Source of the DNA: a virus
Lineage: Duplodnaviria > Caudoviricetes
IMG/VR virus record: IMGVR_UViG_649989997_000001
Location: 1 to 64,000 of that record
Direction: 5' to 3' (one strand)
Length of the DNA: 64,000 nucleotides
The number at the start of each line of letters is the position of its first letter. Within the stretch, counting starts at the first letter, position 1. The position numbers and the translations under genes were made by a program. The notes beneath the pieces are model-generated. The model was not told the origin of the DNA. It did no database searches and saw only the letters and a program-made list of their open reading frames with translations. Positions 1 through 64,000 of this stretch are shown one piece after another.

Positions 1-64
1 CCTTGCTGATGATCCCGACCATCGCCTTGCGCTCTTCCTTCTGGATGTTGTAATTGACCTTCAT
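1..64 (-). CDS. 5' end of phage 'virulence-related' protein (partial), paralog of 46497..47297
   Basis: Translates MKVNYNIQKEERKAMVGIISK, identical to the N-terminus of 46497..47297; GGAGG RBS upstream. Confidence 0.85.
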   Translation of the reverse strand, partial: MKVNYNIQKEERKAMVGIISK

Positions 65-181
65 TTTGAAAACCTCCTTTATGAACTTTGGTCATTACAT
101 TCATCACTCGTATGGGAAGAATTAGCAAGCGGATTGTGTTGTATACACCATAGCCTCAGTGAGATAAACCACAGAGTATTA

Positions 182-472
182 TCATTTCACAGAATGAGGA
201 GCAGTCATCCGCTCGAGCATCTTGCCCGTCATCCAGATCGCCCCGTCAATGACAAGCGGCAGGAAGATGCGGTCACGGAATCTGCACCATCCTGACTCCT
301 TCTCGGCACTCTCTTTCAGTGCCGCCGTATACGCCGCCGACACTTCACGCGCCGCAGGAAGCCCCTTCTCATGCAGCCATAGGACGGTCGCTTCCTTCGC
401 CTCCGTCCGCACGAAATCTCCCACATGATTTTTCAGTTCGTTTTGAATGTGTTCCAGTTTCATCTTCAACAC
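182..472 (-). CDS. Hypothetical phage protein downstream of amidase
   Basis: Overlaps amidase stop; near-identical copy at 47415..47705. Confidence 0.8.
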   Translation of the reverse strand: MLKMKLEHIQNELKNHVGDFVRTEAKEATVLWLHEKGLPAAREVSAAYTAALKESAEKESGWCRFRDRIFLPLVIDGAIWMTGKMLERMTAPHSVK

Positions 473-1008
473 TCTCCTTCATAGTCCGTTACCCCACGCG
501 CAATGGCGCGGGCAAATTCATCCTGCTGCGAACGCAGAAGCTCTGCGTCACCCGCATGGTCGATAAACGCAAGTTCCACGATCACAGCGACCGCATCGGT
601 GTTGCTCAGAACGTACAGACCGTTGACACCGGGCTTTGCCCCCTTCACGCTGCGATCCACGGTTCCGAGTGCATCCACAATCTGATTCTGGATGCACTGT
701 GCCAGTTTCTCTCCCTCTCCGCTTCCGTAGTAGTGCCAGACCTCTGTCCCCTGAGCCATGCCGTTACAGGCATTACAGTGGATGGAGATAAACACATCGG
801 CATCCGCACGGTTGGAAGCCGAAACAACTTCACGGAGACTGTCGGACTGCAATTTTCCGACCACCTCAACACCTGCGGCAGCGAGATAACCAGCAACAAG
901 GTCAGTGACGTTCTTTGCTACATCACACTCTCGCAGCCCATACCCACACGCACCGGGATCTGGATTCCCGTTCGGTGCATGACCCGGATTCAAAAACACA
1001 CGCATCAC
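466..1008 (-). CDS. N-acetylmuramoyl-L-alanine amidase (Amidase_3, endolysin-like)
   Basis: NPGH, E, SIHCN and VELAF zinc-amidase motifs. Confidence 0.92.
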   Translation of the reverse strand: MMRVFLNPGHAPNGNPDPGACGYGLRECDVAKNVTDLVAGYLAAAGVEVVGKLQSDSLREVVSASNRADADVFISIHCNACNGMAQGTEVWHYYGSGEGEKLAQCIQNQIVDALGTVDRSVKGAKPGVNGLYVLSNTDAVAVIVELAFIDHAGDAELLRSQQDEFARAIARGVTDYEGEC

Positions 1009-2270
1009 GATTCCTCCTTCGCTTTTAACACATCCGCATACGGAATGCGCTCACCGTCACGTTCCAAAAACACATCTTCGGCATTCCCGCCTTTGCTCTG
1101 AATGTATCGCTCGACAGCGACATCCACGAATTTCGCCTCAAGCTCCACGCCATAGCAGATACGCCCCAGCTGGTCGCAAGCAATCAGCGTTGATGCCGAG
1201 CCGAGGAATCCGTCGAGAACGATACCATTCGTCTGCGTACATTGTTTGACAAGGTAGGCGATGAGCGGCACGGGCTTCGAGGACGGATGACCGCAGCCGT
1301 CCTTCTTCGAGTCCTTGATGCGGTCGAAAGCAAAGACGGTGGTCTGCTTCTGATCGCCGTACCACCTGTGCCGTCCGTCCTTCCTCCATCCCCAGATAAT
1401 CGGCTCGTGGATGTACTTCCAGTCCGTCCGTGTGAGGACGAGGCGGTCTTTCTTCCACACCAATCCCGCACCAACTTTAAAGCCCGCATCCTCATAAGCG
1501 TCATGAAAGATGCGGGCTTTTGCTGTTGCGTAGAAAACGTAGATGGAAGCATCGGTCGCCATCACCGAGTGAAAGGCGGTAAAAGCGGATTTGAGGAACT
1601 CGTAGGCGTCCTTATCATTCAGATCGTCGTTCTTGATTTTCCCCGATGTGCTTTCAAGCTGGATCATATATGGGGGATCCGTGCAGACGAGATTGACCTT
1701 CTCACTACCGAGCAGACGCTCGTATGTCTCCGGCAGAGTGGAATCTCCGCAGATAACACGGTGCTTGCCAAGATGCCAGACATCGCCTGACTGGGCGACA
1801 CACGGCTTTTCCAGTTCTGCCTCCACATCAAAGTCATCTTCCTGCGCTTCACCATCATCCAGTGAGAGCAGGTCGGTAATCTCCGCTTCGTCAAAGCCCG
1901 TGAGTGAGATGTCGAAGTCCATACCCTGCAAGGCTTCCATCTCGACGCGCAGCATATCTTCATCCCATCCTGCATCGAGTGCGAAACGGTTGTCCGCGAG
2001 GATGTATGCCTTCTTCTGCGCCTCCGTCAGATGATCGACGAATACGCACGGCACATTCTCTATGCCCTCTGCCCGTGCAGCCATGACGCGCCCATGTCCT
2101 GCAAGAATGCCGTAGTCCTTGTCGATGATGACGGGACTGACGAATCCAAACTCGCGCAGACTGCCGCGCAGCTTGTTAATCTGCTCGGGCGAATGTGTTC
2201 GTGCATTGTTGGCATACGGAACGAGTTTACTGATCGGAACGAGCTTCATCTCCGATGTTGTTTTGTTCAA
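1005..2270 (-). CDS. ParB-domain N4/N6 DNA methyltransferase
   Basis: N-terminal ParB-like (NARTHS, AGHGR); DPPY, HPSSKP, DGFLGS motifs. Confidence 0.9.
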   Translation of the reverse strand: MNKTTSEMKLVPISKLVPYANNARTHSPEQINKLRGSLREFGFVSPVIIDKDYGILAGHGRVMAARAEGIENVPCVFVDHLTEAQKKAYILADNRFALDAGWDEDMLRVEMEALQGMDFDISLTGFDEAEITDLLSLDDGEAQEDDFDVEAELEKPCVAQSGDVWHLGKHRVICGDSTLPETYERLLGSEKVNLVCTDPPYMIQLESTSGKIKNDDLNDKDAYEFLKSAFTAFHSVMATDASIYVFYATAKARIFHDAYEDAGFKVGAGLVWKKDRLVLTRTDWKYIHEPIIWGWRKDGRHRWYGDQKQTTVFAFDRIKDSKKDGCGHPSSKPVPLIAYLVKQCTQTNGIVLDGFLGSASTLIACDQLGRICYGVELEAKFVDVAVERYIQSKGGNAEDVFLERDGERIPYADVLKAKEES

Positions 2271-2283
2271 ATGACTTCCCTCC

Positions 2284-2844
2284 TTACTTCCTCGACCGTA
2301 GCAGACGCTCCATCCGATCCTCTTGCGGAGAGCCGACGAATGTAGTTGTGCAGTTCTGCTTTACGATGTCGAATATCTCATACCAGAGCAGATTGGACTG
2401 CTTCTGAAACGCCTGTCCCATCTGGACGAAGGGGCTTGCAATCGCACCTCCTGTCGTCGGATGCTTTCCAATGAGCCCGTATTGACTCATCGCCTCCTCA
2501 CACTGGATGAAGCGGGCAAATGCCTGAGCGTAGCTTTCAATCAGGCGCGGATTCACAAGCCGCTCACAGCCTCGTTCCTTCAGCCACAGCCATGTCTCAC
2601 GGAAAATCTCGTCTGCACCGAGCGGCTTTCCATTCCGCTGACGCGCCGACAGGTACTCGCTCGGATTCGGCATCTCCTCGCCGTAGAGGTCGGCGGCATC
2701 CACAAGGTCTGTGCCGTCCAGTTCCATCATCGGGAACTCCATCATGTGTGCTGTGCGCCCGCCCGCGATTTTATCTGCGAGTGCTTCGGGTTTGTCTCCC
2801 GCCCGGATGCGCCGTCCGCCGCGATTTGTACCGTCACGCGCCAT
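2284..2844 (-). CDS. Terminase small subunit (P27-like)
   Basis: MARDGTNRGG start; position downstream of HNH/cos; copy at 50427..50987. Confidence 0.85.
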   Translation of the reverse strand: MARDGTNRGGRRIRAGDKPEALADKIAGGRTAHMMEFPMMELDGTDLVDAADLYGEEMPNPSEYLSARQRNGKPLGADEIFRETWLWLKERGCERLVNPRLIESYAQAFARFIQCEEAMSQYGLIGKHPTTGGAIASPFVQMGQAFQKQSNLLWYEIFDIVKQNCTTTFVGSPQEDRMERLLRSRK

Positions 2845-2924
2845 CTTCCCGCCCCCTTCCTTTAATACCCCGTTTGAACCGACGTTTTTGTGCGTGCGCC
2901 CCCTCCCCGGTCCACTAACGGCGC

Positions 2925-2956
2925 GGTTTTAGAGATTTGACCGCCCCTAGGGGGTC
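2925..2956 (-). other. Candidate cos/packaging site
   Basis: GGGGCGGTCAAATCTCTAAA next to a CCCCTAGGGG palindrome between HNH and terS; conserved at ~51068..51099. Confidence 0.5.
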
Positions 2957-2963
2957 TAGCGTA

Positions 2964-2992
2964 TTGCATTTGCTTCACTTTCGCGTTACAAT
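2964..2992 (+). promoter_or_regulatory. Sigma70 promoter of dinJ-yafQ
   Basis: TTGCAT-N17-TACAAT, conserved in the second copy. Confidence 0.7.
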
Positions 2993-3014
2993 AACCAAAA
3001 GGAGGTTATGCATC

Positions 3015-3308
3015 ATGTCCAAGACCGCAACAATCAATATGCGCATCGAACCGACAATCAAAGCGCAAGCTGAAACCGTTTTTTCCAGTTTCGGTATCTC
3101 CGTGACCGACGCCATTAACATCTTCTTGCACGCATCCATCATGGAGGGAGGCTTTCCCTTCCAACCGAAACAGCCCCGTTATAATAGGGAAACACTTCTT
3201 GCCATGCAGGAAGCACGCGACATCATGGATGGTAAAATTGAGCCGAAGCGTTATCCGTCGCTGTCCGCACTGATGGATGATCTGGATGCGGAGGATGCCC
3301 ATGCTTGA
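3015..3308 (+). CDS. dinJ: RelB/DinJ family antitoxin
   Basis: MSKTATINMRIEP..GFPF RHH pattern; AGGAGG RBS; overlaps toxin. Confidence 0.9.
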   Translation: MSKTATINMRIEPTIKAQAETVFSSFGISVTDAINIFLHASIMEGGFPFQPKQPRYNRETLLAMQEARDIMDGKIEPKRYPSLSALMDDLDAEDAHA

Positions 3309-3573
3309 TCTCGTCACCACCACGCAGTTCCGCAAGGATTTAAAGAAACTGCGCAAACGTGGGGCAGATATACAAAAGCTGGATGATGTTCTGAAAATGC
3401 TCTGCACGGAAAAACAACTGCCCGAAAGGTATCGGGATCACGCACTCGTTGGTGATTACATTGGTTTTCGCGAATGCCACATCATGCCGGACTGGCTACT
3501 CGTATATGCCATCGACAAAGGAAAACTGATTCTGACCGCTTCCCGCACGGGTTCACATAGCGATCTCTTCTAG
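3301..3573 (+). CDS. yafQ: YafQ family mRNA interferase toxin
   Basis: FRKDLK, DHAL, RECHI.PDWLLVY, RTGSHSDLF motifs. Confidence 0.93.
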   Translation: MLDLVTTTQFRKDLKKLRKRGADIQKLDDVLKMLCTEKQLPERYRDHALVGDYIGFRECHIMPDWLLVYAIDKGKLILTASRTGSHSDLF

Positions 3574-3598
3574 CCGATTCATTGGAGTCGGCTTTTTA
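3572..3598. terminator. Terminator between convergent yafQ and HNH
   Basis: AGCCGATTC-ATTG-GAGTCGGCT hairpin followed by T run; copy at ~51717..51743. Confidence 0.75.
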
Positions 3599-3949
3599 TT
3601 TTGGTGCTTTCCGTTGATGAATCCGCTCATGACAAGACACGCAGAGCGACATCAAATTGCTCTCGTCATGTGTGCCGCCCTCCGAAATCGATTGAATGTG
3701 ATGCACGAGTGTCGCAAGGACGTATCTCCCCCGTTCTTTGCATTGCTCGCAGAGCGGATGCCCTACCAAATGACGATCACGAATCCTGCGCCACGCGCTG
3801 CCATACCTCTCGTGCTTATCGTACCCACGCGTGAAATGGTCATAGTGTCGCTGCATAACTTTTTCGTGCGTCTCGCAGTAGCAGCTCTTTCGATCCGTAA
3901 GGTTCGGACACCCCGCCATGCGGCAGGGTCGCTTCGGCTTTCTTGGCAT
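3596..3949 (-). CDS. Terminase-associated HNH endonuclease
   Basis: CEQC..VHH..GG.H..NLMSLC..CH motif upstream of terS. Confidence 0.92.
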   Translation of the reverse strand: MPRKPKRPCRMAGCPNLTDRKSCYCETHEKVMQRHYDHFTRGYDKHERYGSAWRRIRDRHLVGHPLCEQCKERGRYVLATLVHHIQSISEGGTHDESNLMSLCVSCHERIHQRKAPK

Positions 3950-4038
3950 CGCACACCTCCTCGACGGCACTAAAAAAGCCCTCGCGGAGAACTGCTTCTC
4001 CGAGAAGGCTGAACCGATTTTCTACTTTTGCTGAGTGT

Positions 4039-4135
4039 ATCATATCACATCGGTCATACTGACATCAACCTGACATTCCATGACATTCTGTGACATTTTT
4101 CCGCTTTTTGACATTTCATGACATTCCCTGACATT
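4039..4135 (-). promoter_or_regulatory. Late promoter with 7 direct repeats (TGACAT on + strand)
   Basis: TGnTATGAT extended -10; repeats at 4060, 4071, 4081, 4091, 4109, 4119, 4129. Confidence 0.7.
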
Positions 4136-4555
4136 TCATGCGCTTTGGGAAGGTATCGCCACATTTCTCAGCCCGCGCTCATGGATGCGGTATATCTGCC
4201 GCTCCCCGACTGCCATACGCCTGGCAATCTCCGTGACCGTGTGATACCCCATGTAGCGCATCTCCAAGACCAGCCGCTCATCCATATCCTCCACAGCCTG
4301 TATCACGCCATAGATTTCGGCGCGGAGGTTTACCAAGCGGTCGATCTCCCGGTCAATCTCCTCCTCCTGCTCCACCAGTTTCACCACCACATCCGAGAGC
4401 TTGTGCGGATTCTTCGTAGCACTCCCCGGCATATCGCTAAGGACGGTGGTGGTCTTGGTGGCCATGCTGCGCAGTCTCACGGACTGTTCCAGCATGCTGT
4501 CTATTTTTCTGTCAATCTTGAATGCCTGGCTCAGATATTCCTTAGCGGTCATCAT
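4136..4555 (-). CDS. DUF1492/RinA-ArpU-like late transcription activator
   Basis: MTAKEYLSQA start, C-terminal sigma4-like HTH, directly upstream of HNH-terS. Confidence 0.75.
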   Translation of the reverse strand: MMTAKEYLSQAFKIDRKIDSMLEQSVRLRSMATKTTTVLSDMPGSATKNPHKLSDVVVKLVEQEEEIDREIDRLVNLRAEIYGVIQAVEDMDERLVLEMRYMGYHTVTEIARRMAVGERQIYRIHERGLRNVAIPSQSA

Positions 4556-4557
4556 GA

Positions 4558-5070
4558 TCAGCCTTTCTTTTCGTAGCGGGAGCAGGACGGCTTCCAAATG
4601 TCGCCATCCGTATAGCCTATGGGCGCAGTCTGCCCCGCCTCCTGCACACAATCGTTGCAGTTCCAGCACGCAAGGCGATGAGCGCACGCCTTGCAGATAC
4701 ATTTTTTGCAAGCCGTGTGCGTTCCGCAGCAGTCATGGGGCATGACTTCCTCGGCATCAAATTCCTCCGTGCCTTCCCAAATCGCCAGCCGATGATTGAC
4801 TGCGTACAGATATTCCTCCATGCAGCCGTTGCTCTCCTTCCAGTTGCCTGCCATGATCACACCATCACATTTTCCGAGAAGCATTTTGCACTGCTTCAGT
4901 ACCGCATCGTAGGGAAATCTGGCAGCTTTCAAGTGCCGCATGGCATCCAGCGGATTAACGAACAAGATATGCGGATATTTCTTGGAAAACTCTGCTGCAA
5001 TCGCCGCTGCTGCCTTGCGGTTCTCTTTTTCAGCTCCCGTGTAGGGATGGGAAATATAAATCATGTTCAT
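4558..5070 (-). CDS. DUF4406/DUF1937-like protein with Cys-rich C-terminus
   Basis: IYISHPYTG...CDGVIMAGNWKESNGC..E pattern. Confidence 0.65.
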   Translation of the reverse strand: MNMIYISHPYTGAEKENRKAAAAIAAEFSKKYPHILFVNPLDAMRHLKAARFPYDAVLKQCKMLLGKCDGVIMAGNWKESNGCMEEYLYAVNHRLAIWEGTEEFDAEEVMPHDCCGTHTACKKCICKACAHRLACWNCNDCVQEAGQTAPIGYTDGDIWKPSCSRYEKKG

Positions 5071-5087
5071 AGCGATCTACTCCTTTC

Positions 5088-5555
5088 TTACTTGCAGTGC
5101 CTCAGCGCGTCTCTTGCTGTAGGGTCGCTGTAGCCTTCCCCATTGCGGTTCGATGTGCGCTGAATCCCCAGCTGCTTGATTTCAATGTGGATCCCCGGCT
5201 CTGCCGCCCACTGCTTTTCCACGATCTCCCGCACTACTTGGGCATCGTCCTTCCAGTAGCCGCACCTGGTCATGCAGTCCTTGAGCATTTTCTGCAGATT
5301 GTCGGTATCCGGGCGGGTCGTGCGCCACTCGCCGCTTTTATGGAATTTGCCCACCGGGAAGAGCCATGTGGTGCGAAGCTCCAAGGCTCCGTCCAGAGGT
5401 GCGGTCGGACGATATTTCCCCAGATGTGCGGTCAGAAGCACCTTTGCCTTCTTTAGGGGAGTCGGGTCATAAAATATCGGTCTGCCGCCCACGATCCGCA
5501 CGGATTTCTCCTGCGCGGTCACCGTAGGAGGATTGATGTCGAGGAAAAATATCAT
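5088..5555 (-). CDS. RusA family Holliday junction resolvase
   Basis: RPDTDNLQKMLKD...WKDDAQV motif. Confidence 0.88.
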   Translation of the reverse strand: MIFFLDINPPTVTAQEKSVRIVGGRPIFYDPTPLKKAKVLLTAHLGKYRPTAPLDGALELRTTWLFPVGKFHKSGEWRTTRPDTDNLQKMLKDCMTRCGYWKDDAQVVREIVEKQWAAEPGIHIEIKQLGIQRTSNRNGEGYSDPTARDALRHCK

Positions 5556-5711
5556 TTTCTAAACCTGCCTTTCTTTTGATTCCTCTCGGCTGTTTTGTCA
5601 CGTTACTCTCCTCAAAGGGGAAGGACAGGACGTAGTACGTCCTTCCCACTTTGGGAGGGTAACGACGTTTCTTCTGTTTATATGTATATATAAACAGCGT
5701 AGAAGAAGAAT

Positions 5712-7721
5712 TTACTCAAAATCCTTGGAAGCCCCGTCATTCCTTAAGATACGGCTTTTTTTGAGGATGAATTCGCCGTCCAGTTTTTTGAGTCTTGCGT
5801 AGACGGTTTTGTCCGACACATTGAGATAGCCCATCATGTCGGAAACCGTTACGTTTCCGTCCATATTGAGTGCCTGGTAGGCGTTTCGGAATTCCTCCGC
5901 ACACGCCTCTGCAGTCTTGGCGTGGCTGTTCTTCATGCGCCCCGCCTCCAGTGTTCCCTGTGCGGGCATCTCACCGAGATTGCCATGCGTGTCCAACCGA
6001 TGAATGGGATACTCGAACCAGAAGTTCACCGGCTCGATATTCTCGAATTCACGAAGGCTCGACTCCAAACGCCAAGCCGTAGCGTGACCGTCCCGCAGAT
6101 TGTTCTTGATGTCATCCGTGAGTTCCAACTGGATCATGTCAAGCTGGGCATCGGGGTCGCGGGCAAATACGCCGGAGCCGGAAGCCCTGTCCATCGCCCG
6201 CTTGTTTCCCTGCGCTCCCTTGCTATGGTGATGGCAATAAATCGCAGAGCATCCGGTCTCCGTGCAAATCTTGTCAAACTGGTTACAGAACTGCCCCATT
6301 TCGGATGCGTTGTTTTCATCTCCCGTGATGACCTTGTAGATGGGATCGATAACAATGGCATCCAAATGCTGGTCGCGCACCCGGCGGATGAGTTTTGGCA
6401 CAAGCTGGTCTAATGGCACAGCGTAGCCTCTCAAGTTCCACACGATGATGTTTTCTGAGTCATTCATGGGAAGCCCCAACGCCTCGTAAATCTTGAGGAA
6501 TCTGATGATACAGCTTGCCGGATCAATCTCCAAATTGACATACAGCACACGCCCCTTGCGGCAGGGAAATCCCAACCACTTCGCCCCCTCGGCTATGGCA
6601 ACGCAAAGTTCCATGAGGAGAAATGACTTCCCTGCTTTGGAAGAACCGGAAATAATCATCTTGTGTCCACGGCGCAAGATTCCCTTTATAATCTCCTCCG
6701 GCAGTTTCGGCGGATTGTCCTTGTACTTGGCGAGAGATTCCAATGGCGGCAGTTCATCCGTCGCGCCCTCCACGAAATCCATCCAGTCCGTCCATGACTT
6801 CCTGCCGATGTTCGTTGCGGCGAGGTACTGACGATTGCCGTTTCGAGTGAGTCCCGGCATCCGGGAAAGCCGTGAGGGATTGCGGTTCTGCTTGTCGATG
6901 GGTACGCCCTGCTGTTCCATGAAGTCATAGAGAAACTCCACCCGCTTTCGGTACTCCTCATAGTTAATGGCATCCACACGCACTATGGCGTGGAGGCTCT
7001 TGCCCCCGCTATGAACGAGTGCTGCAATCGGCAGTTCCAGCTTGCGGAAGAGGACATCCTGCTCGGCGATGGGAAGCGTGTCGGATTCCACCAACGCATA
7101 CTTGAACTTGGTGACGTTCTCGTTTTTCACACCCTCGCCATCCAGTGGATTGAACCGAATCCAACCGCCCACCTCGGGTTTCCAGTCACCTACGGTCGCT
7201 CCAATGTCATTGGCGTGCTTCTTGAGGGATGCGATCAGCTCCCCTGCCGTGCGGTCATACACGCCCTTACTGGGCAGCCACTTACCCTCGCTGTCCTTCC
7301 ACACATCGCCCGTGACATATCCCACACGGTCATCGACGTCAAACAGCAGGGAGAGATAGTCGATCAAATCCTGCACGGGATTCCACGCATCGGGAGGGGC
7401 AAAGCCGTTGAAGCCGTCGTTGCCGTCATACTCAATGGTATCGTCCCATGCCATCGCTCCCTCAGCGCAGGGCATCCAGCCGCGCTCTTTTGCCAGCTGC
7501 ACAATCGTTCCGCCCTTAACGGGAGTGGTCGTGCCGTTAAAGCCCTCCCACTTCTTCTCGCATTCGCCGGGATGGTAACGAGGATCTCTCTGACTCCAAT
7601 CGTCCCAGATGGAGCAGGGATATCCTTCCTCCTTGAGTGCCATACCTACCGAGATCCATGTGGCGCGGTCAACCTCCGCAACGTTGATGTACTTCAAAGC
7701 CGACAAGATATTCTTGTCCAT
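5712..7721 (-). CDS. PriCT-2 primase / AAA_25 helicase replication protein
   Basis: WISVGMAL PriCT-2, HSGGKSLH, Walker A GSSKAGKS, IDP Walker B. Confidence 0.85.
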   Translation of the reverse strand: MDKNILSALKYINVAEVDRATWISVGMALKEEGYPCSIWDDWSQRDPRYHPGECEKKWEGFNGTTTPVKGGTIVQLAKERGWMPCAEGAMAWDDTIEYDGNDGFNGFAPPDAWNPVQDLIDYLSLLFDVDDRVGYVTGDVWKDSEGKWLPSKGVYDRTAGELIASLKKHANDIGATVGDWKPEVGGWIRFNPLDGEGVKNENVTKFKYALVESDTLPIAEQDVLFRKLELPIAALVHSGGKSLHAIVRVDAINYEEYRKRVEFLYDFMEQQGVPIDKQNRNPSRLSRMPGLTRNGNRQYLAATNIGRKSWTDWMDFVEGATDELPPLESLAKYKDNPPKLPEEIIKGILRRGHKMIISGSSKAGKSFLLMELCVAIAEGAKWLGFPCRKGRVLYVNLEIDPASCIIRFLKIYEALGLPMNDSENIIVWNLRGYAVPLDQLVPKLIRRVRDQHLDAIVIDPIYKVITGDENNASEMGQFCNQFDKICTETGCSAIYCHHHSKGAQGNKRAMDRASGSGVFARDPDAQLDMIQLELTDDIKNNLRDGHATAWRLESSLREFENIEPVNFWFEYPIHRLDTHGNLGEMPAQGTLEAGRMKNSHAKTAEACAEEFRNAYQALNMDGNVTVSDMMGYLNVSDKTVYARLKKLDGEFILKKSRILRNDGASKDFE

Positions 7722-7737
7722 GAAAAATCACGTCCTT

Positions 7738-9312
7738 TCACGGTGTATATACAGACGGTGTCATCCCCTGGGGGACGCGCCAATGATTCATCGCCAAGCG
7801 GGAGATCAGAGCACTGGCTGCATCGAACTGCCATGTGCCTACGCGCCGAAAGCCGTAACGCTCCAAGCAGCGGATCTGCTTGGGTGTGGCGAGTCCTTCC
7901 TCCTGCCGCCGTTTCAGACGGTCGATGAGGAGCGAGGCAAGCCCAGCATTTCCCACGGTGTCGGGCAGGATGCCACGTTTTTCCAAAAAGGAAAGCTGCT
8001 TTTCAGACGGCGGTCCCATTTCCCAAGGGAAGGTCGGTGCATAGCTAGTGAGATCCTCGGCGGCGATGGAGAGTGCATACTGGATGGGATCGACGAGTTT
8101 TTTCTTCTTGCTCCGCATCGCGGCAAGCTCCCGCGCCAATGCTTCCTCCCGTTCACGCATCACGTCCCGCTCCGCATCCTCTTCGGCTTCGAGGATGTCC
8201 ACTTCCTCGTCATTTCGGAGGTTTTCATCCATCATTGAGGCGATCTTCGCGTCCTTGGCAATGAGAGACGACGGTCTGCAGAGGTCGTGACGCTCCGTCA
8301 GCCATAGAAAATCCAGCAGGAGCAAGTTCTCCTTGCCCGGAAAGAGCCGCATTCCCCGTCCCACCATCTGCTGATAGAGGCTCCGCACTTTGGTGGGGCG
8401 CAAAATTACAATGCAGTCCACAGCGGGACAGTCCCAACCTTCTGTAAGGAGCATGGAGTTGCACAGCACGTCGTACATGCCATGCTCAAACTCTGCGAGG
8501 ATTTTCGAACGGTCATCGCTCATGCCGTTGACTTCCGCCGCCCTCATGCCGATGTCATTCAGCATCCGACAGAACTTCTGCGATGTGGCGATGAGCGGCA
8601 GAAACACCACGGTCTTTCTGCCCCTGCAGTAACGCCCCATCTCGTCTGCAATCTGATGGAGGTACGGCTCCAAGGCGCAGCCGATGTCCGCTGCGCTGTA
8701 ATCCCCGCCGGAGATACCCGCCTTGCTGATATCCAGCTGCAGGGGAATCATCCGCGCCTTGACGGGAGAGAGATACCCCTCCCGGATGGCGCGGCTCATG
8801 GAATACTCGTAAGCCTGTGAGTCAAAAAATGTGCCGAGCGTCTGCTTGTCTCCACGGTCGGGTGTTGCCGTTACTCCGAGGACATTGGCATCCGGAAAAT
8901 GCGCGAGCACACGCTGATAGCTCTCCGAGAGTGCGTGGTGCGCCTCGTCCACGATGATGTCCTGAAAATAATCCTGCGGAAACATCGAAAGCCGCTTTTC
9001 TTGGCAAAGGGACTGCACCGATCCTACTGTCACGGAAAAGAAACTGCCGAGGCTGCGGTTCTCTCCCTGCTCAAATGCTGCATCAAGTCCCGTGAGCATC
9101 TTCAGCTTGTCAGCGGCTTGGCTGAGAAGTTCCCCACGATGCGCCATGATGAGGACTCTGTGTCCCAACTTCACTTGATGTTCTGTCACCGAGGAAAACA
9201 CAATCGTCTTTCCGAGCCCTGTGGAGAGGACGAGGAGTGTCTTGCGACGCCCCTCGCTCCACTCGGACAGGATTGCCTGTTTCGCCTCGACCTGATACGG
9301 TCTAAGTTCCAC
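7738..9312 (-). CDS. DEAH-box SF2 helicase
   Basis: TGLGKT, DEAHH, TATP, QMVGRG motifs. Confidence 0.92.
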   Translation of the reverse strand: MELRPYQVEAKQAILSEWSEGRRKTLLVLSTGLGKTIVFSSVTEHQVKLGHRVLIMAHRGELLSQAADKLKMLTGLDAAFEQGENRSLGSFFSVTVGSVQSLCQEKRLSMFPQDYFQDIIVDEAHHALSESYQRVLAHFPDANVLGVTATPDRGDKQTLGTFFDSQAYEYSMSRAIREGYLSPVKARMIPLQLDISKAGISGGDYSAADIGCALEPYLHQIADEMGRYCRGRKTVVFLPLIATSQKFCRMLNDIGMRAAEVNGMSDDRSKILAEFEHGMYDVLCNSMLLTEGWDCPAVDCIVILRPTKVRSLYQQMVGRGMRLFPGKENLLLLDFLWLTERHDLCRPSSLIAKDAKIASMMDENLRNDEEVDILEAEEDAERDVMREREEALARELAAMRSKKKKLVDPIQYALSIAAEDLTSYAPTFPWEMGPPSEKQLSFLEKRGILPDTVGNAGLASLLIDRLKRRQEEGLATPKQIRCLERYGFRRVGTWQFDAASALISRLAMNHWRVPQGMTPSVYTP

Positions 9313-9327
9313 TTGCTTGTCCTCCCA

Positions 9328-9828
9328 TCAGAACGGAATGTCCGCCGCGCTGACGGGAATCCCGCCGAAGTCCGCAGAGTCCTCGACCGGAAAGAACTTC
9401 TCGTCATAATCGTAGAAGCGATCCACATCGTTGGTCTGTTTCTCATTGCCATCCCGGTCGGTATATTTGCGGGGCTTAAAATGCGCCCGTCCCTTGGCAC
9501 CTTCGAGATTGTTCCAGTTCATCGCCAGCCTCTCGCCGTGCTTCTTCCTGCCGATGCAGCGAAAGAACGCTGAAATGCGCCACTCCACGAGGCGGTTCAA
9601 AATAAGGTCAGTACGAACGCTGGCGACGCCCTGCTTCGTTTCCACCTGCAGGGTAAGCGTAGCTTTGTTGCAGGCCTGCATCTTGGCGCTCCCCGGAAAA
9701 CGCCCCCGCTCAAAAGCGGACACCACGAAGTTGTAATCCCCTTCGGGCAGGAGAATGAATTCCTGACCATCGCTTTCAATGGTGTCAGTCCAATCCATAC
9801 CCACGTTGTTATTGATCGAATCTGCCAT
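9328..9828 (-). CDS. DUF669-like putative ssDNA-binding protein
   Basis: LPEGDY motif; acidic tail ending DIPF; follows Sak4-like ATPase. Confidence 0.65.
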   Translation of the reverse strand: MADSINNNVGMDWTDTIESDGQEFILLPEGDYNFVVSAFERGRFPGSAKMQACNKATLTLQVETKQGVASVRTDLILNRLVEWRISAFFRCIGRKKHGERLAMNWNNLEGAKGRAHFKPRKYTDRDGNEKQTNDVDRFYDYDEKFFPVEDSADFGGIPVSAADIPF

Positions 9829-9843
9829 GATGTATTTCCTCCC

Positions 9844-10845
9844 TTAGCCTTTTGCCTTGCGGCTTTGCTGAATGATGTCAAAAATCTGATCCCAGTAGCG
9901 GATGACGTAGCCGTACAAAAACTCGTCGGGGTAGGCGTCAATCGGGGTCTCCACTGAGTATTTCCCACGCGCGGCGACCACCTGCCGCACCTCCTCCTCG
10001 GTGACACCCTTCTCCTTCAAAATGCTGTGAAACACATCAACAGCGCTTTCTTCCTCCGGCAGGTTCTGCTGCTGCGGTGCCGGTGTCTCCTGCATTGCTG
10101 TCTGCGTGACGATTGTGGCTGCCGGAGTCTGCCCCCACGAGAAGATATGAGCGATGTGTTTGTAGTCCAGATCCAAGACTTCCGGCAGCGGCACGCGGCT
10201 CTTCGCGTCCCATGCGGGATGGTGGGACGTGTACATGACACGCTTGCCGCCCTGTGCCTTCTGCGTGTTGTTCTCCGAGGTGACCACAAAGGTCTGGTAG
10301 TTACAAAAGAGCAAAATGTCGCACCATTCTTTAAGGAGCGGCGCTACCTGCTTGCTGAGTTTCATCTCCCAGCGGTCGTATGCCCCCATCTCGTCCGGCT
10401 GTTCAAACTTCCGCATCTTGGCGTGTGCCGTGACCACCACATGAACTCCAGAAGTCAGAACCATATCCAATGCGCCGAGAAGCCGCGAAAACTCCTCGCC
10501 CAAATAGGTATACCCCTTGCCGTAGCCGAAAGACTCGATGGAGTTCTGCTTGTACTTTGTGCAGAGGTAGCTGACGATCAGCTGCTCTGCCCAATCGGCG
10601 GTATCCAGCACCAACGTCCTGCACACATCCTTGGTCGCTGCCACTTCCTTGAGCACGGAGATCATTTCCTCCCACGACTGCGGCTTCTCGATGCGGCGCA
10701 CATCCATGTGCGCTGTTCCGCCCTCGGTGTCGATGAAGAGCGGATCGGGGAATCTAGCGGCAAGACCGGACTTTCCGATGCCCTCAGAACCGTAGATGAC
10801 CACCTTTTGGGCGCGGTCAATTTTCCCTTTGGTGATGTTCAGCAT
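9844..10845 (-). CDS. AAA_24 ATPase (Sak4-like recombinase)
   Basis: YGSEGIGKS, IDTEGG, LDTADW motifs. Confidence 0.8.
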   Translation of the reverse strand: MLNITKGKIDRAQKVVIYGSEGIGKSGLAARFPDPLFIDTEGGTAHMDVRRIEKPQSWEEMISVLKEVAATKDVCRTLVLDTADWAEQLIVSYLCTKYKQNSIESFGYGKGYTYLGEEFSRLLGALDMVLTSGVHVVVTAHAKMRKFEQPDEMGAYDRWEMKLSKQVAPLLKEWCDILLFCNYQTFVVTSENNTQKAQGGKRVMYTSHHPAWDAKSRVPLPEVLDLDYKHIAHIFSWGQTPAATIVTQTAMQETPAPQQQNLPEEESAVDVFHSILKEKGVTEEEVRQVVAARGKYSVETPIDAYPDEFLYGYVIRYWDQIFDIIQQSRKAKG

Positions 10846-10863
10846 TGCGTATCTCCTTTCTGC

Positions 10864-11379
10864 TCACTTAATCCGAAGACTTCGTCCTCTCGCCTCCAAG
10901 TGGGCGCCGGGAACTTCCTCGCCGCTGCTCAGAGCTTCATAGAGTGCCTCGCGGTTCACGTCCTTATGCTCCGGCACGGTGATGAGATAGGCGTCCGGGA
11001 TAAGGGCGGCATCGTCAATCTTGAGGGGCTGTTTGCCGCCGTTCTTCTGAACACTCATGACACCGTACCTCGTGGGAACTTTGGTTTTCCCCATCGCATC
11101 GAGGTTCTGCCGGTATCACTCCTTGATACGTTTGATGCGGTTCTCTAAAATCTGCCGCTGCGCTTCAAAGCGTTTCTCTTCCTTGCTGTATGCCTCCGCA
11201 TACGCTTCCAGCGATTTGATGAGCGCGATGCCGTTCGCGCATTTCTCCTCAAGGGCGCACTCGATGGACTGCAGCCCCTCTTCCAAAAGCTCCAAATCCA
11301 TCGACTCGTCCAAGACGAGGTCGAAGAGCGCGTTGAAACCTGCGGCAAACTCATAAAGCGGTCGTGCCGGCATAAGCAT
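10864..11379 (-). pseudogene. Siphovirus Gp157 family gene with one in-frame TGA
   Basis: ORFs 11116..11379 and 10864..11094 are in frame, reading KRIKE*YRQNLDAMGK; VPGAHL..SLRIK C-terminus. Confidence 0.8.
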
Positions 11380-11563
11380 TCTCCTTTCTCTTCTCGAAGA
11401 TGGCTACCTCGTCCACGGAGTCTCCCGGCACGATAACCGTGAGCTTCACGGGACAGCCAAGGAAGAAGCGAAGCAGACGCTCCCGCACCGTGAGCCGGCG
11501 GCAGGCCACGATCCCACCATTGGTGCGCTCCTTGGAGACCTTGATGTTGAGTGTGTGATGCAT
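11351..11563 (-). CDS. Hypothetical phage protein
   Basis: AAAGGA RBS; overlaps next gene; VIVPGDSV motif. Confidence 0.7.
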   Translation of the reverse strand: MHHTLNIKVSKERTNGGIVACRRLTVRERLLRFFLGCPVKLTVIVPGDSVDEVAIFEKRKENAYAGTTAL

Positions 11564-11641
11564 CTCGATTCATCCTTTCCGAAGGGCGATTTGATGTTAC
11601 CCTTCACCTAAGAGCCACGGGAAATGCAAAACTTCATGGTT

Positions 11642-12136
11642 TCATAGAAAATTTTTCTTGTCAGGCAAGAATTTCCTGAGCCGCTGATAGATGCGCCGCA
11701 TCCGCTCCGATATGGTGCTTTCCAATACGCCCTCCTGACGCGCAATCTCCGACTGGCGCACGCCTTCCCAAAATACGCGCCGCAGAAGCTCCCGTTGCTG
11801 CGGACGAAGCTGCGCAATGGCATGATGAAGCTCCGAATAATCCGCGCCGAGCAAAGCCGTCGGCACATCGGGCATGGCATCCGCCCTCCGGCGGTCAAGA
11901 TCGTCCGACGACAAGTGGACATGGCGACGCGTCTCGGTGCGATTCCTACGGAAAGTCGGAGCATTGACCTCGGCATCCAAAATCTCCTGTGCCGTGCGCC
12001 GCTGAACTGCGTTCTTGTCCTCGGCGGCATTCAGCCGCTGCCGATAGTCCGTCTCCACCATGACGGTGCATTCCTCCTCCGAAACTTCCAAAACAGTCGG
12101 ATGGAGCTTGTCTTCGTAATACAGAGCAATTTTCAT
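11642..12136 (-). CDS. Sigma70 region-4 (ECF-like) phage sigma factor
   Basis: L..AIAQL...QRELL..EG..Q.EIAR..GV HTH; RBS AAAGGA before ATG 12136. Confidence 0.8.
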   Translation of the reverse strand: MKIALYYEDKLHPTVLEVSEEECTVMVETDYRQRLNAAEDKNAVQRRTAQEILDAEVNAPTFRRNRTETRRHVHLSSDDLDRRRADAMPDVPTALLGADYSELHHAIAQLRPQQRELLRRVFWEGVRQSEIARQEGVLESTISERMRRIYQRLRKFLPDKKNFL

Positions 12137-12320
12137 GGTCGTGTCCTTTCCGCCTTGGATGCGGGCGGCAGGAACACAAAAGGCCGATGCACGCGATGTA
12201 CACCGGCCTCTTTCGCTTGAAGATGGGCGCAAAAAGTCACGGTGGAAACACCGAAGTGCCAATACTGCTCGCGCAGTTCGTCTCTTCGTGCGTTCCCGCC
12301 GCCCCTAATGGCCATCTCAA
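12137..12320 (-). ncRNA. Putative structured cis-regulatory leader RNA of the sigma gene
   Basis: Alternative stems covarying with 63744..63908. Confidence 0.55.
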
Positions 12321-12630
12321 GGCATTGAGAAATTTACAAGATTTACAATTACGGCTTGTGAATGTTCACATTCACATAAATTCCATTAACAAAAATGTAG
12401 ATTTTTCCCCCTTACTGCTGATATAGCTTTACTGTCTGCGCACGCCAGTCAAGCCACGGGCTTCCGTGACGTTGGTCGACTCTCAATAGTGACTGCATTA
12501 TTCAAGCACCAACCTCCTCCCCTTGAGCCTCGGCTTCATGAGTGCCGAGGAGTTAGATGGAATCCAAGACGCTAATCTCGGCGAAGATGCTTTCTGATAT
12601 AAAATTTATCAAAAGCCCATCAGAGACATG

Positions 12631-12742
12631 CGGATTGTCAGTCCGAATTTTGAGCGAAAAATAAGCTCCACAGTCATAGATGTCACCATCTGTGGCTATG
12701 GAGCTTTACAACGCCTACAAAAATAGCCGGACTCTCAGTCCG
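12631..12742. promoter_or_regulatory. Two palindromic operators flanking a terminator hairpin
   Basis: CGGATTGTCAGTCCG (12631) and CGGACTCTCAGTCCG (12728); hairpin at 12663..12706. Confidence 0.55.
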
Positions 12743-12762
12743 ACCATTTCTGAAAATAATTT

Positions 12763-14714
12763 TTAAGCAACAATTTTCCCCCATGTTCGATACCCCTCAG
12801 CTTTTAGCTGGGTGTTGCAGAATGCCAGCGTGTCCATGAAGTGATGTTGTATAAGGTAGTGACCGAAAAATCCTTCCTCATCATCGGGAAAATCATTTTT
12901 TGATTTTTTTATCAAATCCATACTCAGAATAGGATGCAAATGCATTCCGATGCATAATGCACAAACACTCTCAAGAGATACTCGCGTCTCATCATTTCTA
13001 AGCTGACTAATGTAATCCTCTGATAATCCTGTCCTGATTGCCAATTCCATATTGGTAAATTTGCCCCGTCGGTTTGTTCTTGGATTATATGCATCCAATC
13101 TCTTCATGTGGGCATTTAATGTTCCCGAGAAGGAGTTGGGTAAGTTTCGCAGAATTTGCATCACGCGAATGCCCTCTTCTTTTAGCTTTTGCCGTTCAAC
13201 TGCTTGCTCTTTTTTGTCCTGCATATCCTCCTCATCGATATTACGTGTTTCGCTAAAAGATGCCGCATTTATATTTTGGCTCAGATAGCACATATTGTAA
13301 TAATCACCAGAACTTTTGTTAAGCTCATAGTTTCTGTTGAATTTCAAACAGCATTCATCAACATGCTCCAACCCATACTGTGTAAGTTCATAACCTTTAT
13401 CTTCACCCAGATATTTTACATATTTTTCGTCGTTGATGCAGACGAGATAGCCGAGATAAACAAATGCTTCACTCTCAAAGAGAGCCGCGAAAGATTCAGC
13501 CTCATCGTAAAGCCGCTCAAAATTCTTCTCGTCAAGCAAAAAAGTCTGATATTCACCGAGTGCATCAGGATTGAACACATACGGATACTTATAGCCCCCG
13601 TTTACATATAAAAAACTCCCCTCTGCACATTTGTATCCAAGCTGCAAGGCACGTAATTTTGCTTCATAGCGCGAAACACCGAAACACTTCGCAACACTTT
13701 CTAAAGCATTCTCCATAACATCCCCAGTGCGACGATAAGGCGTAGAATATTTTTCTTCAATAATCTTCGGAAAAATATCATCAAAATACACGCGTGGCAT
13801 TAAAATTCGGAGGGCAAGGGCATTAGCCTGCCATTCTGCCCACCAGACAGCCTTTTCCACACCCTGCAATGCTTCTGGTGTCACATCCGGCGACACTTTG
13901 CATGACAGGTTTGTCTCCTCCTGATTCAAGAGCGCCAGAATCTCGAAGAACTTCTGGTGTTTTTCCCAATGGATGATTTCATGGGCTATCGTATTGAGTG
14001 GGCTACCCAATTCCCCCATAAAGGAGCGTTTTTTACTGATGAGCATCGTTCCTGGTCGAAGTTCCTTTTCGACGGATTCCGTTCTATCATATAAGCGTGG
14101 ATAAAAAACCTCTCATCTACAATTTCTGTAGACTTGCGAAAATACATCCTGCCGAATTCGTCATCCGGCAAATCCGCTTGATAGAAGTCAATCCCCATCT
14201 CCTGCAAAAGGTGATCCACAGGAAAACACCACATATCATAAATGGCATTTTGACAGTAAAACGCTGTGAAATCATCAGCGATGTCTTCCAAATCCTCAGC
14301 GTAAATATATGGGATGAGATACTCATCCAAAGCATCTTCTTTGTCGAACTTCCCACCGAAATACTCCTCGGTATCTAGAACCATCATATCATGGAGACCA
14401 TTTTTTAGCTTTGCCTGTACTGTGATCGTGAACCATCTCGTTTTACGATCAGCCTCATATTTTTCTGTCCCGAGCCCAAGCAATACAATATCTGCCAAAA
14501 GATTGATTTCAATTTTGATGAGCGGCCCTACATCATCATGGCAAATCAGCGTTTTGATTTCGACATTTTCTACCTTTTGTTTGCATAGCGACAGAACATT
14601 TATGGAATGAAAGCCCATACCATCATGGGACTGATTCACGAAGGCTGATATTTCCTGCTCCAATATATTTATATAATTCGCTTGGAGATAACTCTTAAAA
14701 TCTGTGTATGCCAT
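12763..14714 (-). pseudogene. ImmA/IrrE metallopeptidase + XRE HTH protein split by a 1-nt frameshift
   Basis: HEIIH zinc motif and C-terminal HTH in 12763..14046; N-terminal part in another frame; one extra A at the A6 run 14103..14108 joins them. Confidence 0.75.
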
Positions 14715-14782
14715 CTGTCTTTCTCCCTCTTCCATGATAAGAAAATGCCGGAACCGCAATAAACAGCTCCGGCAGTCGGCCA

Positions 14783-17692
14783 TCAATAATACTGCTCAAT
14801 ATAGCCATAAGCCTTGTCGAATACTTCCTTGTCCTTGATTTTGTATTTCACCCAGACGACGCTGCGCAAAGCTTTCTTGACCTCCTGCTTGCCGGCTGTC
14901 GTGTTCTGCCAGCCATCGAAGCGGACAATCTTCACAATGCCGTCAATATCCATAACAATACGCTCCACGATGACAGGGGTATTCTGGTTTTTGACACCAT
15001 TGAAAAGCTCTGTGAGTGCGGCTTTGCCCTTATCGACTTCTTCCTCCGGCACAACTTCTTTTTCAACCTGTGCTGCCTCTTTCGCCATTTCGAGTAGGTG
15101 CTTCAGGAACTCGATGCTGGTGATAAGACCTTGCTCATGCTTTTCGCGTAGTTTTTCCAGCCGCTCTCCTAGTTCGATAAACTTTGGGTCATTGCCGTGC
15201 TTTTTGATTTTCGCCATCAAGTCGATCTCCATGTGCTTCGCCGCTGCTTTCGGAGTCTTGTGCTTTGCAATGAAGTCATCAATCAAATCCGCCGAGAGAG
15301 ACAAAATTTCCTCGTCCTCGTGGGTATGCCCCACTTCCAGATTTGAATGGACGATTTCCATGGTCTTGGCTCCCAAGGCCGCCCAGATCAGTGCGCCGCC
15401 ATTTCCCACAGGCTTGACGGATTCATAGACCTTGGTGAGCCACACATAGTCCATGCGATACGGTGTCAACACGGGGTCAGGAGACAGCGCATTCCAAGCA
15501 CGGTTCAATACACCATAATCAGCAGCGAACTGATCCTTCTCCTTGTTGGTGGGAATGCACTCCTGTGCTGCCATCAGCCCCTCCCAGCCGTCCACAGTAC
15601 GATCAACACCCATAAAATAACTGAGACATTTTTTTATGAGCGCCGGGATTTTCTTCTTGACCTCCTCGATATTGGTGACAATTTTCTTCATACTGGACTC
15701 ATCAAAATTGAGCGCTTTCGCCACATTGTCGAAGATGCCGATGTAGTCCACGATAAGCCCGAAGTTCTTTCCTTCATCATAGGTTCGGTTCGTGCGGCAG
15801 ATCGCCTGCAACAGCGTATGGTCTTTCATGGGCTTATCGAGATACATGACTTGGAGAATCGGTGCATCGAAGCCCGTCAAGAGCTTTGCCGTCACAATGA
15901 CGATTTGCAGTTTGTTGCCAGGATCGCGGAAGTTGTCGAGGACTTTTGCTTCCTCGTCCTTGGAGCGACGATAGGCTTTGTATTCGTCGGCTTTGTCATT
16001 GTTGGTATCCATGACAATGGTCGAGCATTCAGCGCCCAGCAGTTTATCCAGCTCCTTCTTGTATTGCAAGCAACAATGACGGTCGTAGACCACCACTTGT
16101 GCCTTGTAACCGTTCGGACGGATTTTCTCCGTAAAATGCTTGGCGATGTGGGCACAGACTTTATGTATGCGTTTCTCGTCGTACATAATCGCCTGCATAT
16201 TGACCCGCTTTGAAAGCTCTGCCTTGTCGGCCTCACTCAACCCCTCGGTCAGCACATCGAACTCTCTGTCCATCGTCTCCCTGTCAACCCTGAGGTCAAT
16301 AGGTACCGGCTCAAAATTGAGCGGTAATGTTGCACGGTCGCGGATGGAGTCAGAAAAGGAATACTTACTCATGTAGCCGCTGCGGTCTTCCGTTGCGCCA
16401 AACGTAGCAAACGTATTCTTATCGAGGCGGTTGATGGGCGTTCCCGTCAGACCGAAGAAAAATGCATTTGGCAGAGCCATACGCATTTTAACCCCCAAAT
16501 CCCCTTCCTGCGTTCTGTGACACTCATCCACCATAACGATAATATTATCACGGAGCGAAAGCTCTCCTTCCACCTCCTGAAAGCGGAAAATCGTGGTAAT
16601 GATGATTTTTCGGATGTCCATACGGAGTTTTTCCATGAGCTCTTGACGGGTGGATGCCGACTCCAAGTTTCCTACGTCGGACGCATGGAACTGTGCGGTA
16701 ATCTGGGATTCCAAATCCAATCGGTCGTCCACAATCAGCACCGTAGGATTCCGCAAATCCGGCAGCATACGCATCTTCACGGCAGCAAATTCCATAAGAT
16801 AGGATTTCCCCGAACCTTGGAAATGCCAAATAAGCCCCTGCTTAGGGTAGCCTACCCGAACACGGTGAATCATCATATTAGCGCCCTCGTACTGCTGGTA
16901 TCGGGCGATGACCTTGTATTTGCGATGTTTGCTGTCCGTGGCGTAAAGCGTAAAGAACTGGAACAAATCCATGACCTTGTAGGGAGTTATCATATTCTCC
17001 ATGCTGGTCTGAACAGCCACCAGACTCCCGTCTGACTTATCATCTGTCGTGTGCCACGGCCCCCACTTGGCTGCGGGCATACACACCGAACCATAGCGAT
17101 AGCGTTTGCCCTCGGTGGCAAAGTTAAAGACATTGCAGACGAACATCTGCGGAATGCTTTGCTCATAGGCATTGATGTCCATTGCTCCATCCAGCCAGCT
17201 GATCGAGGCGCGAACGGGAGTCTTTAGTTCTCCTATGACAAAAGGAAATCCATTCACCAGAAGAACAATATCCAGCCTCTTGCCGCCCTGCTTCGTTGGG
17301 TATATCCATTGATTGGTGACAACATAACGATTCTTGTCGCTCATGCCGTTGATTTCTGTGCCAAAATACTTGATGGATGTGTACTGGTTATCCTCACCAA
17401 AGGGAAACGTATTCTCCTCAAAAACCATGGCCTTGAAGCGTTCATTTTGCTCCACAAGATTATCGGCATTTGTAGTAGCAAAGAGCCGCCGCAGTTTGAT
17501 AAGCACCTCATCGGCACGAGAAGTGTCCTCGGCGATCTCCGGGTTAAGCGCGATGAGAGCCGAACGCACCATCTCTTCTTCAAAGGGATCGTTTTCACTG
17601 CGGGTGAATTCTTCCGGCGGCACATACTCCCATCCGATTTTGGTAAGGGTGTCGATAATCATCTTTTCCGTAGTATTGTCTTCATTAAACAT
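14783..17692 (-). CDS. hsdR: Type I restriction enzyme R subunit
   Basis: RLDIVLLVNG..IGELK nuclease, QGSGKS, DECHR, TGTP, LTGFDAP. Confidence 0.95.
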   Translation of the reverse strand: MFNEDNTTEKMIIDTLTKIGWEYVPPEEFTRSENDPFEEEMVRSALIALNPEIAEDTSRADEVLIKLRRLFATTNADNLVEQNERFKAMVFEENTFPFGEDNQYTSIKYFGTEINGMSDKNRYVVTNQWIYPTKQGGKRLDIVLLVNGFPFVIGELKTPVRASISWLDGAMDINAYEQSIPQMFVCNVFNFATEGKRYRYGSVCMPAAKWGPWHTTDDKSDGSLVAVQTSMENMITPYKVMDLFQFFTLYATDSKHRKYKVIARYQQYEGANMMIHRVRVGYPKQGLIWHFQGSGKSYLMEFAAVKMRMLPDLRNPTVLIVDDRLDLESQITAQFHASDVGNLESASTRQELMEKLRMDIRKIIITTIFRFQEVEGELSLRDNIIVMVDECHRTQEGDLGVKMRMALPNAFFFGLTGTPINRLDKNTFATFGATEDRSGYMSKYSFSDSIRDRATLPLNFEPVPIDLRVDRETMDREFDVLTEGLSEADKAELSKRVNMQAIMYDEKRIHKVCAHIAKHFTEKIRPNGYKAQVVVYDRHCCLQYKKELDKLLGAECSTIVMDTNNDKADEYKAYRRSKDEEAKVLDNFRDPGNKLQIVIVTAKLLTGFDAPILQVMYLDKPMKDHTLLQAICRTNRTYDEGKNFGLIVDYIGIFDNVAKALNFDESSMKKIVTNIEEVKKKIPALIKKCLSYFMGVDRTVDGWEGLMAAQECIPTNKEKDQFAADYGVLNRAWNALSPDPVLTPYRMDYVWLTKVYESVKPVGNGGALIWAALGAKTMEIVHSNLEVGHTHEDEEILSLSADLIDDFIAKHKTPKAAAKHMEIDLMAKIKKHGNDPKFIELGERLEKLREKHEQGLITSIEFLKHLLEMAKEAAQVEKEVVPEEEVDKGKAALTELFNGVKNQNTPVIVERIVMDIDGIVKIVRFDGWQNTTAGKQEVKKALRSVVWVKYKIKDKEVFDKAYGYIEQYY

Positions 17693-18250
17693 GAGCTACT
17701 CCTTCCTAATTGGTCAAATTTCGATTTGTCGGCTTGTTCAAATAGCCGCTCAAACTCTATTTGCAATTCCATCGGAGGAACACTAATCTTTAGGGGAGAA
17801 ATGTCTTTGTTGTTGAGCTGGGGAACAGTAGAGCCGTTATACAAACTTCCTAAGTCCATACTCATAAAATAGCTATACAGATAGGTTGTGCGAATATTAT
17901 CTTTAGGCAAGACCCCCATAATATTGAGATCACAACAAGTATCATGTACCAGAATCCTTTTCTTATTAGTTGCTATAGCTGCTCCTCTTTTAGGAAAAAT
18001 CACAGAGCCTTTTTGAAGAAAGGTGTTTCCTGCGTTTTTTCTGCTAACATACCTTGTTGAAGTGTTTATGTAGATGCTGTTTTGAGGTAAATTCATATCT
18101 GATACTTTGATATAGGGTATAGCACCATCGTCAGTTTCCATATCTGTCGAAAGGGTTGTACCACTTTTCAAAATACATTCATCGCCTATTGTGCTAACTG
18201 AAAACAACGGATTTTTGCTATCCCCGAACAATTCAACAAATTGTGATTGA
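17659..18250 (-). other. Silent half-hsdS (single TRD) cassette
   Basis: Starts FQSQFVELFGD right after the integrase stop, with no RBS; ends EQADKSKF; typical TRD motifs. Confidence 0.85.
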
Positions 18251-18252
18251 AA

Positions 18253-19248
18253 TCAGGCGATGAACTTCCGATGGGAGTTTTTGACGTTGTTCTGGTCAAC
18301 CATGGCGTATTCCATGGTGGTGTCAATCTTGCTATGACCTAAAAGCTGCTGTACTTGCTCAATGGGCATTCCTTTGTCGATGGCTCTGGTGGCGAGCGTG
18401 CGTCTGAATTTATGCGGATGCACCTTTGGTATGCCGAGCTTTTTGCCCATGTCGCGGAGGCGAATCTCTACGCCGCTGATATGGAGGCGGTTATGGGGCT
18501 TTTGCAAAGAAACAAAGAGTGCCGGATTATCATCGATACGGCTGTCCAGATAATTCTTGAGGTGTATCTTCGTCCGGGCATCGAAATATACGGGACGTTC
18601 CTTGCTTCCTTTGCCAAAGACGATGCACTCGCGACTCTCGAAATCTACATCACTGCGGTTTAGCCGCACAAGCTCCCCCACCCTCATGCCCGTCGAGGCA
18701 AGGAGATCAATCATAGCCAAGTCACGACTATTGGTACAGTTGTCCCGCATTTGCTCCAACGCCTCATCTGTGTAGGTTTCCTTGACTACCTTCGCCGTCT
18801 TGATTTTGTGGATACGGCGCACCGGGCTTTTGAGGATGTAGTTCTCCTCCTCAAGCCAGGCAAAAAAGCTGGAAAGAATACGGCGAATATTGTCGATATT
18901 GGACTTGCTGCATCTGTGTTCCTCCTGATACTCCGAAAGGTATTTTCGCAAATCGTCCGTGGTGATTCGGGTGATGTGCTTATCGAAGCTGCCCAGAACC
19001 TTAAGGAGTGTCGTCTGGTAATAGTTGAGAGTTCTCTCGCTGCATCCCTCCACTTTTTTAGCAGCGGTAAACATGGTCAAAAGTTCCTCATTGCCGTGGA
19101 CGGCTTCGGGGATAGCGGCGGGCGCACACTCCGTGACTGCCTTATTGGCGAGACACTTTGTCAGTGTCTGCCGCAAGAGGATAAGCTGGGCGTTATCCAG
19201 ATGCGGGAGCATCCCCTGCATGATGTCGGTGATCAGGATGTCTTTCAT
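18253..19248 (-). CDS. Tyrosine recombinase (integron-integrase-like, RM-associated)
   Basis: TGMRVGEL, GKGSKER, HKFRR, LLGH, Y catalytic residues. Confidence 0.93.
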   Translation of the reverse strand: MKDILITDIMQGMLPHLDNAQLILLRQTLTKCLANKAVTECAPAAIPEAVHGNEELLTMFTAAKKVEGCSERTLNYYQTTLLKVLGSFDKHITRITTDDLRKYLSEYQEEHRCSKSNIDNIRRILSSFFAWLEEENYILKSPVRRIHKIKTAKVVKETYTDEALEQMRDNCTNSRDLAMIDLLASTGMRVGELVRLNRSDVDFESRECIVFGKGSKERPVYFDARTKIHLKNYLDSRIDDNPALFVSLQKPHNRLHISGVEIRLRDMGKKLGIPKVHPHKFRRTLATRAIDKGMPIEQVQQLLGHSKIDTTMEYAMVDQNNVKNSHRKFIA

Positions 19249-19331
19249 GGTGGATTATCCTTTCCACCGACCGCCACCACCGTTTATCTATTTCTTGAAT
19301 CAGCGAGCTCATTATTGTTTCATTTATATAC

Positions 19332-20207
19332 TCAATTTTCCATATGTTTTTCCCCCTCTTTAATAATTTCTGTTATTAAAGAGGAATACCATACATTTCC
19401 TAAACCATATGAATGTTGCTGTCCTGTCATAGAATCTGTCCATTGATATTCACCGGAATATACTCCCAGTAAAATAAATTCTTTGCTACCATCACGATAC
19501 ATTAGTTCTCCATTATGAACTGTAATATTGGTAGGCTTGCTTATTACCAGTCCACCAGAAGATCCAGGAAATAGCTGCGCGTCAATTTGAAAGATTGGTC
19601 TTCCATTGAAGTTCCCCCCCCAGCAGGATGCAATTATACCTGATTTTATTATAGGAAATTTGTTGTATATATCATAAAATCCTCGTGGATAGCTTGCTAC
19701 AATTATGTCGCTAGTTACTTCGATAGATATTGGCTGATTGTTCGGCAAGTTATCTTGTGTTAGTGTAACTGGAATAATAATATTTTTAATTTCTTCATCA
19801 TCCTGTGTGATTTTTTGCATTATATATTCAGATACATCTATTGCAACTACATCTACATCAATATTTCTATGAAGTAATAAGGATCTTCTTAACTCGTCTT
19901 TCGACAGTGTAATTGGAACCCATTCAATACTTCCATTATGTTCTTTTCGTAAATTAAATGTTAAATTGTGGGCTAAACACTCTACGTCGCCTATGGTATT
20001 GAAAACAACATGTCGATTGGTAACAAGCCAAAACTTATCAAATCTTTCCCAATGGCCCTCAGGCCCATCTGTAGGATTAGATGTTGTTTCATTAAAGAAA
20101 AAACCTGTTGCCTGTGCGCTCGCAAATCCATTTCTTATCGCATATTGTGTTTCTATTATAGTTGTTATTGCAAATAACTGTTGATCCACACTCATTTTAT
20201 CAGGCAC
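19332..20207 (-). CDS. Trypsin-like serine protease (AT-rich)
   Basis: VTNRHV (His), DVVAI (Asp), PGSSGG (Ser). Confidence 0.82.
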   Translation of the reverse strand: MPDKMSVDQQLFAITTIIETQYAIRNGFASAQATGFFFNETTSNPTDGPEGHWERFDKFWLVTNRHVVFNTIGDVECLAHNLTFNLRKEHNGSIEWVPITLSKDELRRSLLLHRNIDVDVVAIDVSEYIMQKITQDDEEIKNIIIPVTLTQDNLPNNQPISIEVTSDIIVASYPRGFYDIYNKFPIIKSGIIASCWGGNFNGRPIFQIDAQLFPGSSGGLVISKPTNITVHNGELMYRDGSKEFILLGVYSGEYQWTDSMTGQQHSYGLGNVWYSSLITEIIKEGEKHMEN

Positions 20208-20222
20208 GTTAAATTCAACTCC

Positions 20223-21353
20223 TTATTTCAAGTACTCTCTCAAAATGGCTAATTTCATAGCAGCGTTTTTTTTGAGAATCTCTCTGATCGTCAATTTCGA
20301 TTTGTCGACTTGTTCGACAAAGGCATAATAAGCGTTTTGAACTTCATTGGGGGGCTTAATGATTTCAAGCCGTGAAATAATAGGAACATTCAAGTTTGGC
20401 ATGGTTTGTCCGACTGCCATATCTTCAAGCATCTTCTTGAATGAAGGAAAGGAAATGATTTTTTGCAGAAAGTCTGCTCTGACTTCTCCAAGAGTACGTA
20501 TTATCATGCTTCCTGTTCCGCAGAGCAAACCAGATGTTTGTACGACGGCACAGCGACCCATTTCACCCCGTCTGCCTAGAACAACATCATTCTCAAAAAG
20601 ATGGTATGCAGATAGTTCTTTATATTTTGTTTCGGAGATTGTTAGTTTTTCATCTATAACGATGTTGCCATCATGTACGTGCGAGGGATTCACTACGGGA
20701 TGCCCGCCCACAATGTAATCTTCTCTGTGGAGCAGTGAGCCGAATGGTCCAATTTTTATTTCGGCTAAGGCTGATAAGGAGACTTTCTGCCAGCCATGAG
20801 TATTCAATATTGGATCACCGAACATCTCTACAAATTGTGATTTGACGAGTTCCTCCATAGCAACCGCCAGTTCTTGATAAGCGGCTCGCGTGTCCTCTAT
20901 CGCCCACAGCACATCAGCCAGTTCACGTTGCTTGTCCATCTCCGGCAACTCGAAGCTGTAAGTTTTCAGATGCTCCCACTTCACGCGGGGTGATAGCGAG
21001 CCTGCCGACCGCCCCACAGCAAAATCAAAGAAGTCGTCGTTTTGAATGACGAAGGGTAGTAGCCTCGGTTCCATCTTATCCTGTATCGCCCGAATTACGG
21101 TAATATCCCCGGAGCAAATACCCTCGAAGGGAGCTATGGCCGCCTTTTTCAGATATGCCCGACGGCGTCCGAAAAGAATATCTCCTTCGTGAAAACGCTT
21201 TGTGAACGTATTATCACTGCCTACGTCATACTCCGACAGGCGAATTTCTCCCGGGGTTATATGTTCAAGGCCGACCGTGGGAAAACCGCTCCTATCCCCT
21301 TTGCAGGTCTCACGGGCTTCCATGGCCACCTCGCCCAATGTCACTTTTGCCAC
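20223..21353 (-). CDS. hsdS: Type I RM specificity subunit
   Basis: Two TRDs joined by the LVKSQFVEMFGDP conserved region; ends EQVDKSK. Confidence 0.93.
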   Translation of the reverse strand: MAKVTLGEVAMEARETCKGDRSGFPTVGLEHITPGEIRLSEYDVGSDNTFTKRFHEGDILFGRRRAYLKKAAIAPFEGICSGDITVIRAIQDKMEPRLLPFVIQNDDFFDFAVGRSAGSLSPRVKWEHLKTYSFELPEMDKQRELADVLWAIEDTRAAYQELAVAMEELVKSQFVEMFGDPILNTHGWQKVSLSALAEIKIGPFGSLLHREDYIVGGHPVVNPSHVHDGNIVIDEKLTISETKYKELSAYHLFENDVVLGRRGEMGRCAVVQTSGLLCGTGSMIIRTLGEVRADFLQKIISFPSFKKMLEDMAVGQTMPNLNVPIISRLEIIKPPNEVQNAYYAFVEQVDKSKLTIREILKKNAAMKLAILREYLK

Positions 21354-21368
21354 AAGACGTTCCTCCTC

Positions 21369-22880
21369 TCAAAATGGTATCGTATTTTCCTCGCAATTGT
21401 CCTTCAACAAAACATTCAAGTTGTCGTAGCAATCTCTGAGTGCCAACGAAGACGCATACCAATCATCGTAACACTCCTGCACACTTCGTGTGTCTTGTTC
21501 TTTCGTCTCCTCCATCGTTACTTGCACGTAAAGAGGAATATTCAGCGAGAAGTCATTTTTCTCAATGTCCCGTATGGACACTTTCTTTGCAAAGCCCTCT
21601 TCGCTTTTATAGGTGTTGTATGCCTTGGAAATCCGCTCGATGTGCTGCGACTCCAAATAGCTCCGCGCATTTTTGCGCGTCACTTCGTTTAGGGCATTGA
21701 TGAACAGCACATGATTTTTGTGCGTATCAGGCTTCTCTGTGCGGCAAATGACAATGCACGCCTCCATGGGGGAATTATAAAAAAGATTTGCTCCCAGTCC
21801 GATCACGCAGTCCACCCAATCAGAGTGCACCAGCTTCTCCCGCATTGCCCGCTCCTCGTTGCGGAACAGCACCCCATGCGGAAACAGGATCGCACAGCGT
21901 CCTGTCTTGTCCTTCATACTCACGAGAATATGCTGAAAGAACGCATAATCGGCTCTGGCCTGTGGCGGCACGCCTAAGATATTCCTGCCGTACTTGTCGA
22001 ACTCGAATGCCGCACGGCTCCATTGGTTCACGGAATAGGGCGGATTTGCAACGATCATGTCGAACTGGCGGAGTTTTCCGTTTTTCGTAAAGGCAGGATT
22101 GGCAAGCGTGTCGCCATTTACGATTTCAAAATCCTCGATGCCGTGCAAGAAGAGGTTCATACGCCCGATCGCGGAACTCAGCAGATTGATTTCCTGCCCG
22201 AAGAGGGACACGTTTCGCCATTCCTTTCCCGACCGCTTAAGGTGGGCAATAGCGGAAATCAGCATCCCGGCACTGCCGCACGTAGGGTCATAGATGGATT
22301 CGCCGGATTTGGGCTGCAATATCTCCGTCATGAGGTGTACCACCGTACGGTTGGTGTAGAACTCTTGCGCCGTATGTCCACTGTCATCGGCAAACTGCTT
22401 GATAAGGTATTCATAGCCTTGCCCAAGCTCGTCCTCCGGACAGTTTTCCAGAGACAATGTATACTTGCTGAAATGTTCCATCAGATCCTTTAAGAGCCTG
22501 TCCGGGAGGCGATTCTTGTTTGTCCATGTGCCATCGCCAAAGATGCCAGTGAGCTTCTCGCTGTTGGCTTTTTCCATCGCGCGAAAGGCTGTGACGATTG
22601 CCTTGCCCACGTCAGATGGAACATTTCGCACATCGTCCCAATGGAAGCCGTCCGGGATTCTGTAGCTATGGATCTCGTCCCATTCGGCAGCCTCTTCACC
22701 GTTTTCTTTGACAGCCTTGGCGGTTTCTTCCTCGTACACATCATTCAGACGCTTGAAAAAGAGCAATGGAAAAATGTATTGCTTGTAAGAGCCGGCATCC
22801 ATTTTCCCGCGAAGGATGTCCGCCGATCCCCAGAGATAGGATTCCAGTTCCGAGAGTGTTATTTTATTCTCCATGGACAT
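21369..22880 (-). CDS. hsdM: Type I RM methyltransferase, NPPY type
   Basis: HsdM_N (LW.SADILRG), DPTCGSAG, ANPPY. Confidence 0.93.
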   Translation of the reverse strand: MSMENKITLSELESYLWGSADILRGKMDAGSYKQYIFPLLFFKRLNDVYEEETAKAVKENGEEAAEWDEIHSYRIPDGFHWDDVRNVPSDVGKAIVTAFRAMEKANSEKLTGIFGDGTWTNKNRLPDRLLKDLMEHFSKYTLSLENCPEDELGQGYEYLIKQFADDSGHTAQEFYTNRTVVHLMTEILQPKSGESIYDPTCGSAGMLISAIAHLKRSGKEWRNVSLFGQEINLLSSAIGRMNLFLHGIEDFEIVNGDTLANPAFTKNGKLRQFDMIVANPPYSVNQWSRAAFEFDKYGRNILGVPPQARADYAFFQHILVSMKDKTGRCAILFPHGVLFRNEERAMREKLVHSDWVDCVIGLGANLFYNSPMEACIVICRTEKPDTHKNHVLFINALNEVTRKNARSYLESQHIERISKAYNTYKSEEGFAKKVSIRDIEKNDFSLNIPLYVQVTMEETKEQDTRSVQECYDDWYASSLALRDCYDNLNVLLKDNCEENTIPF

Positions 22881-25284
22881 ACCCCCCTTTCATCAGAAGC
22901 CGCTGCATTTTCTCCTCTGCAGAACGTACCTTTTCGAGTGTTTCAAAATAAGTACGGCGTACGACCTCCGGCGGCACTACTTTCTGCGGCTTTTTTTCGA
23001 TATAACGCTTCACATTGAGATCGAAGCCCCCCTGCTCGACATCAGCAATGGTAACCACCTTGCAGCGTTCCATCACATCTTCGTAGTCTGCGTAAAACTG
23101 ATAGAGCGTATCCACGTTTTCATCCGAGAGAATATTCTGCGCCCGCATGGGCGTATAGACTTCCGAACCGTCGATGAGGCAGATACGTCCTTTATGTTTA
23201 TGCTCCTTCTTCTTCGTGAGGAAAAGGATACACGCAGACACGCCCGTACTGTAAAAGACACCGCTGGCAAGCGTGATAATAGCCTCCAGCAAATCCGCTT
23301 TGATGATTTCCTTACGGATACTCCCCTCCTTACCGCCGTGGAAAAGTACACCCTGCGGCAGAACCACCGCACAGCGACCGTTGTCCTTATCCATGGATTT
23401 TATCATGTGCTGCAGCCATGCAAAGTCAGCATTGGCATCCGTAGGGCAGCCCCAGATGTTTCTTCCGTACTGGTCGGAATCGAATACATCCGCCCCCCAT
23501 TTCGACATTCCAAAGGGAGGATTGGCCAGCACACAGTCAAACGTTTTGAGCTTGCCGCCTTCGAGGAAAAGTGGTTTCCGAAGGGTATCACCCTGCCGAA
23601 TCTGCACATCCTTTGCGCCATGGAGATAGAGGTTCATTCTGGCAATGGCGGAGGTGGAAAGGTTGTTCTCCTGCCCATAGATTTTTCCGTAGGTCAGTTT
23701 GCTGTTTTTCATATGATGGATGGATTCGATGCACATTCCCCCTGTGCCGCAGGCCGGATCGTACACCGATTCTCCCGGGCGCGGATCGAGCAGACGCACC
23801 ATAAGCTTAACGATGGAACGAGGCGTGTAAAATTCTCCGGCGTTCTTCTTGGACATATCCGCAAATTTCTTGATGAGATATTCGTAGCTGTCACCCATGA
23901 TATCAGCAGTGTAGTTTTTGTTTCCCACCTTCACCTTGGACATATGCTCCACGAGGTCTTTCAGACGTTCATCCGTCAGTTTGTTTTTGTTCGTCCATGT
24001 ACCGTCGTCAAAACTGCTGAACACGCCGGAAAGGGTAAGCGGATTTGCTCTTTCAATGCCCGACATGGCATTCACGATAGCCCTGCCTACATTTTCACTG
24101 ACATTCCGCACATCATCCCAATGGCAGCCTTCGGGAATGTCAAAGGAATGCATATCCTCAGCGGAGGCATATTCCTCATCACCTCCGGATTCCTCCAAGG
24201 CATCCTGATACTCCTCGTCATATACATCGGAGATGCGTTTGAAAAAGAGAATCGGAATGACATAGCTCTTGAACTCATCCTGATTGATCGGTCCCCGAAG
24301 AATATTACACGCCCCAAAAAGGTGATTGAAGAGCTGCTCACTGGTCGTTTCTTCCGGTACGGGAGCAGCTTCTTTCACATCCTCCTCGGCGGCAACAAGC
24401 GATGCCTGCATGATTTCGGCTCTATTTTCTCCGTTGACTTTTCGCTTGCTGCTACGTTTTACGGGAACACGCATATTGCCCATGTTCTTTTCCATAACGG
24501 GCGGGTACTTGTTCTCGAAATTCATTAAAATCCGCAAAAGCTCTTCATCCAGGAACGTGAGTACGTGTTTTCGTATGTCGGACGGGATGCCGTAATAAGC
24601 CTCGGCAATTCCTCCAGTGATGGCAGCAACGGTGTCGCTATCACCACCGATGGAAATGGCATTTCGGATGGCATCCTCAAAGCCCGTGGACTCGAAAAAG
24701 GCCATAAGTGCTTGCGGTACGGTGTCTTGGCAAGTTTCGTTAAACTGGTATGTATCGCGAATACCGTCCAGCGTAAAATTCATGGGGTAGTAATTTTTGT
24801 CAATAACGTCCCGTATCTCCAAAATACTGCTGCCGCTCCGCGCCATATAAAGAGCCCCCACGGTAGCTTCCGCCCCTTTCAAACCTTCTGGATGATTGTG
24901 TGTGACGGCAGTGATTCTTTCAGCGAGCATTTTGGCTTCATCCATACTTCCAGCAGCAAACCCAGCGGCACTGACACGCATAGCGGCTCCGTTACCGAAG
25001 CTGTTATAGGGCTTTGGTTCATCAGAAAACATCCAGCCATAAAAACGACCGCCATAACCGCAGTCAGGATATTTTCTGCCGATACGCTGCATACACTCTA
25101 CGGACTTTTCCGCAAGGTCGCTGTAGTCGGGTTTGCTCTCCAAGATCGCTTGTGCCAATGCGAGCGACATAACACTGTCATCTGTGAAGAAACACTTATA
25201 GGTAAGAAGATCAAACTCCTTCGACCGATGATTGTCCCACTCGAAGCGGGAGCCGACAATATCTCCGACGATGGCTCCTAACAT
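22864..25284 (-). CDS. ADP-ribosylglycohydrolase-HsdM (NPPF type) fusion
   Basis: GAIVGD, FTDDS, SFGNGAAMR, THNH, GGDSDT (ARH/DraG), then HsdM_N, DPACGTGG, ANPPF; AAAGGAGG RBS before ATG 25284. Confidence 0.9.
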   Translation of the reverse strand: MLGAIVGDIVGSRFEWDNHRSKEFDLLTYKCFFTDDSVMSLALAQAILESKPDYSDLAEKSVECMQRIGRKYPDCGYGGRFYGWMFSDEPKPYNSFGNGAAMRVSAAGFAAGSMDEAKMLAERITAVTHNHPEGLKGAEATVGALYMARSGSSILEIRDVIDKNYYPMNFTLDGIRDTYQFNETCQDTVPQALMAFFESTGFEDAIRNAISIGGDSDTVAAITGGIAEAYYGIPSDIRKHVLTFLDEELLRILMNFENKYPPVMEKNMGNMRVPVKRSSKRKVNGENRAEIMQASLVAAEEDVKEAAPVPEETTSEQLFNHLFGACNILRGPINQDEFKSYVIPILFFKRISDVYDEEYQDALEESGGDEEYASAEDMHSFDIPEGCHWDDVRNVSENVGRAIVNAMSGIERANPLTLSGVFSSFDDGTWTNKNKLTDERLKDLVEHMSKVKVGNKNYTADIMGDSYEYLIKKFADMSKKNAGEFYTPRSIVKLMVRLLDPRPGESVYDPACGTGGMCIESIHHMKNSKLTYGKIYGQENNLSTSAIARMNLYLHGAKDVQIRQGDTLRKPLFLEGGKLKTFDCVLANPPFGMSKWGADVFDSDQYGRNIWGCPTDANADFAWLQHMIKSMDKDNGRCAVVLPQGVLFHGGKEGSIRKEIIKADLLEAIITLASGVFYSTGVSACILFLTKKKEHKHKGRICLIDGSEVYTPMRAQNILSDENVDTLYQFYADYEDVMERCKVVTIADVEQGGFDLNVKRYIEKKPQKVVPPEVVRRTYFETLEKVRSAEEKMQRLLMKGGYVHGE

Positions 25285-25298
25285 TCGCCCTGCCTCCT

Positions 25299-26894
25299 TT
25301 ACAGCCGTGCCTGTAATTTTTCCAACGTATTGTTCCACCGTTCCTCAGCGGCTTTTAGCGTTGAAAGATACACTTCCAGTTCCCGTTCGTATTCCTCTGT
25401 CAATTTCTTCTGCTCATGGATGGCAGGAAGCGGTATCTCGACCTCCTGCACATCCCGAAAGCTCAAGTTCACCACTACCGTCCCCTGCTGCGCCGAGGAC
25501 AGGATTTTGCCGCCTAAGGGACTGTCAAAAAACATCTTGAGATAGGTACTGTCCAGCAAATCCTGTCGTGGACGAATGACAACCATATTCGCTGAAGCAA
25601 TGCAGGGATAATCCTGCCGGTGAAACACGGCACTGCGCGTCGCTGTCCCTCTTGCCGTAAGCAGCACATCGCCATCCTCCAATAGATAGCTCGTAAGTTT
25701 ACGCTCAACCTCGCTGATGTGATCCAAGCCGTCGTAATCAATGACATACTCGCCGACATTTGATATGGTGACAACGCCAACATTGCCGTTTTCATCCTTA
25801 CGGGAGATGTTCTTTCCGCGAAAAACCTGCGCCACTTCCTTTAATTTGATACGGCTGTCCTTTTCCATAAACCGTTGCCAATCCTCATCCTGTCGAGCAA
25901 AGAGTTTATCAACGTTCCAATCTCCCTGCTCCGACAGTTCCGATGACACAACGAAGGAATCCTTGAGCAAAACCAGTTCCCGTGATACACGGTTTTTCCC
26001 TTGATCAAATCCGTACCGCTTAATCGTGACATCTTCTGTTTTTCCCGCAGAAATAACGAACAAATGCGTCTTGACTCCTGTACCGACAAATATGCCGTCT
26101 GGGAGTTCCGCTATTTCTTCAAGACAATACATCTCTTGGATAAAATTGCGGAGATTCGCTATACGGCCGCCTCCAAAGGTGATCTTGGCAGGCATGACAA
26201 TGGCTAGTTTGCCTGCGGAGGACAAATGCAAAAGCAGATTCTCCAAAGCAACCATCTCATAATCCCGACACATAAACCGATTGAGATCGTCCACACGATT
26301 GCGTCTCCCCATTGTCGGAACGGACATAATCAAATCAAATTTCTCCCGCAAGAACTCGTATTCGTAGATACTTGTTTTCTGAACGACTGTATGAGGGTAT
26401 GCTCTTAGAATTTCCTTCAACAATATGACATGGATCTCCCGCTCTACCGTAAACAAATAGCAGCAGTAGGCATATTTTTCAACCATATCTTTGATATATG
26501 GCGCAAATCGCTGCCCCTCGGCAATCAAAACCTGCTCTGTTTCCGGCTGTATCTGCTCTTCCATCATTTTGAAAATTTCGCCGGGAATATGCAGATGATC
26601 GCTTTCGTCAAGAGAGAGCATTACTTCCCAATCGACATCTTCAATACCATCTGTCATGCGATAGATCTCATTCAACGAATTTATATCAATAAAAGGATTA
26701 TCCAGTCCCCACTGATCACACTGCCGAAACATGATGTTTTGTACTTCTTGATTGCAACTGCTGCCCGCTCTCTCCCCCAATACACGTCGTGTCTCTCTCA
26801 TCAGAAAAAGTGCTGTAAGAACTCTCTCCTCTGCACTGCCAAGAACGTTGCAACATCCCTTATAGAGCCATTCTTCGTATCTTGCTCCCTTCAT
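25299..26894 (-). CDS. Degenerate N6-MTase-like domain fused to a single TRD
   Basis: FDLIMSVPTMG (degenerate motif IV), GKLAIVMP, LPDGIF..TGV; C-terminal TRD (GDVLL..RGT, IPLP..EQ). Confidence 0.7.
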   Translation of the reverse strand: MKGARYEEWLYKGCCNVLGSAEERVLTALFLMRETRRVLGERAGSSCNQEVQNIMFRQCDQWGLDNPFIDINSLNEIYRMTDGIEDVDWEVMLSLDESDHLHIPGEIFKMMEEQIQPETEQVLIAEGQRFAPYIKDMVEKYAYCCYLFTVEREIHVILLKEILRAYPHTVVQKTSIYEYEFLREKFDLIMSVPTMGRRNRVDDLNRFMCRDYEMVALENLLLHLSSAGKLAIVMPAKITFGGGRIANLRNFIQEMYCLEEIAELPDGIFVGTGVKTHLFVISAGKTEDVTIKRYGFDQGKNRVSRELVLLKDSFVVSSELSEQGDWNVDKLFARQDEDWQRFMEKDSRIKLKEVAQVFRGKNISRKDENGNVGVVTISNVGEYVIDYDGLDHISEVERKLTSYLLEDGDVLLTARGTATRSAVFHRQDYPCIASANMVVIRPRQDLLDSTYLKMFFDSPLGGKILSSAQQGTVVVNLSFRDVQEVEIPLPAIHEQKKLTEEYERELEVYLSTLKAAEERWNNTLEKLQARL

Positions 26895-27032
26895 ATGACA
26901 ACCTCCTCATCAAACCGACACCTTTACTCTATGCGTATATCATATCATGTATTTTATAAGCCTGTCAATAAGATATTTTATTTTGGTATTTCAATACTTT
27001 ATTTTGGTTTTCGTTTTTAAGGATTACGAAAA

Positions 27033-27068
27033 TATCCCGGCATCACCGATTCAAGTGACGCCGGGATA
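27033..27068 (-). terminator. Rho-independent terminator downstream of yhcG
   Basis: TATCCCGGCGTCAC/GTGATGCCGGGATA stem followed by TTTT on minus strand. Confidence 0.7.
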
Positions 27069-27313
27069 GAGTTCACATTGCCCATCGTAGTAATGCTTTC
27101 CACCGCAACGACATGTCATAGGGGTAACGACTACTTGCTTTTTTTGTGCCGTCCGTAATAATGAAGATCACCCATGTTTCCGGAAGTTCAAAGACCTTCT
27201 CTCCTTTTGCCAGTTTCCATGAATCCATCATATTTTCTTTATTAAAAGTCGATCCAAAGACAAAATACTGACTCTACTATGTTGGAAAAGTCACAACTCC
27301 CCTTATACCTAGA

Positions 27314-28423
27314 TCAATCCTCACCATTGAACTTATTTTCCAAGAGTTGCATAAGAGCATCCTTGTCCGGCAGGACAAGTTCATACTTGCTGGCGAAAAT
27401 CTGTGTATTGCCCTCCGGCAAAGTCATTTCTACCACGGCATTATTTTTCTCCTTGCAGAGCAGAATACCAACAGTGGGATTCTCTGTCGCCAGTTTCACC
27501 TTGCGGTCATAATAGTTCACATACATCTGCATTTGCCCAAGATCCTGATGTGTAATGCTTCCAATCTTGAGATCAATGAGGACAAAACATTGGAGCAGAC
27601 GATTGAAAAATACCAGATCCACATAGAAGTGCTGTTCATCAAAGGTCAGTCGTTCCTGCCGACCTACAAAGGTATAGCCCTTTCCCAGTTCCAATAGAAA
27701 ATGCTGCAATTCATCAATGATGCGCTGCTCCAAATCAGACTCCGAATAGCGGCTCTCCTCGGGCATTCCTAAGAACTCCAAGATGTATGGATCTTTCACG
27801 ATGTCCTCGGGACGTTCCACAGTCATGCCCTGTTTGGATATCTCGGCGATAGCTTTCTTATCACGAGAAAGTGCCAGGCGCTCATAGAGAGCAGCGTTGA
27901 ACTGTCGCTTCAACTCACGCAGACTCCATCGCTCGTTTGTAGCCTCATTTTCATAGAATTTACGTTCCTTGTCATTTGTGATGCGCATGAGGAACAAATA
28001 GTGCGACCAACTCAACGTGAATTGCGCAGAGAGTGTCTGCAAATTGGTCGGAGGCGGTTCAAAAATCCGAGACGCTGTTTCGGATTTCTGCGCGATCGAT
28101 TCCCGAGACGGTGTTTCGGAAATCACTTCGTTGCTATATGTAATGTAAAAACGACGCATATTCTCGAGATTATCTACCGAGAATCCTCTGCCAAAGCGAT
28201 TCGTAAGATTTTTCGAGAGTTCCTTTAAGACGCTCTTTCCATACTCCGCCCGCAGCGCCCCCTTTTGCTCATGCTCTACAATCATGCGCCCAATTTCATA
28301 GTAAGTAACGATCATTGTGGAGTTGACCACAGTGACAACATGCTGTTTGGCATTTTCAATAAGAGCGGCGATTTGCTCCACCAAATGATCGTTGCTTTCC
28401 ATATTCGCTAATTCTTTGCTCAT
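27314..28423 (-). CDS. yhcG: YhcG/DUF1016 PD-(D/E)XK nuclease-domain protein
   Basis: LSWSHY, KDPYILEFLG, VDLVFFN..IDLK, GQMQMYVNY. Confidence 0.88.
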   Translation of the reverse strand: MSKELANMESNDHLVEQIAALIENAKQHVVTVVNSTMIVTYYEIGRMIVEHEQKGALRAEYGKSVLKELSKNLTNRFGRGFSVDNLENMRRFYITYSNEVISETPSRESIAQKSETASRIFEPPPTNLQTLSAQFTLSWSHYLFLMRITNDKERKFYENEATNERWSLRELKRQFNAALYERLALSRDKKAIAEISKQGMTVERPEDIVKDPYILEFLGMPEESRYSESDLEQRIIDELQHFLLELGKGYTFVGRQERLTFDEQHFYVDLVFFNRLLQCFVLIDLKIGSITHQDLGQMQMYVNYYDRKVKLATENPTVGILLCKEKNNAVVEMTLPEGNTQIFASKYELVLPDKDALMQLLENKFNGED

Positions 28424-28575
28424 GCTCACACCTACAAAAATAAAACGCCCCCAAGTGTGCATAAAAACATCGGCTTCCAGAGGCTTGAGAGAGAAGTCCC
28501 TTTCAGTAGTTAATGCTATATTTTCCCCTGCCTTCACCTACAGGAAATCAGTGAAAGCGTGGATTATCAATGTTT

Positions 28576-29673
28576 TCACGCCGCCTCTCGATCATCATTA
28601 CATTGTATCGTTATTGACGTTACTTCGTTCATCGCCGCTACCAAAATGATACTAGAGGGAAACGTCAGCGTCGCATTCGCACGCGACACCGTAATCTGGC
28701 GATCCTCGATCGGCTCGCGCAGCACCTCAAGTGTCTTCTTGCTGAACTCCGGCAGTTCATCCAGAAAGAGCACGCCGTGATGCGCGAGTGTCACCTCGCC
28801 CGGACGCGGGATGCTCCCGCCGCCGATCATCGCCACCGTCGATGACGTATGATGCGGACTGCGGAAGGGACGCGTGGTCACAAGCCCTGTATCCTTGCCG
28901 AGCAGCCCCGAGATGCTGTATATCTTTGTGATCTCGATGGCTTCTTCCTTCGTCAGTTCCGGCAAAATCGAACTCATCCGACGTGCCAGCATCGTCTTGC
29001 CCGAACCGGGTACACCGACCATCAGAACATTATGCCCTCCTGCCGCCGCAATCTCAAGCGCACGTTTCGCCTGATACTGCCCCTGTACGTCCGCAAAGTC
29101 ATCGGTGAAGGCAGCATCTTTTTTCTGTTCTGTTGCTTGTGGCACAGCAGGAGTCAGCACCTCTGTGCCAGTCAAATGACGCACAAGCTGTGCCAGATTC
29201 TCGACGGCATAGACCTTCAGCCTGTCAATCAGGAGTGCCTCGTCTGCATTCGACGGTGCAACGTAAAACTCCGTCAGCCCATGTTCTCGCGCCGTGATTG
29301 CCATCGGGAGAATGCCGCTGATCGGTCGGCAGTTCCCATCGAGGGAAAGCTCTGCCGAGAAAAGCGCACTCTGCACTGCCGCCTCGGGAACCATACCGTA
29401 GGATGCAAGGAGACCAACCGCAATTGGCAGATCAAGCCCCGAACTGTCCTTTCGCACATCGGCAGGTGCGAGATTGACCGTAACCCGCTCCTGCCGCAGC
29501 TGCATACCGGAGTTGCGAATCGCAGTTCGTACCCGCTCCTTCGATTCCTTCACCGACGTATCGGGAAGCCCGACCAGCTCAAAGCCCGGCAGCCCCGGCG
29601 ACACATCCACCTCAACGTCGATAATCCGTCCATCTATCCCGAGGGTCGTCGCACCATAGGTCTTTGCAAACAA
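28576..29673 (-). pseudogene. comM: 5' part of comM (YifB Mg-chelatase-like ATPase), truncated
   Basis: [32 protein letters not shown]; ends after LVAAMN with 16 unrelated residues instead of PCPCG and the C-terminus. Confidence 0.9.
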
Positions 29674-29756
29674 CGGCCTTCCCTCCTACGTTTCAAATAT
29701 AAGAAAATTATAACACAGGATGGTGGAAGTTGCCTAATGATTCTTTGCAAAAGAAA

Positions 29757-29790
29757 AGATTCCAAACGTCGGAGGTGACGAATGGAATCT
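29757..29790 (-). terminator. Terminator of the WYL operon
   Basis: AGATTCCA..TGGAATCT hairpin followed by TTTCTTTT on minus strand. Confidence 0.7.
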
Positions 29791-29800
29791 CTGTTATTTT

Positions 29801-31609
29801 TCATTCTGTATCAGAATCAATTATACATGCAGTCCAATCAATTTCCTCGTGCTCCTGCCGAAAGAGAAAGAACTTCATATAGGTATATACATCCTTCAGG
29901 GAGATCATCACACAGACAACATCCTCTCCCCACCGATCGGTCAGGTACTGGAGTGCTCCCTGATAGCGATTCGTCGGCGATACCAGTATATCCCATCCGG
30001 CAAGGTATTTTACGTAGCACTCAAATTTCCGCATATCTGTGGAGATTTCTCTCGGCTTCATACTTGCAGCAAATGCCCGTGCCGCAAGGACTTCCTCCGA
30101 CGGAACTAAGCATACGGAAAGCGTATCCTGTTTACTGTCGACCTCCTCCCACACTTTTTCATGCCTTTCCACGGCAAACCGCTCAGGATCATCATCGAAT
30201 ACATGGACACGCTGCCCCCATTCTTCATAAATTGTAATCGGGCGCATGTAGAACATCAAGAAACCACGATCTTCACTCCGATCAACTGACTCTACAACAA
30301 AGGGCGTACCGTCAAAGAATTTTCCTATGGTATATCCATCATTCATTTCGGTCAGTGCATCTGGATTCCACGGTGTCATGCGGATGTCACAGGTCAAATC
30401 ATCAAATTTATCATTGGGATCACAGAAATAACCCATTTCATGTGATGCAAGCAGTCCTCGAGGGTCACGATCCAACCTGTCCTCTGCCGTATCATCATCT
30501 GCCCACAGATTCAGCTCCGGCAGCTTCTCCGACTCCTCAGAGGGGGCCTCTTCATCCGTGCACTCCTGCAGTGTGAGTCCCTGCGTTTGAAATACCTCGC
30601 GGAAAACATCGCAATGCTCGCCTGCCGCAAATACAACAGTGTCAAATGCCTTCGCATAGGTCTTCATGAGCGCGGCATACGCCTCGGCAACAATGTCCGG
30701 CGGATTCTCCCGATAGTCACAGCCAAAGGCGGGAAGGACAAGAATCCTCTCTCTTTTCTTCCCGTCAAGCCGGTAGCGAGCACGCTCACAAATCGCTCTG
30801 CCGCGCAGAACGTGCAAGGAGAACAGTGCTGTTCTTACCAGACTGTCACTCATATCATACGAATTTTCCTTCTCATGGGTAAGCACTCTTTTCGCCGGAG
30901 AACTCATGTGGCCGCCCGCCATATTCGGCGGTGCACACGTGATGACGTCGACATATCCCCACTCGCTCTCGGGGAGAGGCTGCGGCACTCCCTCGCGAAC
31001 CTCCTTAAAGATCGTGATATTCTCTGAATAGATGCAGTCGTTCGTTGCCTCATCATCCTCGTCTGCAAGATTCTTTTTGTAAAAAGCTTTCCATATATTT
31101 TCGCCCACAAGTGTCGAATAGAGATTGGAACAAATGCAGAGGTTTTCCTCCACGCCGTCGGCACCGATGTGAACGTAACCGCCGGGGCTTGTCGCAGACC
31201 CTGGGTTCACCGCCACAACTAGCTTGTCCGGATGCGCAAGGGAGAGTTTTCGCGCGATGTCTACCAGTTCCCCCGTCTGGACATAAATGTGCGCCTCTTC
31301 CCCACATATGCCAAGGAACCTGCGCCCTCTGGAACTCCCCAGACACTGCATCCCCATCGTACGGCTATATGCGTCTTCCTCACAAAAGTGCACGACTGGC
31401 ACATTCAGATCAAGGTCTTCATAATCGTCACTCATAGAGTTGAGTATCGTCTCGGTGATAGCACAAGAATACGGGCTCAGACGCACATCTTCCAACACAC
31501 GACGCTGTGTGTCCACGAAGGCATGGCGCATCTCAAATCCCCGTTTCATCCGCTCCTTCGCCAAGCGCTCTCTACGCCACTGCTGCCACTGCTCTTCATT
31601 ACTCTTCAT
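29801..31609 (-). CDS. TIGR02452/DUF2263 bacterial PARG-like macrodomain protein with unknown C-terminal domain
   Basis: VAVNPGSATSPGGY..GADGVEENLCICSNLY, CIYS, VITCAPP, LPAFGC..NPP. Confidence 0.75.
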   Translation of the reverse strand: MKSNEEQWQQWRRERLAKERMKRGFEMRHAFVDTQRRVLEDVRLSPYSCAITETILNSMSDDYEDLDLNVPVVHFCEEDAYSRTMGMQCLGSSRGRRFLGICGEEAHIYVQTGELVDIARKLSLAHPDKLVVAVNPGSATSPGGYVHIGADGVEENLCICSNLYSTLVGENIWKAFYKKNLADEDDEATNDCIYSENITIFKEVREGVPQPLPESEWGYVDVITCAPPNMAGGHMSSPAKRVLTHEKENSYDMSDSLVRTALFSLHVLRGRAICERARYRLDGKKRERILVLPAFGCDYRENPPDIVAEAYAALMKTYAKAFDTVVFAAGEHCDVFREVFQTQGLTLQECTDEEAPSEESEKLPELNLWADDDTAEDRLDRDPRGLLASHEMGYFCDPNDKFDDLTCDIRMTPWNPDALTEMNDGYTIGKFFDGTPFVVESVDRSEDRGFLMFYMRPITIYEEWGQRVHVFDDDPERFAVERHEKVWEEVDSKQDTLSVCLVPSEEVLAARAFAASMKPREISTDMRKFECYVKYLAGWDILVSPTNRYQGALQYLTDRWGEDVVCVMISLKDVYTYMKFFLFRQEHEEIDWTACIIDSDTE

Positions 31610-31671
31610 ACCCTACAGCTCCTCTCTCTTCACAATCACAAAAGAATATACGAACGTCAACCGACTTTAAC

Positions 31672-32619
31672 TCACCTCCGCTGCAGCGGTATCTGCAAAA
31701 GATAGGTTTGAAACTCTTCGATCGAGTACATCGTCTTATCATAGAGCCCATATCCCATCATCGAGGCTGCCGCAAATTTCACGGGGAAGGGATAGTTAGA
31801 CGGCTGCAATCCTGTCACAATCGTATGGAGACCATTCTTCTCGGGGTCATGATTCGCCAGCAAAAAAATCAGTGCGATGTTCTCACTCTGGATTGTAATA
31901 TCGTGCGGCAAGTTCTTCATGTCAGGAATCAGCCCGAGTTCGCATTTCTGACGAAAGACCTCGGCATAGTCGGCACAGATGGCGGGGAGGTTTGCCGTCT
32001 TCAGAAAATGCCCAAAATCTCTTAGGTGCTCCATCAGCCCCGATGTACCGGACTGTGCCCCATCACCGTACTTCATCTCGATGAAAGCCAGCTTCGGCGC
32101 GTGGAGGTTTTTGCGTACCGCACCGATTGACGACCAGTGCACGGCAACCATGTCAAAACGTGCATCCTCATAGACAAACTCTGTGTCGACGATATAGTAG
32201 TCCGTCGCATGAGAAATCTCCCCATGACGATTGTTATCGCGCTCAACAAGCTGCTGAAACTCACGCTCGTACTTTGGATATTCTGAAAACCACCGATCCA
32301 TCGCCTGTTTATAAATCGGCACCTGTTCGATCGCCTCCGCAATGGAGGGCTGTCCCGAAAGGTTTTGTCCATGACTACAATAGTTCGTGTCAAAATGCAG
32401 CACGTACTGCGTTCCGTTCCACTCGATGCGCAGCAGACTTCCTCCACGATAGTAAATACTGGCACATGTCCCCCGCATTTCGAGCTCCAGCGTTGCGTCC
32501 TGAAGCACGAGATTCAGCAGTCCGTTCAGACATCCACACGAATTCTTCAGATCGTGAAACATTTTCGAGCCAAGTGCTCTCATTTCAGCCGTCCTTTCTT
32601 CCCATAACAGTATCAGCAA
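31672..32619 (-). CDS. Putative PD-(D/E)XK nuclease-fold protein
   Basis: ERE.QQ...DTEF...RFDMVA...FIEMKYG arrangement. Confidence 0.55.
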   Translation of the reverse strand: MLILLWEERTAEMRALGSKMFHDLKNSCGCLNGLLNLVLQDATLELEMRGTCASIYYRGGSLLRIEWNGTQYVLHFDTNYCSHGQNLSGQPSIAEAIEQVPIYKQAMDRWFSEYPKYEREFQQLVERDNNRHGEISHATDYYIVDTEFVYEDARFDMVAVHWSSIGAVRKNLHAPKLAFIEMKYGDGAQSGTSGLMEHLRDFGHFLKTANLPAICADYAEVFRQKCELGLIPDMKNLPHDITIQSENIALIFLLANHDPEKNGLHTIVTGLQPSNYPFPVKFAAASMMGYGLYDKTMYSIEEFQTYLLQIPLQRR

Positions 32620-33527
32620 AGATAGCGCCGCAGAGATTTCTCCTTGTGCAGTGCGGATATGAGTTCCCGCACGGTCATCAGCTCCACATCGAATTGAACA
32701 CCGCGCGCATCCATCATCCCGATCAGATCGCCAAGACGCCAGCGAAATGCATCGAACTCCTCACGCAGCTCCTCCTCTGCCTTGACATAGAGACTATACT
32801 CCGCCTCATCGTCAAAGAACGAAGGATTGCTGATGGTCCATACACAGAGGGAGAGTTTGACCTTCTCTGTAAGAGGAAGCTCCCCCGTGTAAAAGAGGGC
32901 ATTGTAGATCGCATAGACATGCTTAAAGAGCTGCGCCGTATCCAGACGCTTTGCCAGCGGAGCATAGCCCTTTTCCCCCGCCTCTGTATGAAACAGATTC
33001 CGCGTCATTTCCAGACCAACGAACAAGTCCCAGTCAGGATATTGCTTCTCATTGCTCAAATACGATACCGGCAGTGGGTCATGCGAATTCGCCAGCCACT
33101 CTGTCATCTTCATCTCAAAAAGCAGCAGCTCGTCTCTGCGAGAGAGACAGGCATCGAGATGGGCTTTTGCAGCCGGATTGAGTGCGGTCAGCTGCTTTTC
33201 GTACGTCACAGTATATGCACGGCACATGATGTCGTAAGGTTCGCCATTAAACAGATACGCAGGACGATTGCCAAACAGATTGTACGTCATTGCCGCAGAG
33301 GAGTGAAGTGCACGCATATCCTTGTCAAGTTCACGCCCCGCACCCGCTTGGTAGGAATGCTGCACGCGGTCATACATCGGCTCAATCAGATTGTTGCCCA
33401 TGTCTTGTAGATAATATGGATTCTCCTCGCTGAAGAGGGCTTCTTTCCCTGGATTGAGTCTCATCCAGTGACGTTTGATTCCCGCATATACCTTTTCTTT
33501 GCTTACACCGCGTGCCATCATGCACAC
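32613..33527 (-). CDS. PGN_0703-like putative restriction endonuclease
   Basis: LHSSAAMTYNLF, YEKQ, HLDA, FEMKMTE, QLFKH motifs. Confidence 0.6.
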   Translation of the reverse strand: MCMMARGVSKEKVYAGIKRHWMRLNPGKEALFSEENPYYLQDMGNNLIEPMYDRVQHSYQAGAGRELDKDMRALHSSAAMTYNLFGNRPAYLFNGEPYDIMCRAYTVTYEKQLTALNPAAKAHLDACLSRRDELLLFEMKMTEWLANSHDPLPVSYLSNEKQYPDWDLFVGLEMTRNLFHTEAGEKGYAPLAKRLDTAQLFKHVYAIYNALFYTGELPLTEKVKLSLCVWTISNPSFFDDEAEYSLYVKAEEELREEFDAFRWRLGDLIGMMDARGVQFDVELMTVRELISALHKEKSLRRYLC

Positions 33528-34084
33528 TCCTTCTCTACAATGAATCCACTCCAGTTGTCCGCATACTGCAGGAGGAGCGTCAGCTTTTCCTCCCGCGCGG
33601 CAACGCTCCGATTGTCCTCGACATACTGCCCGTCATGGTAGACGATCGCCTGTACCTCCTCCTCTGTCAGTCGGAATCTGCTCGCCACAAGATAAAGTCC
33701 GCGAATCGGAACACTCAGATAGAGGAGGTCGCGGTTAAAACGATATGGGCTGCGCGATGCGCGCTCACCAGATGACAGTTCGCTGCGCAGATACTGCGGT
33801 TTGCCAGGCATTCCTGCCTTGCCGAGGTCATGGAGGAGAGCAACGATGACGCAGCTCTCGTCGCTGATCTCAGGGGCGAGCACAGCCTTGATCTGCAGCA
33901 GATGCTCTGCAACGTTCACGCTGTGTTCAAGCAATCCGCGCTCCCGGCAGAGATGGTATCGCGTCGAGGCAGGTGCCGTCAGATAAGCCGTCTCCTGCTC
34001 AATATACGCCATCAGTGCGCGAAACTCCTCTCTGCGCTGCACGACTTTTGCCTTGAGAACCTCGTAACGCTCCATGAGTTCCAT
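33518..34084 (-). CDS. HD-domain phosphohydrolase (YhaM-like)
   Basis: APAS.RYH..GLLEHS, LLHDLGK, YHDG, AD. Confidence 0.85.
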   Translation of the reverse strand: MELMERYEVLKAKVVQRREEFRALMAYIEQETAYLTAPASTRYHLCRERGLLEHSVNVAEHLLQIKAVLAPEISDESCVIVALLHDLGKAGMPGKPQYLRSELSSGERASRSPYRFNRDLLYLSVPIRGLYLVASRFRLTEEEVQAIVYHDGQYVEDNRSVAAREEKLTLLLQYADNWSGFIVEKECA

Positions 34085-34089
34085 ATCCT

Positions 34090-34506
34090 TTATTCCTCCT
34101 CAATGTCCCCCATCGTCAGGCGTGCATCCTTCCTCTCCTGCTCCCTTATTCCTGCACAGGAAATGAGGCCATCCTGTATCCGTGCAATCCATTCACGCCC
34201 CCACTCATAGATGTAGATAGAGGTGCCTACGAGAGCCAGTGGAATCTCCACCACGTCCATGAATACGATGATCAGACTCCTGTCGTGGGCATGGGCAACC
34301 TGATAAAAGTCCAAAAGCATCTCACGTTCATCCGCATCCATCGCGTATGGCTGCACAAAAAGGCCAATCGCCGGAAATGCAATCAGGTCACTGAAATCCT
34401 CTGCCTCATACAGATGATAACCAAAGTCTGTCACGAATGTCCTGCGTACCCACTCCGTTTCCTCCGGTGTCAGTCCGTAGGTGTATATATTGCTCCAAAG
34501 ATTCAT
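34090..34506 (-). CDS. Hypothetical protein
   Basis: Overlaps the WYL gene stop; GGAGG RBS. Confidence 0.75.
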   Translation of the reverse strand: MNLWSNIYTYGLTPEETEWVRRTFVTDFGYHLYEAEDFSDLIAFPAIGLFVQPYAMDADEREMLLDFYQVAHAHDRSLIIVFMDVVEIPLALVGTSIYIYEWGREWIARIQDGLISCAGIREQERKDARLTMGDIEEE

Positions 34507-35492
34507 ACGTCCTCCTCATACACTCTTGCCATCCGTCGTATAGCCTCACGAACTGCCGTGCGCAGGCTCTGCGGCTCTAGAATCTCAACATACAGACCAT
34601 ATTGTAGTGCCCAGTACTTCATTGCCGCCTCATTGCACGAGAGTGTGACGATCATCTGATCGCTCTCCTCCTGCATGATGCGGAAGTCTTTGCCAAACCA
34701 GTCCACGAGTGCATCCATCATGGAGGTGTTTGTCCGCAGCTTCACGGTGACGCTCTCGCCGCCGAACATATAGATATGTTCCGCCATGTGGCGCGGGAGG
34801 CTGAATCCACGGGAAAACTCTCGTACAGCACTCTTCGGCTTTGCCGCATCGGGCAGCATCTCAATCGCCGTAATGCGGTCGACACGATAGTGCGACACAT
34901 TGTCGTGGGCATTGTGATTCCCAATGAGATAGTACCATCCGTTGTGTGCGGCAAGTTGGTAGGGACTCACGATATAGGGCTCACTTCGTTTCGGATGTAG
35001 TTTGAAGTCTGTCCCATAGGTGTTGTAGGTGAAGCGCACCTTGCGTTTTTCCTCGATGGCATCGTTGAGCACGTCAAGCGCAATCATCACCTGCTTGTTG
35101 TCAGCGTGGGAAAGCTCAGGAAGATTCGAGATGTGTGCTATTTTCGCATGAAAGTAGCGATTGCCAAATGACCGCAGCTTTTCAACGAGCCGCTTTGCCT
35201 GCGCTGTCGAGAGCGTCCGCGAGAACAGAACACTGTCGATCAGCATACGCAACTCGGCATCATCGAAGTCCCGTTCCACAAGCCAACATCCGCCATGCGT
35301 TGCGATGTCGTAGCCCATGTCCTGGAGGGACTGGATGTTGCTGCGCACCGAGCGGCGGTCACAGGTAATCCCATACTGTAACTGCAGCAAACGGATGATC
35401 TCGCTCTGCGTCAGCCGATGATCTGCATCCGAGTGCTCCTGCAGCACCCTCAAAATCAGCAGATTGAGCATTTTCTTGTTCGCACCATACAT
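34503..35492 (-). CDS. wHTH-WYL-WCX transcriptional regulator
   Basis: N-terminal wHTH, SPYQL..WYYL, YRVDRI, EILEPQSLR. Confidence 0.92.
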   Translation of the reverse strand: MYGANKKMLNLLILRVLQEHSDADHRLTQSEIIRLLQLQYGITCDRRSVRSNIQSLQDMGYDIATHGGCWLVERDFDDAELRMLIDSVLFSRTLSTAQAKRLVEKLRSFGNRYFHAKIAHISNLPELSHADNKQVMIALDVLNDAIEEKRKVRFTYNTYGTDFKLHPKRSEPYIVSPYQLAAHNGWYYLIGNHNAHDNVSHYRVDRITAIEMLPDAAKPKSAVREFSRGFSLPRHMAEHIYMFGGESVTVKLRTNTSMMDALVDWFGKDFRIMQEESDQMIVTLSCNEAAMKYWALQYGLYVEILEPQSLRTAVREAIRRMARVYEEDV

Positions 35493-35526
35493 CGTACTAT
35501 CTCCCTCTCGTCTTGCTTACACAGAG

Positions 35527-35562
35527 AGTATAGCACAGATAATGTGCATTTTTTTGCACATT
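35527..35562 (-). promoter_or_regulatory. WYL operon promoter and palindromic operator
   Basis: TGcTATACT extended -10; AATGTGCA-N6-TGCACATT at 35541..35562. Confidence 0.65.
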
Positions 35563-35592
35563 TCTACAAGTACATATAAATAGATGGAGAAT

Positions 35593-37161
35593 TTACCCTC
35601 CAACACCCATCTCAATCTCGCCCTTGAAAACAACTACTGTGCCATCCTCATTGACCACAATGTGATCGAGCAGTCCGCCCCATAGCTCCTCGTCAAACTC
35701 GACTTGTTCCCCTTTGATACCACATACCACTTGAATCATGGTCTCTAGGGTTTTTCTCTTACTCTCCCTCGCGGCAATTTGGTCATCCAACCTCGCTAGA
35801 TGCCCCTGCTTTTCCACATAGAGTGCGCGAATCTCATTCTCCTGTTTCAGATACGCCGTCTGATCCTGTGCCACCCGCGCATTCTCGCGAATCAGTGTTT
35901 CAAGACGTTCTGCCAAAACGCCAAGTTCCTGCTCTATTCTATTACGCTCCCCAATCAACTTCCCTGTTTGGCAAACATCATCAACCAGCGACCGAAGTTC
36001 TGCAATCACGTGCTCTTTGACTTCCACCAAGGAATTCAATGCCTTGACGAAAATCTGTTTGATCTCCTCCTCTGTCAGATGCCTTGTACTGCACGGCTTG
36101 CCCTTGTGGGCATATTTCTTATTGCAGCGATAGATAACTCTGCGGTACTTATCCGTGGAGTGCCAGACCTTCGCACCGTACCATGCGCTGCAGCAGCCGC
36201 ATTTGATTTTGTTCGCGAAGATGCTCACACCGCTGTGCTTGCCGTTCTGCTCTCTGCGTTTTATCTCCGCTTGCACAAAGTCGAATAAGTCTGGAGGAAT
36301 GATTGCCTCGTGGTGTTCCTCCACATAATACTGTGGAATCTCTCCCTTGTTTCTGCGTCGCGTCTTATCCAAAAAGTCTGCCGTATATTGTTTCTGGATC
36401 AGCGCATCACCGCGATACTTCTCATTCGTGAGGATGGAGCGCACCGTGGAAATATACCATCTATCTTTTCCAGACGGAGATTTGATGCCCCGTTTCTCTA
36501 GTTCCTTGGTAATCGCGTAGAAGGATCGCCCGCCAAGGAAGAGTTTGTAGATGAGCCTTACGATTTTCGCCTGTTCTTCGTTGATTTGGAAATCCTTGTC
36601 ATAGCCGAGAAAGGCACTGTAGCCCACACTGGTCTTGCCCTCGGCGAACTGCTTGCGCTTGCCCCATGTGGTGTTCTCCGAGATGCTGCGACTCTCCTCC
36701 TGGGCTAGGCTGGACATAATCGTTATAAGGAGTTCTCCGCGCGTGTCAAACGTCCAAATGTTCTCTTTTTCAAAGTAAATCTCTACGCCATGTTCCTTGA
36801 GTTTACGGACGTTTTGGAGTGAATCTACGGTGTTTCTCGCAAAGCGGCTGATCGACTTTGTAATGATGAGGTCAATCTTGCCTGCAAGGGCGTCCTCGAT
36901 CATCTGGTTGAACCCGTCACGCTTCTTTGTGTTGGTGCCGCTGATCCCCTCGTCCGAATACATGCCGACGAAATCCCAGTCTGCACGGCTTTCGATGTAG
37001 TTCTTGTAATGAGCCATCTGCATTTCGTAACTGGAAGCCTGTTCTTCATGATCGGTCGAAACTCTGGCATATCCTGCCGTCCTGCGCCGTCTTGGTTCTG
37101 CCGTAACCTCAGAGCGAAAGATTTTAGGGCTTGCAGGGATGACCCTCACTGTCTTTGCCAT
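35593..37161 (-). CDS. Large serine recombinase
   Basis: YARVST, SISRFAR, recombinase domain, CGCC zinc ribbon, coiled coil. Confidence 0.93.
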   Translation of the reverse strand: MAKTVRVIPASPKIFRSEVTAEPRRRRTAGYARVSTDHEEQASSYEMQMAHYKNYIESRADWDFVGMYSDEGISGTNTKKRDGFNQMIEDALAGKIDLIITKSISRFARNTVDSLQNVRKLKEHGVEIYFEKENIWTFDTRGELLITIMSSLAQEESRSISENTTWGKRKQFAEGKTSVGYSAFLGYDKDFQINEEQAKIVRLIYKLFLGGRSFYAITKELEKRGIKSPSGKDRWYISTVRSILTNEKYRGDALIQKQYTADFLDKTRRRNKGEIPQYYVEEHHEAIIPPDLFDFVQAEIKRREQNGKHSGVSIFANKIKCGCCSAWYGAKVWHSTDKYRRVIYRCNKKYAHKGKPCSTRHLTEEEIKQIFVKALNSLVEVKEHVIAELRSLVDDVCQTGKLIGERNRIEQELGVLAERLETLIRENARVAQDQTAYLKQENEIRALYVEKQGHLARLDDQIAARESKRKTLETMIQVVCGIKGEQVEFDEELWGGLLDHIVVNEDGTVVVFKGEIEMGVGG

Positions 37162-38639
37162 CGGTACGCGCCTCCTTCTTTGAGTTGAAATATGACCTCA
37201 TCATCGGATATGATGATCCGCTCGACGTTCTGCACAATCTTGCCCTCGTAGCAGTCACCGAAGAAAGATTCTGCCGCTTCCTTTAGTTCGGATTCGGGCA
37301 GCCGTTTCAGTCGGCACTTTGTGCGCGGCTGACTGCAAGCCCACACCTTAATCCCCTTCGTCCAAGTGTCACGCTCACACTTGCTGCCGCAGGAGCCACA
37401 GTACACTTTGTTCATGAAGGGATTACTGCCGCGCTGCCCTGTGTATATTCGGGCAGTCTTTTTTATGTGACCGTTGATTAGGTGAAATTCCACACAGTCA
37501 TTGTGAATGACGATCTTAGAGACTTTTCGTCTGAGTTCTGCGGTATCGAAATCATCCTTCTCCATGACGTCTCTGACCGCAGCCACAAGCTCCTCCTCTT
37601 TGATCGGACGGCTGTCACAGGATTCCCTACCTTTCCGCTCTCTCGTGTTGCATGCCCACCGCCTGTACTTCCCGGCGGTTCTTCTGCTGAAGCCGCCGCC
37701 GCAGCATCCGCATTTCACCATTCCGGAGAATGGCATCAGCACAGGATTCCGATTCACAGCCCGTTCGGCCCTCAGTTTTCGTATCTCCTGCGCCTTGTCG
37801 AAATCTACCTTTGACACGAGTTGCTCGAACATCCCCTCCACCAGATACATGGGAAGTTCGCCTTTATTCCGCTTACGGATATGACCTTCCGTGATGTAGT
37901 TCTTCTGCAATGCCATTGTGCCTGTGTAGGAGATGTTGGAGAGGATGTCCTTTACCGTGGTCTGCTCGATGGGTCTCCCCTGCCGCCCCGTGATTCCACG
38001 TCCCGCGAGACTCCTCGCGATGGCGTAGGCAGAATCTCCGGCAAGGTATCTCCGGAATATCTCCTTGACGATCTCGCCCTCGGAAGGAACGATGCGGAAC
38101 ATCTCACCGTCCCATTGGTAGCCGTACGGTGCTTTATGCCCGTTCGGGATCCCCTGTGCGAACCGCCTCCGTACGCCCCATCGAATATTGTCGCCGATGC
38201 TTCTGCTCTCTTCCTGCGCAAAAGATGCGAGCAGCGTCAAGAGCAGCTCTCCGTCCTCGGATGTGGAATCAATGTTCTCACGCTCGAAGCGAACGGCGAT
38301 CCCCTTCTCTTTCAGCTGTCGAACGGTATGAAGGCAATCTACGGTATCTCTGGCAAAACGGCTGATGCTTTTGACAAGTACCAAATCAATCTTCCCGGCG
38401 TTGCAGTCGGCGATCAGCCGCTTGAACTCCGTCCGATGCGTGGTACTCGTTCCTGTGATTCCCTCATCTGCATAGACTCCTGCGTATTCCCACGCAGGAT
38501 TTTTCTGGATGAGACTGCTGTAGTAACTGACCTGCGCTGCAAGGGAGTGGTGAAGCGTATCCACAGAGACGCGGGCATACGCAGCCACACGCAGCTTTTT
38601 CTGCAATGTTGGGGTTGGTTGAACTCTTCGTATCTTCAT
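37146..38639 (-). CDS. Large serine recombinase (two zinc ribbons)
   Basis: YARVSV, SISRFAR, CGCCG and CGSCG; AAAGGAG RBS before ATG 38639. Confidence 0.92.
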   Translation of the reverse strand: MKIRRVQPTPTLQKKLRVAAYARVSVDTLHHSLAAQVSYYSSLIQKNPAWEYAGVYADEGITGTSTTHRTEFKRLIADCNAGKIDLVLVKSISRFARDTVDCLHTVRQLKEKGIAVRFERENIDSTSEDGELLLTLLASFAQEESRSIGDNIRWGVRRRFAQGIPNGHKAPYGYQWDGEMFRIVPSEGEIVKEIFRRYLAGDSAYAIARSLAGRGITGRQGRPIEQTTVKDILSNISYTGTMALQKNYITEGHIRKRNKGELPMYLVEGMFEQLVSKVDFDKAQEIRKLRAERAVNRNPVLMPFSGMVKCGCCGGGFSRRTAGKYRRWACNTRERKGRESCDSRPIKEEELVAAVRDVMEKDDFDTAELRRKVSKIVIHNDCVEFHLINGHIKKTARIYTGQRGSNPFMNKVYCGSCGSKCERDTWTKGIKVWACSQPRTKCRLKRLPESELKEAAESFFGDCYEGKIVQNVERIIISDDEVIFQLKEGGAYRWQRQ

Positions 38640-38673
38640 GGTGCTCTCTCCTTTCCAGTCCCATATTCCCGTA

Positions 38674-38859
38674 CTATCCGCACGATAGCAAGTCAATATC
38701 TGAAAATAGAAGCCCGATGACGGGGCGATATTTCTCGCGCATTTTCGCTTCAAACGCAAGATACTCATCCTCTGACAAAAGCCCGCTCTGCAACATTTTC
38801 CATGAAGCACGCATCACCATCTGATACGTCATTTCCCGAAGGCCTTCTTCCTTGCTCAT
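38674..38859 (-). CDS. Small SHOCT-like protein upstream of recombinases
   Basis: ML.SGLLSEDEY pattern; position typical for this LSR cassette. Confidence 0.65.
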   Translation of the reverse strand: MSKEEGLREMTYQMVMRASWKMLQSGLLSEDEYLAFEAKMREKYRPVIGLLFSDIDLLSCG

Positions 38860-38885
38860 TTCAACATCTCCCTTCATGGAACAGC

Positions 38886-38911
38886 GGACAAAAACGGCTC
38901 TCATGGTCACC
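38886..38911 (-). promoter_or_regulatory. Putative phage-sigma promoter GGTGACC-N15-GTCC
   Basis: Same motif and spacing at 58944..58969 and 63056..63081. Confidence 0.65.
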
Positions 38912-38967
38912 TTTTCGGGCATAAAAATAACCCGACGAAGATTCGCCGGGCATTGAGGTTAAAGCAG

Positions 38968-39360
38968 TTATTTATCTTTGAGGCTGTGCATCATGTCCTG
39001 CAATTTCTGCGGAACGGGAAGCCCCATCCGCGCTGCATTCTCGATGATCGAGATTCCTTCATTCGAGATGTAGAAGAAGATCACGGCAGAGCGCAGGACG
39101 CATCCGCTTCCAATGATGTGAACATCTAACACATTCGCCACGCCGACAAGGGTGAAGATGCAGACTTTCTTGCAGATGCCCTTAAAGCCGATGGCGCTCG
39201 ACAGTTTCTTCTCCACAATCGCACGGAGAACACCAGTGACGTAATCCGTTGCCACAAATGCGACAAGTGCATAGAGCAGATCGTCAAAGCTGCCGAGGAA
39301 CTCACCGACCACGATGCCAATGCCCGCCGCATACAGACGTATGGTTAAAATCTGATCCAT
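38968..39360 (-). CDS. Phage holin (holin_4 / toxin secretion family)
   Basis: DYVTG, LSSAIGFKG, SNEGISIIENA..GLPVP. Confidence 0.9.
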   Translation of the reverse strand: MDQILTIRLYAAGIGIVVGEFLGSFDDLLYALVAFVATDYVTGVLRAIVEKKLSSAIGFKGICKKVCIFTLVGVANVLDVHIIGSGCVLRSAVIFFYISNEGISIIENAARMGLPVPQKLQDMMHSLKDK

Positions 39361-39361
39361 A

Positions 39362-39479
39362 TCAGACACCTCCTGCTTTCTTCCATTTATTGAGATTGCT
39401 CATCCTGCGCAGCCGTCGCCTCTGTGCCGAGTTCCGATAGAATCTTCTCGGCAGAAACGAAACCTCGGTATCTAGCCAT
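39362..39479 (-). pseudogene. Chimeric remnant: start of neck gene fused to end of last tail-module gene
   Basis: 30-aa ORF 39387..39479 overlaps the head-closure stop; another frame ends RRMSNLNKWKKAGGV* and contains the holin RBS. Confidence 0.55.
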
Positions 39480-39810
39480 CTTCCACCAACTCCCTGCATT
39501 CTATCACGAGCCATCGCTTCTTCCCGCCAAGCAGATAGGGCGGCGCAATGGGTGTGAGCCGCTTCCCATTCCACTGCACTAGGTCGGTCACGCGCACATC
39601 CGCACGGTAACGAATGACGATGCGGTAATCCACCTCCTGCACCTTCTCCGCATATCCGTCCAAGATTTTTGCCGCAAAGGGCAGAACGAGTGCCCAGACT
39701 TTACCGACTTCCTGCACCGACGATGAAAGGATATTCCCCTCATCGTCCGTATCCGTCACGGGGCGCAGAATAGTGATTCGGTGACGCAGTTCGCTCATGG
39801 ACACCCTCAC
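39472..39810 (-). CDS. Phage head closure protein
   Basis: ELRHRITI, VWA.V, IVIRYR motifs; follows the connector. Confidence 0.85.
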   Translation of the reverse strand: MRVSMSELRHRITILRPVTDTDDEGNILSSSVQEVGKVWALVLPFAAKILDGYAEKVQEVDYRIVIRYRADVRVTDLVQWNGKRLTPIAPPYLLGGKKRWLVIECRELVEDG

Positions 39811-40086
39811 CTAAAAGACCTCCTTCCGCACACCGAAGAGAAGCGAGCGCAGCGTCAAGGCAAGCCCCCTGTGGTCGGCTTCCTCTCGGTGCTCGTAGAG
39901 ATAGGACACGGCATAGAGAATTGCAACGCGCACAATCGCCTGATCTTCGACCTTGGACAGTTTCTTCACGCGCAGAAGTGCCGTACAAATCTGTTCTGCC
40001 GTTTCCGCAAAGTGCGTGAGGAGATCGTCCTCCTCATCGCCGTCAATCCGCAGATACTGCTTGACTGCTTCAAGCGGCACAAGCAT
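39811..40086 (-). CDS. Head-tail connector (gp6-like)
   Basis: VKQYLRID.DEED, YLYEHRE. Confidence 0.9.
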   Translation of the reverse strand: MLVPLEAVKQYLRIDGDEEDDLLTHFAETAEQICTALLRVKKLSKVEDQAIVRVAILYAVSYLYEHREEADHRGLALTLRSLLFGVRKEVF

Positions 40087-40119
40087 AGAACCACCTCCCC
40101 TCTTTGCCGCAAACATACA

Positions 40120-41295
40120 TCAACCCTTCATCTTGAGCGTCTGCACGGCTTCCTCAAGAACGAGCTTGCCGTCCACACGCTCCTTCATGACATAGCCGAT
40201 CATACCGTTGCCCGCGAAGAGTTCCTTGAGTTCCTGCAGAGAGCGCGTGCCACGATCCCCGATGTTGTAGTAGGAGTAGTCGCCGAACGCAATGACGGTC
40301 TTGCCCGCTGCAATAGCAGGCATATACGCCGAGGAATAGACGGGATAGCCGAGCAGACGATCGGGTTCGCCCATCTGATACGACGGCTGCCAGAAATACG
40401 CCCCATTCGCATCCTTGAGCTTGCGGATGCTGGCAAGGGTCTGGTCGTTGACGATGAATGCCGCATTCTTGCGGTAGGGACGCTTGAGACTGTAGACGAG
40501 CGTCACGAGTTCATCCGCCTTGATGTCTGCCGCCGCCGTGGTGACGGATGTCTTTGCCGAGGTGAGAAGTCCCTTCGGCTTGTGCGTCCCATCGCCGTTC
40601 AGGAAAGCATCCTCCTCTGCGTTGCCGAGTGCCTTGCCGAACTGCTCAATGAGGTAGTTCTCAAGCTTGAAGGCGTTGTCGTAGAGAAGCTCTTCCGTTA
40701 CCTTGACCGCGACATGGAGCTTGTGCGCGTCGAGAACGATCTGGGCAAAGGTAGCCTCGCCGAAGGTGAGCGGCGCCCCCTCCTCAATCCACGCAGCCGC
40801 AGGTTTCGTGGCGGCGATATTGATCTTGTGCTCGCCGCTCGTTGTGATGACCGTCGCAAGCGGACGCAGGACGTTCTCCTCATTCAGAACGTCAATGAGA
40901 CGCTGATCGTATTCCTCGGGAACGAGATAGCCGCCGTTTGCATCCACACCTTCCTGCAGGACGTTCTCCACCTGACGGAAGTTCGTGCGGAGTGCCTTGA
41001 GCATCGCCGCACGATATGCCTCGCTTGCACGACCTGTCTTTTCGGAAGCGAATCCTGCGCCCGGTGTATTGGTGATTGCCGACGTTACAGGCTTTGCAAG
41101 CTGCGCGTCAAGAATTGCCTGACGCTCCATGCGCTCGATGTCCTTGCCGAGCGCAAGCACCTCATTCTCCATTTGCTCGTATGCTTTGGCATCTTCGGCT
41201 GTGAGATGCCCGTCCTTTTCGTGAGAATCCAGAAACTGCTTTGCCTGTTCCCACATTTCCGCACGCTTCTCGCGCATTGCCATGATCTTATCCAT
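40120..41295 (-). CDS. HK97-family major capsid protein
   Basis: GGYLVPEE, N-terminal delta coiled coil, LLGYPV, ERVDG. Confidence 0.95.
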   Translation of the reverse strand: MDKIMAMREKRAEMWEQAKQFLDSHEKDGHLTAEDAKAYEQMENEVLALGKDIERMERQAILDAQLAKPVTSAITNTPGAGFASEKTGRASEAYRAAMLKALRTNFRQVENVLQEGVDANGGYLVPEEYDQRLIDVLNEENVLRPLATVITTSGEHKINIAATKPAAAWIEEGAPLTFGEATFAQIVLDAHKLHVAVKVTEELLYDNAFKLENYLIEQFGKALGNAEEDAFLNGDGTHKPKGLLTSAKTSVTTAAADIKADELVTLVYSLKRPYRKNAAFIVNDQTLASIRKLKDANGAYFWQPSYQMGEPDRLLGYPVYSSAYMPAIAAGKTVIAFGDYSYYNIGDRGTRSLQELKELFAGNGMIGYVMKERVDGKLVLEEAVQTLKMKG

Positions 41296-41310
41296 GTGTT
41301 TGTCCCTCCG

Positions 41311-42000
41311 TTAATGTGAAATAGAAAAGAGCCGTCGTTTGAGCGGCTCTGCATCGACATTGTGTGTCCCCTGCCCGAATTTCGAGAGCAGGGAGTTCGT
41401 GACGGCGGCACGGGAGAAGATCAGCCCGTCTGCCGCCTCGCCTGTAAGATGTTCCCTATTCTCATAGAGAACAGAATCCGCAAATCCAAGCTCCACCGCC
41501 TTCTTTGCGTTCATCCACGTCTCGGCATCCATCAGCCGCGAAATCTTCGCACGGGACAGTCCCGTCTTGAGTTCGTAGGCGTTGATAATGCTCTCCTTGA
41601 TTTCAGAGAGGAAGGTAATCGTCCGCTCCATCTCGTGTGTATCCCCGATGGAGACGGTCATGGGATTATGGATCATCAGCATTCCCAAGGGTGAAATCTC
41701 GACGTTCGATCCTGCCATTGCAACAGCGGATGCAGCAGACGCGGCAATCCCGTCAATCTTGACGGCGACATTCCCCTTATACTCCATGAGCATATTGTAG
41801 ATCTGTGCCGCCGCATAGCAGTCCCCGCCCGGAGAGTTGATCCAGAGGTCAATATCTCCCTCGGCGGCATTCAGTTCAGAACGGAACATCTGGGGAGTGA
41901 TCTCATCGCCCCACCACGTCTCGTCTGAGATTTCACCGTCCAGAAGCAAGATTCGCTTCTCTCCCTCGTTCCGTACCCAGTTCCAAAATTTACGCTTCAT
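41311..42000 (-). CDS. ClpP-like head maturation protease
   Basis: INSPGGD, AASAAS, MIHNP, ETWM. Confidence 0.92.
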   Translation of the reverse strand: MKRKFWNWVRNEGEKRILLLDGEISDETWWGDEITPQMFRSELNAAEGDIDLWINSPGGDCYAAAQIYNMLMEYKGNVAVKIDGIAASAASAVAMAGSNVEISPLGMLMIHNPMTVSIGDTHEMERTITFLSEIKESIINAYELKTGLSRAKISRLMDAETWMNAKKAVELGFADSVLYENREHLTGEAADGLIFSRAAVTNSLLSKFGQGTHNVDAEPLKRRLFSISH

Positions 42001-43246
42001 TGCTTTCTTCCTCCTGTTGCCTACCTGCAAAGAGTCCTGCGTCCCTCAGTTTTGTCATATTCCCATTGATAAGGTACAGATCGCCGCCCTCGTCCGCTTC
42101 GATGGGATTCATGTCCTCAAGCCTGCGGATGTCGTTCGCGGAGAGCCATCCGTTCTGTCGCCCGATGGCATAGCCCTCCATACGGCTCTTGTAGTCTCCG
42201 CGCAGCAGCCCGTCCACGTTGAAGCGGATGAAGTAATCCTTCCGCTCTTTATCCGTCAGCAGTGCTTTTTGCAGGGACTGCTCCCAACGAACGACCCATG
42301 GATTCAAAGTGTATTTGACGAACTCAAGCGACTGCTGCTCGATGTTCGAAAACGAGGATTTCTCCAAATCCCCGACCATATGCGGCGGTACACGGTAGAG
42401 CCGCGCGATCTCGTCGATCTGGAACTTCCTTGTCTCAAGGAACTGCGCCTCCTCGGGCGGTATGGCAATCTGCTGATACTTTACCCCTTCCTCGAGGACG
42501 GCAATCCTGCCCGTGTTCATCGTTCCGCCGTAGACGGCGTGCCAGCTCTCACGGAGTTTCGACGGGTCTTTGAGGACACCCGGATGTTCCAGAACGCCGC
42601 CCGGACGCGCTCCGTTCTTGAAGAAGGCTGCTCCGTACTCCTCTGTCGCAAGGGCAATGCCGATGGCATTCTTTGCCATAGCGATGGGACTGTAGCCGAC
42701 CAGACCGTCGAAGCCGAGTCCCGGAATGTGCAGCACATCCTCACGTCGCAAACGAATCTGCCCCTTATCTTTGAAGTTCGGATTCTCCTCCGTGCTTCGC
42801 GTATAGGTGTAGTAGAGTTCCCCCGTGCGGCTGTCGCGGCCGACCTCCATCTTGTCCGGGAGCAGCGGATAGAGTCCGAGAACACGTCCTCTGCCATCTC
42901 GAAGTATCTGGGCATAAGCATTTCCCCACAAAAGAAGGTGACTCATCATGGTTTCGCGAAATATAAAGGAGGTCATCTCGGGATTCGGCGCATCGTGGAG
43001 CAGGAAATACAACGGATGCTCCGACACGCGCTCCTTGCCCTGACCTTGATAGGCATAGACGTGAAGAGGTAGCCCTGCGATGGATTCTGCGAGAATGCGG
43101 ACACAGGCGTAGACTGCCGTCGTCTGCATTGCCGTCCGTTCGTTGACCGCCTTGCCCGCCGCCGTCTGCCCAAACAAAAAAGACAAGCCGCCGAGGTGAT
43201 TCATGGGCTTGTCCCGCGAACGGAAGAGTTTTGTGAATAGGTTCAT
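41990..43246 (-). CDS. HK97-family portal protein
   Basis: VYACV..LAE.IA.LP, PNPEMT, VPPHMVG, SNIEQQ. Confidence 0.95.
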   Translation of the reverse strand: MNLFTKLFRSRDKPMNHLGGLSFLFGQTAAGKAVNERTAMQTTAVYACVRILAESIAGLPLHVYAYQGQGKERVSEHPLYFLLHDAPNPEMTSFIFRETMMSHLLLWGNAYAQILRDGRGRVLGLYPLLPDKMEVGRDSRTGELYYTYTRSTEENPNFKDKGQIRLRREDVLHIPGLGFDGLVGYSPIAMAKNAIGIALATEEYGAAFFKNGARPGGVLEHPGVLKDPSKLRESWHAVYGGTMNTGRIAVLEEGVKYQQIAIPPEEAQFLETRKFQIDEIARLYRVPPHMVGDLEKSSFSNIEQQSLEFVKYTLNPWVVRWEQSLQKALLTDKERKDYFIRFNVDGLLRGDYKSRMEGYAIGRQNGWLSANDIRRLEDMNPIEADEGGDLYLINGNMTKLRDAGLFAGRQQEEESNEA

Positions 43247-43264
43247 GGGTTATTCTCCTTGCAC

Positions 43265-43288
43265 AATGATAGCTTTTATGCTATCATT
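43265..43288 (+). promoter_or_regulatory. Palindromic operator of the higBA-like operon
   Basis: AATGATAGC-N6-GCTATCATT immediately after a TTGCAC -35 box. Confidence 0.7.
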
Positions 43289-43312
43289 AAAATATCTGTA
43301 AGAGGAGTAAAT

Positions 43313-43684
43313 ATGTATCAGATTGAATTCTATGAGAAAAGAAACGGCGTATCCGACGTATGGGATTTTCTTGAGGACTTGCGTGCGAAAAGCGGGACGA
43401 ACAAAGATGCTCGGATTCAATATGAGCAAATTGTATTCTACCTCGATCTGTTGGCGCGCAATGGAACAAACCTGCCAAGCAAGATCACAAAATATCTGCA
43501 AGATGATATATGGGAACTTCGCCCCGGAAACAACAGGATCTTCTACTTCTATTACGCAGACGGTCAATATGTTCTGCTGCACCACTTTCGGAAGAAAAGT
43601 ATGAAGACACCGCCGCGCGAACTAGCCCGTGCAAAAGAAGCACGAAACGATTACCTTCGTCAGCAAAAGGAGCGAGGAAAATGA
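43313..43684 (+). CDS. RelE/HigB (Gp49-like) toxin
   Basis: IWELRP..NRIFYF, LLHHFRKKSMKTP. Confidence 0.88.
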   Translation: MYQIEFYEKRNGVSDVWDFLEDLRAKSGTNKDARIQYEQIVFYLDLLARNGTNLPSKITKYLQDDIWELRPGNNRIFYFYYADGQYVLLHHFRKKSMKTPPRELARAKEARNDYLRQQKERGK

Positions 43685-43956
43685 AAACATGGGAAGATTA
43701 CAAGAATCATGTAAAATCCATTGACGCAGAGAGCCGTCGAAGTATGGAGGAGATTGAAGAAATTGCAGCTATTGTTTCTTCGATGATTGAGCGGCGCACC
43801 GCCCTCGGCATCAGTCAGAGAACGCTTGCGCAGCGTTGCGGTCTGCCGCAGTCCTCCGTTGCACGCATCGAATCCTTCAAAACGACGCCCAAAATCGACA
43901 CCTTGCTCAAACTCATGCAGCCGCTTGGACTGAAACTCCAAGTTGCCGCACTCTGA
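43681..43956 (+). CDS. XRE/HigA-like antitoxin
   Basis: GISQRTLA..GL.QSSVARIES HTH; ATGA overlap with toxin. Confidence 0.88.
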   Translation: MKTWEDYKNHVKSIDAESRRSMEEIEEIAAIVSSMIERRTALGISQRTLAQRCGLPQSSVARIESFKTTPKIDTLLKLMQPLGLKLQVAAL

Positions 43957-43969
43957 TTCAGAACTCGAA

Positions 43970-45571
43970 TCACAGCAGCAATATTCCTCGCTCGTCATAG
44001 ACAGATGCGGAGGTATCATTTCCACACCGAATCGCACGATCCATTGCCATAATGAGCGCAATCACGCCGTCGATCTTCTCTGTGGACTTCTCCTTGTCTG
44101 CCTTGATGTTGCCCGCAGGATCGGTGCGAATGAAGATATTGTCTGCCATCCAGCGCATGACGGGATGCCCGCCGTGCGCTATTTTCTTTTCCAGTGTCAG
44201 CTTCATCAACTCTTTGGTCGGGGGACTCATATCCTTGAACCCCTGTCCGAAGGGAACGACCGTGAATCCCATGCCTTCGAGGTTCTGTACCATCTGCACC
44301 GCGCCCCATCGGTCAAAGGCAATCTCGCGGATGTTATACTTCTCGCCAAGTTTCTCAATGAACGCCTCGATAAATCCGTAATGAACAACATTCCCCTCGG
44401 TTGTTTGCAGGAAACCTTGCCGCTGCCACACGTCATACGGCACATGATCATGTCGTACGCGCAGGTCGATATTCTCCTCGGGAATCCAGAAGTACGGAAG
44501 GACGGCAAACGGCTCATCTTCCTCCGTCGGAGGAAACACGAGCACAAACGCCGTGACATCGGTTGTCGACGAGAGGTCGAGACCACCGTAGCAGACACGC
44601 CCCGTGAGGGATTCCGCATCCACAGGCAGAGCGCACGCATCCCATTTGTCCATCGGCATCCACCGTACAGACTGCTTCACCCACTGATTCAATCGAAGCT
44701 GACGGAAGCTGTTCTCCTCGGCGGGATTCTGCCGTGCAGAGTCACACGCCGCCTGTACCTTGTCGATGCCGACCGTGATGCCGAGCGACGGATTCGACCG
44801 CTTCCAGACCTCCGGGTCTGTCCAGTCCTCATCCTCCTTTGCTCCGTAGATCACAGGATAGAAGGTAGAGTCGATCTTTCGCCCTTCGAGAATGTCCTTC
44901 GCTTTCTGATGCGTCTCATAGCAGATGGACTGCGTATCCGTCCCCGCTGTCGTAATGAGGAAGTAGAGCGGCTGCATACGCGCATCGCCCGAACCTTTCG
45001 TCATAACGTCAAAGAGCTTGCGATTCGGCTGCGTATGAAGTTCGTCAAACACAACGCCGTGAATATTGAAGCCGTGCTTTGAATATGCCTCTGCCGAAAG
45101 CACCTGATAGAAGCTGTTCGTCGGCAGATAGACCATCCGCTTCTGTGAGGCGAGGATCTTCACCCGCTTACCGAGTGCGGGACACATCCGCACCATGTCG
45201 GCAGCGACCTCGAATACGATGCTCGCCTGTTGACGGTCGGCAGCACAGCCATACACCTCGGCACGCTCCTCGCCGTCTCCACAGCAAAGGAGCAGTGCGA
45301 CAGCGGCCGCGAGTTCGCTCTTCCCGTTCTTCTTCCCTATCTCGATATACGCCGTGTTGAACTGCCGATAGCCGTTCGGCTTCAGAATTCCGAAAATGTC
45401 TCGGATAATGCGCTCCTGCCAGTCGATCAGCTCGAAGGGCTTTCCTGCCCACGTCCCCTTCGTATGGCACAGGCACTCAATGAATCCCACAGCATAGTCC
45501 GCAGCGGCTTTGTCATAGTGCGCGTCCTCTGCCATGAACTTCGTTGGCGTGTAGTCCGTCAGTTTCCGCAA
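43970..45571 (-). CDS. Terminase large subunit
   Basis: KKNGKS, FDELH, ITTAG, GLDLS, KIDG. Confidence 0.95.
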   Translation of the reverse strand: MRKLTDYTPTKFMAEDAHYDKAAADYAVGFIECLCHTKGTWAGKPFELIDWQERIIRDIFGILKPNGYRQFNTAYIEIGKKNGKSELAAAVALLLCCGDGEERAEVYGCAADRQQASIVFEVAADMVRMCPALGKRVKILASQKRMVYLPTNSFYQVLSAEAYSKHGFNIHGVVFDELHTQPNRKLFDVMTKGSGDARMQPLYFLITTAGTDTQSICYETHQKAKDILEGRKIDSTFYPVIYGAKEDEDWTDPEVWKRSNPSLGITVGIDKVQAACDSARQNPAEENSFRQLRLNQWVKQSVRWMPMDKWDACALPVDAESLTGRVCYGGLDLSSTTDVTAFVLVFPPTEEDEPFAVLPYFWIPEENIDLRVRHDHVPYDVWQRQGFLQTTEGNVVHYGFIEAFIEKLGEKYNIREIAFDRWGAVQMVQNLEGMGFTVVPFGQGFKDMSPPTKELMKLTLEKKIAHGGHPVMRWMADNIFIRTDPAGNIKADKEKSTEKIDGVIALIMAMDRAIRCGNDTSASVYDERGILLL

Positions 45572-45665
45572 GCAATCACCCCATCAAAAAAGAGCCGCCG
45601 TCAGCGACTCAAAATATCTGTAACGAGAAGCAGCCCCGAAGGGCTGTTTTGTTGTTTGGCGCGGC

Positions 45666-45944
45666 TTAGATGCGCTTCATGCACCAAGCCATCGCGTGCC
45701 CGCCGTCCTCGAAAAGCTCGGTGGCGGTTTCGACGAGGTTCAGGCGGCATTCGATATCCGCGAAGCCCGTCTCCTCCGGCGTTTCGACCATCTCGTAGAC
45801 GGCTGCGTGGAACCCCCAGCATTCCATCCCGACCACAAGGATCTGTTCGCCGTAGCGCAGGATCGCGCCGCTCGTTCCGAACCGCATTTCATCGAGATGC
45901 TCCATCGTGGTGGTCTTCGGCCATCTTGCTTCTGCGTTTTTCAT
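45666..45944 (-). CDS. Hypothetical protein
   Basis: GAGGA RBS; flanked by hairpins. Confidence 0.65.
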   Translation of the reverse strand: MKNAEARWPKTTTMEHLDEMRFGTSGAILRYGEQILVVGMECWGFHAAVYEMVETPEETGFADIECRLNLVETATELFEDGGHAMAWCMKRI

Positions 45945-46103
45945 TTTGTGTTCCTCGCTTTCTGTGTGTAGGTTGTTCCCTTCGTCATGTGTATATATGC
46001 CTCTAAACGCAGAATATAGCAAGTCATATTTCGGATAAACTACACTTATTTTTCGAGAGAAACACAGCCCCGAAAGGCTGTGCTGAATCGCCGAACCTAT
46101 CGG

Positions 46104-46280
46104 CTATTTTTCACCCGTGAGGATAAAGCGTACATACGCCGCACGGTCTTCCTCGATGAAACAGATGAGTTCGTAGAATTCCATCTTAAATGCCATCCTC
46201 TGAACAGCGGGAATGTCGAACATATTCACCCGCCCGGAGTCGCGAATGTCCATGATCTGCGTGAAAATCGTCTCGTTCAT
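46104..46280 (-). CDS. DUF5049-like small protein
   Basis: IRDSGRVNMFD..Y..FILTG. Confidence 0.7.
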   Translation of the reverse strand: MNETIFTQIMDIRDSGRVNMFDIPAVQRMAFKMEFYELICFIEEDRAAYVRFILTGEK

Positions 46281-46522
46281 GACGGACTGCCTTTCTCTGC
46301 GATGTGGAAGGAGTCCACGCCGGGGATCAAACTGAGCGAGGAGCCTGTCGCCCATCGGACGAGAAGCTGTCCCGCGTCATCAATGCCCATGACCTCGCCC
46401 ATCGTTCTCATCGGCGGAGCTTGCGGATCGTCCATGCAGAGGAGTTCCACCCGAGTCCCGCGCGGATACCGCTCTCGAAGTGCGGCGATCTGTTCCTTAC
46501 TCGAAAACCGCATGACGCTCAT
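46277..46522 (-). CDS. DUF4314-like protein
   Basis: YPRGTRVEL..MDDP..G.V..IDD.G..W..GSSL. Confidence 0.75.
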   Translation of the reverse strand: MSVMRFSSKEQIAALRERYPRGTRVELLCMDDPQAPPMRTMGEVMGIDDAGQLLVRWATGSSLSLIPGVDSFHIAEKGSPS

Positions 46523-47297
46523 CTCCTTTCCGATGTCCGCTCTTGAATGCGCTGATGCCCGTGAGATTCTGCAGGAGAATCTTGCGCGACTCTTTGTAGG
46601 CGCTGCCGATCATGCCGAGGCGCAGGAGGAAGCAGCGGAAGGCGTACTTTTCGTTGTCCACAATCTTCTCCTTTGCCGTGACACGCTTCTGCGTCCGCGC
46701 CATCTCGCAGAGTTTGCTGATGAAGGCGGCATACGCCTTTGCCGTCTCGTCGGTGATCGTGCCGTGCAGCCATGTAAAGGTGATGCGCTCATCGGTCAGT
46801 GTGTAGGTCGCTTCTTGGATGTCGAAGGCGTGCCGAATCAAGCGCCCCTTGCTCAGAAGGAGTGCGTCCAGATTCTGCAGTGCCGTTTCGGTGAAAAGGC
46901 TGCGTGGGAGACTGATGGAAAGGCTGTCCTCGTCGATTTCTGCAATCGCTTCCTGGGTCGGAGCAGGTTCTGCCGCCGTTTCTACTGCGGGTGGTTCAGC
47001 CGCGACAGCTTTCGTCTGGATCGGCTCGTTTGCCGCTGTGGCCGCGCAGGAAGCCTCGTCCTCCCCATCCTCGGACATGAAGCCCTCCTCGCGCAGTGCT
47101 GTGCGCACACGCGCAAGTGTCGCTTCATCGGTGGCATCGTCAAAGCAAAGACATCCGTCCTTCGTGATCTCGAATGCACCGATCTTGTAGGAAAATGTCG
47201 GTGCGCCGCAGTAGACGGGCTTTTCGCCGACTGCCTTGCTGATGATCCCGACCATCGCCTTGCGCTCTTCCTTTTGGATGTTGTAATTGACCTTCAT
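46497..47297 (-). CDS. Phage 'virulence-related' protein
   Basis: Y.GAPTFSY, NEKYAFRCFLLRLGMIG. Confidence 0.75.
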   Translation of the reverse strand: MKVNYNIQKEERKAMVGIISKAVGEKPVYCGAPTFSYKIGAFEITKDGCLCFDDATDEATLARVRTALREEGFMSEDGEDEASCAATAANEPIQTKAVAAEPPAVETAAEPAPTQEAIAEIDEDSLSISLPRSLFTETALQNLDALLLSKGRLIRHAFDIQEATYTLTDERITFTWLHGTITDETAKAYAAFISKLCEMARTQKRVTAKEKIVDNEKYAFRCFLLRLGMIGSAYKESRKILLQNLTGISAFKSGHRKGDERHAVFE

Positions 47298-47414
47298 GGT
47301 GGTTTCCTCCTTTATGAACTTTGGTCACTACATACATGCCTCTGGTCGGAGTAATTAGCAAGCGGATTCTGTTGTATACACCAACTCTATCTCATCAAAT
47401 AGATCTTATGCCCA

Positions 47415-47705
47415 TCATTTCCCTGCCAAGGATACCGTCATGCGTTCGAGCATCTTGCCTGTCATCCAGATCGCCCCGTCGATGACAAGCGGCAGGAAGA
47501 TGCGGTCACGGAATCTGCACCATCCCGTCTCCTTCTCGGCACTCTCGCGAAGTGCCGCCGTATACGCCGCCGATACTTCACGGGCGGCGGGAAGCCCCTT
47601 TTCATGCAGCCAGAGAACGGTCGCTTCCTTCGCCTCCGTCCGTACAAAGTCCCCCACATGGTTCTTCAATTCGTTTTGAATGTATTCCAGTTTCATCTTC
47701 AACAC
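47415..47705 (-). CDS. Hypothetical phage protein (paralog of 182..472)
   Basis: Near-identical protein. Confidence 0.8.
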   Translation of the reverse strand: MLKMKLEYIQNELKNHVGDFVRTEAKEATVLWLHEKGLPAAREVSAAYTAALRESAEKETGWCRFRDRIFLPLVIDGAIWMTGKMLERMTVSLAGK

Positions 47706-48241
47706 TCTCCTTCATAGTCCGTTACCCCACGCGCAATGGCGCGGGCAAATTCATCCTGATGCGAACGCAGAAGCTCTGCATCGCCCGCATGGTCAATAAA
47801 CGCAAGCTCCACGAGCACAGCGACCGCATCGGTGTTGCTCAGAACATACAAGCCGTTGACACCGGGCTTTGCGCCCTTCACGCCGCGATCCACAGTTCCG
47901 AGTGCATCCACAATCTGGTTCTGGATGCACTGTGCCAGCTTCTCCCCTGCGCCGCTTTCGTAGAAGTGCCAGACCTCCGTCCCGTTCGCACTGCCGTTAC
48001 AAGCGTTGCAGTGAACAGAGATGAACACATCGGCATCCGCACGATTGGAAGCCGAGACAACTTCACGGAGGCTGTCGGATTGGAGACTCCCCACAACTTC
48101 GACTCCTGCGGCAGTAAGATAGCCCGCAACAAGATCTGCGACGTTCTTTGCCACATCGCATTCCCGCAGTCCAAAGCCACACGCGCCGGGGTCGGGATTT
48201 CCGTTAGGGGCGTGCCCCGGATTCAAAAACACACGCATCAC
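47699..48241 (-). CDS. N-acetylmuramoyl-L-alanine amidase
   Basis: Paralog of 466..1008. Confidence 0.92.
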   Translation of the reverse strand: MMRVFLNPGHAPNGNPDPGACGFGLRECDVAKNVADLVAGYLTAAGVEVVGSLQSDSLREVVSASNRADADVFISVHCNACNGSANGTEVWHFYESGAGEKLAQCIQNQIVDALGTVDRGVKGAKPGVNGLYVLSNTDAVAVLVELAFIDHAGDAELLRSHQDEFARAIARGVTDYEGEC

Positions 48242-49418
48242 GATTCCTCCTTTGGTTTCGGCACATCTTTGTAAGAGATGCGCTTACCGTCACGTTCCAA
48301 AAACACATCTTCGGCATTGCCGTCCTTGCTCTGGATGTACCGTTCGACCGCCACATCCACGAACTTCGGCTCAAGTTCCACACCATAGCAGATACGCCCC
48401 AGCTGGTCGCACGCAATCAGGGTCGATGCCGAGCCGAGGAATCCGTCGAGAACGATACCATTCGTCTGCGTACACTGCTTAATGAGATATGCGATGAGCG
48501 GCACGGGCTTCGAGGATGGGTGACCGCAGCCGTCCTTCTTCGAGTCCTTGATACGGTCGAATGCAAAGACAGTGGTCTGCTTCTGATCGCCGTACCATCT
48601 GTGCCGCCCGTCCTTCCGCCAGCCCCAGATGATCGGCTCGTGGATATACTTCCAGTCCGTGCGCGTAAGAACCAGTCGGTCTTTCTTCCAAACCAAGCCC
48701 GCGCCAACTTTAAAGCCCGCATCTTCATAAGCGTCATGAAAGATGCGGGCTTTTGCTGTTGCGTAAAATACATAGATGGAAGCGTCTGTCGCCATTGCCG
48801 AGTGGAAGGCGGTAAAGGCAGATTTGAGGAACTCGTAGGCGTCCTTGTCATTCAGATCGTCGTTCTTTATTTTCCCCGATGTGCTTTCAAGCTGGATCAT
48901 GTATGGGGGATCCGTGCAGACGAGATTTACCTTTTCCTCGCCGAGCAGCCGCTCGTATGTCTCCGGCAGTGTGGAGTCTCCACAGATCACACGGTGCTTG
49001 CCGAGATGCCATACATCTCCTGTTTTGGCGACACATGGCTTTTGCAGTTCTGCGTCCACATCGAAGTCCATGCCTTGCGGGGCTTCCATCTCAACGCGCA
49101 GCATATCTTCGTCCCATCCCGCATCGAGTGCGAAACGGTTGTCTGCGAGAATGTACGCCTTCTTCTGCGCCTCCGTGAGGTAATCCACGAATACGCACGG
49201 AACTTGCTCGATGTTCTCCTCCTTCGCGGCGAGGATTCTGCCATGTCCCGCTATGCGTTGAACTCCCGGCCGATGATGACGGGATTCACAAAGCCGAACT
49301 CCCGCAAAGACGAACGCAGCTTGGTAATCTGCTCCTTCGAGTGGGTGCGGGCGTTATTCACATAAGGGATGATCTTTCCGATGGAGACAAGCTGCATTTC
49401 AGATGTCATTTTTCCCAA
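48238..49418 (-). pseudogene. ParB-MTase with frameshift and 84-bp in-frame deletion
   Basis: Frame breaks at ~49255 just before AGHGR; 28 aa missing between DFD repeats relative to 1005..2270. Confidence 0.85.
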
Positions 49419-49520
49419 GATCTACACCTCCTGAAATTTTGAGACAAACAGGAATAGAGCCATACTGCAAAGAATAATTCACTTCATGAGATTATGAAGT
49501 AGGTGGATGGAGGTCATACG

Positions 49521-49904
49521 ATGAAGATTGAGCACATCGCAATGTACGTGAATGATCTGGAGGCAGCCAAGGATTTTTTCGTAAAATATCTAAACGGCAA
49601 TGCCAATGACGGCTACCACAATAAAAATACAGGTTTCCGCTCTTATTTCATCTCTTTTGAGGATGGTGCGAGACTGGAACTTATGAAGAAGCCCGAAATG
49701 ACAGATGACAAGAAGTCCCTCACCAGAACAGGCTTTATCCATATAGCTTTCAGCGTCGGCAGCAAAGAAGCGGTTGATTCCCTTACGGCTCGTATGAAAG
49801 GCGACGGCCACAAGATCATCAGCGGACCTCGTACCACTGGAGATGGATATTACGAGAGCTGCGTCATCGGGATTGAGGACAATCAAATTGAGATAACGGT
49901 ATAA
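49521..49904 (+). CDS. VOC/glyoxalase family protein
   Basis: [29 protein letters not shown]. Confidence 0.9.
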
Positions 49905-49975
49905 GACAAGAAGCGAGAGCTGCTATGCTTTCTCAACGATGATATAGACTGTAGGCGACAGTGAAAGGAAACGCC

Positions 49976-50359
49976 ATGAACATCTCTCTCCTCGACCATT
50001 TTGTTCTGACCACCGAGCATCCGAAAGAGTGTCTGCGCTTTTACACGGAGATTCTCGGGATGGAGTTGCGCCAAGAGAACGGACGCTATGCCTTTTTCTT
50101 TGGAGCCTCAAAGATCAACATTCATCTGCGCCCCGCAGAATTCCTCCCTGCAGCAGCACATCCATGCACGGGGGCTCTTGATCTCTGCTTCGTCGTAGAT
50201 GAGCCCATCGAAGTTATCATGCAAGAGCTTCATGCAAAGGAGATCATTCCGGAAACCGGTATTGTAGAGCGTCACGGTGCACGTGGTTCCATGCGGAGCA
50301 TCTACCTGCGCGCCCCCGATGGGAATCTGGTTGAGCTGTGTAGCTATACGGAGAAATAG
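49976..50359 (+). CDS. VOC family protein
   Basis: LDHFVLT, KINIH, DLCF, SIYLR.PDGNLVEL. Confidence 0.88.
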   Translation: MNISLLDHFVLTTEHPKECLRFYTEILGMELRQENGRYAFFFGASKINIHLRPAEFLPAAAHPCTGALDLCFVVDEPIEVIMQELHAKEIIPETGIVERHGARGSMRSIYLRAPDGNLVELCSYTEK

Positions 50360-50426
50360 TACCGATTCCTGCTTCTTGTCTATTTGAGTCACTCCTCGGC
50401 TATGTCACGCCCCGTCATCATCCTTC

Positions 50427-50987
50427 TTACTTCCTCGAACGCAGCAGCCGCTCCATCCGATCCTCCTGCGGAGAGCCGCTGAATGTCGTGGTGCAGTTTT
50501 GCTTTACGATGTCGAAAATTTCATACCAAAGCAGATTGGACTGCTTCTGAAACACCTGTCCCATCTGGACGAAGGGGCTTGCAATCGCGCCGCCTGTGGT
50601 CGGATGCTTGCCGATGAGCCCGTATTGACTCATTGCCTCCTCGCACTGGATGAAGCGGGCAAATGCCTGCGCGTAGCTTTCAATCAGGCGTGGATTCACG
50701 AGGCGCTCACAGCCGCGCTCCTTCAGCCACAGCCACGTCTCGCGGAAAATTTCATCTGCGCCGAGCGGCTTTCCATTCCGCTGCCTTGCAGATAGGAACT
50801 CGCTCGGCGTTGGCATCTCCTCACCATAGAGCTCGGCGGCATCCACAAGGTCTGTGCCGTCCAGTTCCGTCATGGGGAACTCCATGATGTGTGCTGTGCG
50901 CCCACCCGCAATTTTATCTGCCAGTGCTTCGGGTTTGTCTCCCGCCCGGATGCGCCGCCCGCCGCGATTTGTACCGTCACGCGCCAT
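50427..50987 (-). CDS. Terminase small subunit
   Basis: Paralog of 2284..2844. Confidence 0.85.
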   Translation of the reverse strand: MARDGTNRGGRRIRAGDKPEALADKIAGGRTAHIMEFPMTELDGTDLVDAAELYGEEMPTPSEFLSARQRNGKPLGADEIFRETWLWLKERGCERLVNPRLIESYAQAFARFIQCEEAMSQYGLIGKHPTTGGAIASPFVQMGQVFQKQSNLLWYEIFDIVKQNCTTTFSGSPQEDRMERLLRSRK

Positions 50988-51159
50988 CTTCCCGCCCCCA
51001 TTCTTTAATACCCCGTTTGAACCGACGTTTTTGTGCGTGCGTCCCCTCCCCGGTCCAGTAATGGCGCGGCTTTAGAGATTTGACCGCCCCCTAGGGGGTA
51101 AGTTCGTGTTGCATTTGCTTCACTTTCGCGTTACAATAAACAAAAGGAGGTTATGCCCC

Positions 51160-51453
51160 ATGTCCAAAACTGCAACAATCAATATGCGCATCGAACCGAC
51201 AATCAAAGCGCAGGCTGAAACTGTTTTTTCCAGTTTCGGCATCTCCGTGACTGACGCAATCAACATCTTTCTGCATGCATCCATCATGGAGGGAGGCTTC
51301 CCCTTCCAACCGAAACAGCCCCGTTATAACAGGGAAACGCTTCTTGCCATGCAGGAAGCACGCGACATCATGGATGGCAAAATCGAGCCGAAGCGTTATC
51401 CGTCGCTGTCCGCACTGATGGATGATCTGGATGCGGAGGACGCTCATGCTTGA
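51160..51453 (+). CDS. dinJ: RelB/DinJ antitoxin
   Basis: Protein identical to 3015..3308. Confidence 0.9.
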   Translation: MSKTATINMRIEPTIKAQAETVFSSFGISVTDAINIFLHASIMEGGFPFQPKQPRYNRETLLAMQEARDIMDGKIEPKRYPSLSALMDDLDAEDAHA

Positions 51454-51718
51454 TCTCGTCACCACCACGCAGTTCCGCAAGGATTTAAAGAAGCTGCGTA
51501 AACGTGGAGCAGATATGCAAAAGCTGGATGATGTCCTACAAATGCTCTGCGCGGAAAAACAACTCCCCGAAAGGTATCGGGATCATGCTCTGGTTGGCGA
51601 TTACATTGGTTTTCGTGAATGCCACATCATGCCGGACTGGTTACTTGTGTACGCCATCGACAAAGGGAAACTGATTCTGACCGCTTCTCGCACGGGCTCG
51701 CATAGCGATCTCTTCTAG
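51446..51718 (+). CDS. yafQ: YafQ toxin
   Basis: 3 substitutions relative to 3301..3573. Confidence 0.93.
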   Translation: MLDLVTTTQFRKDLKKLRKRGADMQKLDDVLQMLCAEKQLPERYRDHALVGDYIGFRECHIMPDWLLVYAIDKGKLILTASRTGSHSDLF

Positions 51719-51740
51719 CCGATTCATTGGAGTCGGCTTT

Positions 51741-52094
51741 TTATTTTGGTACTTTCCGTTGATGAATCCGCTCATGACACGATACGCAGAGCGACATCAA
51801 ATTACTCTCCTCATGTGTGCCGCCGTCAGCAAGAGGTCTGATATGATGGACGAGCGTCGCAAGGACATATCTGCCTTGCTCTTTGCACATCTCACAGAGC
51901 GGATGCCCCGCCAAATGACGATCTCGAATCCTGCGCCATACGCTGCCATACCTCTCGTGCTGATCGTACCCACGCGTGAAGTGGTCATAGTGTCGCTGCA
52001 TCATTTTCTCGTGCTCCTCGCAGTAGCAGCTCTTTCGGTCTGTAAGATTCGGACAGCCTGTCATGCGGCAGGGTCGCTTCGGCTTTCTTGGCAT
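51741..52094 (-). CDS. HNH endonuclease
   Basis: Paralog of 3596..3949. Confidence 0.92.
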   Translation of the reverse strand: MPRKPKRPCRMTGCPNLTDRKSCYCEEHEKMMQRHYDHFTRGYDQHERYGSVWRRIRDRHLAGHPLCEMCKEQGRYVLATLVHHIRPLADGGTHEESNLMSLCVSCHERIHQRKVPK

Positions 52095-52175
52095 CACGTT
52101 TCTCCATCAAAAAAACCCTCACGGAGAATTACTTCTCCGAGAAGGCTGATTCCATATCCTATTCTTGCTGAGTCT

Positions 52176-52233
52176 ATCATATCACTGTCAACCCTATGAA
52201 CGCAACGTGAACCTTTGTGAACTTATGTGAACT
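52176..52233 (-). promoter_or_regulatory. Late promoter with 4 direct repeats (TGAAC on + strand)
   Basis: TGnTATGAT -10; repeats at 52197, 52208, 52218, 52228. Confidence 0.7.
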
Positions 52234-52663
52234 CAGACGCACTTTGCTGTCTTTTTTCCAAAATTTTTTCAACATCATCCAGAGCCTTGGCATGAATCTT
52301 ATGCACCCACCGAATGCTGACGCGCATATCTGCCGCAATATCTTCCCACGATTTGAAACGGTGGTAGCGACGCTCTAGCACCATCTGAGCGTTTTCGTCC
52401 GTGACCTGCCAGATCGTATTCATGATCTCGAGTTTCAGACTGATCAGACGGTCGATGTCTGCATTGATCTCATCTTCCGTGTCGGTGAGCCGCGCAATGA
52501 TGGTCTCCATCCGCTGATTGTTTGGACTCGGACTCTTTGGCATGTCGCTGATGACGGCGCTCACATTTGTTGCCATGTCACGCAGCCGCGACACATGGGC
52601 GACCTTATCATTGATGCGCCGATCAATGTTCCATGCCTGACTCAGATATTCTTTCGCTGTCAT
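52223..52663 (-). CDS. DUF1492/RinA-like late activator
   Basis: MTAKEYLSQA; C-terminal HTH SWEDIAADM. Confidence 0.78.
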   Translation of the reverse strand: MTAKEYLSQAWNIDRRINDKVAHVSRLRDMATNVSAVISDMPKSPSPNNQRMETIIARLTDTEDEINADIDRLISLKLEIMNTIWQVTDENAQMVLERRYHRFKSWEDIAADMRVSIRWVHKIHAKALDDVEKILEKRQQSASEFT

Positions 52664-52872
52664 GCAAATTCCCCCTCCAACTTCTCAAGCAGCCACTCTC
52701 CGTCTATGCTCGTCAACTGACCAAACCATGCGGAACGGAAGAACCGCTCCGTCTCGGAGCGCATCGCTGCCGCTGCAACATTTTCCTCGTCTTTTCCGAG
52801 AGCCGATCTCGCCCACCGATAATCCTTTGCCGCCTGTTCGACGATGGCGTTTGCCAGAATCTCATAGTTCAT
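52660..52872 (-). CDS. Hypothetical phage protein
   Basis: LANAIVEQAAKDY..FFRS.W; coupled ATGA overlaps. Confidence 0.8.
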   Translation of the reverse strand: MNYEILANAIVEQAAKDYRWARSALGKDEENVAAAAMRSETERFFRSAWFGQLTSIDGEWLLEKLEGEFA

Positions 52873-54212
52873 GATGTTACCTCCGCTTTGACGGCTTCAA
52901 TCAGTGCCGCCTGTGTCTTGTCCTTCCGTTTCAAGGCACGGAGGATTCTCTCGTCAATCGTGCCCTCGGCAATGATGTGTTGCACCACCACTGTTTTCGC
53001 TGTCTGCCCCTGCCGATAGAGCCGCGCCACGGTCTGTTGGTAGAGTTCCAAACTCCAAGTGATACCAAACCACACCAAGGTCGAGCCGCCGCTCTGAAGG
53101 TTCAGTCCGTGACCTGCGCTCGCCGGATGGATCAGGGCGACGGAGATTTCTCCACGATTCCAACGGGCGATTGCGTCATCTGTATCCAGTCGCACACACG
53201 TCACACGCTTTTCGATGCGCTCCGCATCATGCCTGAACCAATACGCCACGAGAAGCGGCTTGCCGTTCATGCTCTCGACGAAGTCCTCCAAGGCATCGAG
53301 TTTGCGGTCGTGGATATGCAGTGTAGTCCCATCGTCAGTGTAAACCGCACCATTCGCCATCTGGGCGAGTTTCCCGGACAGGACTCCGGCATTTGCCGCC
53401 GTCACCTCATCGCCCTTCATCTGCAAAACCAACTGATCGCACATCTCGGTGTATATCTTCTTCTCAGCCTCATTCATGCGGACGCTGTATTCGCTCTCTA
53501 TCAGCTCTGGCATCCCCAGATGGTCTGCGGCTTTCATGGAGATGGTGATGTCGGAGATTTTCTCGTAAATCCGCTCCTCGGCTCCGGGCAACGGTGCATA
53601 GGAGAACACCACCTGCCCGTTGCGCTTGTCTGGCATGAAGTAATCCTGCCGATACTTCGTGATGAATCTCCCCAGACGCTGTCCCATGTCGAGTACCTTG
53701 AACTCCGCGAACAAGTCCATCAAGCCGTTGCCGGATGGCGTTCCCGTCAGTCCGATGACTCTCTTTGCCAAGGGGCGAACCTTCATAAGTGCCTTGAATC
53801 GCTTGCTGCTCCAATTCTTGAACGAGGAGAGTTCGTCAATCACGATGGCATCGTAGACGAAGTCTGTTTTCTCCACGAGCCACGGAACATTCTCCCGGTT
53901 GATGATGTAGAGAGAGGCTTGCTTGCGGAGTGCCTCCCGACGTTCTTTCTCCGTTCCGACTACTACGGAATAGCGGAGGTGCTTCAAATGTTCCCACTTG
54001 CTGATCTCCTGCGGCCATGTATTCCGCGCCACACGAAGCGGCGCGATAACGAGGACACGGGAAATCTCGAATCGGTCAAACAGCAGGTCGTTGAGGGCCG
54101 TGAGAGTAATCACCGTTTTTCCAAGTCCCATATCCAGGAGTACGGCGGCAGTTTTATGGCTTTCGATAAAGTCGATGGCGTACTGTTGGTAATCATGCGG
54201 TATGAACTTCAC
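52869..54212 (-). CDS. SNF2-family helicase
   Basis: DMGLGKT, DELS, LTGTP, AGHGLNLQ, RQGQ. Confidence 0.92.
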   Translation of the reverse strand: MKFIPHDYQQYAIDFIESHKTAAVLLDMGLGKTVITLTALNDLLFDRFEISRVLVIAPLRVARNTWPQEISKWEHLKHLRYSVVVGTEKERREALRKQASLYIINRENVPWLVEKTDFVYDAIVIDELSSFKNWSSKRFKALMKVRPLAKRVIGLTGTPSGNGLMDLFAEFKVLDMGQRLGRFITKYRQDYFMPDKRNGQVVFSYAPLPGAEERIYEKISDITISMKAADHLGMPELIESEYSVRMNEAEKKIYTEMCDQLVLQMKGDEVTAANAGVLSGKLAQMANGAVYTDDGTTLHIHDRKLDALEDFVESMNGKPLLVAYWFRHDAERIEKRVTCVRLDTDDAIARWNRGEISVALIHPASAGHGLNLQSGGSTLVWFGITWSLELYQQTVARLYRQGQTAKTVVVQHIIAEGTIDERILRALKRKDKTQAALIEAVKAEVTS

Positions 54213-54249
54213 GGGGCATCACCTCCGATCTGTAAAATCAACTTTTCCA

Positions 54250-54927
54250 TTACCGAAACACTTCCTGCAGCACATCCACATGATAGGTATTCACCATGCC
54301 GTATTTGGCATCGTACTCCTTGCCGATGTGGTAGCCCTGCTTTCTGGACATTGCCGAGGCTTTGCGTCCGAGTCTTGCGGCGGCATCCCGACTCACTCCA
54401 CGAACTCCCCTGAGATTGGCATAGCCGATGATGGTGTAGTGGTGCTCATCGATGGTCATCTGCTTGGACTCGACCTCAAGAAGCCGCTCGTCCACCTTGT
54501 CAATCCGTGCATTTGCCGCCTTGATTGCCTTTGCCTGCTCCACCATTCGCTGTGCACTGTATAGCAGAAATTCCTCGGGCGTCATGTTCCTCATAGGGTT
54601 GAAGTAGCTTTCTTCCAGCTCATCAAAAACATCCCATGCCCGCTCGGTTCCCAGCATCTTGCTGTGGCGCGCCGCGCCTTGTTTCGTCCAAAGAATCAGA
54701 GACGGTGCGCGACTCCCGACAACTGACTCGATATTTTCGAGTGAGTCCTTGAAAGCCTTGAGATCAGCACCTTCAAGTTTGAAGTAATGCTTCCCCTCAA
54801 CGAATCGCGCCCTGTTGTTCTTAAAATTCTGCTGGATATGAATTGCCTTACAGCCATACGCCTCGGCAAGCTGATCCGTGGTCATGACACGAATGCTGTT
54901 GTGTTCCAATACCGTAAGTTCATTCAT
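54250..54927 (-). CDS. ORF6N-domain antirepressor-like protein
   Basis: RVMTT.QLAEAY, N..RF.EGKHYF.L, LWT..GAARH.K. Confidence 0.8.
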   Translation of the reverse strand: MNELTVLEHNSIRVMTTDQLAEAYGCKAIHIQQNFKNNRARFVEGKHYFKLEGADLKAFKDSLENIESVVGSRAPSLILWTKQGAARHSKMLGTERAWDVFDELEESYFNPMRNMTPEEFLLYSAQRMVEQAKAIKAANARIDKVDERLLEVESKQMTIDEHHYTIIGYANLRGVRGVSRDAAARLGRKASAMSRKQGYHIGKEYDAKYGMVNTYHVDVLQEVFR

Positions 54928-55219
54928 GGTCGATTTCCTCCAATACGCTGTCAATCTGCTCGATTCCGTCAATCACATACACCTTGAATCCAAGCCGTCG
55001 GAGTAGCCTATGACGGGCGAGCTGCAAGGCTCTCGGCTTCTTCCCCGGTGTTTTCAGTTCCACAAAGCCCATTCTGCCGCCGGGCAAAAGCACCAGTCGG
55101 TCGGGCATTCCATCGAATCCCGGCGAGGTGAACTTCGGAGCGATACCGCCCATTGCTTTGACTCTTGCTGCAAGTTTCTGCTCAATCGTCCGTTCGTACA
55201 ACTTTTCCTCCTGTAACAT
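54920..55219 (-). CDS. VRR-NUC nuclease
   Basis: GMPDRLVL..FVELK.PG.KPR.LQ. Confidence 0.88.
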   Translation of the reverse strand: MLQEEKLYERTIEQKLAARVKAMGGIAPKFTSPGFDGMPDRLVLLPGGRMGFVELKTPGKKPRALQLARHRLLRRLGFKVYVIDGIEQIDSVLEEIDHE

Positions 55220-55431
55220 GAGGTTGTATCACCTCTAAAGCCAGTCATATCAACGGATTCACGTTGTTTCTTGTTACAAGGCTACAGAAAATCCCTATAT
55301 ACGCATATATGCGCGTATTCGCGTTTTTCATGTACGGAATTATTATGTTTCTATTTACATATATAAATCTTGTAACTTGTAACAAAGCCTTATGGTACGG
55401 GCTTTGCTGCAAGTTACAACTTCCGTACAAG

Positions 55432-57729
55432 TTACAAGCGGCGATAGATCCTCTGCAGTCCGTAAATTGCGATACGTTGGGGTGTGGGCTGTTTTTCCCA
55501 TTCAGGAAGTCTGGACATGATGGCTGCTATCGCATAGCTGTCCATGGAACGCAAATCCTCTTTTTTCCTGCTGAAGCACTCACACCAAATCTCCATGTTG
55601 CTGACAATCACGCGCACGTCTGTCCCCACGGGAGTCGTATCATCGCCCCGCAAAAACTCCCGCCGCTGATAGAGATCCATCTCGTCCCAGTTGGCGGGAA
55701 GCAGCGTATCGAGATAGAGACGCACCAGACCTTCACGCTCATCGTGCTCCATCGCTTCCCGCTGCTCCTCTTTGGCATATTCCTCCAAGTCCGGGGGCAG
55801 ATACAGCTTTTCTCCGGCATCGGCGAGAATCATCACCTCCGCCCAGATTTGCTGCACAAGCTCCGAGGTCATCTGCCAGGGTCTATATTTGCTGCTGCCG
55901 CTCAGTTTAATGTTCCAATAGCGGCGGTTTCCTGTGATGTCCCGTAGATACCCGTTCTCGCTGTTGGTCGTGCCGAAAAACACGCACTGGCGCGGATGGG
56001 AGGTTACCCGCCTGCCGAAACTCGCCCGATACTTGTCATCCACCCGCGACACAAAGGCTTTCACCTTATCGAGGTCGGCTTTCTTCATTCCGGCAAGCTC
56101 GCCAATCTCGAGAATCCAGTACCCCTGCAGCTTTTCGGCGGCGGTCTTGTCATTCATATCCGATAAGGTCAGACTGTCGGAGAACCAATCCATGCCAAGG
56201 TTGGCGATGAAGGTGGATTTTCCGATGCCCTGTGCGCCGTTGAGAACGGGCATATAGTCAAACTTGATGCCCGGCTCTTTGATGCGTCGATAGGCCGCAC
56301 ACAGCACTTTCCGACTGACGGCACGGGTATATGCGTTGTCGGCTGCGCCCAAGTAGTCGATAAGAAGCGTGTCCACTCTCGCCACACCGTCCCAAGGAGG
56401 CAGCGCCGCAAAATACTCCCGTATCGGATGGTAGGAGCGGTCGTCCACGGCTTTGGCAACGGCGATGTCATAGTTTCGCGCCGAGAACGTGCCGTAGTTG
56501 TCATCTACATAACAGATGAGCTGGGCATCGTCCGCATCCCGCCAGAACTTACCGGGATGTGACCACGGCACTTCCCCCTTGATCTCCATGCCGTCTGCCA
56601 GCTGATTAAAGACGATGTTTTTCATGTAGGGATCATTCTGCATGATGAGCTTGATGTTGTAGAGGGAATTCTCAAGCTGTGTGGACTTTTTCTGCCGCAC
56701 CAGTTTTGCTTTCCAGTCTTCCTCCTCGGCAAAGTCCTCGACAGCCCGTTCCTGCCGCTCCTTGAGTGCAAGGGTGCGCACTTTTTCGTTCTTGGCGGCA
56801 AATTCAGCCATCCGGGTAAAGTCACCATCAAAGAGATGCGTCCCTACGAGATCGTATGCGTTGCACAGCTTTCCGTAGGCAGGATCAGAGGCATGGTGAC
56901 TGTAGGCGAATTTGCCGTCATAAATCATCACGCCGGGAATGCTCGCCGATTTCGTATAGCCCCACCGATTCTCGTCGGCAGTCGGCTCATACACATCGGA
57001 GAGGAAGGTCTGTATTGCTTCCTGGATGGAGTACGCACGACAGAACGCTCCTACAATTCCTTCCTTGGTCAGAGGATCGGCTTGTCTTTTGCGCTCCCTT
57101 TCCACCGCTTCCTTTTCGCCCGGCGCAGTTGGCAGGGAGCTGCAGTCCTGCCAGTTCGGATGCGCTGCCAAAAACACATCGGGATCGAGCCAGCCGCCCT
57201 CATATTTGCGGCAGATGTACTCTCCGTCGGAAGAGGCGGTCGGCCAGTACATCAGCTGATTGATTTTGAAGGAACAGAGATCCACCGTATCCATGCCGAT
57301 CTCGTCTGCAAGATAACGGGCGATGGCATTGTACTCATCGGGTGTGACATCCCGCGTCAGTGGTACGAGGATTCTCGCTCGCGGGGCTTCCGGGATATGG
57401 CTGTGGGTGGTGTAGACGATGGTGCAATGTTTGAAGGCAAAATCATCGAAACAGCCCTGCTCCAGTCGATCATGATCTAAGGTAATCATGGAGCGGCTGA
57501 TAACCTCGGTCGCCCGCCGTCGCGTCCCTTTCAGCGTTCCCGCAAAGAATCCGCCTTTGTCCTTCACGACATCCCGTTCGCACTTCTTCATGGAACGGTA
57601 TTCTGCAGCGGTTTCGGCAGTACGGATGGGATTCTGCAATTTTTCCCAAAGAGCGTCCATCGTCATTTTTCCTGGATGCCAGACAAGAGCCGCACGGCTG
57701 TTGCCAAGACAAAATGCTAATTCTCTCAT
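55432..57729 (-). CDS. VirE/VapE-family primase-helicase
   Basis: N-terminal primase (LDHD, THSH), GAQGIGKS, GTTN..YLRD.TGNRR. Confidence 0.88.
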   Translation of the reverse strand: MRELAFCLGNSRAALVWHPGKMTMDALWEKLQNPIRTAETAAEYRSMKKCERDVVKDKGGFFAGTLKGTRRRATEVISRSMITLDHDRLEQGCFDDFAFKHCTIVYTTHSHIPEAPRARILVPLTRDVTPDEYNAIARYLADEIGMDTVDLCSFKINQLMYWPTASSDGEYICRKYEGGWLDPDVFLAAHPNWQDCSSLPTAPGEKEAVERERKRQADPLTKEGIVGAFCRAYSIQEAIQTFLSDVYEPTADENRWGYTKSASIPGVMIYDGKFAYSHHASDPAYGKLCNAYDLVGTHLFDGDFTRMAEFAAKNEKVRTLALKERQERAVEDFAEEEDWKAKLVRQKKSTQLENSLYNIKLIMQNDPYMKNIVFNQLADGMEIKGEVPWSHPGKFWRDADDAQLICYVDDNYGTFSARNYDIAVAKAVDDRSYHPIREYFAALPPWDGVARVDTLLIDYLGAADNAYTRAVSRKVLCAAYRRIKEPGIKFDYMPVLNGAQGIGKSTFIANLGMDWFSDSLTLSDMNDKTAAEKLQGYWILEIGELAGMKKADLDKVKAFVSRVDDKYRASFGRRVTSHPRQCVFFGTTNSENGYLRDITGNRRYWNIKLSGSSKYRPWQMTSELVQQIWAEVMILADAGEKLYLPPDLEEYAKEEQREAMEHDEREGLVRLYLDTLLPANWDEMDLYQRREFLRGDDTTPVGTDVRVIVSNMEIWCECFSRKKEDLRSMDSYAIAAIMSRLPEWEKQPTPQRIAIYGLQRIYRRL

Positions 57730-58304
57730 ACGCGCACCTTCCTCACCCTCGGTGTCTGTCCATATTCAAATCTTGCCTGCCGTGCCAGCTTGAACGCCTG
57801 TACGGTGGAGGCATCGTCCCTGTCCATCGTATAGCTGCTGTCATCACCGAAAAGCTCAAATTTGCCCTGTTTGTTGATGCTGGGATGAGCAACGTAGTAA
57901 TCTCCGTCGATGGTCTGAAAGTTGAAGGGATAGGGTCCGCCGCCAAAGCTGGGGAAACCGTAACGCCCCCACTCGCGGCAGTAGGATTCAATATCTCCAA
58001 TACCGTCTCCGTCAGGAATCCCGGGAACAACGAGGAGCGGGTGCTTACCTTGGCTGAACTGGTTGATTTTGGCGGCATCATCCTTGGTCATCTTCCCTTT
58101 GACCTCCACATGGAGATCCCCGCCTGCTCTTCCGTCAACATCGTGGAGCAGGAAGTCCGGCAAATAGCATTGACCGTTATTGAGCACATACCCCTCCGGC
58201 TCGTACTCCCAACGAACACCGCAGGCATCAAAGAACACTGCCCACCGCGCCTCCAAGCGTGAGCGGAAAAGATAGCCCTTGTATTCTGTCTCTATTACCT
58301 TCAT
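57726..58304 (-). CDS. Putative PD-(D/E)XK nuclease
   Basis: FRSRLEARWA, YEPE, YLPDF, VEVKG. Confidence 0.75.
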   Translation of the reverse strand: MKVIETEYKGYLFRSRLEARWAVFFDACGVRWEYEPEGYVLNNGQCYLPDFLLHDVDGRAGGDLHVEVKGKMTKDDAAKINQFSQGKHPLLVVPGIPDGDGIGDIESYCREWGRYGFPSFGGGPYPFNFQTIDGDYYVAHPSINKQGKFELFGDDSSYTMDRDDASTVQAFKLARQARFEYGQTPRVRKVRV

Positions 58305-58696
58305 GGCGAAACCTCCTCGCACTTCGTTGTGAAATAGCGGATGTTCTTCTGCAGCCGCTCGGCATGAGCAATCTCCGCTGCCATGCCCTCGGTGATTCGC
58401 TCGCCGAACGCCCAAACCTCGCCGCACAGCCTCAGAAGCTCGAAATTCATATCCATCGCTTTCTCCCGCTCATCTACCTCCGACAGAAACTGAGGAAAGT
58501 ACAGATGCGGCGCGAGTGGTATCCGCCCCCTGCCCACAGCAAATTTGCAGTACTGCCGCGCCCGCATGACGTTGACGCGCGGATTGTCCCGATAGGGCGA
58601 ACAGATGTAAGTGAACAGATTCTGTCGGAGCACCTTCGTGAGAGCTGCGTGCGCCGTAGGGTCGGCATATCCCTCGTGATTTCTGAACTCGATCAT
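58301..58696 (-). CDS. DUF4406-like phage protein
   Basis: YICSPY, APHLYFPQF, C.EVWAFG..GM..EI. Confidence 0.7.
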   Translation of the reverse strand: MIEFRNHEGYADPTAHAALTKVLRQNLFTYICSPYRDNPRVNVMRARQYCKFAVGRGRIPLAPHLYFPQFLSEVDEREKAMDMNFELLRLCGEVWAFGERITEGMAAEIAHAERLQKNIRYFTTKCEEVSP

Positions 58697-58896
58697 TTCT
58701 CGCACCTCATCTTCCTGCTGCATTCCGTGCAGCAGATCGCCGTGCCGAAGAGGTCGAACTCCGAATCGCCGAAGAATTCATTGAGATCAACAGGCACTTC
58801 CGCTCCGCAGCGCGGACAGTGACAGAAGACATTCTCATCGTTGATTTCCACCGTGACCTCCAGAGTGTCATTGATGTTTTCCTTGACATAGAACAT
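58693..58896 (-). CDS. Small zinc-ribbon protein
   Basis: CPRCG...CTEC; GGAGG RBS. Confidence 0.75.
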   Translation of the reverse strand: MFYVKENINDTLEVTVEINDENVFCHCPRCGAEVPVDLNEFFGDSEFDLFGTAICCTECSRKMRCEK

Positions 58897-59003
58897 AAGA
58901 TTTCCTCCCTTTGAAAACTGATTAGTTCCTCTCATCAGTAAGAGGACGAACAGGGAGGTTTTGGTCACCAAAAATCCTCCCATTTTTCACGGGAGGATTG
59001 AAG

Positions 59004-60956
59004 TCAATCTTTCTGATAGAATTGGCACTCGAAACCATCGGCACGGAGCGGGAGTCCGTCTGCCCAAGGCGGGGTTCGCGCCATCTGCTCACAAATGGCA
59101 GAAAGAGAAACTCGCTCGTCGCATTCGATGATGAGTTCATCATGGACGTGTGCAACAATGTCCATCGTCCGCAGCGTTTGCATGGCATAGCAGAGAATGT
59201 CGCGACTGATCGCCTGCGTGACATTCTCCACGAGCTTCGGTCCGTAAGATTCAATCCGTGCCCACTTTTTCGAGAGATTGAGTCCCATGTAAGTGACGGA
59301 TTCGCCGCCAAACTGATTCTCCCCAATGCGCGGCTTCACATAGGCAAGCCTGCGCCCACACGGAAGCTCGATGAACATCATGCTGCCTTGATAGATGAAC
59401 CGGATGCCATGGGTAACCTTTGTGCTGCGCTCCTTGATACAGTCCTTCGTGGCGCGATCCACCGCCCACCAGAAGTCCACGATGTTCGGATTTGCTGCAC
59501 GCCATGCATCCACGAGCGGATTCAGCTCCTCTTCCTTCATCCCAGACTCCAATGCACCGAATGCTTTCAGCGCACCAACGGAGCCGCCGTATCCACTCGA
59601 CAATTCTGCTAATTTACCATACTGCCTGAGATGCCCGTTCTCTCCATGCTTGACCACATTGCAATGGAACATCCTGCCCGCTGTAGCGCAGTAGATGTCG
59701 CCATCATTTGCAAAAACGTCCATGCGCCATCGTTCCTTGGCAAGCCATGACAGTACCCGTGCTTCAATGGCAGAGAAGTCCGCGACAATGAATTTTCTGC
59801 CCTCCTTGGAAATAAAAGCAGTACGGATAAGCTGTGACAGGACATCCGGCACGGATTCATAGAGCAGTTCCAGTGCCGCAAAACTTCCCTGCCGCACGAG
59901 ACTGCGGGCGTATTCGAGGTCGGCGAGATGATTCTGAGGAAGATTTTGTAATTGAATGTGGCGTCCCGAAAACCGCCCGGTACGGTTCGCACCATAGAAC
60001 TGGAACATCCCCCGTGCACGACCATCCGAGCAAACGGTATTCTGCATTGCCTGATATTTCTTCACCGAGGATTTTGCAAGCTGCTGCCGAAGTTCCAGTA
60101 CTTCCTTCAGCGGATCGGGAACATTGGCAAGGAGGGCAGTCACGGACTTCTTGTCGAGCGACTCGGTTTCAACTCCCTGCTCCTTGAGCCATGCCTTCAT
60201 CTGCGTGACACTGTTCGGGTTCTCAAGGCTGGTCAAAGTTTTCAGCCTGTCCGTCAGTTTTTCCTTGGTTCGCACGTCGATCTGGACGGCGTTCTCCACC
60301 AAGGGCATATCCAGACGTATCCCGCGGTCATTGATCTCCTGGTCGAGTACATACTCCTCCCACACCGACTGCGGCACAGGATATTTGGAGAGACGCTTCT
60401 GAATCGCCATCTCCACTTCGACATCGCGGCGGTTGTAAGACTTGAAGAGGTCCCACTTCGCTCCCGTGGGTTCGTGGAACGGAGGCGTTGAAAAATAGCG
60501 GATCAGAGCCTTACCCTCGTTCATTTTCTGCTCTTCCAGTCCAAGCACACGTCCAACGCCGGCAAGTGAGAGCGGCAGTCCCATGTAGGCAGACCAGACC
60601 ATTGTGCATCGCCAACTGTGGGGACTCAGAAAGCGGGCACACTCCGTAGAAAGTGGATGATTGTCATGGAACGGATCGAGGGCTATCCCCAAGTCCGACA
60701 AGTAACGCGACAGGCACACACGTTCAAAGTTGGCGTTGAATGCCCACTTGATGACGCTCTCATCGGTCAGAGCATCCAGAATTTCCTGCGGAATCTGTTC
60801 TCCGTTAGCAATGTCAATGACCTGCACAGCACCGCCGTCCACGGAATATCCAAAGAGCAAGATCGCGAAATCCTCTGCCTCTGCGTATCGATAAACACCA
60901 CTTTTCCCAATATCCACACTGCTCCGAGTTTCAAGATCGATAGACAATGATTCCAT
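59004..60956 (-). CDS. Family A DNA polymerase (phage)
   Basis: IDLET exonuclease, RTGR, DFSAIE motif A, K..EL..GYG motif B, HDE motif C. Confidence 0.93.
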   Translation of the reverse strand: MESLSIDLETRSSVDIGKSGVYRYAEAEDFAILLFGYSVDGGAVQVIDIANGEQIPQEILDALTDESVIKWAFNANFERVCLSRYLSDLGIALDPFHDNHPLSTECARFLSPHSWRCTMVWSAYMGLPLSLAGVGRVLGLEEQKMNEGKALIRYFSTPPFHEPTGAKWDLFKSYNRRDVEVEMAIQKRLSKYPVPQSVWEEYVLDQEINDRGIRLDMPLVENAVQIDVRTKEKLTDRLKTLTSLENPNSVTQMKAWLKEQGVETESLDKKSVTALLANVPDPLKEVLELRQQLAKSSVKKYQAMQNTVCSDGRARGMFQFYGANRTGRFSGRHIQLQNLPQNHLADLEYARSLVRQGSFAALELLYESVPDVLSQLIRTAFISKEGRKFIVADFSAIEARVLSWLAKERWRMDVFANDGDIYCATAGRMFHCNVVKHGENGHLRQYGKLAELSSGYGGSVGALKAFGALESGMKEEELNPLVDAWRAANPNIVDFWWAVDRATKDCIKERSTKVTHGIRFIYQGSMMFIELPCGRRLAYVKPRIGENQFGGESVTYMGLNLSKKWARIESYGPKLVENVTQAISRDILCYAMQTLRTMDIVAHVHDELIIECDERVSLSAICEQMARTPPWADGLPLRADGFECQFYQKD

Positions 60957-61023
60957 GTCACGTCTCCTTCCGTGACAAAGGCAGTGAAGACGAATCCCCA
61001 CTGCCCATGTCACCTAGTCCTAT

Positions 61024-61584
61024 TTAGCTAAGGAAATCTTCGTCCTCATCAGTGAAATCATCCTCGGCACGTGTCTTTCCGCCGAGATGCTCCCCGTCGG
61101 AAATCTTCTGCAGGTTGTTCAGCCCACAGGCAATTCCGCGATTGCCGTTGCTGTTGAATGCGTAGAAGTTGATGCTTGCGCGTCCGTACACACCGGAGTA
61201 GACCTCCGAGTGCTCGATGATCGGATTGCGGGCGGCATCCACGATACCGGGAGCTGTGGCCGAGTTTGCATTGATGAAGTAGCTGTCCTTATACGCCTCA
61301 TCGTCCGGGCGTTCCGCATCACCATCACGGAGTGGTGTCTTGATCGCCGTGAGTGCGGGAACGGACTTACTGTTGCCCTTGAGTTTGCTCTGTCCCTCAT
61401 CGTATGCCGCCTGAATGGCGTTCTTGACTGCCGTCACGGTTTTGGTATCACTCTTCGGAATGATGAGTGATACGCTGAACTTCAGTGCACCGCCGTTGAT
61501 GGACTTTGCCTGCCAGACGTTGGCATAGCTCCAACGTGTTTTGACTCCCGTGATCACTTTTGTCGGATTGATAACTTTTGCCAT
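61024..61584 (-). CDS. DUF2815 ssDNA-binding protein
   Basis: RWSYAN, PLRDGD, YSG.YGR, acidic tail. Confidence 0.85.
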   Translation of the reverse strand: MAKVINPTKVITGVKTRWSYANVWQAKSINGGALKFSVSLIIPKSDTKTVTAVKNAIQAAYDEGQSKLKGNSKSVPALTAIKTPLRDGDAERPDDEAYKDSYFINANSATAPGIVDAARNPIIEHSEVYSGVYGRASINFYAFNSNGNRGIACGLNNLQKISDGEHLGGKTRAEDDFTDEDEDFLS

Positions 61585-61595
61585 GGTACTTTTCC

Positions 61596-62720
61596 TCAAC
61601 TTTCCTTAAAATCTTCTGCTGCGGTATTCATCACAGGCCGCTTGTCGCTCATCGGAGCGAGGGTTGGTTTCCCCTGTGGCTTTACGATGAAGCCTCCGAG
61701 CAGTTCCTCAAACTTACTTTTTCCAAGAAGTGCAGTCATTGCTGTAATCCCGAGCAGTTTTTGCTCATACGGCTCAAAGCCTGCTTCTTTGACGGTTTTG
61801 GCGACCGCCGTCTCATCGGTGTACTTCCGATTCGAGCGGCCTTCGACCAGTTTCCAGTCCGCCCACTGTTTTCCTTGGATTGCCCGCTGCAAGGCGTATT
61901 CCTTGATGTCGCTGACCCATGCGGCGAGCGTGTCGGCTTTTGCAAGCACCGCCTCCACCTCGGCATCCTCCAGTGTCGGCGGCATCTCGAAGTCATACCG
62001 GGCGAGTTCCAGATTGTACTCTGCCCGTTTACGGCAGGTCGCCTTGATCTTGCAGAACTGACAGTGCGCCCCTGCACTGAACTCGCCTTCTCCTGCGTGT
62101 GTCAGCTTTGCCGCAGGTACAAGCGTATCTGCCGCCCATGCCAGAAGGTTGGCTTTCGAGATGCTGAACTCTGAGATGTTGGCGAGACGAGGTTGAAAGA
62201 TCACCATCCGCACATCGCCGATGTCGTACAGACCGTCGAACAACTGGACGCAGCCGAGCGCGTAGCACATCATCTGCGGATTATGGTCTGCACTGACCTC
62301 GATGCCCTTGCCGTGCTTGTAGTCCACAATGCAGACGGTCTTACCGGAGACGATGAGCGTGTCGGCTGTGCCGAAGCCATCCGGCACAAACGCCGAGAAG
62401 TCGACGCGCTGCTCCACCGAAACCATCGTGTCCTTACTCTCGGCGCGGAACTGACCGACCAGTTCCATCACGAACTGGCAGTATGCCTCGGCACATTCTT
62501 CCATCTCAGTGTCATAGGAGGCGAGATGCTTGGTCGGATCACGTGCCTTTTCGCCCAGAGCCTTGCGGAGTTTGTACTCGCAGAGCGCATGTGCGTCAGT
62601 CCCTTGGGCGGCATACTCGCTCGGCATATCGGATTTATCCGCATTGAGCCGTGCCGACGGCGGACAGGCAATCCATCGTGCGGCAGAAGATGCAGAGAGG
62701 ACGGCGTGCTTACGTGCCAA
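61596..62720 (-). CDS. DUF2800 Cas4-like exonuclease
   Basis: LSASS..RW..CPPS, GTAD, DYKHG, CQFC..C. Confidence 0.85.
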   Translation of the reverse strand: MARKHAVLSASSAARWIACPPSARLNADKSDMPSEYAAQGTDAHALCEYKLRKALGEKARDPTKHLASYDTEMEECAEAYCQFVMELVGQFRAESKDTMVSVEQRVDFSAFVPDGFGTADTLIVSGKTVCIVDYKHGKGIEVSADHNPQMMCYALGCVQLFDGLYDIGDVRMVIFQPRLANISEFSISKANLLAWAADTLVPAAKLTHAGEGEFSAGAHCQFCKIKATCRKRAEYNLELARYDFEMPPTLEDAEVEAVLAKADTLAAWVSDIKEYALQRAIQGKQWADWKLVEGRSNRKYTDETAVAKTVKEAGFEPYEQKLLGITAMTALLGKSKFEELLGGFIVKPQGKPTLAPMSDKRPVMNTAAEDFKES

Positions 62721-63000
62721 TGCGCTCAGCCTCCTTCAAGAGTGCCACATACTGCTCCGGTACGATGTCGCTGAGTTTGTCCGCACCGAACTTGGCAATC
62801 AGTGCCTTGACGGCGCCACTATGTCCTGCGACAGAGAGTTTCGCAAGTACGGCGCGTACCTCCTCAAGGGTCGGTGCTTCTGTCTTCTCCGTTGGCAACG
62901 GTTTCTCTCCTTCAGAACTCTGCACGAATTCCTCCAAGACATCGACCAGTCGGTGAAGAACGCCGATAAGCTCGGCTATTGCTTCATTTTCCTCCCGCAT
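62710..63000 (-). CDS. Hypothetical phage protein
   Basis: TLEEVRAVLA..FGA.KLS.I..Y..LL motif. Confidence 0.75.
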   Translation of the reverse strand: MREENEAIAELIGVLHRLVDVLEEFVQSSEGEKPLPTEKTEAPTLEEVRAVLAKLSVAGHSGAVKALIAKFGADKLSDIVPEQYVALLKEAERIGT

Positions 63001-63086
63001 GGAGATCACTTCCTTTCGATTGACTGCGGGGATTTTCACCCTCCTATAAAGAAGAGGACACCACCGTATGTTTTGGTCACCGATTT

Positions 63087-63743
63087 TTACATAAAATCTT
63101 TGAGCTGTGCCTGAAGCCCGGGCATGAACTTATTCATGCGCTTGCGGACGCTTTCCTTAGATTTGAAGCCGACAGCAGCGGCAATCGCACGCTCCGACTC
63201 TCCCGCCGCCTTGCGGACGAGAATTTCATGGTCGATGGGATCGAGTTCACCGAGAGCCTCGTACAATTTGCGATTGCGCTCTCTGCAACTGACGGTCTCG
63301 GTGACATCCTCGTGAACGGGAAGCGCGGGATCGTTGACTTCCACCGCACGCTCCAAGGAGATTGTCCGATACACGGGATGTGAGCAGCCATCACAGCTGC
63401 GATTGGCGCAGCAGGGTTTTCCTTCATAGATACAGTGCTGCCCACGCTTTTCCCGCTTATCCTCCCGCCAGATCGGTCGCATGACAGCAGAGTATTGCTC
63501 GGCATCGACAGGTGTATAAATTGCCCGCTCCGACGCCTTGAGGAACTTTTCTCCGGTAGCCTTTCGCCGGACGAGTTCGTCCATGCCCGTATCCCGTAAT
63601 CTTCCGTTTTCGTGGATCTGAATCAGGACGGGGACATACACGCCCAGCTTCTTACTGAGCTGAAAACGATGTCCCTGCTGTCGGAGTGCCTTGACCTCCT
63701 GCGCGGAGTAGTCTTTAATGATGCCGTTGAGCTGGATTTTCAT
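63087..63743 (-). CDS. Sigma-like factor with Cys cluster and region-4 HTH
   Basis: C..CC..C..C cluster; L.EAL.EL..GESERAIA..VG HTH; AAAGGA RBS. Confidence 0.72.
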   Translation of the reverse strand: MKIQLNGIIKDYSAQEVKALRQQGHRFQLSKKLGVYVPVLIQIHENGRLRDTGMDELVRRKATGEKFLKASERAIYTPVDAEQYSAVMRPIWREDKREKRGQHCIYEGKPCCANRSCDGCSHPVYRTISLERAVEVNDPALPVHEDVTETVSCRERNRKLYEALGELDPIDHEILVRKAAGESERAIAAAVGFKSKESVRKRMNKFMPGLQAQLKDFM

Positions 63744-63908
63744 AGTTTTGCGTTCCTTTCGTTCTTGCCGAACGGCGGGATGCAAAACTACGCACGGGCT
63801 TCTATCCGAAAATGGGCATAAAGAAGCACGGTGGGAGCATAGAGATACTGACAAGCTCGTTACCTGTCAGCATCCCTATTCGCATCCCGCCGTCCTATGG
63901 CCATCTTG
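63744..63908 (-). ncRNA. Putative structured leader RNA, homolog of 12137..12320
   Basis: Covarying alternative stems; RBS-sequestering hairpin. Confidence 0.55.
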
Positions 63909-64000
63909 GACAACAGATTGACTTACTTAGGGAAACCGAATTTGAATCTTCCTACCACCACCTTAAAAATCTTTCTCTACATAGGAGCGGACACATACAT

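Follow-up and report, generated by a model that had tools for sequence, protein, structure and literature searches.

In the mRNA of the lambda cIII gene, two conformations hide or expose the ribosome-binding site, and ribosome binding or RNase III is thought to favor the open form. The maturation gene of MS2 and the hok mRNA are controlled kinetically, through sequential folding of the RNA. Gut and oral Firmicutes have abundant temperate phages, whose lysis-lysogeny circuits are, to our knowledge, almost unstudied.

Here we present an analysis of a 5' leader of 185-205 nt, encoded on the minus strand, which precedes both of the sigma-like early genes of two prophages in a 64,000-nt stretch of viral DNA (the window). 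A first, sequence-only reading had described the two leaders as RNA switches in which a segment A pairs either with a nearby segment B or, at long range, with a segment C that can otherwise cover the ribosome-binding region. Computation established the alternative structures together with their conservation, their covariation and the ranking of their predicted stabilities. The interpretation that we consider probable is that a cis-acting two-state leader gates translation, and usually read-through as well, of the early (replication) operon in temperate Firmicutes phages; we infer that the leader regulates both translation and termination in vivo.

Organization of the two leaders and their neighborhoods

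The features of both leaders are collected in Table 1, and every segment named in the sequence-only reading was found at the minus-strand position given for it. From 5' to 3', the order of elements is a pyrimidine-rich block, a hairpin of ~100 nt (H1), a terminator-like hairpin (T, in element 1) and the C:SD hairpin. H1 consists of a basal stem (P1), an asymmetric internal loop, a second stem (P2) in which A pairs with B, and a variable tip (P3). P2 contains a bulged A as well as a 1x1 C/A internal loop, which is the C-A mismatch noted earlier. Minimum-energy folding of both elements returned the pairing that had been proposed, with A:B inside the long 5' hairpin and C paired with the ribosome-binding region; in element 2 the C:SD hairpin reaches over the start codon too. 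Hairpin T is present in element 1 as reported, with a predicted stability of -22.7 kcal/mol. Element 2 is without T, and a remnant of the left arm of T persists upstream of C.

Table 1. Coordinates of leader features in the window
Feature	Position	Strand	Basis
Element 1 upstream pyrimidine-rich block, directly 5' of the hairpin	12321..12334	-	conserved in nearly all types (alignments)
Element 1 5' hairpin H1 (P1, internal loops, P2 = A:B, variable tip P3)	12219..12319	-	minimum-energy fold; covariance-model matches
Element 1 segment A, 5' strand of P2, also complementary to C	12289..12304	-	inverted-copy search; folding
Element 1 segment B, 3' strand of P2	12239..12251	-	folding
Element 1 terminator-like hairpin T; 14 pairs, 5-nt loop, U tract running into C	12178..12212	-	folding
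Element 1 segment C; partner SD arm (OFF) or A (ON)	12163..12178	-	complementarity; duplex energies; forced folds
Element 1 SD arm (12141-12154) and start codon (12134-12136)	12134..12154	-	minimum-energy fold
Element 1 regulated gene, 164-aa sigma-70/ECF-like protein	11642..12136	-	profile matches
Element 2 conserved upstream block	63909..63922	-	full-length model match 63738-63922; alignment
Element 2 5' hairpin H1	63808..63908	-	minimum-energy fold; covariance-model matches
Element 2 segment A	63879..63895	-	complementarity
Element 2 segment B	63828..63839	-	folding
Element 2 segment C	63770..63786	-	complementarity; alignment
Element 2 sequestering hairpin 3' arm, over SD and start codon (63741-63743)	63741..63764	-	minimum-energy and forced folds
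Element 2 regulated gene, 218-aa protein, weak sigma-70-like C-terminus; then DUF2800 replication module	63087..63743	-	profile matches

As claimed, segment A has a long-range partner in each leader, and the complementarity spans 16-17 pairs. In element 1, C is the sole inverted copy of A anywhere in the window at up to two mismatches, both differences being compatible with G-U pairing; chance alone would give ~0.9 matches with up to three mismatches. A and C of element 2 differ at two positions, where 0.4 such matches are expected by chance. Three sequence blocks are shared by elements 1 and 2 with identical spacing. The earlier description of these blocks as kept by both elements is correct for the pair, but they are not invariant in relatives, in which the basal stem varies and is loosely kept: five of the seven outer P1 pairs show double changes, and only ~70% of cells pair in the large alignment.

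The block upstream of H1 is A/U/C-rich and occupies the same place in nearly all relatives, frequently with A/C-rich sequence before it. Its conservation extends to leaders in which it is unable to pair with P1; possible roles are those of a promoter, a start region, a binding site for a protein or a site of cleavage. In the ON fold of element 1 it can pair weakly with the 5' strand of P1, a pairing for which the cognate advantage was marginal (223 of 5000 permutations). Roughly 40 nt upstream of hairpin 1 lies a perfect palindrome of 8+8 nt with a 2-nt spacer (12358-12375, minus strand), and other leader types have different short palindromes at the same distance; they look like type-specific repressor operators. 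Upstream of leader 2 by ~185 nt, in the same record and ~95-120 nt past the window end, a strong terminator-like hairpin of 13 pairs and a U run (L128:394-422, minus strand) follows directly on a weak promoter-like site, a possible sign of a very short transcript or of an additional attenuator.

Leader 1 is also spanned by a 60-codon ORF (12133-12315, minus strand), whose stop overlaps the sigma start codon (ATGA). Since it has no ribosome-binding site and no conservation in other types, it is probably not translated. Leader-peptide attenuation was rejected as a candidate: different types do not share the AUGs of P1 and A, the frames of these AUGs end variously, and none has an SD.

The two regulated proteins are indeed barely similar, as the sequence-only reading had it, their alignment being limited to the C-terminal helix-turn-helix region (21% identity, E 0.03). 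The element 1 protein (phrog_11138) matches Sigma70_r4_2 with an E of 3e-8 and reaches 42.6 bits against TIGR02937, for which the cut-off is 42.9; the element 2 protein (phrog_13787) is only faintly sigma-like (TIGR02937, E 0.005). Among 13 downstream proteins compared with Pfam or NCBIfam, ten gave weak, mostly sub-threshold matches to sigma-70/ECF-like or region-4 profiles, two had no match, and one was a Rha-family regulator. Their N-terminal sequences fall into several unrelated families.

One leader type can precede different genes. Locus L090 (1487-2208, plus strand) has a nearly identical element-2-type leader followed by a first ORF unrelated to that of element 2 (window 63087-63922), and this comparison points to a putative recombination exactly at the start codon. 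At another locus (L115:1487-2325, plus strand), the place of the sigma-like gene behind the leader is taken by a phage regulatory gene of the Rha family; because of this replacement, we conclude that the leader behaves as a portable module. Further downstream, element 2 and locus L004 share genes for DUF2800 (61596-62720 for element 2), an Enc34-type ssDNA-binding protein and DNA polymerase A, and element 1 is followed by Gp157 with an AAA_24 replication module.

On the upstream side, the leaders are flanked by immunity-type or cargo genes, in either orientation, and these genes differ between types. Upstream of leader 1, on the minus strand, are a 427-aa protein (12763-14046; phrog_4031), in which a Cro/C1-type HTH is weakly recognizable, and the R subunit of a type I restriction system (14783-17692), from which we take leader 1 to border a cargo/immunity region. 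Divergent from leader 2, just past the window end, is an 868-aa NACHT/STAND NTPase with a SNaCT14 C-terminal domain (L128:517-3123, plus strand). This is probably a prophage-borne defense gene, and its N-terminus resembles, by eye, the divergent upstream proteins of L004, L112 and L092. The position of the leader, downstream of an immunity-type region and at the opening of a replication operon, is the basis on which we infer a role in the choice between lysis and lysogeny.

Distribution and conservation of the leader

Retrieval of relatives through the two sigma-like proteins gave close relatives only. A strict three-block DNA pattern, searched in species genomes, returned mostly chance matches in GC-rich genomes and three sequence types only; the third type, matching the pattern exactly, was found in an Ihubacter genome, a Lachnospiraceae MAG and one viral contig. 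Covariance models were then built in succession, R1 and then R2 describing the 5' hairpin, for whole-genome searches, and R3 describing the full-length leader. The 5'-hairpin model picked out 12 of 150 genomes sampled from the Selenomonas family, 5 of 150 from Negativicutes, 2 of 151 from the order of Ihubacter, and 4 of 151 from Clostridia, while the samples of Lachnospiraceae and Lachnospirales (151 genomes each) held six and five true matches, respectively. One Selenomonas/Centipeda genus was positive in 14 of 25 genomes, with up to three copies per genome, and co-resident prophages bear different leader types.

A looser pattern matched 84 IMG/VR viral contigs, 74 of them new, and all 74 were confirmed by R3 at 64-218 bits. 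Because the looser pattern fixed short cores of A, B and SD, those columns cannot vary in the 74 added loci. Altogether the leader was found in more than 100 related phage or prophage loci of gut and oral Firmicutes, spanning two bacterial classes; with the full-length model, 101 loci carry full-length copies, 83 of them distinct, and all have the same architecture; the 74 viral contigs and the 14 positive Selenomonas/Centipeda genomes are included in this set.

No Rfam family matched the leader, which places it outside the curated families, a check that the sequence-only reading had asked for. The whole window compared with all 4227 models of Rfam 15 (cmscan) gave zero matches at gathering scores, and the two leader regions, at E up to 10, gave only unrelated chance matches of 13-15 bits, with no antisense-RNA family (C4 included) and no EAR among them; the comparison also took in the DUF2800 and DUF2815 motifs, insofar as Rfam curates them under those names. 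Likewise, a BLAST search of 50,697 GenBank phage records with either leader as query yielded no similar DNA, and within a limited coverage of the literature we found no description of this leader. We class it as an RNA motif that is absent from Rfam, widespread in phages, and would work like known attenuator or riboswitch platforms.

An orphan riboswitch class would also be without an Rfam match. If the 5' hairpin were an aptamer whose small-molecule ligand shifts the balance between A:B and A:C, the usual expression platform would be in place, with a terminator, an SD sequestor and mutually exclusive helices, and the conserved bulges and asymmetric internal loop of the hairpin would have a ready role. 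The conserved part is, however, a single long irregular hairpin; it showed no junction of several helices, and a non-systematic search brought up no pseudoknot with support. Its internal loops vary in sequence and are rich in U, and the regulated genes are phage regulators rather than metabolic or transport genes. We consider a ligand-responsive aptamer very unlikely.

Conservation of the OFF helices was assessed on model-based alignments, since plain MAFFT with RNAalifold gave a meaningless consensus, the variable tip and indels being misaligned. As null models we used shuffles and controls in which the pairing partners were slid, both of which are blind to kinship. For the 5' hairpin alone, 92% of cells are paired, compared with 43-50% for slid partners, and 10 of 20 pairs show double changes; none of 500 shuffles reached the observed values. 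For the full OFF structure in the 83 distinct leaders, 83.1% of cells are paired (39-50% slid) and 26 pairs have double changes, values again reached by none of 500 shuffles. The SD-sequestering hairpin is conserved, covarying and present in minimum-energy folds: its inner stem is paired in 80.5% of cells, with double changes at five of six pairs, and its outer stem in 72%. Hairpin T has a stem of at least eight pairs in 28 of 40 distinct leaders (medians -18 kcal/mol, a 7-nt loop, and six U in the next 9 nt), and nine of its 12 pairs show double changes among the 83 distinct leaders. A consensus terminator scan called no T, including that of element 1, because the loops or mismatches fall outside the rule of the scan.

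Both leaders fold better than dinucleotide shuffles, with z-scores of -5.3 for element 1 and -7.7 for element 2, and none of 200 shuffles was as stable. Moreover, in 37 of 40 leaders folding is more favorable for the sense strand than for the antisense, by ~10 kcal/mol, and G-U is frequent among the conserved pairs; together these features speak for an RNA with the same orientation as the gene. They bear directly on the notion that the conserved element acts as DNA, for example as an operator, an origin or a packaging site, for which its regulatory intergenic position beside operator-like palindromes might speak. The conserved G-U pairs would be C-A on the other strand, the strand asymmetry is as just described, the U tract runs in one direction, and the SD and start codon mark the exact end of the element. 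A DNA-level function is thus barely credible to us.

The alternative helix and the proposed switch

In the two-state arrangement that we favor, the leader would control the first gene of the operon, nearly always one for a small sigma-70/ECF-like protein. In the OFF state, A would be locked to B in the 5' hairpin and C paired with the SD arm, so that ribosomes could not start, and in most members a GC-rich hairpin T with its U tract would sit after H1 and stop most transcripts. In the ON state, A and the base of the tip stem would pair with the U tract and C in a long-range helix of 14-21 bp, leaving the SD arm free. In most members T would dissolve too, because its left arm and loop would pair with the segment just 5' of B.

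Three lines of computation support this logic, in which A:B with C:SD is OFF and A:C is ON, as first proposed: covariation in the 83 distinct relatives, the energies of cognate duplexes, and the energies of forced states. The covariation part of the earlier proposal stands for the OFF helices and for A:C in that both are kept by compensatory changes; the number of A:C pairs with double changes is not above shuffles (7 vs 7.8 in the smaller set, 8 vs 6.4 in the larger). A:C is paired in 88.3% of cells, compared with 44-51% for slid partners, and 42 cells have double changes, although only ~4-5 independent compensatory events are visible, these counts being made on an alignment fitted to the OFF structure and not to A:C. 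The full-length alignment also carries a 1-nt register error in A for element-1-like types, by which A:C is under-counted, and direct duplex folding was used instead. In this alignment-free comparison, cognate A:C duplexes average -29.8 kcal/mol and non-cognate ones -25.3, and none of 5000 permutations was as low; the control pairs B:C and A:SD show no cognate advantage.

The most telling position within A bulges out when A joins B, and the nucleotide of C opposite it falls in the internal loop of C:SD; the two covary nonetheless. Most leaders have C-G here, L004 and L114 have A-U, and L105 and L106 have U-A; in the last two leaders the adjacent pair is altered too, so that A:B is weakened and A:C kept. 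The position is mismatched in 20 of the 83 distinct rows, partly via mis-registration. This compensation, at positions unpaired in both OFF hairpins and in L105 and L106 made at the expense of A:B, argues against the view that the OFF hairpins alone are functional as a constitutive insulator or attenuator against read-through, with A:C a by-product of similar, duplicated hairpins, as does the cognate advantage that is found for A:C and for none of the control pairs. A does resemble the SD arm and B does resemble C, as duplicated hairpins would; the predicted ground state is OFF, and several loci have a co-oriented upstream gene whose transcripts would need stopping. Taken together, we regard this by-product explanation as quite improbable.

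Comparison of the two states in energy gives an order that depends on the length of the RNA. Through C, ON is favored over OFF by -6.8 kcal/mol in element 1 and by -13.6 in element 2; in the full leader, the difference becomes +0.6 and +8.3 kcal/mol, respectively. Consistently, minimum-energy folds of truncated RNAs contain A:B in all 83 distinct leaders up to the U tract, A:C in 60 of 83 once C is present without the SD arm, and A:B with C:SD in 78 of 83 at full length; such length-dependent folds are thermodynamic folds, and only a proxy for co-transcriptional folding. By a looser constrained fold, OFF is preferred in most full leaders by a median of ~7.6 kcal/mol, and ON is the minimum-energy fold in 4 of 35. 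Since OFF is favored in most full leaders, ON would need kinetic trapping or a helper. When A:C is forced in element 2, the SD and start codon are wholly unpaired; in other leaders forced into ON, the SD region is not always fully free.

The segment just upstream of B has a cognate advantage in pairing with T-left plus loop (-11.5 cognate vs -8.5 non-cognate), from which it follows that in most types the ON state would be an extended rod in which H1 and T are both dissolved. B against the left arm of T alone has no cognate advantage, the signal requiring the pre-B segment and the T loop.

The sequence-only reading had likened the leaders to the immunity RNAs of P4 (CI) and P1 (C4), and on this point it fared poorly. 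A small RNA of ~150 nt, made of the hairpin and T, would in that manner pair with the leaders of its own phage or of an incoming one and hold them OFF or terminate them. The geometry is suggestive, in that, as in P4, a single segment is complementary to two more within its own leader, and a hairpin followed by a terminator has the shape of a small-RNA gene. Co-resident prophages with different leader types would suit such a scheme, and so would the finding that cross-pairing is 7-12 kcal/mol weaker than cognate pairing. Yet cross-type duplexes between the two co-resident elements remain strong (-24 to -25 vs -32 to -36 kcal/mol for cognate ones), which implies poor specificity in trans; A is buried in its own hairpin; and A acting in trans on C would open the SD and activate its target, not repress it. 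Element 2 and many relatives are without T and nevertheless keep A, B and C. There is also no match to an Rfam antisense-RNA family, and no extra copies of A, B or C lie elsewhere in the 64-kb window. We think an immunity RNA acting in trans improbable.

As to what would set the switch, we tentatively suggest, within the cis-acting model, that transcription itself is the trigger, through a kinetic window created by the order of synthesis. For a brief period in which C has been synthesized and the SD arm has yet to emerge, A:C would be the most stable fold; C would invade A:B before the SD arm exists, with the partly unpaired base of the tip stem acting as a toehold for the U tract, and the full leader would later relax to OFF. 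A nascent read-through transcript would thereby offer ribosomes a short window in which to capture ON, and resting transcripts would be silent. Cleavage of the 14-21 bp A:C duplex by RNase III could likewise fix ON. A switch of a purely kinetic nature gives no account of how induced and leaky transcripts would be distinguished.

Nearly as likely as this kinetic window, and so a real if lesser possibility, is a factor that opens or blocks the 5' hairpin. A protein or RNA of phage or host would bind the hairpin (at B, P1 or the internal loops) and release A, which would then open T and the SD hairpin, for instance on prophage induction. In 78 of 83 leaders the resting state is predicted to be OFF, which also forms first, as a factor-flipped switch would have it, and such a switch better accounts for the bypass of T: antitermination at T needs H1 open before T is complete, which points to a factor already bound. 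The sequences of A and B are conserved far beyond the needs of pairing, and the bulged A in B is nearly invariant, although the four-way constraint linking B with A, A with C, and C with the SD arm could by itself explain that conservation. The analysis turned up no candidate factor, and with flanking genes that differ between types, a linked regulator encoded by the element is not obvious. Whether by the kinetic route or by a bound factor, it is conceivable that the leader serves as a self-contained co-transcriptional timer, or as a sensor of a host or phage factor, that decides if the early sigma-like regulator of the prophage is made.

Significance and comparison with described systems

The leader is longer and has better covariation support than many accepted RNA motifs, and it lies outside Rfam. 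If our reading is true, it provides an RNA checkpoint between release of the repressor and the sigma-like factor of the phage itself, and a natural switch that changes its preferred fold twice during synthesis of the chain. Should the timer or sensor reading hold, lytic commitment in many phages of Clostridia and Negativicutes would be gated by three-way competing helices. The core of ~190 nt, which needs no identified cofactor as far as seen here, could also serve as a regulatory part.

Several described systems share part of this design. The antisense RNAs P4 CI and P1/P7 C4 resemble it in that one early-leader segment is complementary to two others (here A with B and C) within a phage immunity region; those RNAs act in trans after processing and repress, whereas the geometry here predicts activation in cis. 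In countertranscript attenuation of the pT181/pIP501 type, in HK022 put and in EAR, as proposed here, a structured leader before a terminator decides the reading of an operon on a mobile element. Unlike the pT181/pIP501 systems, however, our leader had no antisense promoter that we could find, and a role of the put or EAR kind would not explain a covarying A:C helix or the sequestration of the SD.

With lambda cIII the leader would have in common an early regulator of a temperate phage placed under a closed/open equilibrium of its mRNA. The cIII helices are short and lie within the start of the coding region, in contrast to an untranslated leader of ~190 nt with a terminator-like hairpin, and there is no sequence relation between the two. 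The likeness to MS2 and hok is in the course of folding, the predicted preferred fold shifting with chain length, such that a transient fold would permit translation and the final one would forbid it; for our leader this course is drawn from thermodynamic folds of truncated RNAs, and, unlike in those systems, no 3' processing step or antisense partner is known.

In its layout the leader is like riboswitch expression platforms and attenuators. It has mutually exclusive helices in a 5' leader, a terminator-like hairpin followed by one that sequesters the SD, and a single upstream segment that competes for both. It differs from them in that there is no recognizable aptamer, leader peptide, known RNA-binding-protein site or Rfam match, and in that A, the anti-sequestor, is held within a very stable hairpin of its own.

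Follow-up and report, generated by a model that had tools for sequence, protein, structure and literature searches.

Two-methylase m6A/m4C systems of the PacII type were described by Morgan et al. 2016 (PMC5100572), and the structure of PacII is available as 7VRU/7VS4 (PMC9613975). The numbering of residues used in the structure paper identifies chain B of 7vru (504 aa) as the M2 subunit. The string "ADP-ribos" occurs in neither of these two publications. Enzymes which remove ADP-ribose are known from other settings. BAH is an ADP-ribosylglycohydrolase (ARH) with the catalytic residue E15, which removes Arg-ADP-ribose from many proteins modified by Bxa, a MuF-fused ADP-ribosyltransferase (ART) of a prophage (PMC11699363). 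Furthermore, a role against ADP-ribosylation by viruses was predicted for orphan ARG (ARH) systems of the host (Iyer, Burroughs, Anantharaman, Aravind 2022, section 3.8; PMC9503650). In the same paper it was argued from phyletic patterns that ARG domains favour macromolecular adducts, and a pairing of ARG with HD for ADP-ribose processing was reported; the terms "HsdM", "methylase" and "R-M" do not occur in it and no link to type I restriction-modification (R-M) is described. At the locus presented here an ARH is joined to the M1 methyltransferase of a type I system. The R-M system itself is known; the ARH on M1 looks new and is apparently undescribed, as no description of an ARH-hsdM fusion was found in the literature searched.

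The fused gene and its operon

The locus derives from a 114.5-kb IMG/VR record classed as viral, of which a stretch of 64,000 nucleotides was analysed (the window). On the minus strand, positions 22864-25284 encode one protein of 806 amino acids, composed of an ARH, a charged linker of 58 residues and a complete type I methyltransferase (Table 1). Pfam matches were obtained for ADP_ribosyl_GH (residues 1-233, E 3e-32), HsdM_N (residues 320-447, E 7e-21) and N6_Mtase (residues 460-767, E 1e-97). Together with the motifs given below they bear out the sequence-only reading, in which an intact ARH is followed by a charged linker and a complete HsdM. The longest frame (22864-25338) begins at a GTG; translation likely starts at the ATG 25284-25282, and the Shine-Dalgarno sequence ahead of it overlaps the TAA stop codon of the upstream gene (25299-25301). 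The gene had been credited with a single strong ribosome binding site. The strong site at the ARH start was found, and a second sequence, GAGGAGG, lies inside the linker, 2 nt ahead of an in-frame GTG (codon 303). Since this spacing is poor, an internal start at the GTG is unlikely.

Table 1. Features of the ARH-M1 locus (window positions).
Feature	Position	Strand	Basis
Two unnamed genes (266 aa, 427 aa) downstream of hsdR	12763..14786	-	Conserved position
HsdR restriction subunit, 969 aa	14783..17692	-	Pfam HSDR_N, SWI2_SNF2, T1R_D3; PADLOC REase_I, E 1.5e-113
Spare half hsdS' (17659-18231) and tyrosine recombinase (18253-19248)	17659..19248	-	Pfam
Trypsin-like peptidase, between hsdS and recombinase	19332..20207	-	Pfam Trypsin_2, E 2e-8; PADLOC candidate PDC-S45, E 1.7e-33
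HsdS specificity subunit, 376 aa	20223..21353	-	Pfam Methylase_S; PADLOC Specificity_I
M2 (m4C-type) methyltransferase, 503 aa	21369..22880	-	Pfam; NPPY and AQEF; PacII M2 match
M1 (m6A-type) methyltransferase core, residues 314-806 and stop	22864..24345	-	Pfam, PDB match, Foldseek
Linker, residues 256-313	24346..24519	-	FENKYPP, basic patch VPVKRSSKRKV, then acidic helix
ARH domain, residues 1-255	24520..25284	-	Pfam PF03747, AF2, Foldseek, catalytic-residue conservation
Shine-Dalgarno AAGGAGG	25293..25299	-	8-nt spacer to ATG 25284; read from sequence
Upstream gene "MS531"	25299..26894	-	Pfam partial N6_Mtase and Methylase_S

The genes follow the PacII-type order M1, M2, S and R, and the last 17 nt of M1 also form the start of M2. 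M1 carries the motifs AGEF (residues 482-485), DPACGTGG (motif I, residues 509-516) and NPPF (residues 588-591). The best PDB match of its core was PacII M1 (7vru_A), with 491 bits versus 413 for M2 (7vru_B), and Foldseek with M1 likewise returned 7vs4_A/7vru_A at 46% identity. M2 and the M1 core are paralogues with 43% identity; M2 matched best to PacII M2 (7vru_B, 558 bits versus 442 for 7vru_A) and HsdS to PacII S (7vru_C, E 1e-32; next best 3.5e-9). HsdR shows identities of 63-87% across related loci. An M1 with AGEF and NPPF upstream of an M2 with A[AQ]EF and NPPY was present in 68 of the 80 related loci, in agreement with Morgan et al. 2016 and the structure paper. The AQEF of our M2 was read as a clade variant of the PacII-type AAEF, because 19 of the 80 related M2 genes carry it (AAEF: 48). 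Judged by these sequence comparisons, the operon is a non-canonical m6A/m4C type I R-M system of the PacII type (M1M2S) and the fused methylase is its M1. The idea of an M1M2S complex, raised in the sequence-only reading, is strengthened by the reciprocal best matches to the PacII chains, which place the fused methylase as the M1 (NPPF) of a heterodimeric system. By analogy with the PacII type, M1 and M2 would form a heterodimer on one S, methylating adenine (m6A) in one strand of a bipartite site and cytosine (m4C) in the opposite strand, and HsdR would be responsible for cleavage.

Further genes accompany the operon. The spare hsdS' and the tyrosine recombinase constitute a putative specificity-switching module, and direct repeats are common to hsdS and this module (18220-18248/20814-20842 and 17717-17739/20293-20315). 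An insertion of a trypsin-like peptidase was seen in none of the related loci checked. "MS531" encodes a methylase-like domain with a degenerate motif IV (SVPT, not NPPF/Y), fused to a single TRD; for its C-terminal half a match to 8vsq, the structure of the Esub1 half-S, was obtained (E 3e-33). Most related loci, among them locus L013, which has no ARH, carry the gene immediately ahead of M1. The two unnamed genes are kept after hsdR in five loci (L007, L014, L088, L089, L094). For the 427-aa protein only weak Peptidase_M78/HTH and CapP signals were obtained, and no named relative of the 266-aa protein was found.

Conservation, recurrence and loss of the ARH domain

The ARH domain reached a PF03747 score of 112.8 bits (cut-off 26.2), covering profile positions 3-281 of 287. 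The metal ligands, which had been noted as intact TDD and DSDT motifs, correspond to T34-D35-D36 and D215-S216-D217-T218, and the putative catalytic Glu is E15 within GDIVGSRFE. In the HMMER alignment this stretch corresponds to the N-terminal motif of ARH3, and GGDSDT to the GGDTDT of ARH3. In a set of 131 fused sequences, conservation of E15, T34, D35, D36, D215, D217 and T218 is 97.7% or higher at each position. The AF2 model (pLDDT 93 for the ARH model, ~98 over residues 1-260) has the all-helical ARH fold; Foldseek returned ARH3, MJ1187 and DraG as top matches with a probability of 1.00 and TM values of 0.60-0.68, a fold match which does not discriminate between substrates. Based on the intact active site, the ARH domain on M1 is predicted to be catalytically competent.

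Non-synonymous divergence was 0.18 for the ARH, 0.16-0.20 for the M1 domains and 0.42 for the linker, with synonymous sites saturated. ARH and methylase core evolve at a similarly slow pace, and the active site of the ARH is under purifying selection. The linker is the most variable part of the fusion (mean column identity 0.51); conserved within it are FENKYPP and the basic patch, and in the AF2 model of the full-length protein residues 263-276 are predicted to form a hairpin and residues 288-306 a helix.

The same four-domain architecture was found in more than 120 clusters (90% identity level) with identities of 74-98%. It occurs in about 14 species genomes of gut and rumen Bacillota, with representatives in Lachnospiraceae, Oscillospiraceae, Eubacterium, Acidaminococcaceae, Selenomonadales and Veillonellaceae, and additionally on 10 IMG/VR viral contigs. 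The sequence-only reading had allowed for a one-off lost stop codon; such a one-off is contradicted by this recurrence, under purifying selection. ARH divergence parallels M1 divergence across loci, and the fusion probably had a single origin. No split arrangement of ARH and M1 was seen among the related loci. Locus L013 is nested within the ARH clade (support 100/98) and keeps the C-terminal portion of the linker as a remnant; L017, also without ARH, is sister to the ARH-bearing L006. The ARH was lost secondarily at least once with the system retained and is an optional, dispensable module. Any benefit of the ARH is therefore conditional.

Relatives of the ARH and possible roles of the fusion

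Standalone phage ARHs adjoin an ORF of ~107 aa and a portal-adjacent virion protein, the C-terminus of which is an ADPrib_exo_Tox domain; they are 45-51% identical to the fused ARH, figures which refer to these BAH-like phage proteins (ARH and small ORF, converging on an ART-tailed virion protein) and not to BAH. One of them, in Bacteroides phage Versailles, shows 45% identity over 260 residues and adjoins an ART-bearing virion protein, and IMG/VR phage ARHs with such a neighbour are 47-51% identical. The arrangement is that of the published Bxa/BAH/Bsi locus. These MuF-ART/ARH phages were recognised because their proteins resemble those of Bacteroides and Porphyromonas phages; the fusion sits in Bacillota. 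The phage ARHs closest to the fused domain, at 53-57% identity, are encoded in replication or early regions and have no ART in their vicinity, so that the ARH subfamily is not tied to one role. Elsewhere it is fused to kinase, GNAT, HD, RecA, patatin, SseB and DUF6508, mostly to unnamed regions, and some phage copies (L096, L097, L099, L127) pair with HD phosphohydrolases.

A search for a writer with PF03496, PF04233 (MuF), PF18760 (ART-PolyVal) and PF14487 (DarT) gave no match in the operon or the 114.5-kb record. The positive control for PF03496 matched in three of three phage records; the DarT control stayed silent, which makes the absence of DarT from the record a weak result. PF03496 was absent from four of five host genomes and gave only a weak match in the fifth, and no toxin gene was conserved around the operon in ~30 related loci. 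Within the four writer families searched, no cognate ART toxin adjoins the ARH at this locus, unlike in an arrangement of the BAH type.

Our main reading, to which we assign a probability of about 0.4, is that the ARH on M1 would act as a tethered eraser undoing ADP-ribosylation inflicted by invaders. ADP-ribosyltransferases brought in by phages or mobile elements of gut and rumen bacteria, such as Bxa-type MuF-ART toxins associated with the capsid, would modify arginines on host proteins, including those of the restriction complex as the first to meet incoming DNA. An eraser tethered to M1 would be present at very high local concentration beside M1, M2, S and R, and removal of the adducts would allow restriction and modification to continue. 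This counter-counter-defence reading fits because operon and record yielded no writer, because orphan ARGs are predicted to have such a function (PMC9503650) and because phage homologues lie beside capsid-module ARTs. Counting against it are the loss of the ARH from a retained system, the Bacteroides and Porphyromonas affinity of the MuF-ART/ARH phages, the closest phage ARHs without a neighbouring ART, and the varied fusion partners of the subfamily, which are equally compatible with a small-molecule or regulatory role. Rather doubtful is the wider proposition that phages and mobile elements in gut and rumen communities really and commonly counter restriction by means of transferases which ADP-ribosylate type I complexes or the DNA that these scan, with ARH-M1 as the built-in counter-counter-defence of the host or a resident prophage. 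If true, ARH-M1 would be a restriction enzyme that repairs itself, and the fusion hints at ADP-ribosylation as a weapon around restriction enzymes.

An unlikely alternative places the substrate on DNA: the tethered ARH would strip ADP-ribose from bases or ends at or ahead of the recognition site, enabling methylase and nuclease to act on DNA modified by the invader as a mask or by a DarT-like host toxin. ARH3 is reported to act on ADP-ribosylated DNA ends, and the conserved basic patch of the linker is consistent with this role; however, no phage is known to us to escape restriction through ADP-ribosylation of its own DNA. The ARH is attached to the N-terminal domain of M1, which in PacII is the M1-M2 clamp around DNA (PMC9613975), and an ARH-like antitoxin, "DarG3", was reported for a DarT DNA ADP-ribosyltransferase (PMC13069673), so that ARH folds plausibly act on ADP-ribosyl-DNA. 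BAH, with the locus arrangement seen again in the phage relatives, acts instead on arginine in proteins (PMC11699363). The missing DarT match weighs little against a DNA substrate, given the silent control, and the fold match is neutral as to substrate.

No better placed is a regulatory role, in which the ARH would hydrolyse or merely bind a soluble NAD-derived compound (free or O-acetyl ADP-ribose, alpha-NAD or a signalling nucleotide) and tie R-M activity to the NAD/ADP-ribose state of the infected cell. A subfamily that combines so promiscuously with very different partners has the character of the sensing or processing domains of conflict systems, and the pairing of phage copies with HD phosphohydrolases recurs in Iyer et al. 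(PMC9503650). On the other hand, the conserved catalytic Glu and the full set of metal ligands favour turnover over mere binding, no gene of the operon produces such a signal, and the preference argued for ARG domains is for macromolecular adducts. Considerably less probable still is self-immunity, with the ARH as a BAH-like antidote to an ART toxin of the same prophage or host and the hsdM fusion merely securing its expression. The 45-51% identical phage homologues are such antidotes by gene arrangement and the locus is on a record classed as viral, but the record lacks a match to any of the four writer families (for PF03496 with a working control), the phage in the window has an HK97-type portal/ClpP/capsid module without MuF, no toxin gene is conserved around the operon in the ~30 related loci, and four of the five host genomes gave no PF03496 match. 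A neutral fusion, arising from a single ancestral loss of the stop codon of an adjacent ARH gene and persisting without a restriction role, accords with the probable single origin and the loss of the ARH from a retained system, yet is highly improbable for a domain as constrained as the methylase core, with an almost invariant active site, kept across several bacterial families and viral contigs and not seen split from M1 among the related loci.

Comparison with described systems

The operon resembles the PacII type in its order of M1 (NPPF, AGEF), M2 (NPPY), S and R, and M1, M2 and S are each closest to their own PacII chain. It differs from the PacII type by the 313 N-terminal residues of ARH and linker on M1, by AQEF in place of AAEF in M2 within the gut clade, by the degenerate methylase-like/half-S gene ahead of M1, and by the insertion of a putative recombinase-driven hsdS switch and a peptidase. 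With DraG, ARH1 and ARH3 the fused ARH has the fold, the binuclear metal site and the catalytic Glu in common, but the identity is only 20-25% and the domain is shorter (~255 aa versus 290-350). Like BAH, it is short (~260 aa) and starts at the catalytic helix with the Glu at position 15. BAH, however, is free-standing beside its own writer, whereas the present ARH is joined to a methylase, in the surroundings of which no writer turned up. Orphan ARG systems differ from ARH-M1 in combining ARG with phosphatases, chaperones, WYL or Nudix regulators and REases. They share with it an eraser in a defence context without a coupled transferase, and the subfamily of the fused ARH is likewise found SseB-fused and HD-adjacent.

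The fused gene and its operon

The longest reading frame of the fused gene covers 22864-25338 on the minus strand and opens at a GTG. The favoured start is the ATG at 25284-25282, which is preceded by AAGGAGG (25299-25293) with a spacer of 8 nt; this Shine-Dalgarno sequence shares bases with the TAA that ends the upstream gene. The product, ARH-M1, comprises 806 aa and combines an ADP-ribosylglycohydrolase (ARH), a linker and the type I methylase subunit HsdM (M1). All three Pfam domains fall into this one frame, which bears out the in-frame fusion proposed in the sequence-only reading. The TDD and DSDT motifs, described there as intact, were found as T34-D35-D36 and D215-S216-D217-T218 together with the catalytic Glu E15, and the stretches GDIVGSRFE and GGDSDT align to the equivalent motifs of ARH3 (HMMER). 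In the methylase half DPACGTGG, AGEF and NPPF are all retained. The claim of a single strong ribosome-binding site at the ARH start stands for the site itself, with the small caveat of a poorly spaced GAGGAGG in the linker, 2 nt ahead of an in-frame GTG (codon 303). A free M1 translated from this internal start was judged unconvincing, since the 2-nt spacing is too tight.

Features of the restriction-modification operon (nucleotide positions) and domains of ARH-M1 (residues)
Feature	Position	Strand	Basis
MS531 (methylase-like/half-S)	26894-25299	minus	domain search
ARH-M1	25284-22864	minus	domain search
ADP_ribosyl_GH	ARH-M1 residues 1-233		Pfam, E 3e-32
HsdM_N	ARH-M1 residues 320-447		Pfam
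N6_Mtase	ARH-M1 residues 460-767		Pfam, E 1e-97
M2, second unfused HsdM	22880-21369	minus	43% identical to fused M1 core
HsdS	21353-20223	minus	domain search
Trypsin-like peptidase	20207-19332	minus	domain search; PADLOC PDC-S45
Tyrosine recombinase	19248-18253	minus	domain search
Spare half hsdS'	18231-17659	minus	domain search
HsdR	17692-14783	minus	domain search
Two unnamed genes after hsdR	14786-12763	minus	

Morgan et al. (2016; PMC5100572) described a non-canonical type I system of PacII type, functional in E. coli, in which the upstream M1 (NPPF) introduces m6A and the downstream M2 (NPPY) m4C, both forming a heterodimeric M1M2S methyltransferase. According to the PacII structure, M1 carries AGEF/NPPF, M2 AAEF/NPPY, and the N-terminal domain of M1 builds an M1-M2 clamp over the DNA (PMC9613975). 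Among solved structures the M1 core of the window is closest to PacII M1 (7vru_A, 491 bits versus 413 for M2), its M2 (NPPY) matches PacII M2 best (558 versus 442 bits) and its S subunit is nearest to PacII S (E 1e-32 versus 3.5e-9 for the next S subunit). A Foldseek search with the full-length ARH-M1 model returned 7vs4_A and 7vru_A on top, with 46% identity. M2 of the window carries AQEF rather than AAEF, which we read as a clade variant because AQEF occurs in 19 and AAEF in 48 of 80 related loci. The gene order MS531 - ARH-M1 - M2 - S - (recombinase, spare S) - R is kept in related loci. Since gene order, best structural matches and, apart from AQEF, the motifs are those of the PacII type, the base system is predicted from its genes to be of the known non-canonical m6A/m4C type I architecture.

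The methylase-like domain of MS531, encoded directly upstream of ARH-M1, has SVPT instead of NPPF/Y at motif IV and no clear SAM motif I, and its single target-recognition domain (TRD) matches the half-S protein Esub1 (8vsq, E 3e-33). MS531 is likely to be an M-like/half-S protein without catalytic activity; most loci of the gut clade have it ahead of M1, whether or not the ARH is present. The hsdS switch module (17659-21353) contains direct, not inverted, repeats at 18220-18248/20814-20842 (86% identical) and 17717-17739/20293-20315 (96%). These repeats border the second TRD of hsdS as well as the spare half hsdS', with recombinase and peptidase between them; recombination would delete or exchange rather than invert.

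Recurrence, constraint and dispensability of the ARH

A search of 5.8 billion proteins yielded more than 120 clusters (90% identity) with the identical four-domain layout, 74-98% identical and mostly 805 aa long. The fusion is present in about 14 gut/rumen Bacillota species (one genome per species), with hosts in Faecousia, Ruminococcus, several Lachnospiraceae, Acetatifactor, Eubacterium, Phascolarctobacterium, Selenomonadales and Veillonellaceae, and ARH-M1-M2-S-R was detected on ten IMG/VR viral contigs. This recurrence rules out an assembly error as well as the one-off loss of a stop codon, which had been named beforehand as a refutation. In public databases the proteins are labelled 'type I restriction enzyme M protein'.

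Within 131 fused sequences, each of the seven catalytic and metal residues is conserved to at least 97.7%, and column identity averages 0.79 over the ARH, 0.78-0.82 over the methylase domains and 0.51 over the linker. The non-synonymous proportion over 171 locus pairs is 0.18 for the ARH, 0.16 and 0.20 for the M1 domains and 0.42 for the linker; raw proportions are given instead of dN/dS ratios, because synonymous sites are saturated (about 0.86) in all but one pair. As identity and non-synonymous proportions are alike, the ARH is under constraint equal to that on the essential methylase carrying it.

In a maximum-likelihood tree of M1 cores, ARH-bearing and ARH-less genes are intermixed in one gut/rumen clade. 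The ARH-less locus L013 sits inside the ARH clade (support 100/98), and the ARH-less L017 is the sister of the ARH-bearing L006. The M1 of L013 begins with a remnant of the acidic C-terminal part of the linker ('...AQAADD...PEETSSRQLF'), so that this locus is a case of secondary ARH deletion. The ARH is an accessory and structurally dispensable module.

The ARH model is highly confident (pLDDT about 98 over residues 1-260) and superposes on ARH3, MJ1187 and DraG with TM scores of 0.60-0.68 (Foldseek); as these score about alike, the fold does not discriminate between substrates. The best solved sequence relative is ARH3 (E 1.7e-13), no closer structure being found. In the full-length model the linker is partly ordered, with a hairpin (263-276) and a helix (288-306) at pLDDT 80-92, and domain placement is uncertain (pTM 0.57). 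The subfamily is large and consists of short forms (about 260 aa) starting right at the catalytic helix; 10,074 relatives were obtained in an exhaustive HMMER search. Among the best 150 of them (36-77% identical), 107 exceed 330 aa and are therefore fused to something. The partners mostly have no Pfam name, those with names are scattered (DUF6508, SseB, HD, GNAT, protein kinase, RecA, patatin, TnsA, RNase T), and a methylase occurs in only 2 of 93 fused relatives. Given this variety of partners, the HsdM fusion is one event in a promiscuous module family. M1-like relatives longer than 870 aa were only M-S fusions, macro, NADAR and ARH domains being absent from the best 120.

Genomic surroundings and the search for a writer

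The R-M island (about 12.3-28.5 kb) has a GC content of 0.43-0.50 compared with 0.51-0.56 around it and starts right after a ComM-like Mg-chelatase ORF (28576-29673, minus, 365 aa). This ORF ends within the AAA domain, matching profile positions 1-161 of 207, and its C-terminal domain is absent. The coincidence of the lower-GC island with the shortened end suggests an insertion into comM. The island lies between two phage-like segments of similar general type. The left one (1-12300) encodes TerS (2284-2844), a ParB-methylase, a primase-helicase, an SNF2 helicase and AAA_24. On the right (35593-64000) lie two tandem serine recombinases (35593-38810), an HK97-type capsid/ClpP/portal/TerL module (40120-45571), a methylase, TerS (50427-50987), SNF2, VapE, PolA and DUF2800. 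The 114.5-kb IMG/VR record, whose first 64 kb form the window, is classed as viral (CheckV 100%) and may represent two tandem prophages with a defence island between them.

Throughout this record, no match was obtained to the writer (ADP-ribosyltransferase, ART) profile ADPrib_exo_Tox (PF03496), which finds the domain in three of three control phages, to MuF (PF04233), or to ART-PolyVal (PF18760) and DarT (PF14487), for both of which the controls were silent; divergent writers would escape all of these profiles. Comparison of about 30 related loci revealed no conserved toxin-like gene near the operon, and PF03496 gave a match, a weak one, in only one of five host genomes. The two unnamed genes after hsdR, kept there in the related loci L007, L014, L088, L089 and L094, found no support as writers: the 427-aa protein has faint ImmA/IrrE (M78), CapP and HTH signals, and the 266-aa protein has no recognisable relative.

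A second ADP-ribose-related cluster (29801-35492, minus) is located 4.5 kb upstream of the R-M operon and shows no linkage to ARH-M1 in the related loci. It includes a 602-aa protein with a microbial PARG/macro-type catalytic domain (PF10021, TIGR02452), an unnamed 315-aa protein, a REase-ARP nuclease (PF22558), an HD protein and a WYL/WCX regulator. The cluster is similar to the conflict systems with orphan erasers described by Iyer et al. (2022; PMC9503650), with the PARG-like domain replacing ARG.

By tblastn the ARH was detected in 18 of 50,697 phage records. Bacteroides phage Versailles (45% identity over 260 residues) and Porphyromonas phage005 (49%) encode the ARH followed by an ORF of approximately 107 aa, both converging on a large virion-module protein that adjoins portal and terminase and in Versailles ends in an ADPrib_exo_Tox domain (E 2e-16). 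A Versailles-type virion neighbour also accompanies at least 11 of 34 standalone ARHs from IMG/VR contigs (47-51% identical), and for two of these contigs the ART was confirmed. The phage loci share the gene arrangement published for Bxa/BAH/Bsi, where Bxa combines a capsid-targeting MuF with a promiscuous arginine ADP-ribosyltransferase lethal to bacteria, BAH is an ARH removing the Bxa adducts (E15A mutant dead) and Bsi is a small binder; that paper describes MuF toxins as a broad polymorphic family encoded by prophages and their biological role as unknown (PMC11699363). The closest IMG/VR phage ARHs (53-57%) have replication/early neighbours (PcfJ, D5 primase, UvrD) or HD proteins and no ART, which indicates more than one purpose within the subfamily. 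The ARH closest among the phage-database entries (63%) lies on the fecal 'phage' contig MT837245, which was uninformative (PLD-helicase-DUF3427 neighbour, no ART).

On the IMG/VR contigs L096, L097, L099 and L127, an HD protein is encoded ahead of each ARH (53-55% identity) at a distance of no more than about 1 kb and shares 28-31% identity with that of the window (33518-34084); this pairing resembles described ADP-ribose processing systems. On L100, L101 and L120, standalone or DUF6508-fused ARHs (47-49%) immediately precede a tandem pair of serine recombinases, and the second recombinase of the pair shares 48-51% identity with that at 35593-37161. Related prophages therefore also carry the ARH as cargo at their integration end.

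Possible function and relation to known systems

In this PacII-type M1M2S/R system an intact, conserved ARH is tethered to the M1 N-terminal domain. We give a probability of about 0.4 to the ARH being an eraser of protein adducts for the self-repair of the restriction complex. Invading phages or elements would bring transferases, the ARH would strip the ADP-ribose placed by them, most likely on the restriction complex itself, and the complex would stay active when foreign DNA enters. An eraser acting on DNA adducts is unlikely; the ARH-like DarG3 antitoxin indicates that the fold can pair with a DNA ADP-ribosyltransferase (PMC13069673). A role towards a soluble ligand or in regulation is likewise unlikely. 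It is very unlikely that the ARH protects against a toxin encoded on its own element, in which the writer profiles had no match, and a functionless fusion is scarcely credible beside the constraint on the ARH; part of the probability is assigned to none of these readings.

Known anti-restriction against type I systems comprises DNA mimics (Ocr, ArdA), DNA modification and co-injected protectors; the literature searched contained no demonstration of ADP-ribosylation inactivating a restriction complex. As indirect evidence, a conserved, active-looking eraser on a core subunit hints at such an attack, and ARH-M1 suggests what the capsid-associated ADP-ribosyltransferase toxins of gut phages might target in bacteria. 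The fusion turns the question whether restriction is attacked by ADP-ribosylation into one that can be tested at the bench, the system being compact.

The two-methylase system, the ARH family and the predicted orphan eraser against viral ADP-ribosylation are already known. What appears to be new is that a type I methylase subunit is joined to an ARH: no ARH fused to HsdM or a type I methylase is described in the literature searched, where co-mentions concern separate genes on one element, e.g., PvCTn, and the string 'ADP-ribos' is absent from both Morgan et al. (2016) and the PacII structure paper. In the systems of Iyer et al. (2022), whose paper leaves HsdM and R-M unmentioned, an eraser without coupled transferase is predicted to undo extrinsic, e.g., viral, adducts (section 3.8; PMC9503650). 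ARH-M1, in whose record no writer was found, fits this orphan-eraser template and, if such an attack exists, would be an instance of the genomics-only prediction that hosts undo viral ADP-ribosylation (PMC9503650).

Follow-up and report, generated by a model that had tools for sequence, protein, structure and literature searches.

Background

In 2022, the one paper that predicts such systems noted that little was understood of how hosts resist the ADP-ribosylation carried out by phages and toxins (PMC9503650). In that paper, Iyer, Burroughs, Anantharaman and Aravind (2022, Viruses 14:1977, section 3.8) proposed the closest described candidates, ARG-centred systems that would act against viral ADP-ribosylation. 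Their predicted parts are a WYL or Nudix regulator, a phosphatase, a fast-evolving restriction endonuclease (REase) and a Macro accessory, with no coupled ADP-ribosyltransferase (ART), and the phosphoesterase may be a rhodanese-phosphatase, a calcineurin-like, an HD or a HAD enzyme (PMC9503650). In the literature searched, no experimental test of these systems was found. WYL repressors are known to sense ssDNA (PMC11662680), and bacterial PARGs reverse ADP-ribosylation of RNA 2'-OH groups and phosphate ends and shield cells from an ART toxin (PMC11833690). A damage-induced operon of D. radiodurans, DRB0100-DRB0099-DRB0098, has been discussed by Lu et al. (2025, NAR 53:gkaf069).

Here we describe a six-gene operon on the minus strand of a viral DNA stretch of 64,000 nucleotides (the window), at positions 29801-35492. 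The original prediction held that this locus matches no named system; its architecture does fit the ARG-centred systems of PMC9503650. Judged by its predicted proteins, the operon is a PARG-for-ARG, HD-type form of these systems, which are themselves computational predictions only. PADLOC, from which no full hit had been expected, recovered no full system, and only its generic WYL and weak Cas3-HD models matched.

Location and organization of the operon

The operon, a series of tightly packed and co-oriented open reading frames (ORFs), belongs to a Selenomonas prophage and lies at the end that holds the integrases. It had been placed between two prophages, but was found inside a single one, beside its serine recombinases. 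These two large recombinases (522 and 554 aa; 35593-38810, minus strand; Pfam Resolvase, Recombinase and Zn_ribbon_recom) stand directly upstream of the operon and were always linked to it in metagenome contigs. At the other end, a truncated 5' part of comM (365 codons; 28576-29673, minus strand) falls within a 1.2-kb repeat that bounds the 40-kb prophage, positions 28576-29793 of the window matching 68600-69820 of the contig. The repeat in this contig extends to comM codon 365. Integration at that codon was considered and dropped, because in other contigs the phage-linked DNA of some hosts joins comM near codons 25-47 (29531-29600).

The operon is cargo in a variable slot that has the two serine recombinases on one side and the comM 5' junction on the other. 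We call the slot variable because a sister prophage holds different genes: near its recombinases lie genes for a TNT NADase and a SIR2/ThsA-like protein, and transporter genes follow further along. The sister prophage also has an ARG-HsdM fusion. A blastn search of the operon against deposited phage genomes gave no match, and in IMG/VR the PARG gene occurs in only one further contig.

The six co-oriented genes reported earlier were recovered as minus-strand ORFs at 34503-35492 (gene 1, 329 aa), 34090-34506 (gene 2, 138 aa), 33518-34084 (gene 3, 188 aa), 32613-33527 (gene 4, 304 aa), 31672-32619 (gene 5, 315 aa) and 29801-31609 (gene 6, 602 aa). Genes 1 and 2 overlap by 4 bp, genes 2 and 3 are separated by 5 bp, and genes 3 and 4 overlap by 10 bp. 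Gene 5 overlaps gene 4 by 7 bp if it starts at the TTG at 32619, or follows it after about 29 bp, and 62 bp separate genes 5 and 6. The later start of gene 5 (31672-32583, 303 aa) is the probable one, because its homologues begin about 12 codons in.

Ahead of gene 1, a promoter with a predicted operator (35527-35562, minus strand) contains the inverted repeat AATGTGCA-N6-TGCACATT at 35541-35562, which overlies the -35 position; the extended -10 element reads TGcTATACT (35527-35535). The palindrome named in the original prediction is exact in its 8-N6-8 form and has no other match in the window, even at 3 mismatches; such a match alone is not beyond chance, since one or more also arose in 19 of 100 shuffles. 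We take it as a candidate operator because of its placement on the -35 position and because WYL orthologues are preceded by similarly placed sites with co-varying half-sites (TGTACA; TGGGTAAA/TTTACCCA).

At the far end, the bounding terminator also proved to be present: an intrinsic terminator (29748-29791, minus strand) combines a strong 9+4-bp hairpin (29756-29791) with a U-tract (29748-29755), at a folding energy of -20.9 kcal/mol (z -4.7) that none of 200 shuffles reached. A simple consensus scan, which missed this terminator because its loop is long, saw none in the two junctions joining genes 4, 5 and 6. The weak promoter-like matches in the scan of that region fell inside genes. The six genes form a real operon, and from the tight spacing, the single operator-bearing promoter and the single terminator we predict that it is one transcription unit.

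The encoded proteins

Pfam recognized WYL and WCX, HD, REase-ARP and PARG_cat_microb domains among the six proteins, in good agreement with several of the functions originally assigned. Gene 1 encodes a wHTH-WYL-WCX transcription regulator (WYL 55.5 bits, WCX 40.5 bits; PADLOC WYL model, E 2.5e-33), whose HTH is implied only by sequence conservation in the N-terminal region and by a weak NCBIfam match. Solved structures were reached by the family profile only, phmmer with the regulator itself giving no match among them; the profile matches, at E 3e-7, the WYL-domain structures 7u02/7tzv/8tp8, which we take to be DriD, and its match to PafBC is weaker. PafBC and the WYL proteins of these structures are DNA-damage regulators, a homology that would also suit a role in repair. 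PafBC acts as an activator at a comparable operator position, and the predicted operator position here fits an activator or a repressor equally.

The 138-aa product of gene 2 (u138) was found in Selenomonas only and had no match in Pfam, NCBIfam, PADLOC or PHROG. Its AF2 model (pLDDT 87) has a (beta-alpha)5 fold, and nearly all of its top-50 VIA-align matches were receiver (REC/CheY) domains (Z 9.4-7.7). Since the two acidic sites of receivers, the phospho-acceptor Asp that ends beta3 and the acidic pair that follows beta1, are both missing from their expected positions, we read the modelled protein as a pseudo-receiver, probably an adaptor. Its DNA is about 79% identical between flanking genes with 98-100% identity, a hyper-divergent allele. 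Protein atlas scores of 0.79-0.81 had suggested a TIR domain; this assignment was rejected, as the model resembles a receiver and its top structural matches include no TIR domain.

Gene 3 encodes the expected HD-superfamily metal-dependent hydrolase (Pfam HD 28.1 bits; phrog_28876, E 3e-20), with the invariant residues H44, H54, H85-D86, H150 and D176. In a comparison of its family profile with the PDB, the closest solved relative was YhaM (9h3f, E 9e-4). It is better conserved than any other gene of the module and is present in 41 of 261 Selenomonadaceae genomes.

Gene 4 had been called a PGN_0703-like nuclease. That it is a nuclease stands, as a PD-(D/E)XK enzyme of the Pfam REase-ARP family, whereas the likeness to PGN_0703 found no NCBIfam match. 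The score of 29.6 bits for PF22558 is only just above the cut-off of 27, five of eight members of the gene 4 family are matched by that model, and the motif reads D125...E138-x-K140. The protein is fast-evolving, at 27-32% identity between loci whose HD proteins are 78-83% identical.

For gene 5 (p303), described earlier as a second PD-(D/E)XK-like protein, the AF2 model (pLDDT 87) shows an N-terminal alpha/beta domain and a restriction-endonuclease fold. Nucleases dominate the structural matches of the C-terminal domain (NucS, Upx, BstEII, HamA, Card1 and SduA; Z up to 7.6), and D144...E169-x-K171 is conserved. It belongs to a large unnamed family of more than 1260 homologues in which no Pfam domain is found, and which gains a fold and a context from this operon. 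Elsewhere this family is widely distributed, pairs with an MBL/beta-CASP nuclease and lies near type I R-M genes. Genes 4 and 5 were also considered as paralogues, a relationship that hhalign could not detect (probability 0.1%).

The PARG-like ADP-ribose glycohydrolase encoded by gene 6 was correctly foreseen. It scores 57 bits with PF10021 (cut-off 23.5) and 59 bits with TIGR02452 (cut-off 50), and matches PARG structures in the PDB at E 5e-8, those of D. radiodurans and T. curvata being among its matches. Its signature, GGY-X7-VEE compared with the canonical GGG-X6-8-QEE, retains two Gly and both invariant Glu, the third Gly and the Gln being replaced in this subfamily. The macro/PARG domain (residues ~100-340) is followed by an orphan C-terminal domain (~345-602) that has almost no relatives and no match in the PDB by sequence, the protein atlas or Pfam. 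The catalytic residues of the HD protein, both nucleases and the PARG are kept.

Recurrence of the module

Gene neighbourhoods were reconstructed by tblastn and ORF clustering. The genes do co-occur elsewhere, as the proposed synteny check had asked: at least 12 independent metagenome contigs carry the complete order SR2-SR1-WYL-u138-HD-REase-p303-PARG-comM5', with 75-99% identity. Close relatives can dispense with p303 and PARG (L002) or with PARG (L024/L027), and therefore the link to PARG may be an addition and not what the module is for at its core. An ADP-ribose hydrolase is present in only four of 42 surveyed WYL-HD loci, three of them with ARG and one of these also with PARG, and in one viral contig. 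That one, L142, unites a 786-aa WYL...ARG fusion, ARG, HD and a PARG with the canonical signature in one operon; ARG also occurs in L123 and L119, and the viral contig (L146) carries two serine recombinases, HD, WYL and ARG.

Loci that lack PARG, with or without p303, together with the independent life of the p303 family, could indicate that the operon is not one system but a WYL-u138-HD-REase core and a separate p303 and PARG pair, or unrelated morons, sharing a slot and a transcript. We consider this very unlikely, given that the six-gene order is kept in so many contigs, that ADP-ribose hydrolases recur independently with WYL-HD, and that the consensus scan gave no terminator between genes 4, 5 and 6.

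Among these loci the WYL-HD core is conserved while its partners are swapped (REase-ARP, Mrr, PDC-S26, AAA+). Together with the REase identity of 27-32% against ~80% for HD and the replacement of the u138 allele, this swapping shows signs, at sequence level, of conflict-system-like evolution. It also bears on the reading that the operon serves repair rather than defence, with damage-induced unblocking of ADP-ribosylated ends by PARG, healing by HD and resection by the nucleases helping the lysogen or the induced phage to survive. A PARG beside an HD protein has been documented in a damage-induced repair operon (PMC11833690), and one third of the related WYL-HD loci adjoin PolC/DnaE-like PHP-polymerase genes. 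Yet the operon has no ligase or kinase, a very fast-evolving nuclease and partners swapped between strains are atypical of repair genes, and the module occupies a cargo slot of a prophage and has relatives that co-occur with the defence candidates PDC-S26 and Mrr. We therefore regard repair as an unlikely function.

The phage-borne position raises a further alternative, phage counter-defence, in which, on induction or infection, the PARG-like eraser and the HD enzyme would strip the ADP-ribose that host defences of DarTG or CmdTAC type attach to phage DNA or RNA, with the nucleases breaking down host DNA or processing that of the phage. Orphan DarG-like erasers directed against DarTG are known from phages (PMC11825919; PMC13309987), and ssDNA-triggered expression would coincide with prophage induction. 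The operon has, however, the self-contained layout of a moron, with its own regulated promoter and terminator by the integrase and outside the lytic operons. Moreover, WYL-HD relatives stand on chromosomes with no phage genes (L002, L111/L113), and a remnant in a 2.8-Mb contig that retains a mere SR1 fragment (L027) still keeps the operon, PARG excepted. Counter-defence thus seems to us rather improbable.

Proposed mechanism

Taken together, the predicted proteins are best fitted by a conflict or defence module coupling ADP-ribose removal to nucleic-acid processing. That the operon is an inducible module of this kind (defence or immunity), brought along by a temperate Selenomonas phage as cargo, we hold to be plausible, at a little less than an even chance.

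In such a module the regulator would bind the palindrome over the -35 position of its own promoter and set the expression level. By analogy with CapW, ssDNA or a related by-product of DNA damage or of incoming phage replication might bind the WYL domain and turn the operon on; BrxR and DriD are analogues for such ssDNA-triggered switching. The PARG-like enzyme would then strip ADP-ribose from nucleic acids (at the ribose 2'-OH or phosphate ends) or from proteins modified by an invader ADP-ribosyltransferase, a step suggested by its intact Glu-Glu catalytic pair and by the activities of bacterial PARGs. The YhaM-like HD hydrolase may process the resulting ends or the freed ADP-ribose or nucleotide, the REase-ARP nuclease and p303 may be effectors on invader or damaged DNA, and u138 could, more speculatively, be a non-phosphorylatable adaptor tuning the regulator or the HD enzyme. 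We know of no phage ART target for Selenomonas phages.

A bolder and doubtful form of this proposal is that the operon gives its lysogen the first PARG-based anti-ADP-ribosylation immunity. Here ssDNA would trigger erasure of the ADP-ribose marks left on host nucleic acids or proteins by contact-dependent ART toxins or by phages that superinfect, with the nucleases acting on the invader and the hypervariable pseudo-receiver serving as a specificity or anti-inhibitor part. If true, the operon and the sister prophage, with its TNT/SIR2 cargo and its ARG-HsdM fusion, would together point to an arms race over NAD+ and ADP-ribose among co-resident phages of oral Selenomonas. The operon also ties in with the recent biochemistry of bacterial PARGs, which repair ADP-ribosylated RNA and DNA ends. 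It is a practical test case, because it is small, its limits are clear, its operator can be identified and it encodes four enzymes with catalytic residues kept.

Comparison with known systems

The operon shares with the ARG-centred systems a WYL one-component regulator, here with a predicted operator in its own promoter, the HD phosphoesterase option, a fast-evolving restriction-fold nuclease, a Macro-type ADP-ribose enzyme as accessory, and a conserved core with swapped modules. To judge by the names, the fast-evolving REase of Iyer et al. (2022) is very probably Pfam REase-ARP (PF22558). In contrast to those systems, the defining ARG core is absent from the six proteins by Pfam, and the only ADP-ribose enzyme is a divergent PARG, whose C-terminal domain is novel. 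The HD protein weakly resembles the exonuclease YhaM, whereas the paper names an alarmone-type HD; a receiver-like protein and an extra PD-(D/E)XK family are added; and no chaperone or ARPP was recognized by Pfam. The operon is also prophage cargo in Negativicutes, a lineage not listed in PMC9503650. The predicted class would hence be extended in three ways, by PARG in place of ARG, to Negativicutes and to prophage cargo.

No ART domain was found in the operon by Pfam, the C-terminal fold of gene 6 having no match. Searches of the 114.5-kb contig for DarT, KptA, exotoxin-ART and PARP gave no match, two of them having no positive control, and in the DarT search the control genomes gave none either. 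DarTG resembles the operon in having a macro-fold ADP-ribose eraser in a phage-conflict setting, but the eraser here is of PARG rather than DarG type and belongs to six genes under a transcription factor.

With the D. radiodurans operon (ligase, PARG and HD-Pnk) the locus has in common a bacterial-type PARG beside an HD-family enzyme, and damage-responsiveness there would by analogy lead one to expect a DNA-damage response here. It differs in having two nucleases instead of ligase and kinase, another regulator and a phage-borne position. Finally, the regulator lacks a close sequence relative among solved structures, but shares with BrxR, CapW, DriD and PafBC the WYL and WCX domains and an inverted-repeat site in its own promoter, ahead of what we read as a conflict operon.

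Organization of the operon and its regulatory sites

The six genes form head-to-tail ORFs on the minus strand from 35492 to 29801, neighbouring ORFs overlapping by up to 10 bp or lying up to 62 bp apart, in agreement with the co-oriented, packed operon of the original prediction. They code, in order, for a WYL regulator (gene 1), a 138-aa protein (gene 2), an HD hydrolase (gene 3), a REase-ARP protein (gene 4), a second predicted nuclease (gene 5) and a PARG-like enzyme (gene 6). The palindrome proposed upstream of them was recovered without mismatch as an inverted repeat of the form 8-N6-8 (35541-35562), and it is the single match in the window even when three mismatches are allowed; a match of this kind could by itself arise by chance, as 19 of 100 shuffles contained at least one. 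The repeat overlaps the -35 position of an extended -10 promoter (TGcTATACT, 35527-35535), downstream of which lies the ribosome-binding site GAGGGAG. Equivalently placed inverted repeats precede the regulator orthologues of other Selenomonadaceae; their spacer is A/T and their half-sites differ (TGTGCA/TGCACA, TGTACA and TGGGTAAA/TTTACCCA), and it is this co-variation that provides the real evidence that the palindrome would be an operator. The terminator, also predicted previously, is a hairpin with a U-tract 3' of the last gene (29748-29791; -20.9 kcal/mol, z -4.7), beyond which there is a separate promoter-like site for comM.

Recurrence of the block and its place in the prophage

Co-occurrence of these genes across genomes, suggested as a check of the proposed system, was borne out. 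The order SR2-SR1-operon-comM5', where SR1 and SR2 are two large serine recombinases upstream of the operon (522 and 554 aa; 35593-38810) and comM5' is a truncated 5' part of comM on its far side (28576-29673), recurs in 12 or more metagenome contigs and in one additional IMG/VR contig. The host is Selenomonas. Variants were also found: one locus (L002) retains genes 1-4 only, and two (L024 and L027) are without PARG. In the metagenome contigs L019-L021, a natural 1.5-kb deletion joins regulator codon 27 to HD codon ~51-58, taking the regulator from codon 28, the entire gene 2 and the first 50-58 HD codons; the promoter now abuts the two nucleases and, in L021, also PARG. Should the regulator act as a repressor, this would imply that the de-repressed nucleases are tolerated. 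Together, the variants indicate a modular block.

The IMG/VR record to which the window belongs is 114.5 kb long, the window being its first 64 kb, and comparison of this record with itself revealed two sister prophages in series. The recombinase pair is repeated (35593-39412 matches 79035-82860), the head/portal/terminase block is common to both prophages, a 1.2-kb repeat with the 5' part of comM links 28576-29793 to 68600-69820 (92%), and a 755-bp repeat is found at both ends of the record (99.7%). PHROG matches in 38.9-62.7 kb include holin, major head, portal, large terminase, helicases, primase, polymerase and exonuclease. Consequently, the operon fills the interval from the serine recombinases to the comM-5' junction inside one ~40-kb prophage, rather than lying between two prophages as had been thought. 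A 22.7-kb segment that separates the holin/recombinase block from the head genes in the sister is missing from the operon-bearing prophage (~39408-39412 vs 82860-105531).

The slot is variable, since the sister prophage holds other cargo in the equivalent interval. Near its recombinases, on the minus strand, are a 204-aa TNT-domain protein and a 252-aa SIR2/ThsA-like protein (L074:11990-13411; contig ~75990-77411), and this pair of a TNT NAD+ glycohydrolase (NADase) and a SIR2/ThsA-like protein seems a candidate for NAD depletion, occupying the slot that corresponds to that of the PARG operon. Further along are DUF389, NhaA, a pyrimidine-dimer glycosylase and an MFS transporter. Our operon is genuine, conserved and mobile. 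It is unlikely that its genes merely co-occupy such a slot.

The C-terminal part of comM was found nowhere in the 114.5-kb record, which points to a tandem array or a cyclic assembly path, and in other hosts the phage-linked homology stops near comM codons 25-47. The comM frame stops at codon 365, within the Mg_chelatase AAA domain (region 27314-29673); a YhcG/DUF1016 nuclease (PADLOC PDC-S02, E 2e-144) directly follows the fragment, and then a type I R-M region.

Predicted proteins

Gene 1 codes for a WYL+WCX regulator (Pfam; PADLOC WYL, E 2.5e-33), whose family profile matches the solved WYL-domain structures 7u02, 7tzv and 8tp8, which we take to be DriD-ssDNA complexes, and also PafBC. Family searches with gene 2 gave no match. 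Its model (pLDDT 87, from a 12-sequence alignment) predicts a receiver-like (beta-alpha)5 fold with a long C-terminal helix, and nearly all structural matches of the model are response-regulator receivers (Z 9.4-7.7); as the acidic residues of the phosphorylation site are absent, we read the protein as a putative pseudo-receiver. At the DNA level, the gene (34090-34506) is only ~79% identical to the allele common in the close clade, between flanks of 98-100% identity in L010, L011 and L070, and, judged from such comparison, the allele in the window is an allele replacement. All metal ligands of the HD hydrolase are invariant; this protein matches phage phosphohydrolase PHROGs (E 3e-20), and the only solved relative found with its profile is the HD domain of exonuclease YhaM (E 9e-4).

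Gene 4 scores 29.6 bits against Pfam REase-ARP, barely over the cut-off of 27; five of eight relatives match this family, and the D...ExK motif is retained. With its probable start at 32583, gene 5 codes for 303 aa; the protein belongs to a family that comprises more than 1260 proteins and lacks a Pfam domain. In its model (pLDDT 87) a predicted PD-(D/E)XK domain at the C-terminal side matches NucS, BstEII, HamA, Card1 and SduA (Z up to 7.6), and D144, E169 and K171 are conserved. Distant homologues (34-44% identity) pair with an MBL-fold/beta-CASP (RMMBL) protein, either a 415-aa ORF directly upstream (L045, L050, L056, L059) or a 445-aa one downstream (L034), possibly a two-nuclease module absent from PADLOC v2; in L048, L051, L056 and L058 the homologues adjoin type I R-M genes. 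A microbial PARG domain spans about residues 100-340 of the gene 6 product, which belongs to a small subfamily in which GGY-X7-VEE replaces GGG-X6-8-QEE, with both catalytic glutamates invariant; its C-terminal 260 residues have almost no relatives.

Related loci in Selenomonadaceae

The HD gene is present in 41 of 261 Selenomonadaceae species genomes. Among 42 rebuilt HD loci, the WYL regulator was found in 29, a ~690-aa AAA+ protein in 20, PolC/DnaE-like PHP-polymerase genes or fragments in 14 and REase-ARP in 8, with Mrr and PDDEXK_4 (PADLOC candidate PDC-S26) as single cases of other nucleases. The WYL regulator, the ~690-aa AAA+ protein (AAA + AAA_lid_6) and the HD gene form a recurrent trio in L108-L145, often with whole or fragmentary PolC/DnaE-like PHP-polymerase genes, an FtsZ-like gene or pentapeptide-repeat genes at its flanks. 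ADP-ribose hydrolases also recur among the rebuilt loci. One locus (L142) carries, in a single operon, WYL ... an ARG-containing 786-aa protein, ARG, canonical PARG, a 100-aa protein and HD; ARG is present in L123 and L119 and, together with two serine recombinases, HD and WYL, in the viral contig L146. Across loci, identity is 78-83% for HD as against 27-32% for REase-ARP and ~32% for gene 2.

Possible functions and comparison with known systems

Bacterial PARGs strip ADP-ribose from RNA 2'-OH and phosphate ends and shield cells from an RNA-targeting ART toxin, and in D. radiodurans a damage-induced operon has the genes for PARG and HD-Pnk side by side (PMC11833690). Furthermore, CapW-type WYL repressors sense ssDNA (PMC11662680). 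Searches for an ART in the operon and the contig, two of them without a positive control, found none. A role of the operon in damage repair and one in phage counter-defence are each rather unlikely; as both would use the same biochemistry and induction logic, sequence alone cannot separate them. We tentatively favour an inducible, prophage-borne immunity module, in which ADP-ribose erasure and end processing would be coupled to nuclease effectors.

The closest known counterparts of such a module are the ARG-centred systems predicted to counter viral ADP-ribosylation (Iyer et al. 2022; PMC9503650, sec. 3.8). In these systems, a regulator of the WYL or Nudix type is combined with a phosphoesterase (usually a rhodanese-phosphatase, occasionally HD), with chaperones and with a variable set of Macro/NADAR and restriction-fold effectors, including a fast-evolving, previously unknown REase (PMC9503650) which, going by the names, would be the Pfam REase-ARP family. 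Our operon shares with them the WYL regulator, the phosphoesterase (HD) and the fast-evolving REase; the ARG core is absent, and Pfam recognised no chaperone. A PARG whose C-terminal domain is new, the pseudo-receiver and a second nuclease family come in addition. Because of this absent core and the extra parts we do not file it as a strict member; we see it as a PARG-type variant of the ARG-centred systems, which would very likely share their working mode.
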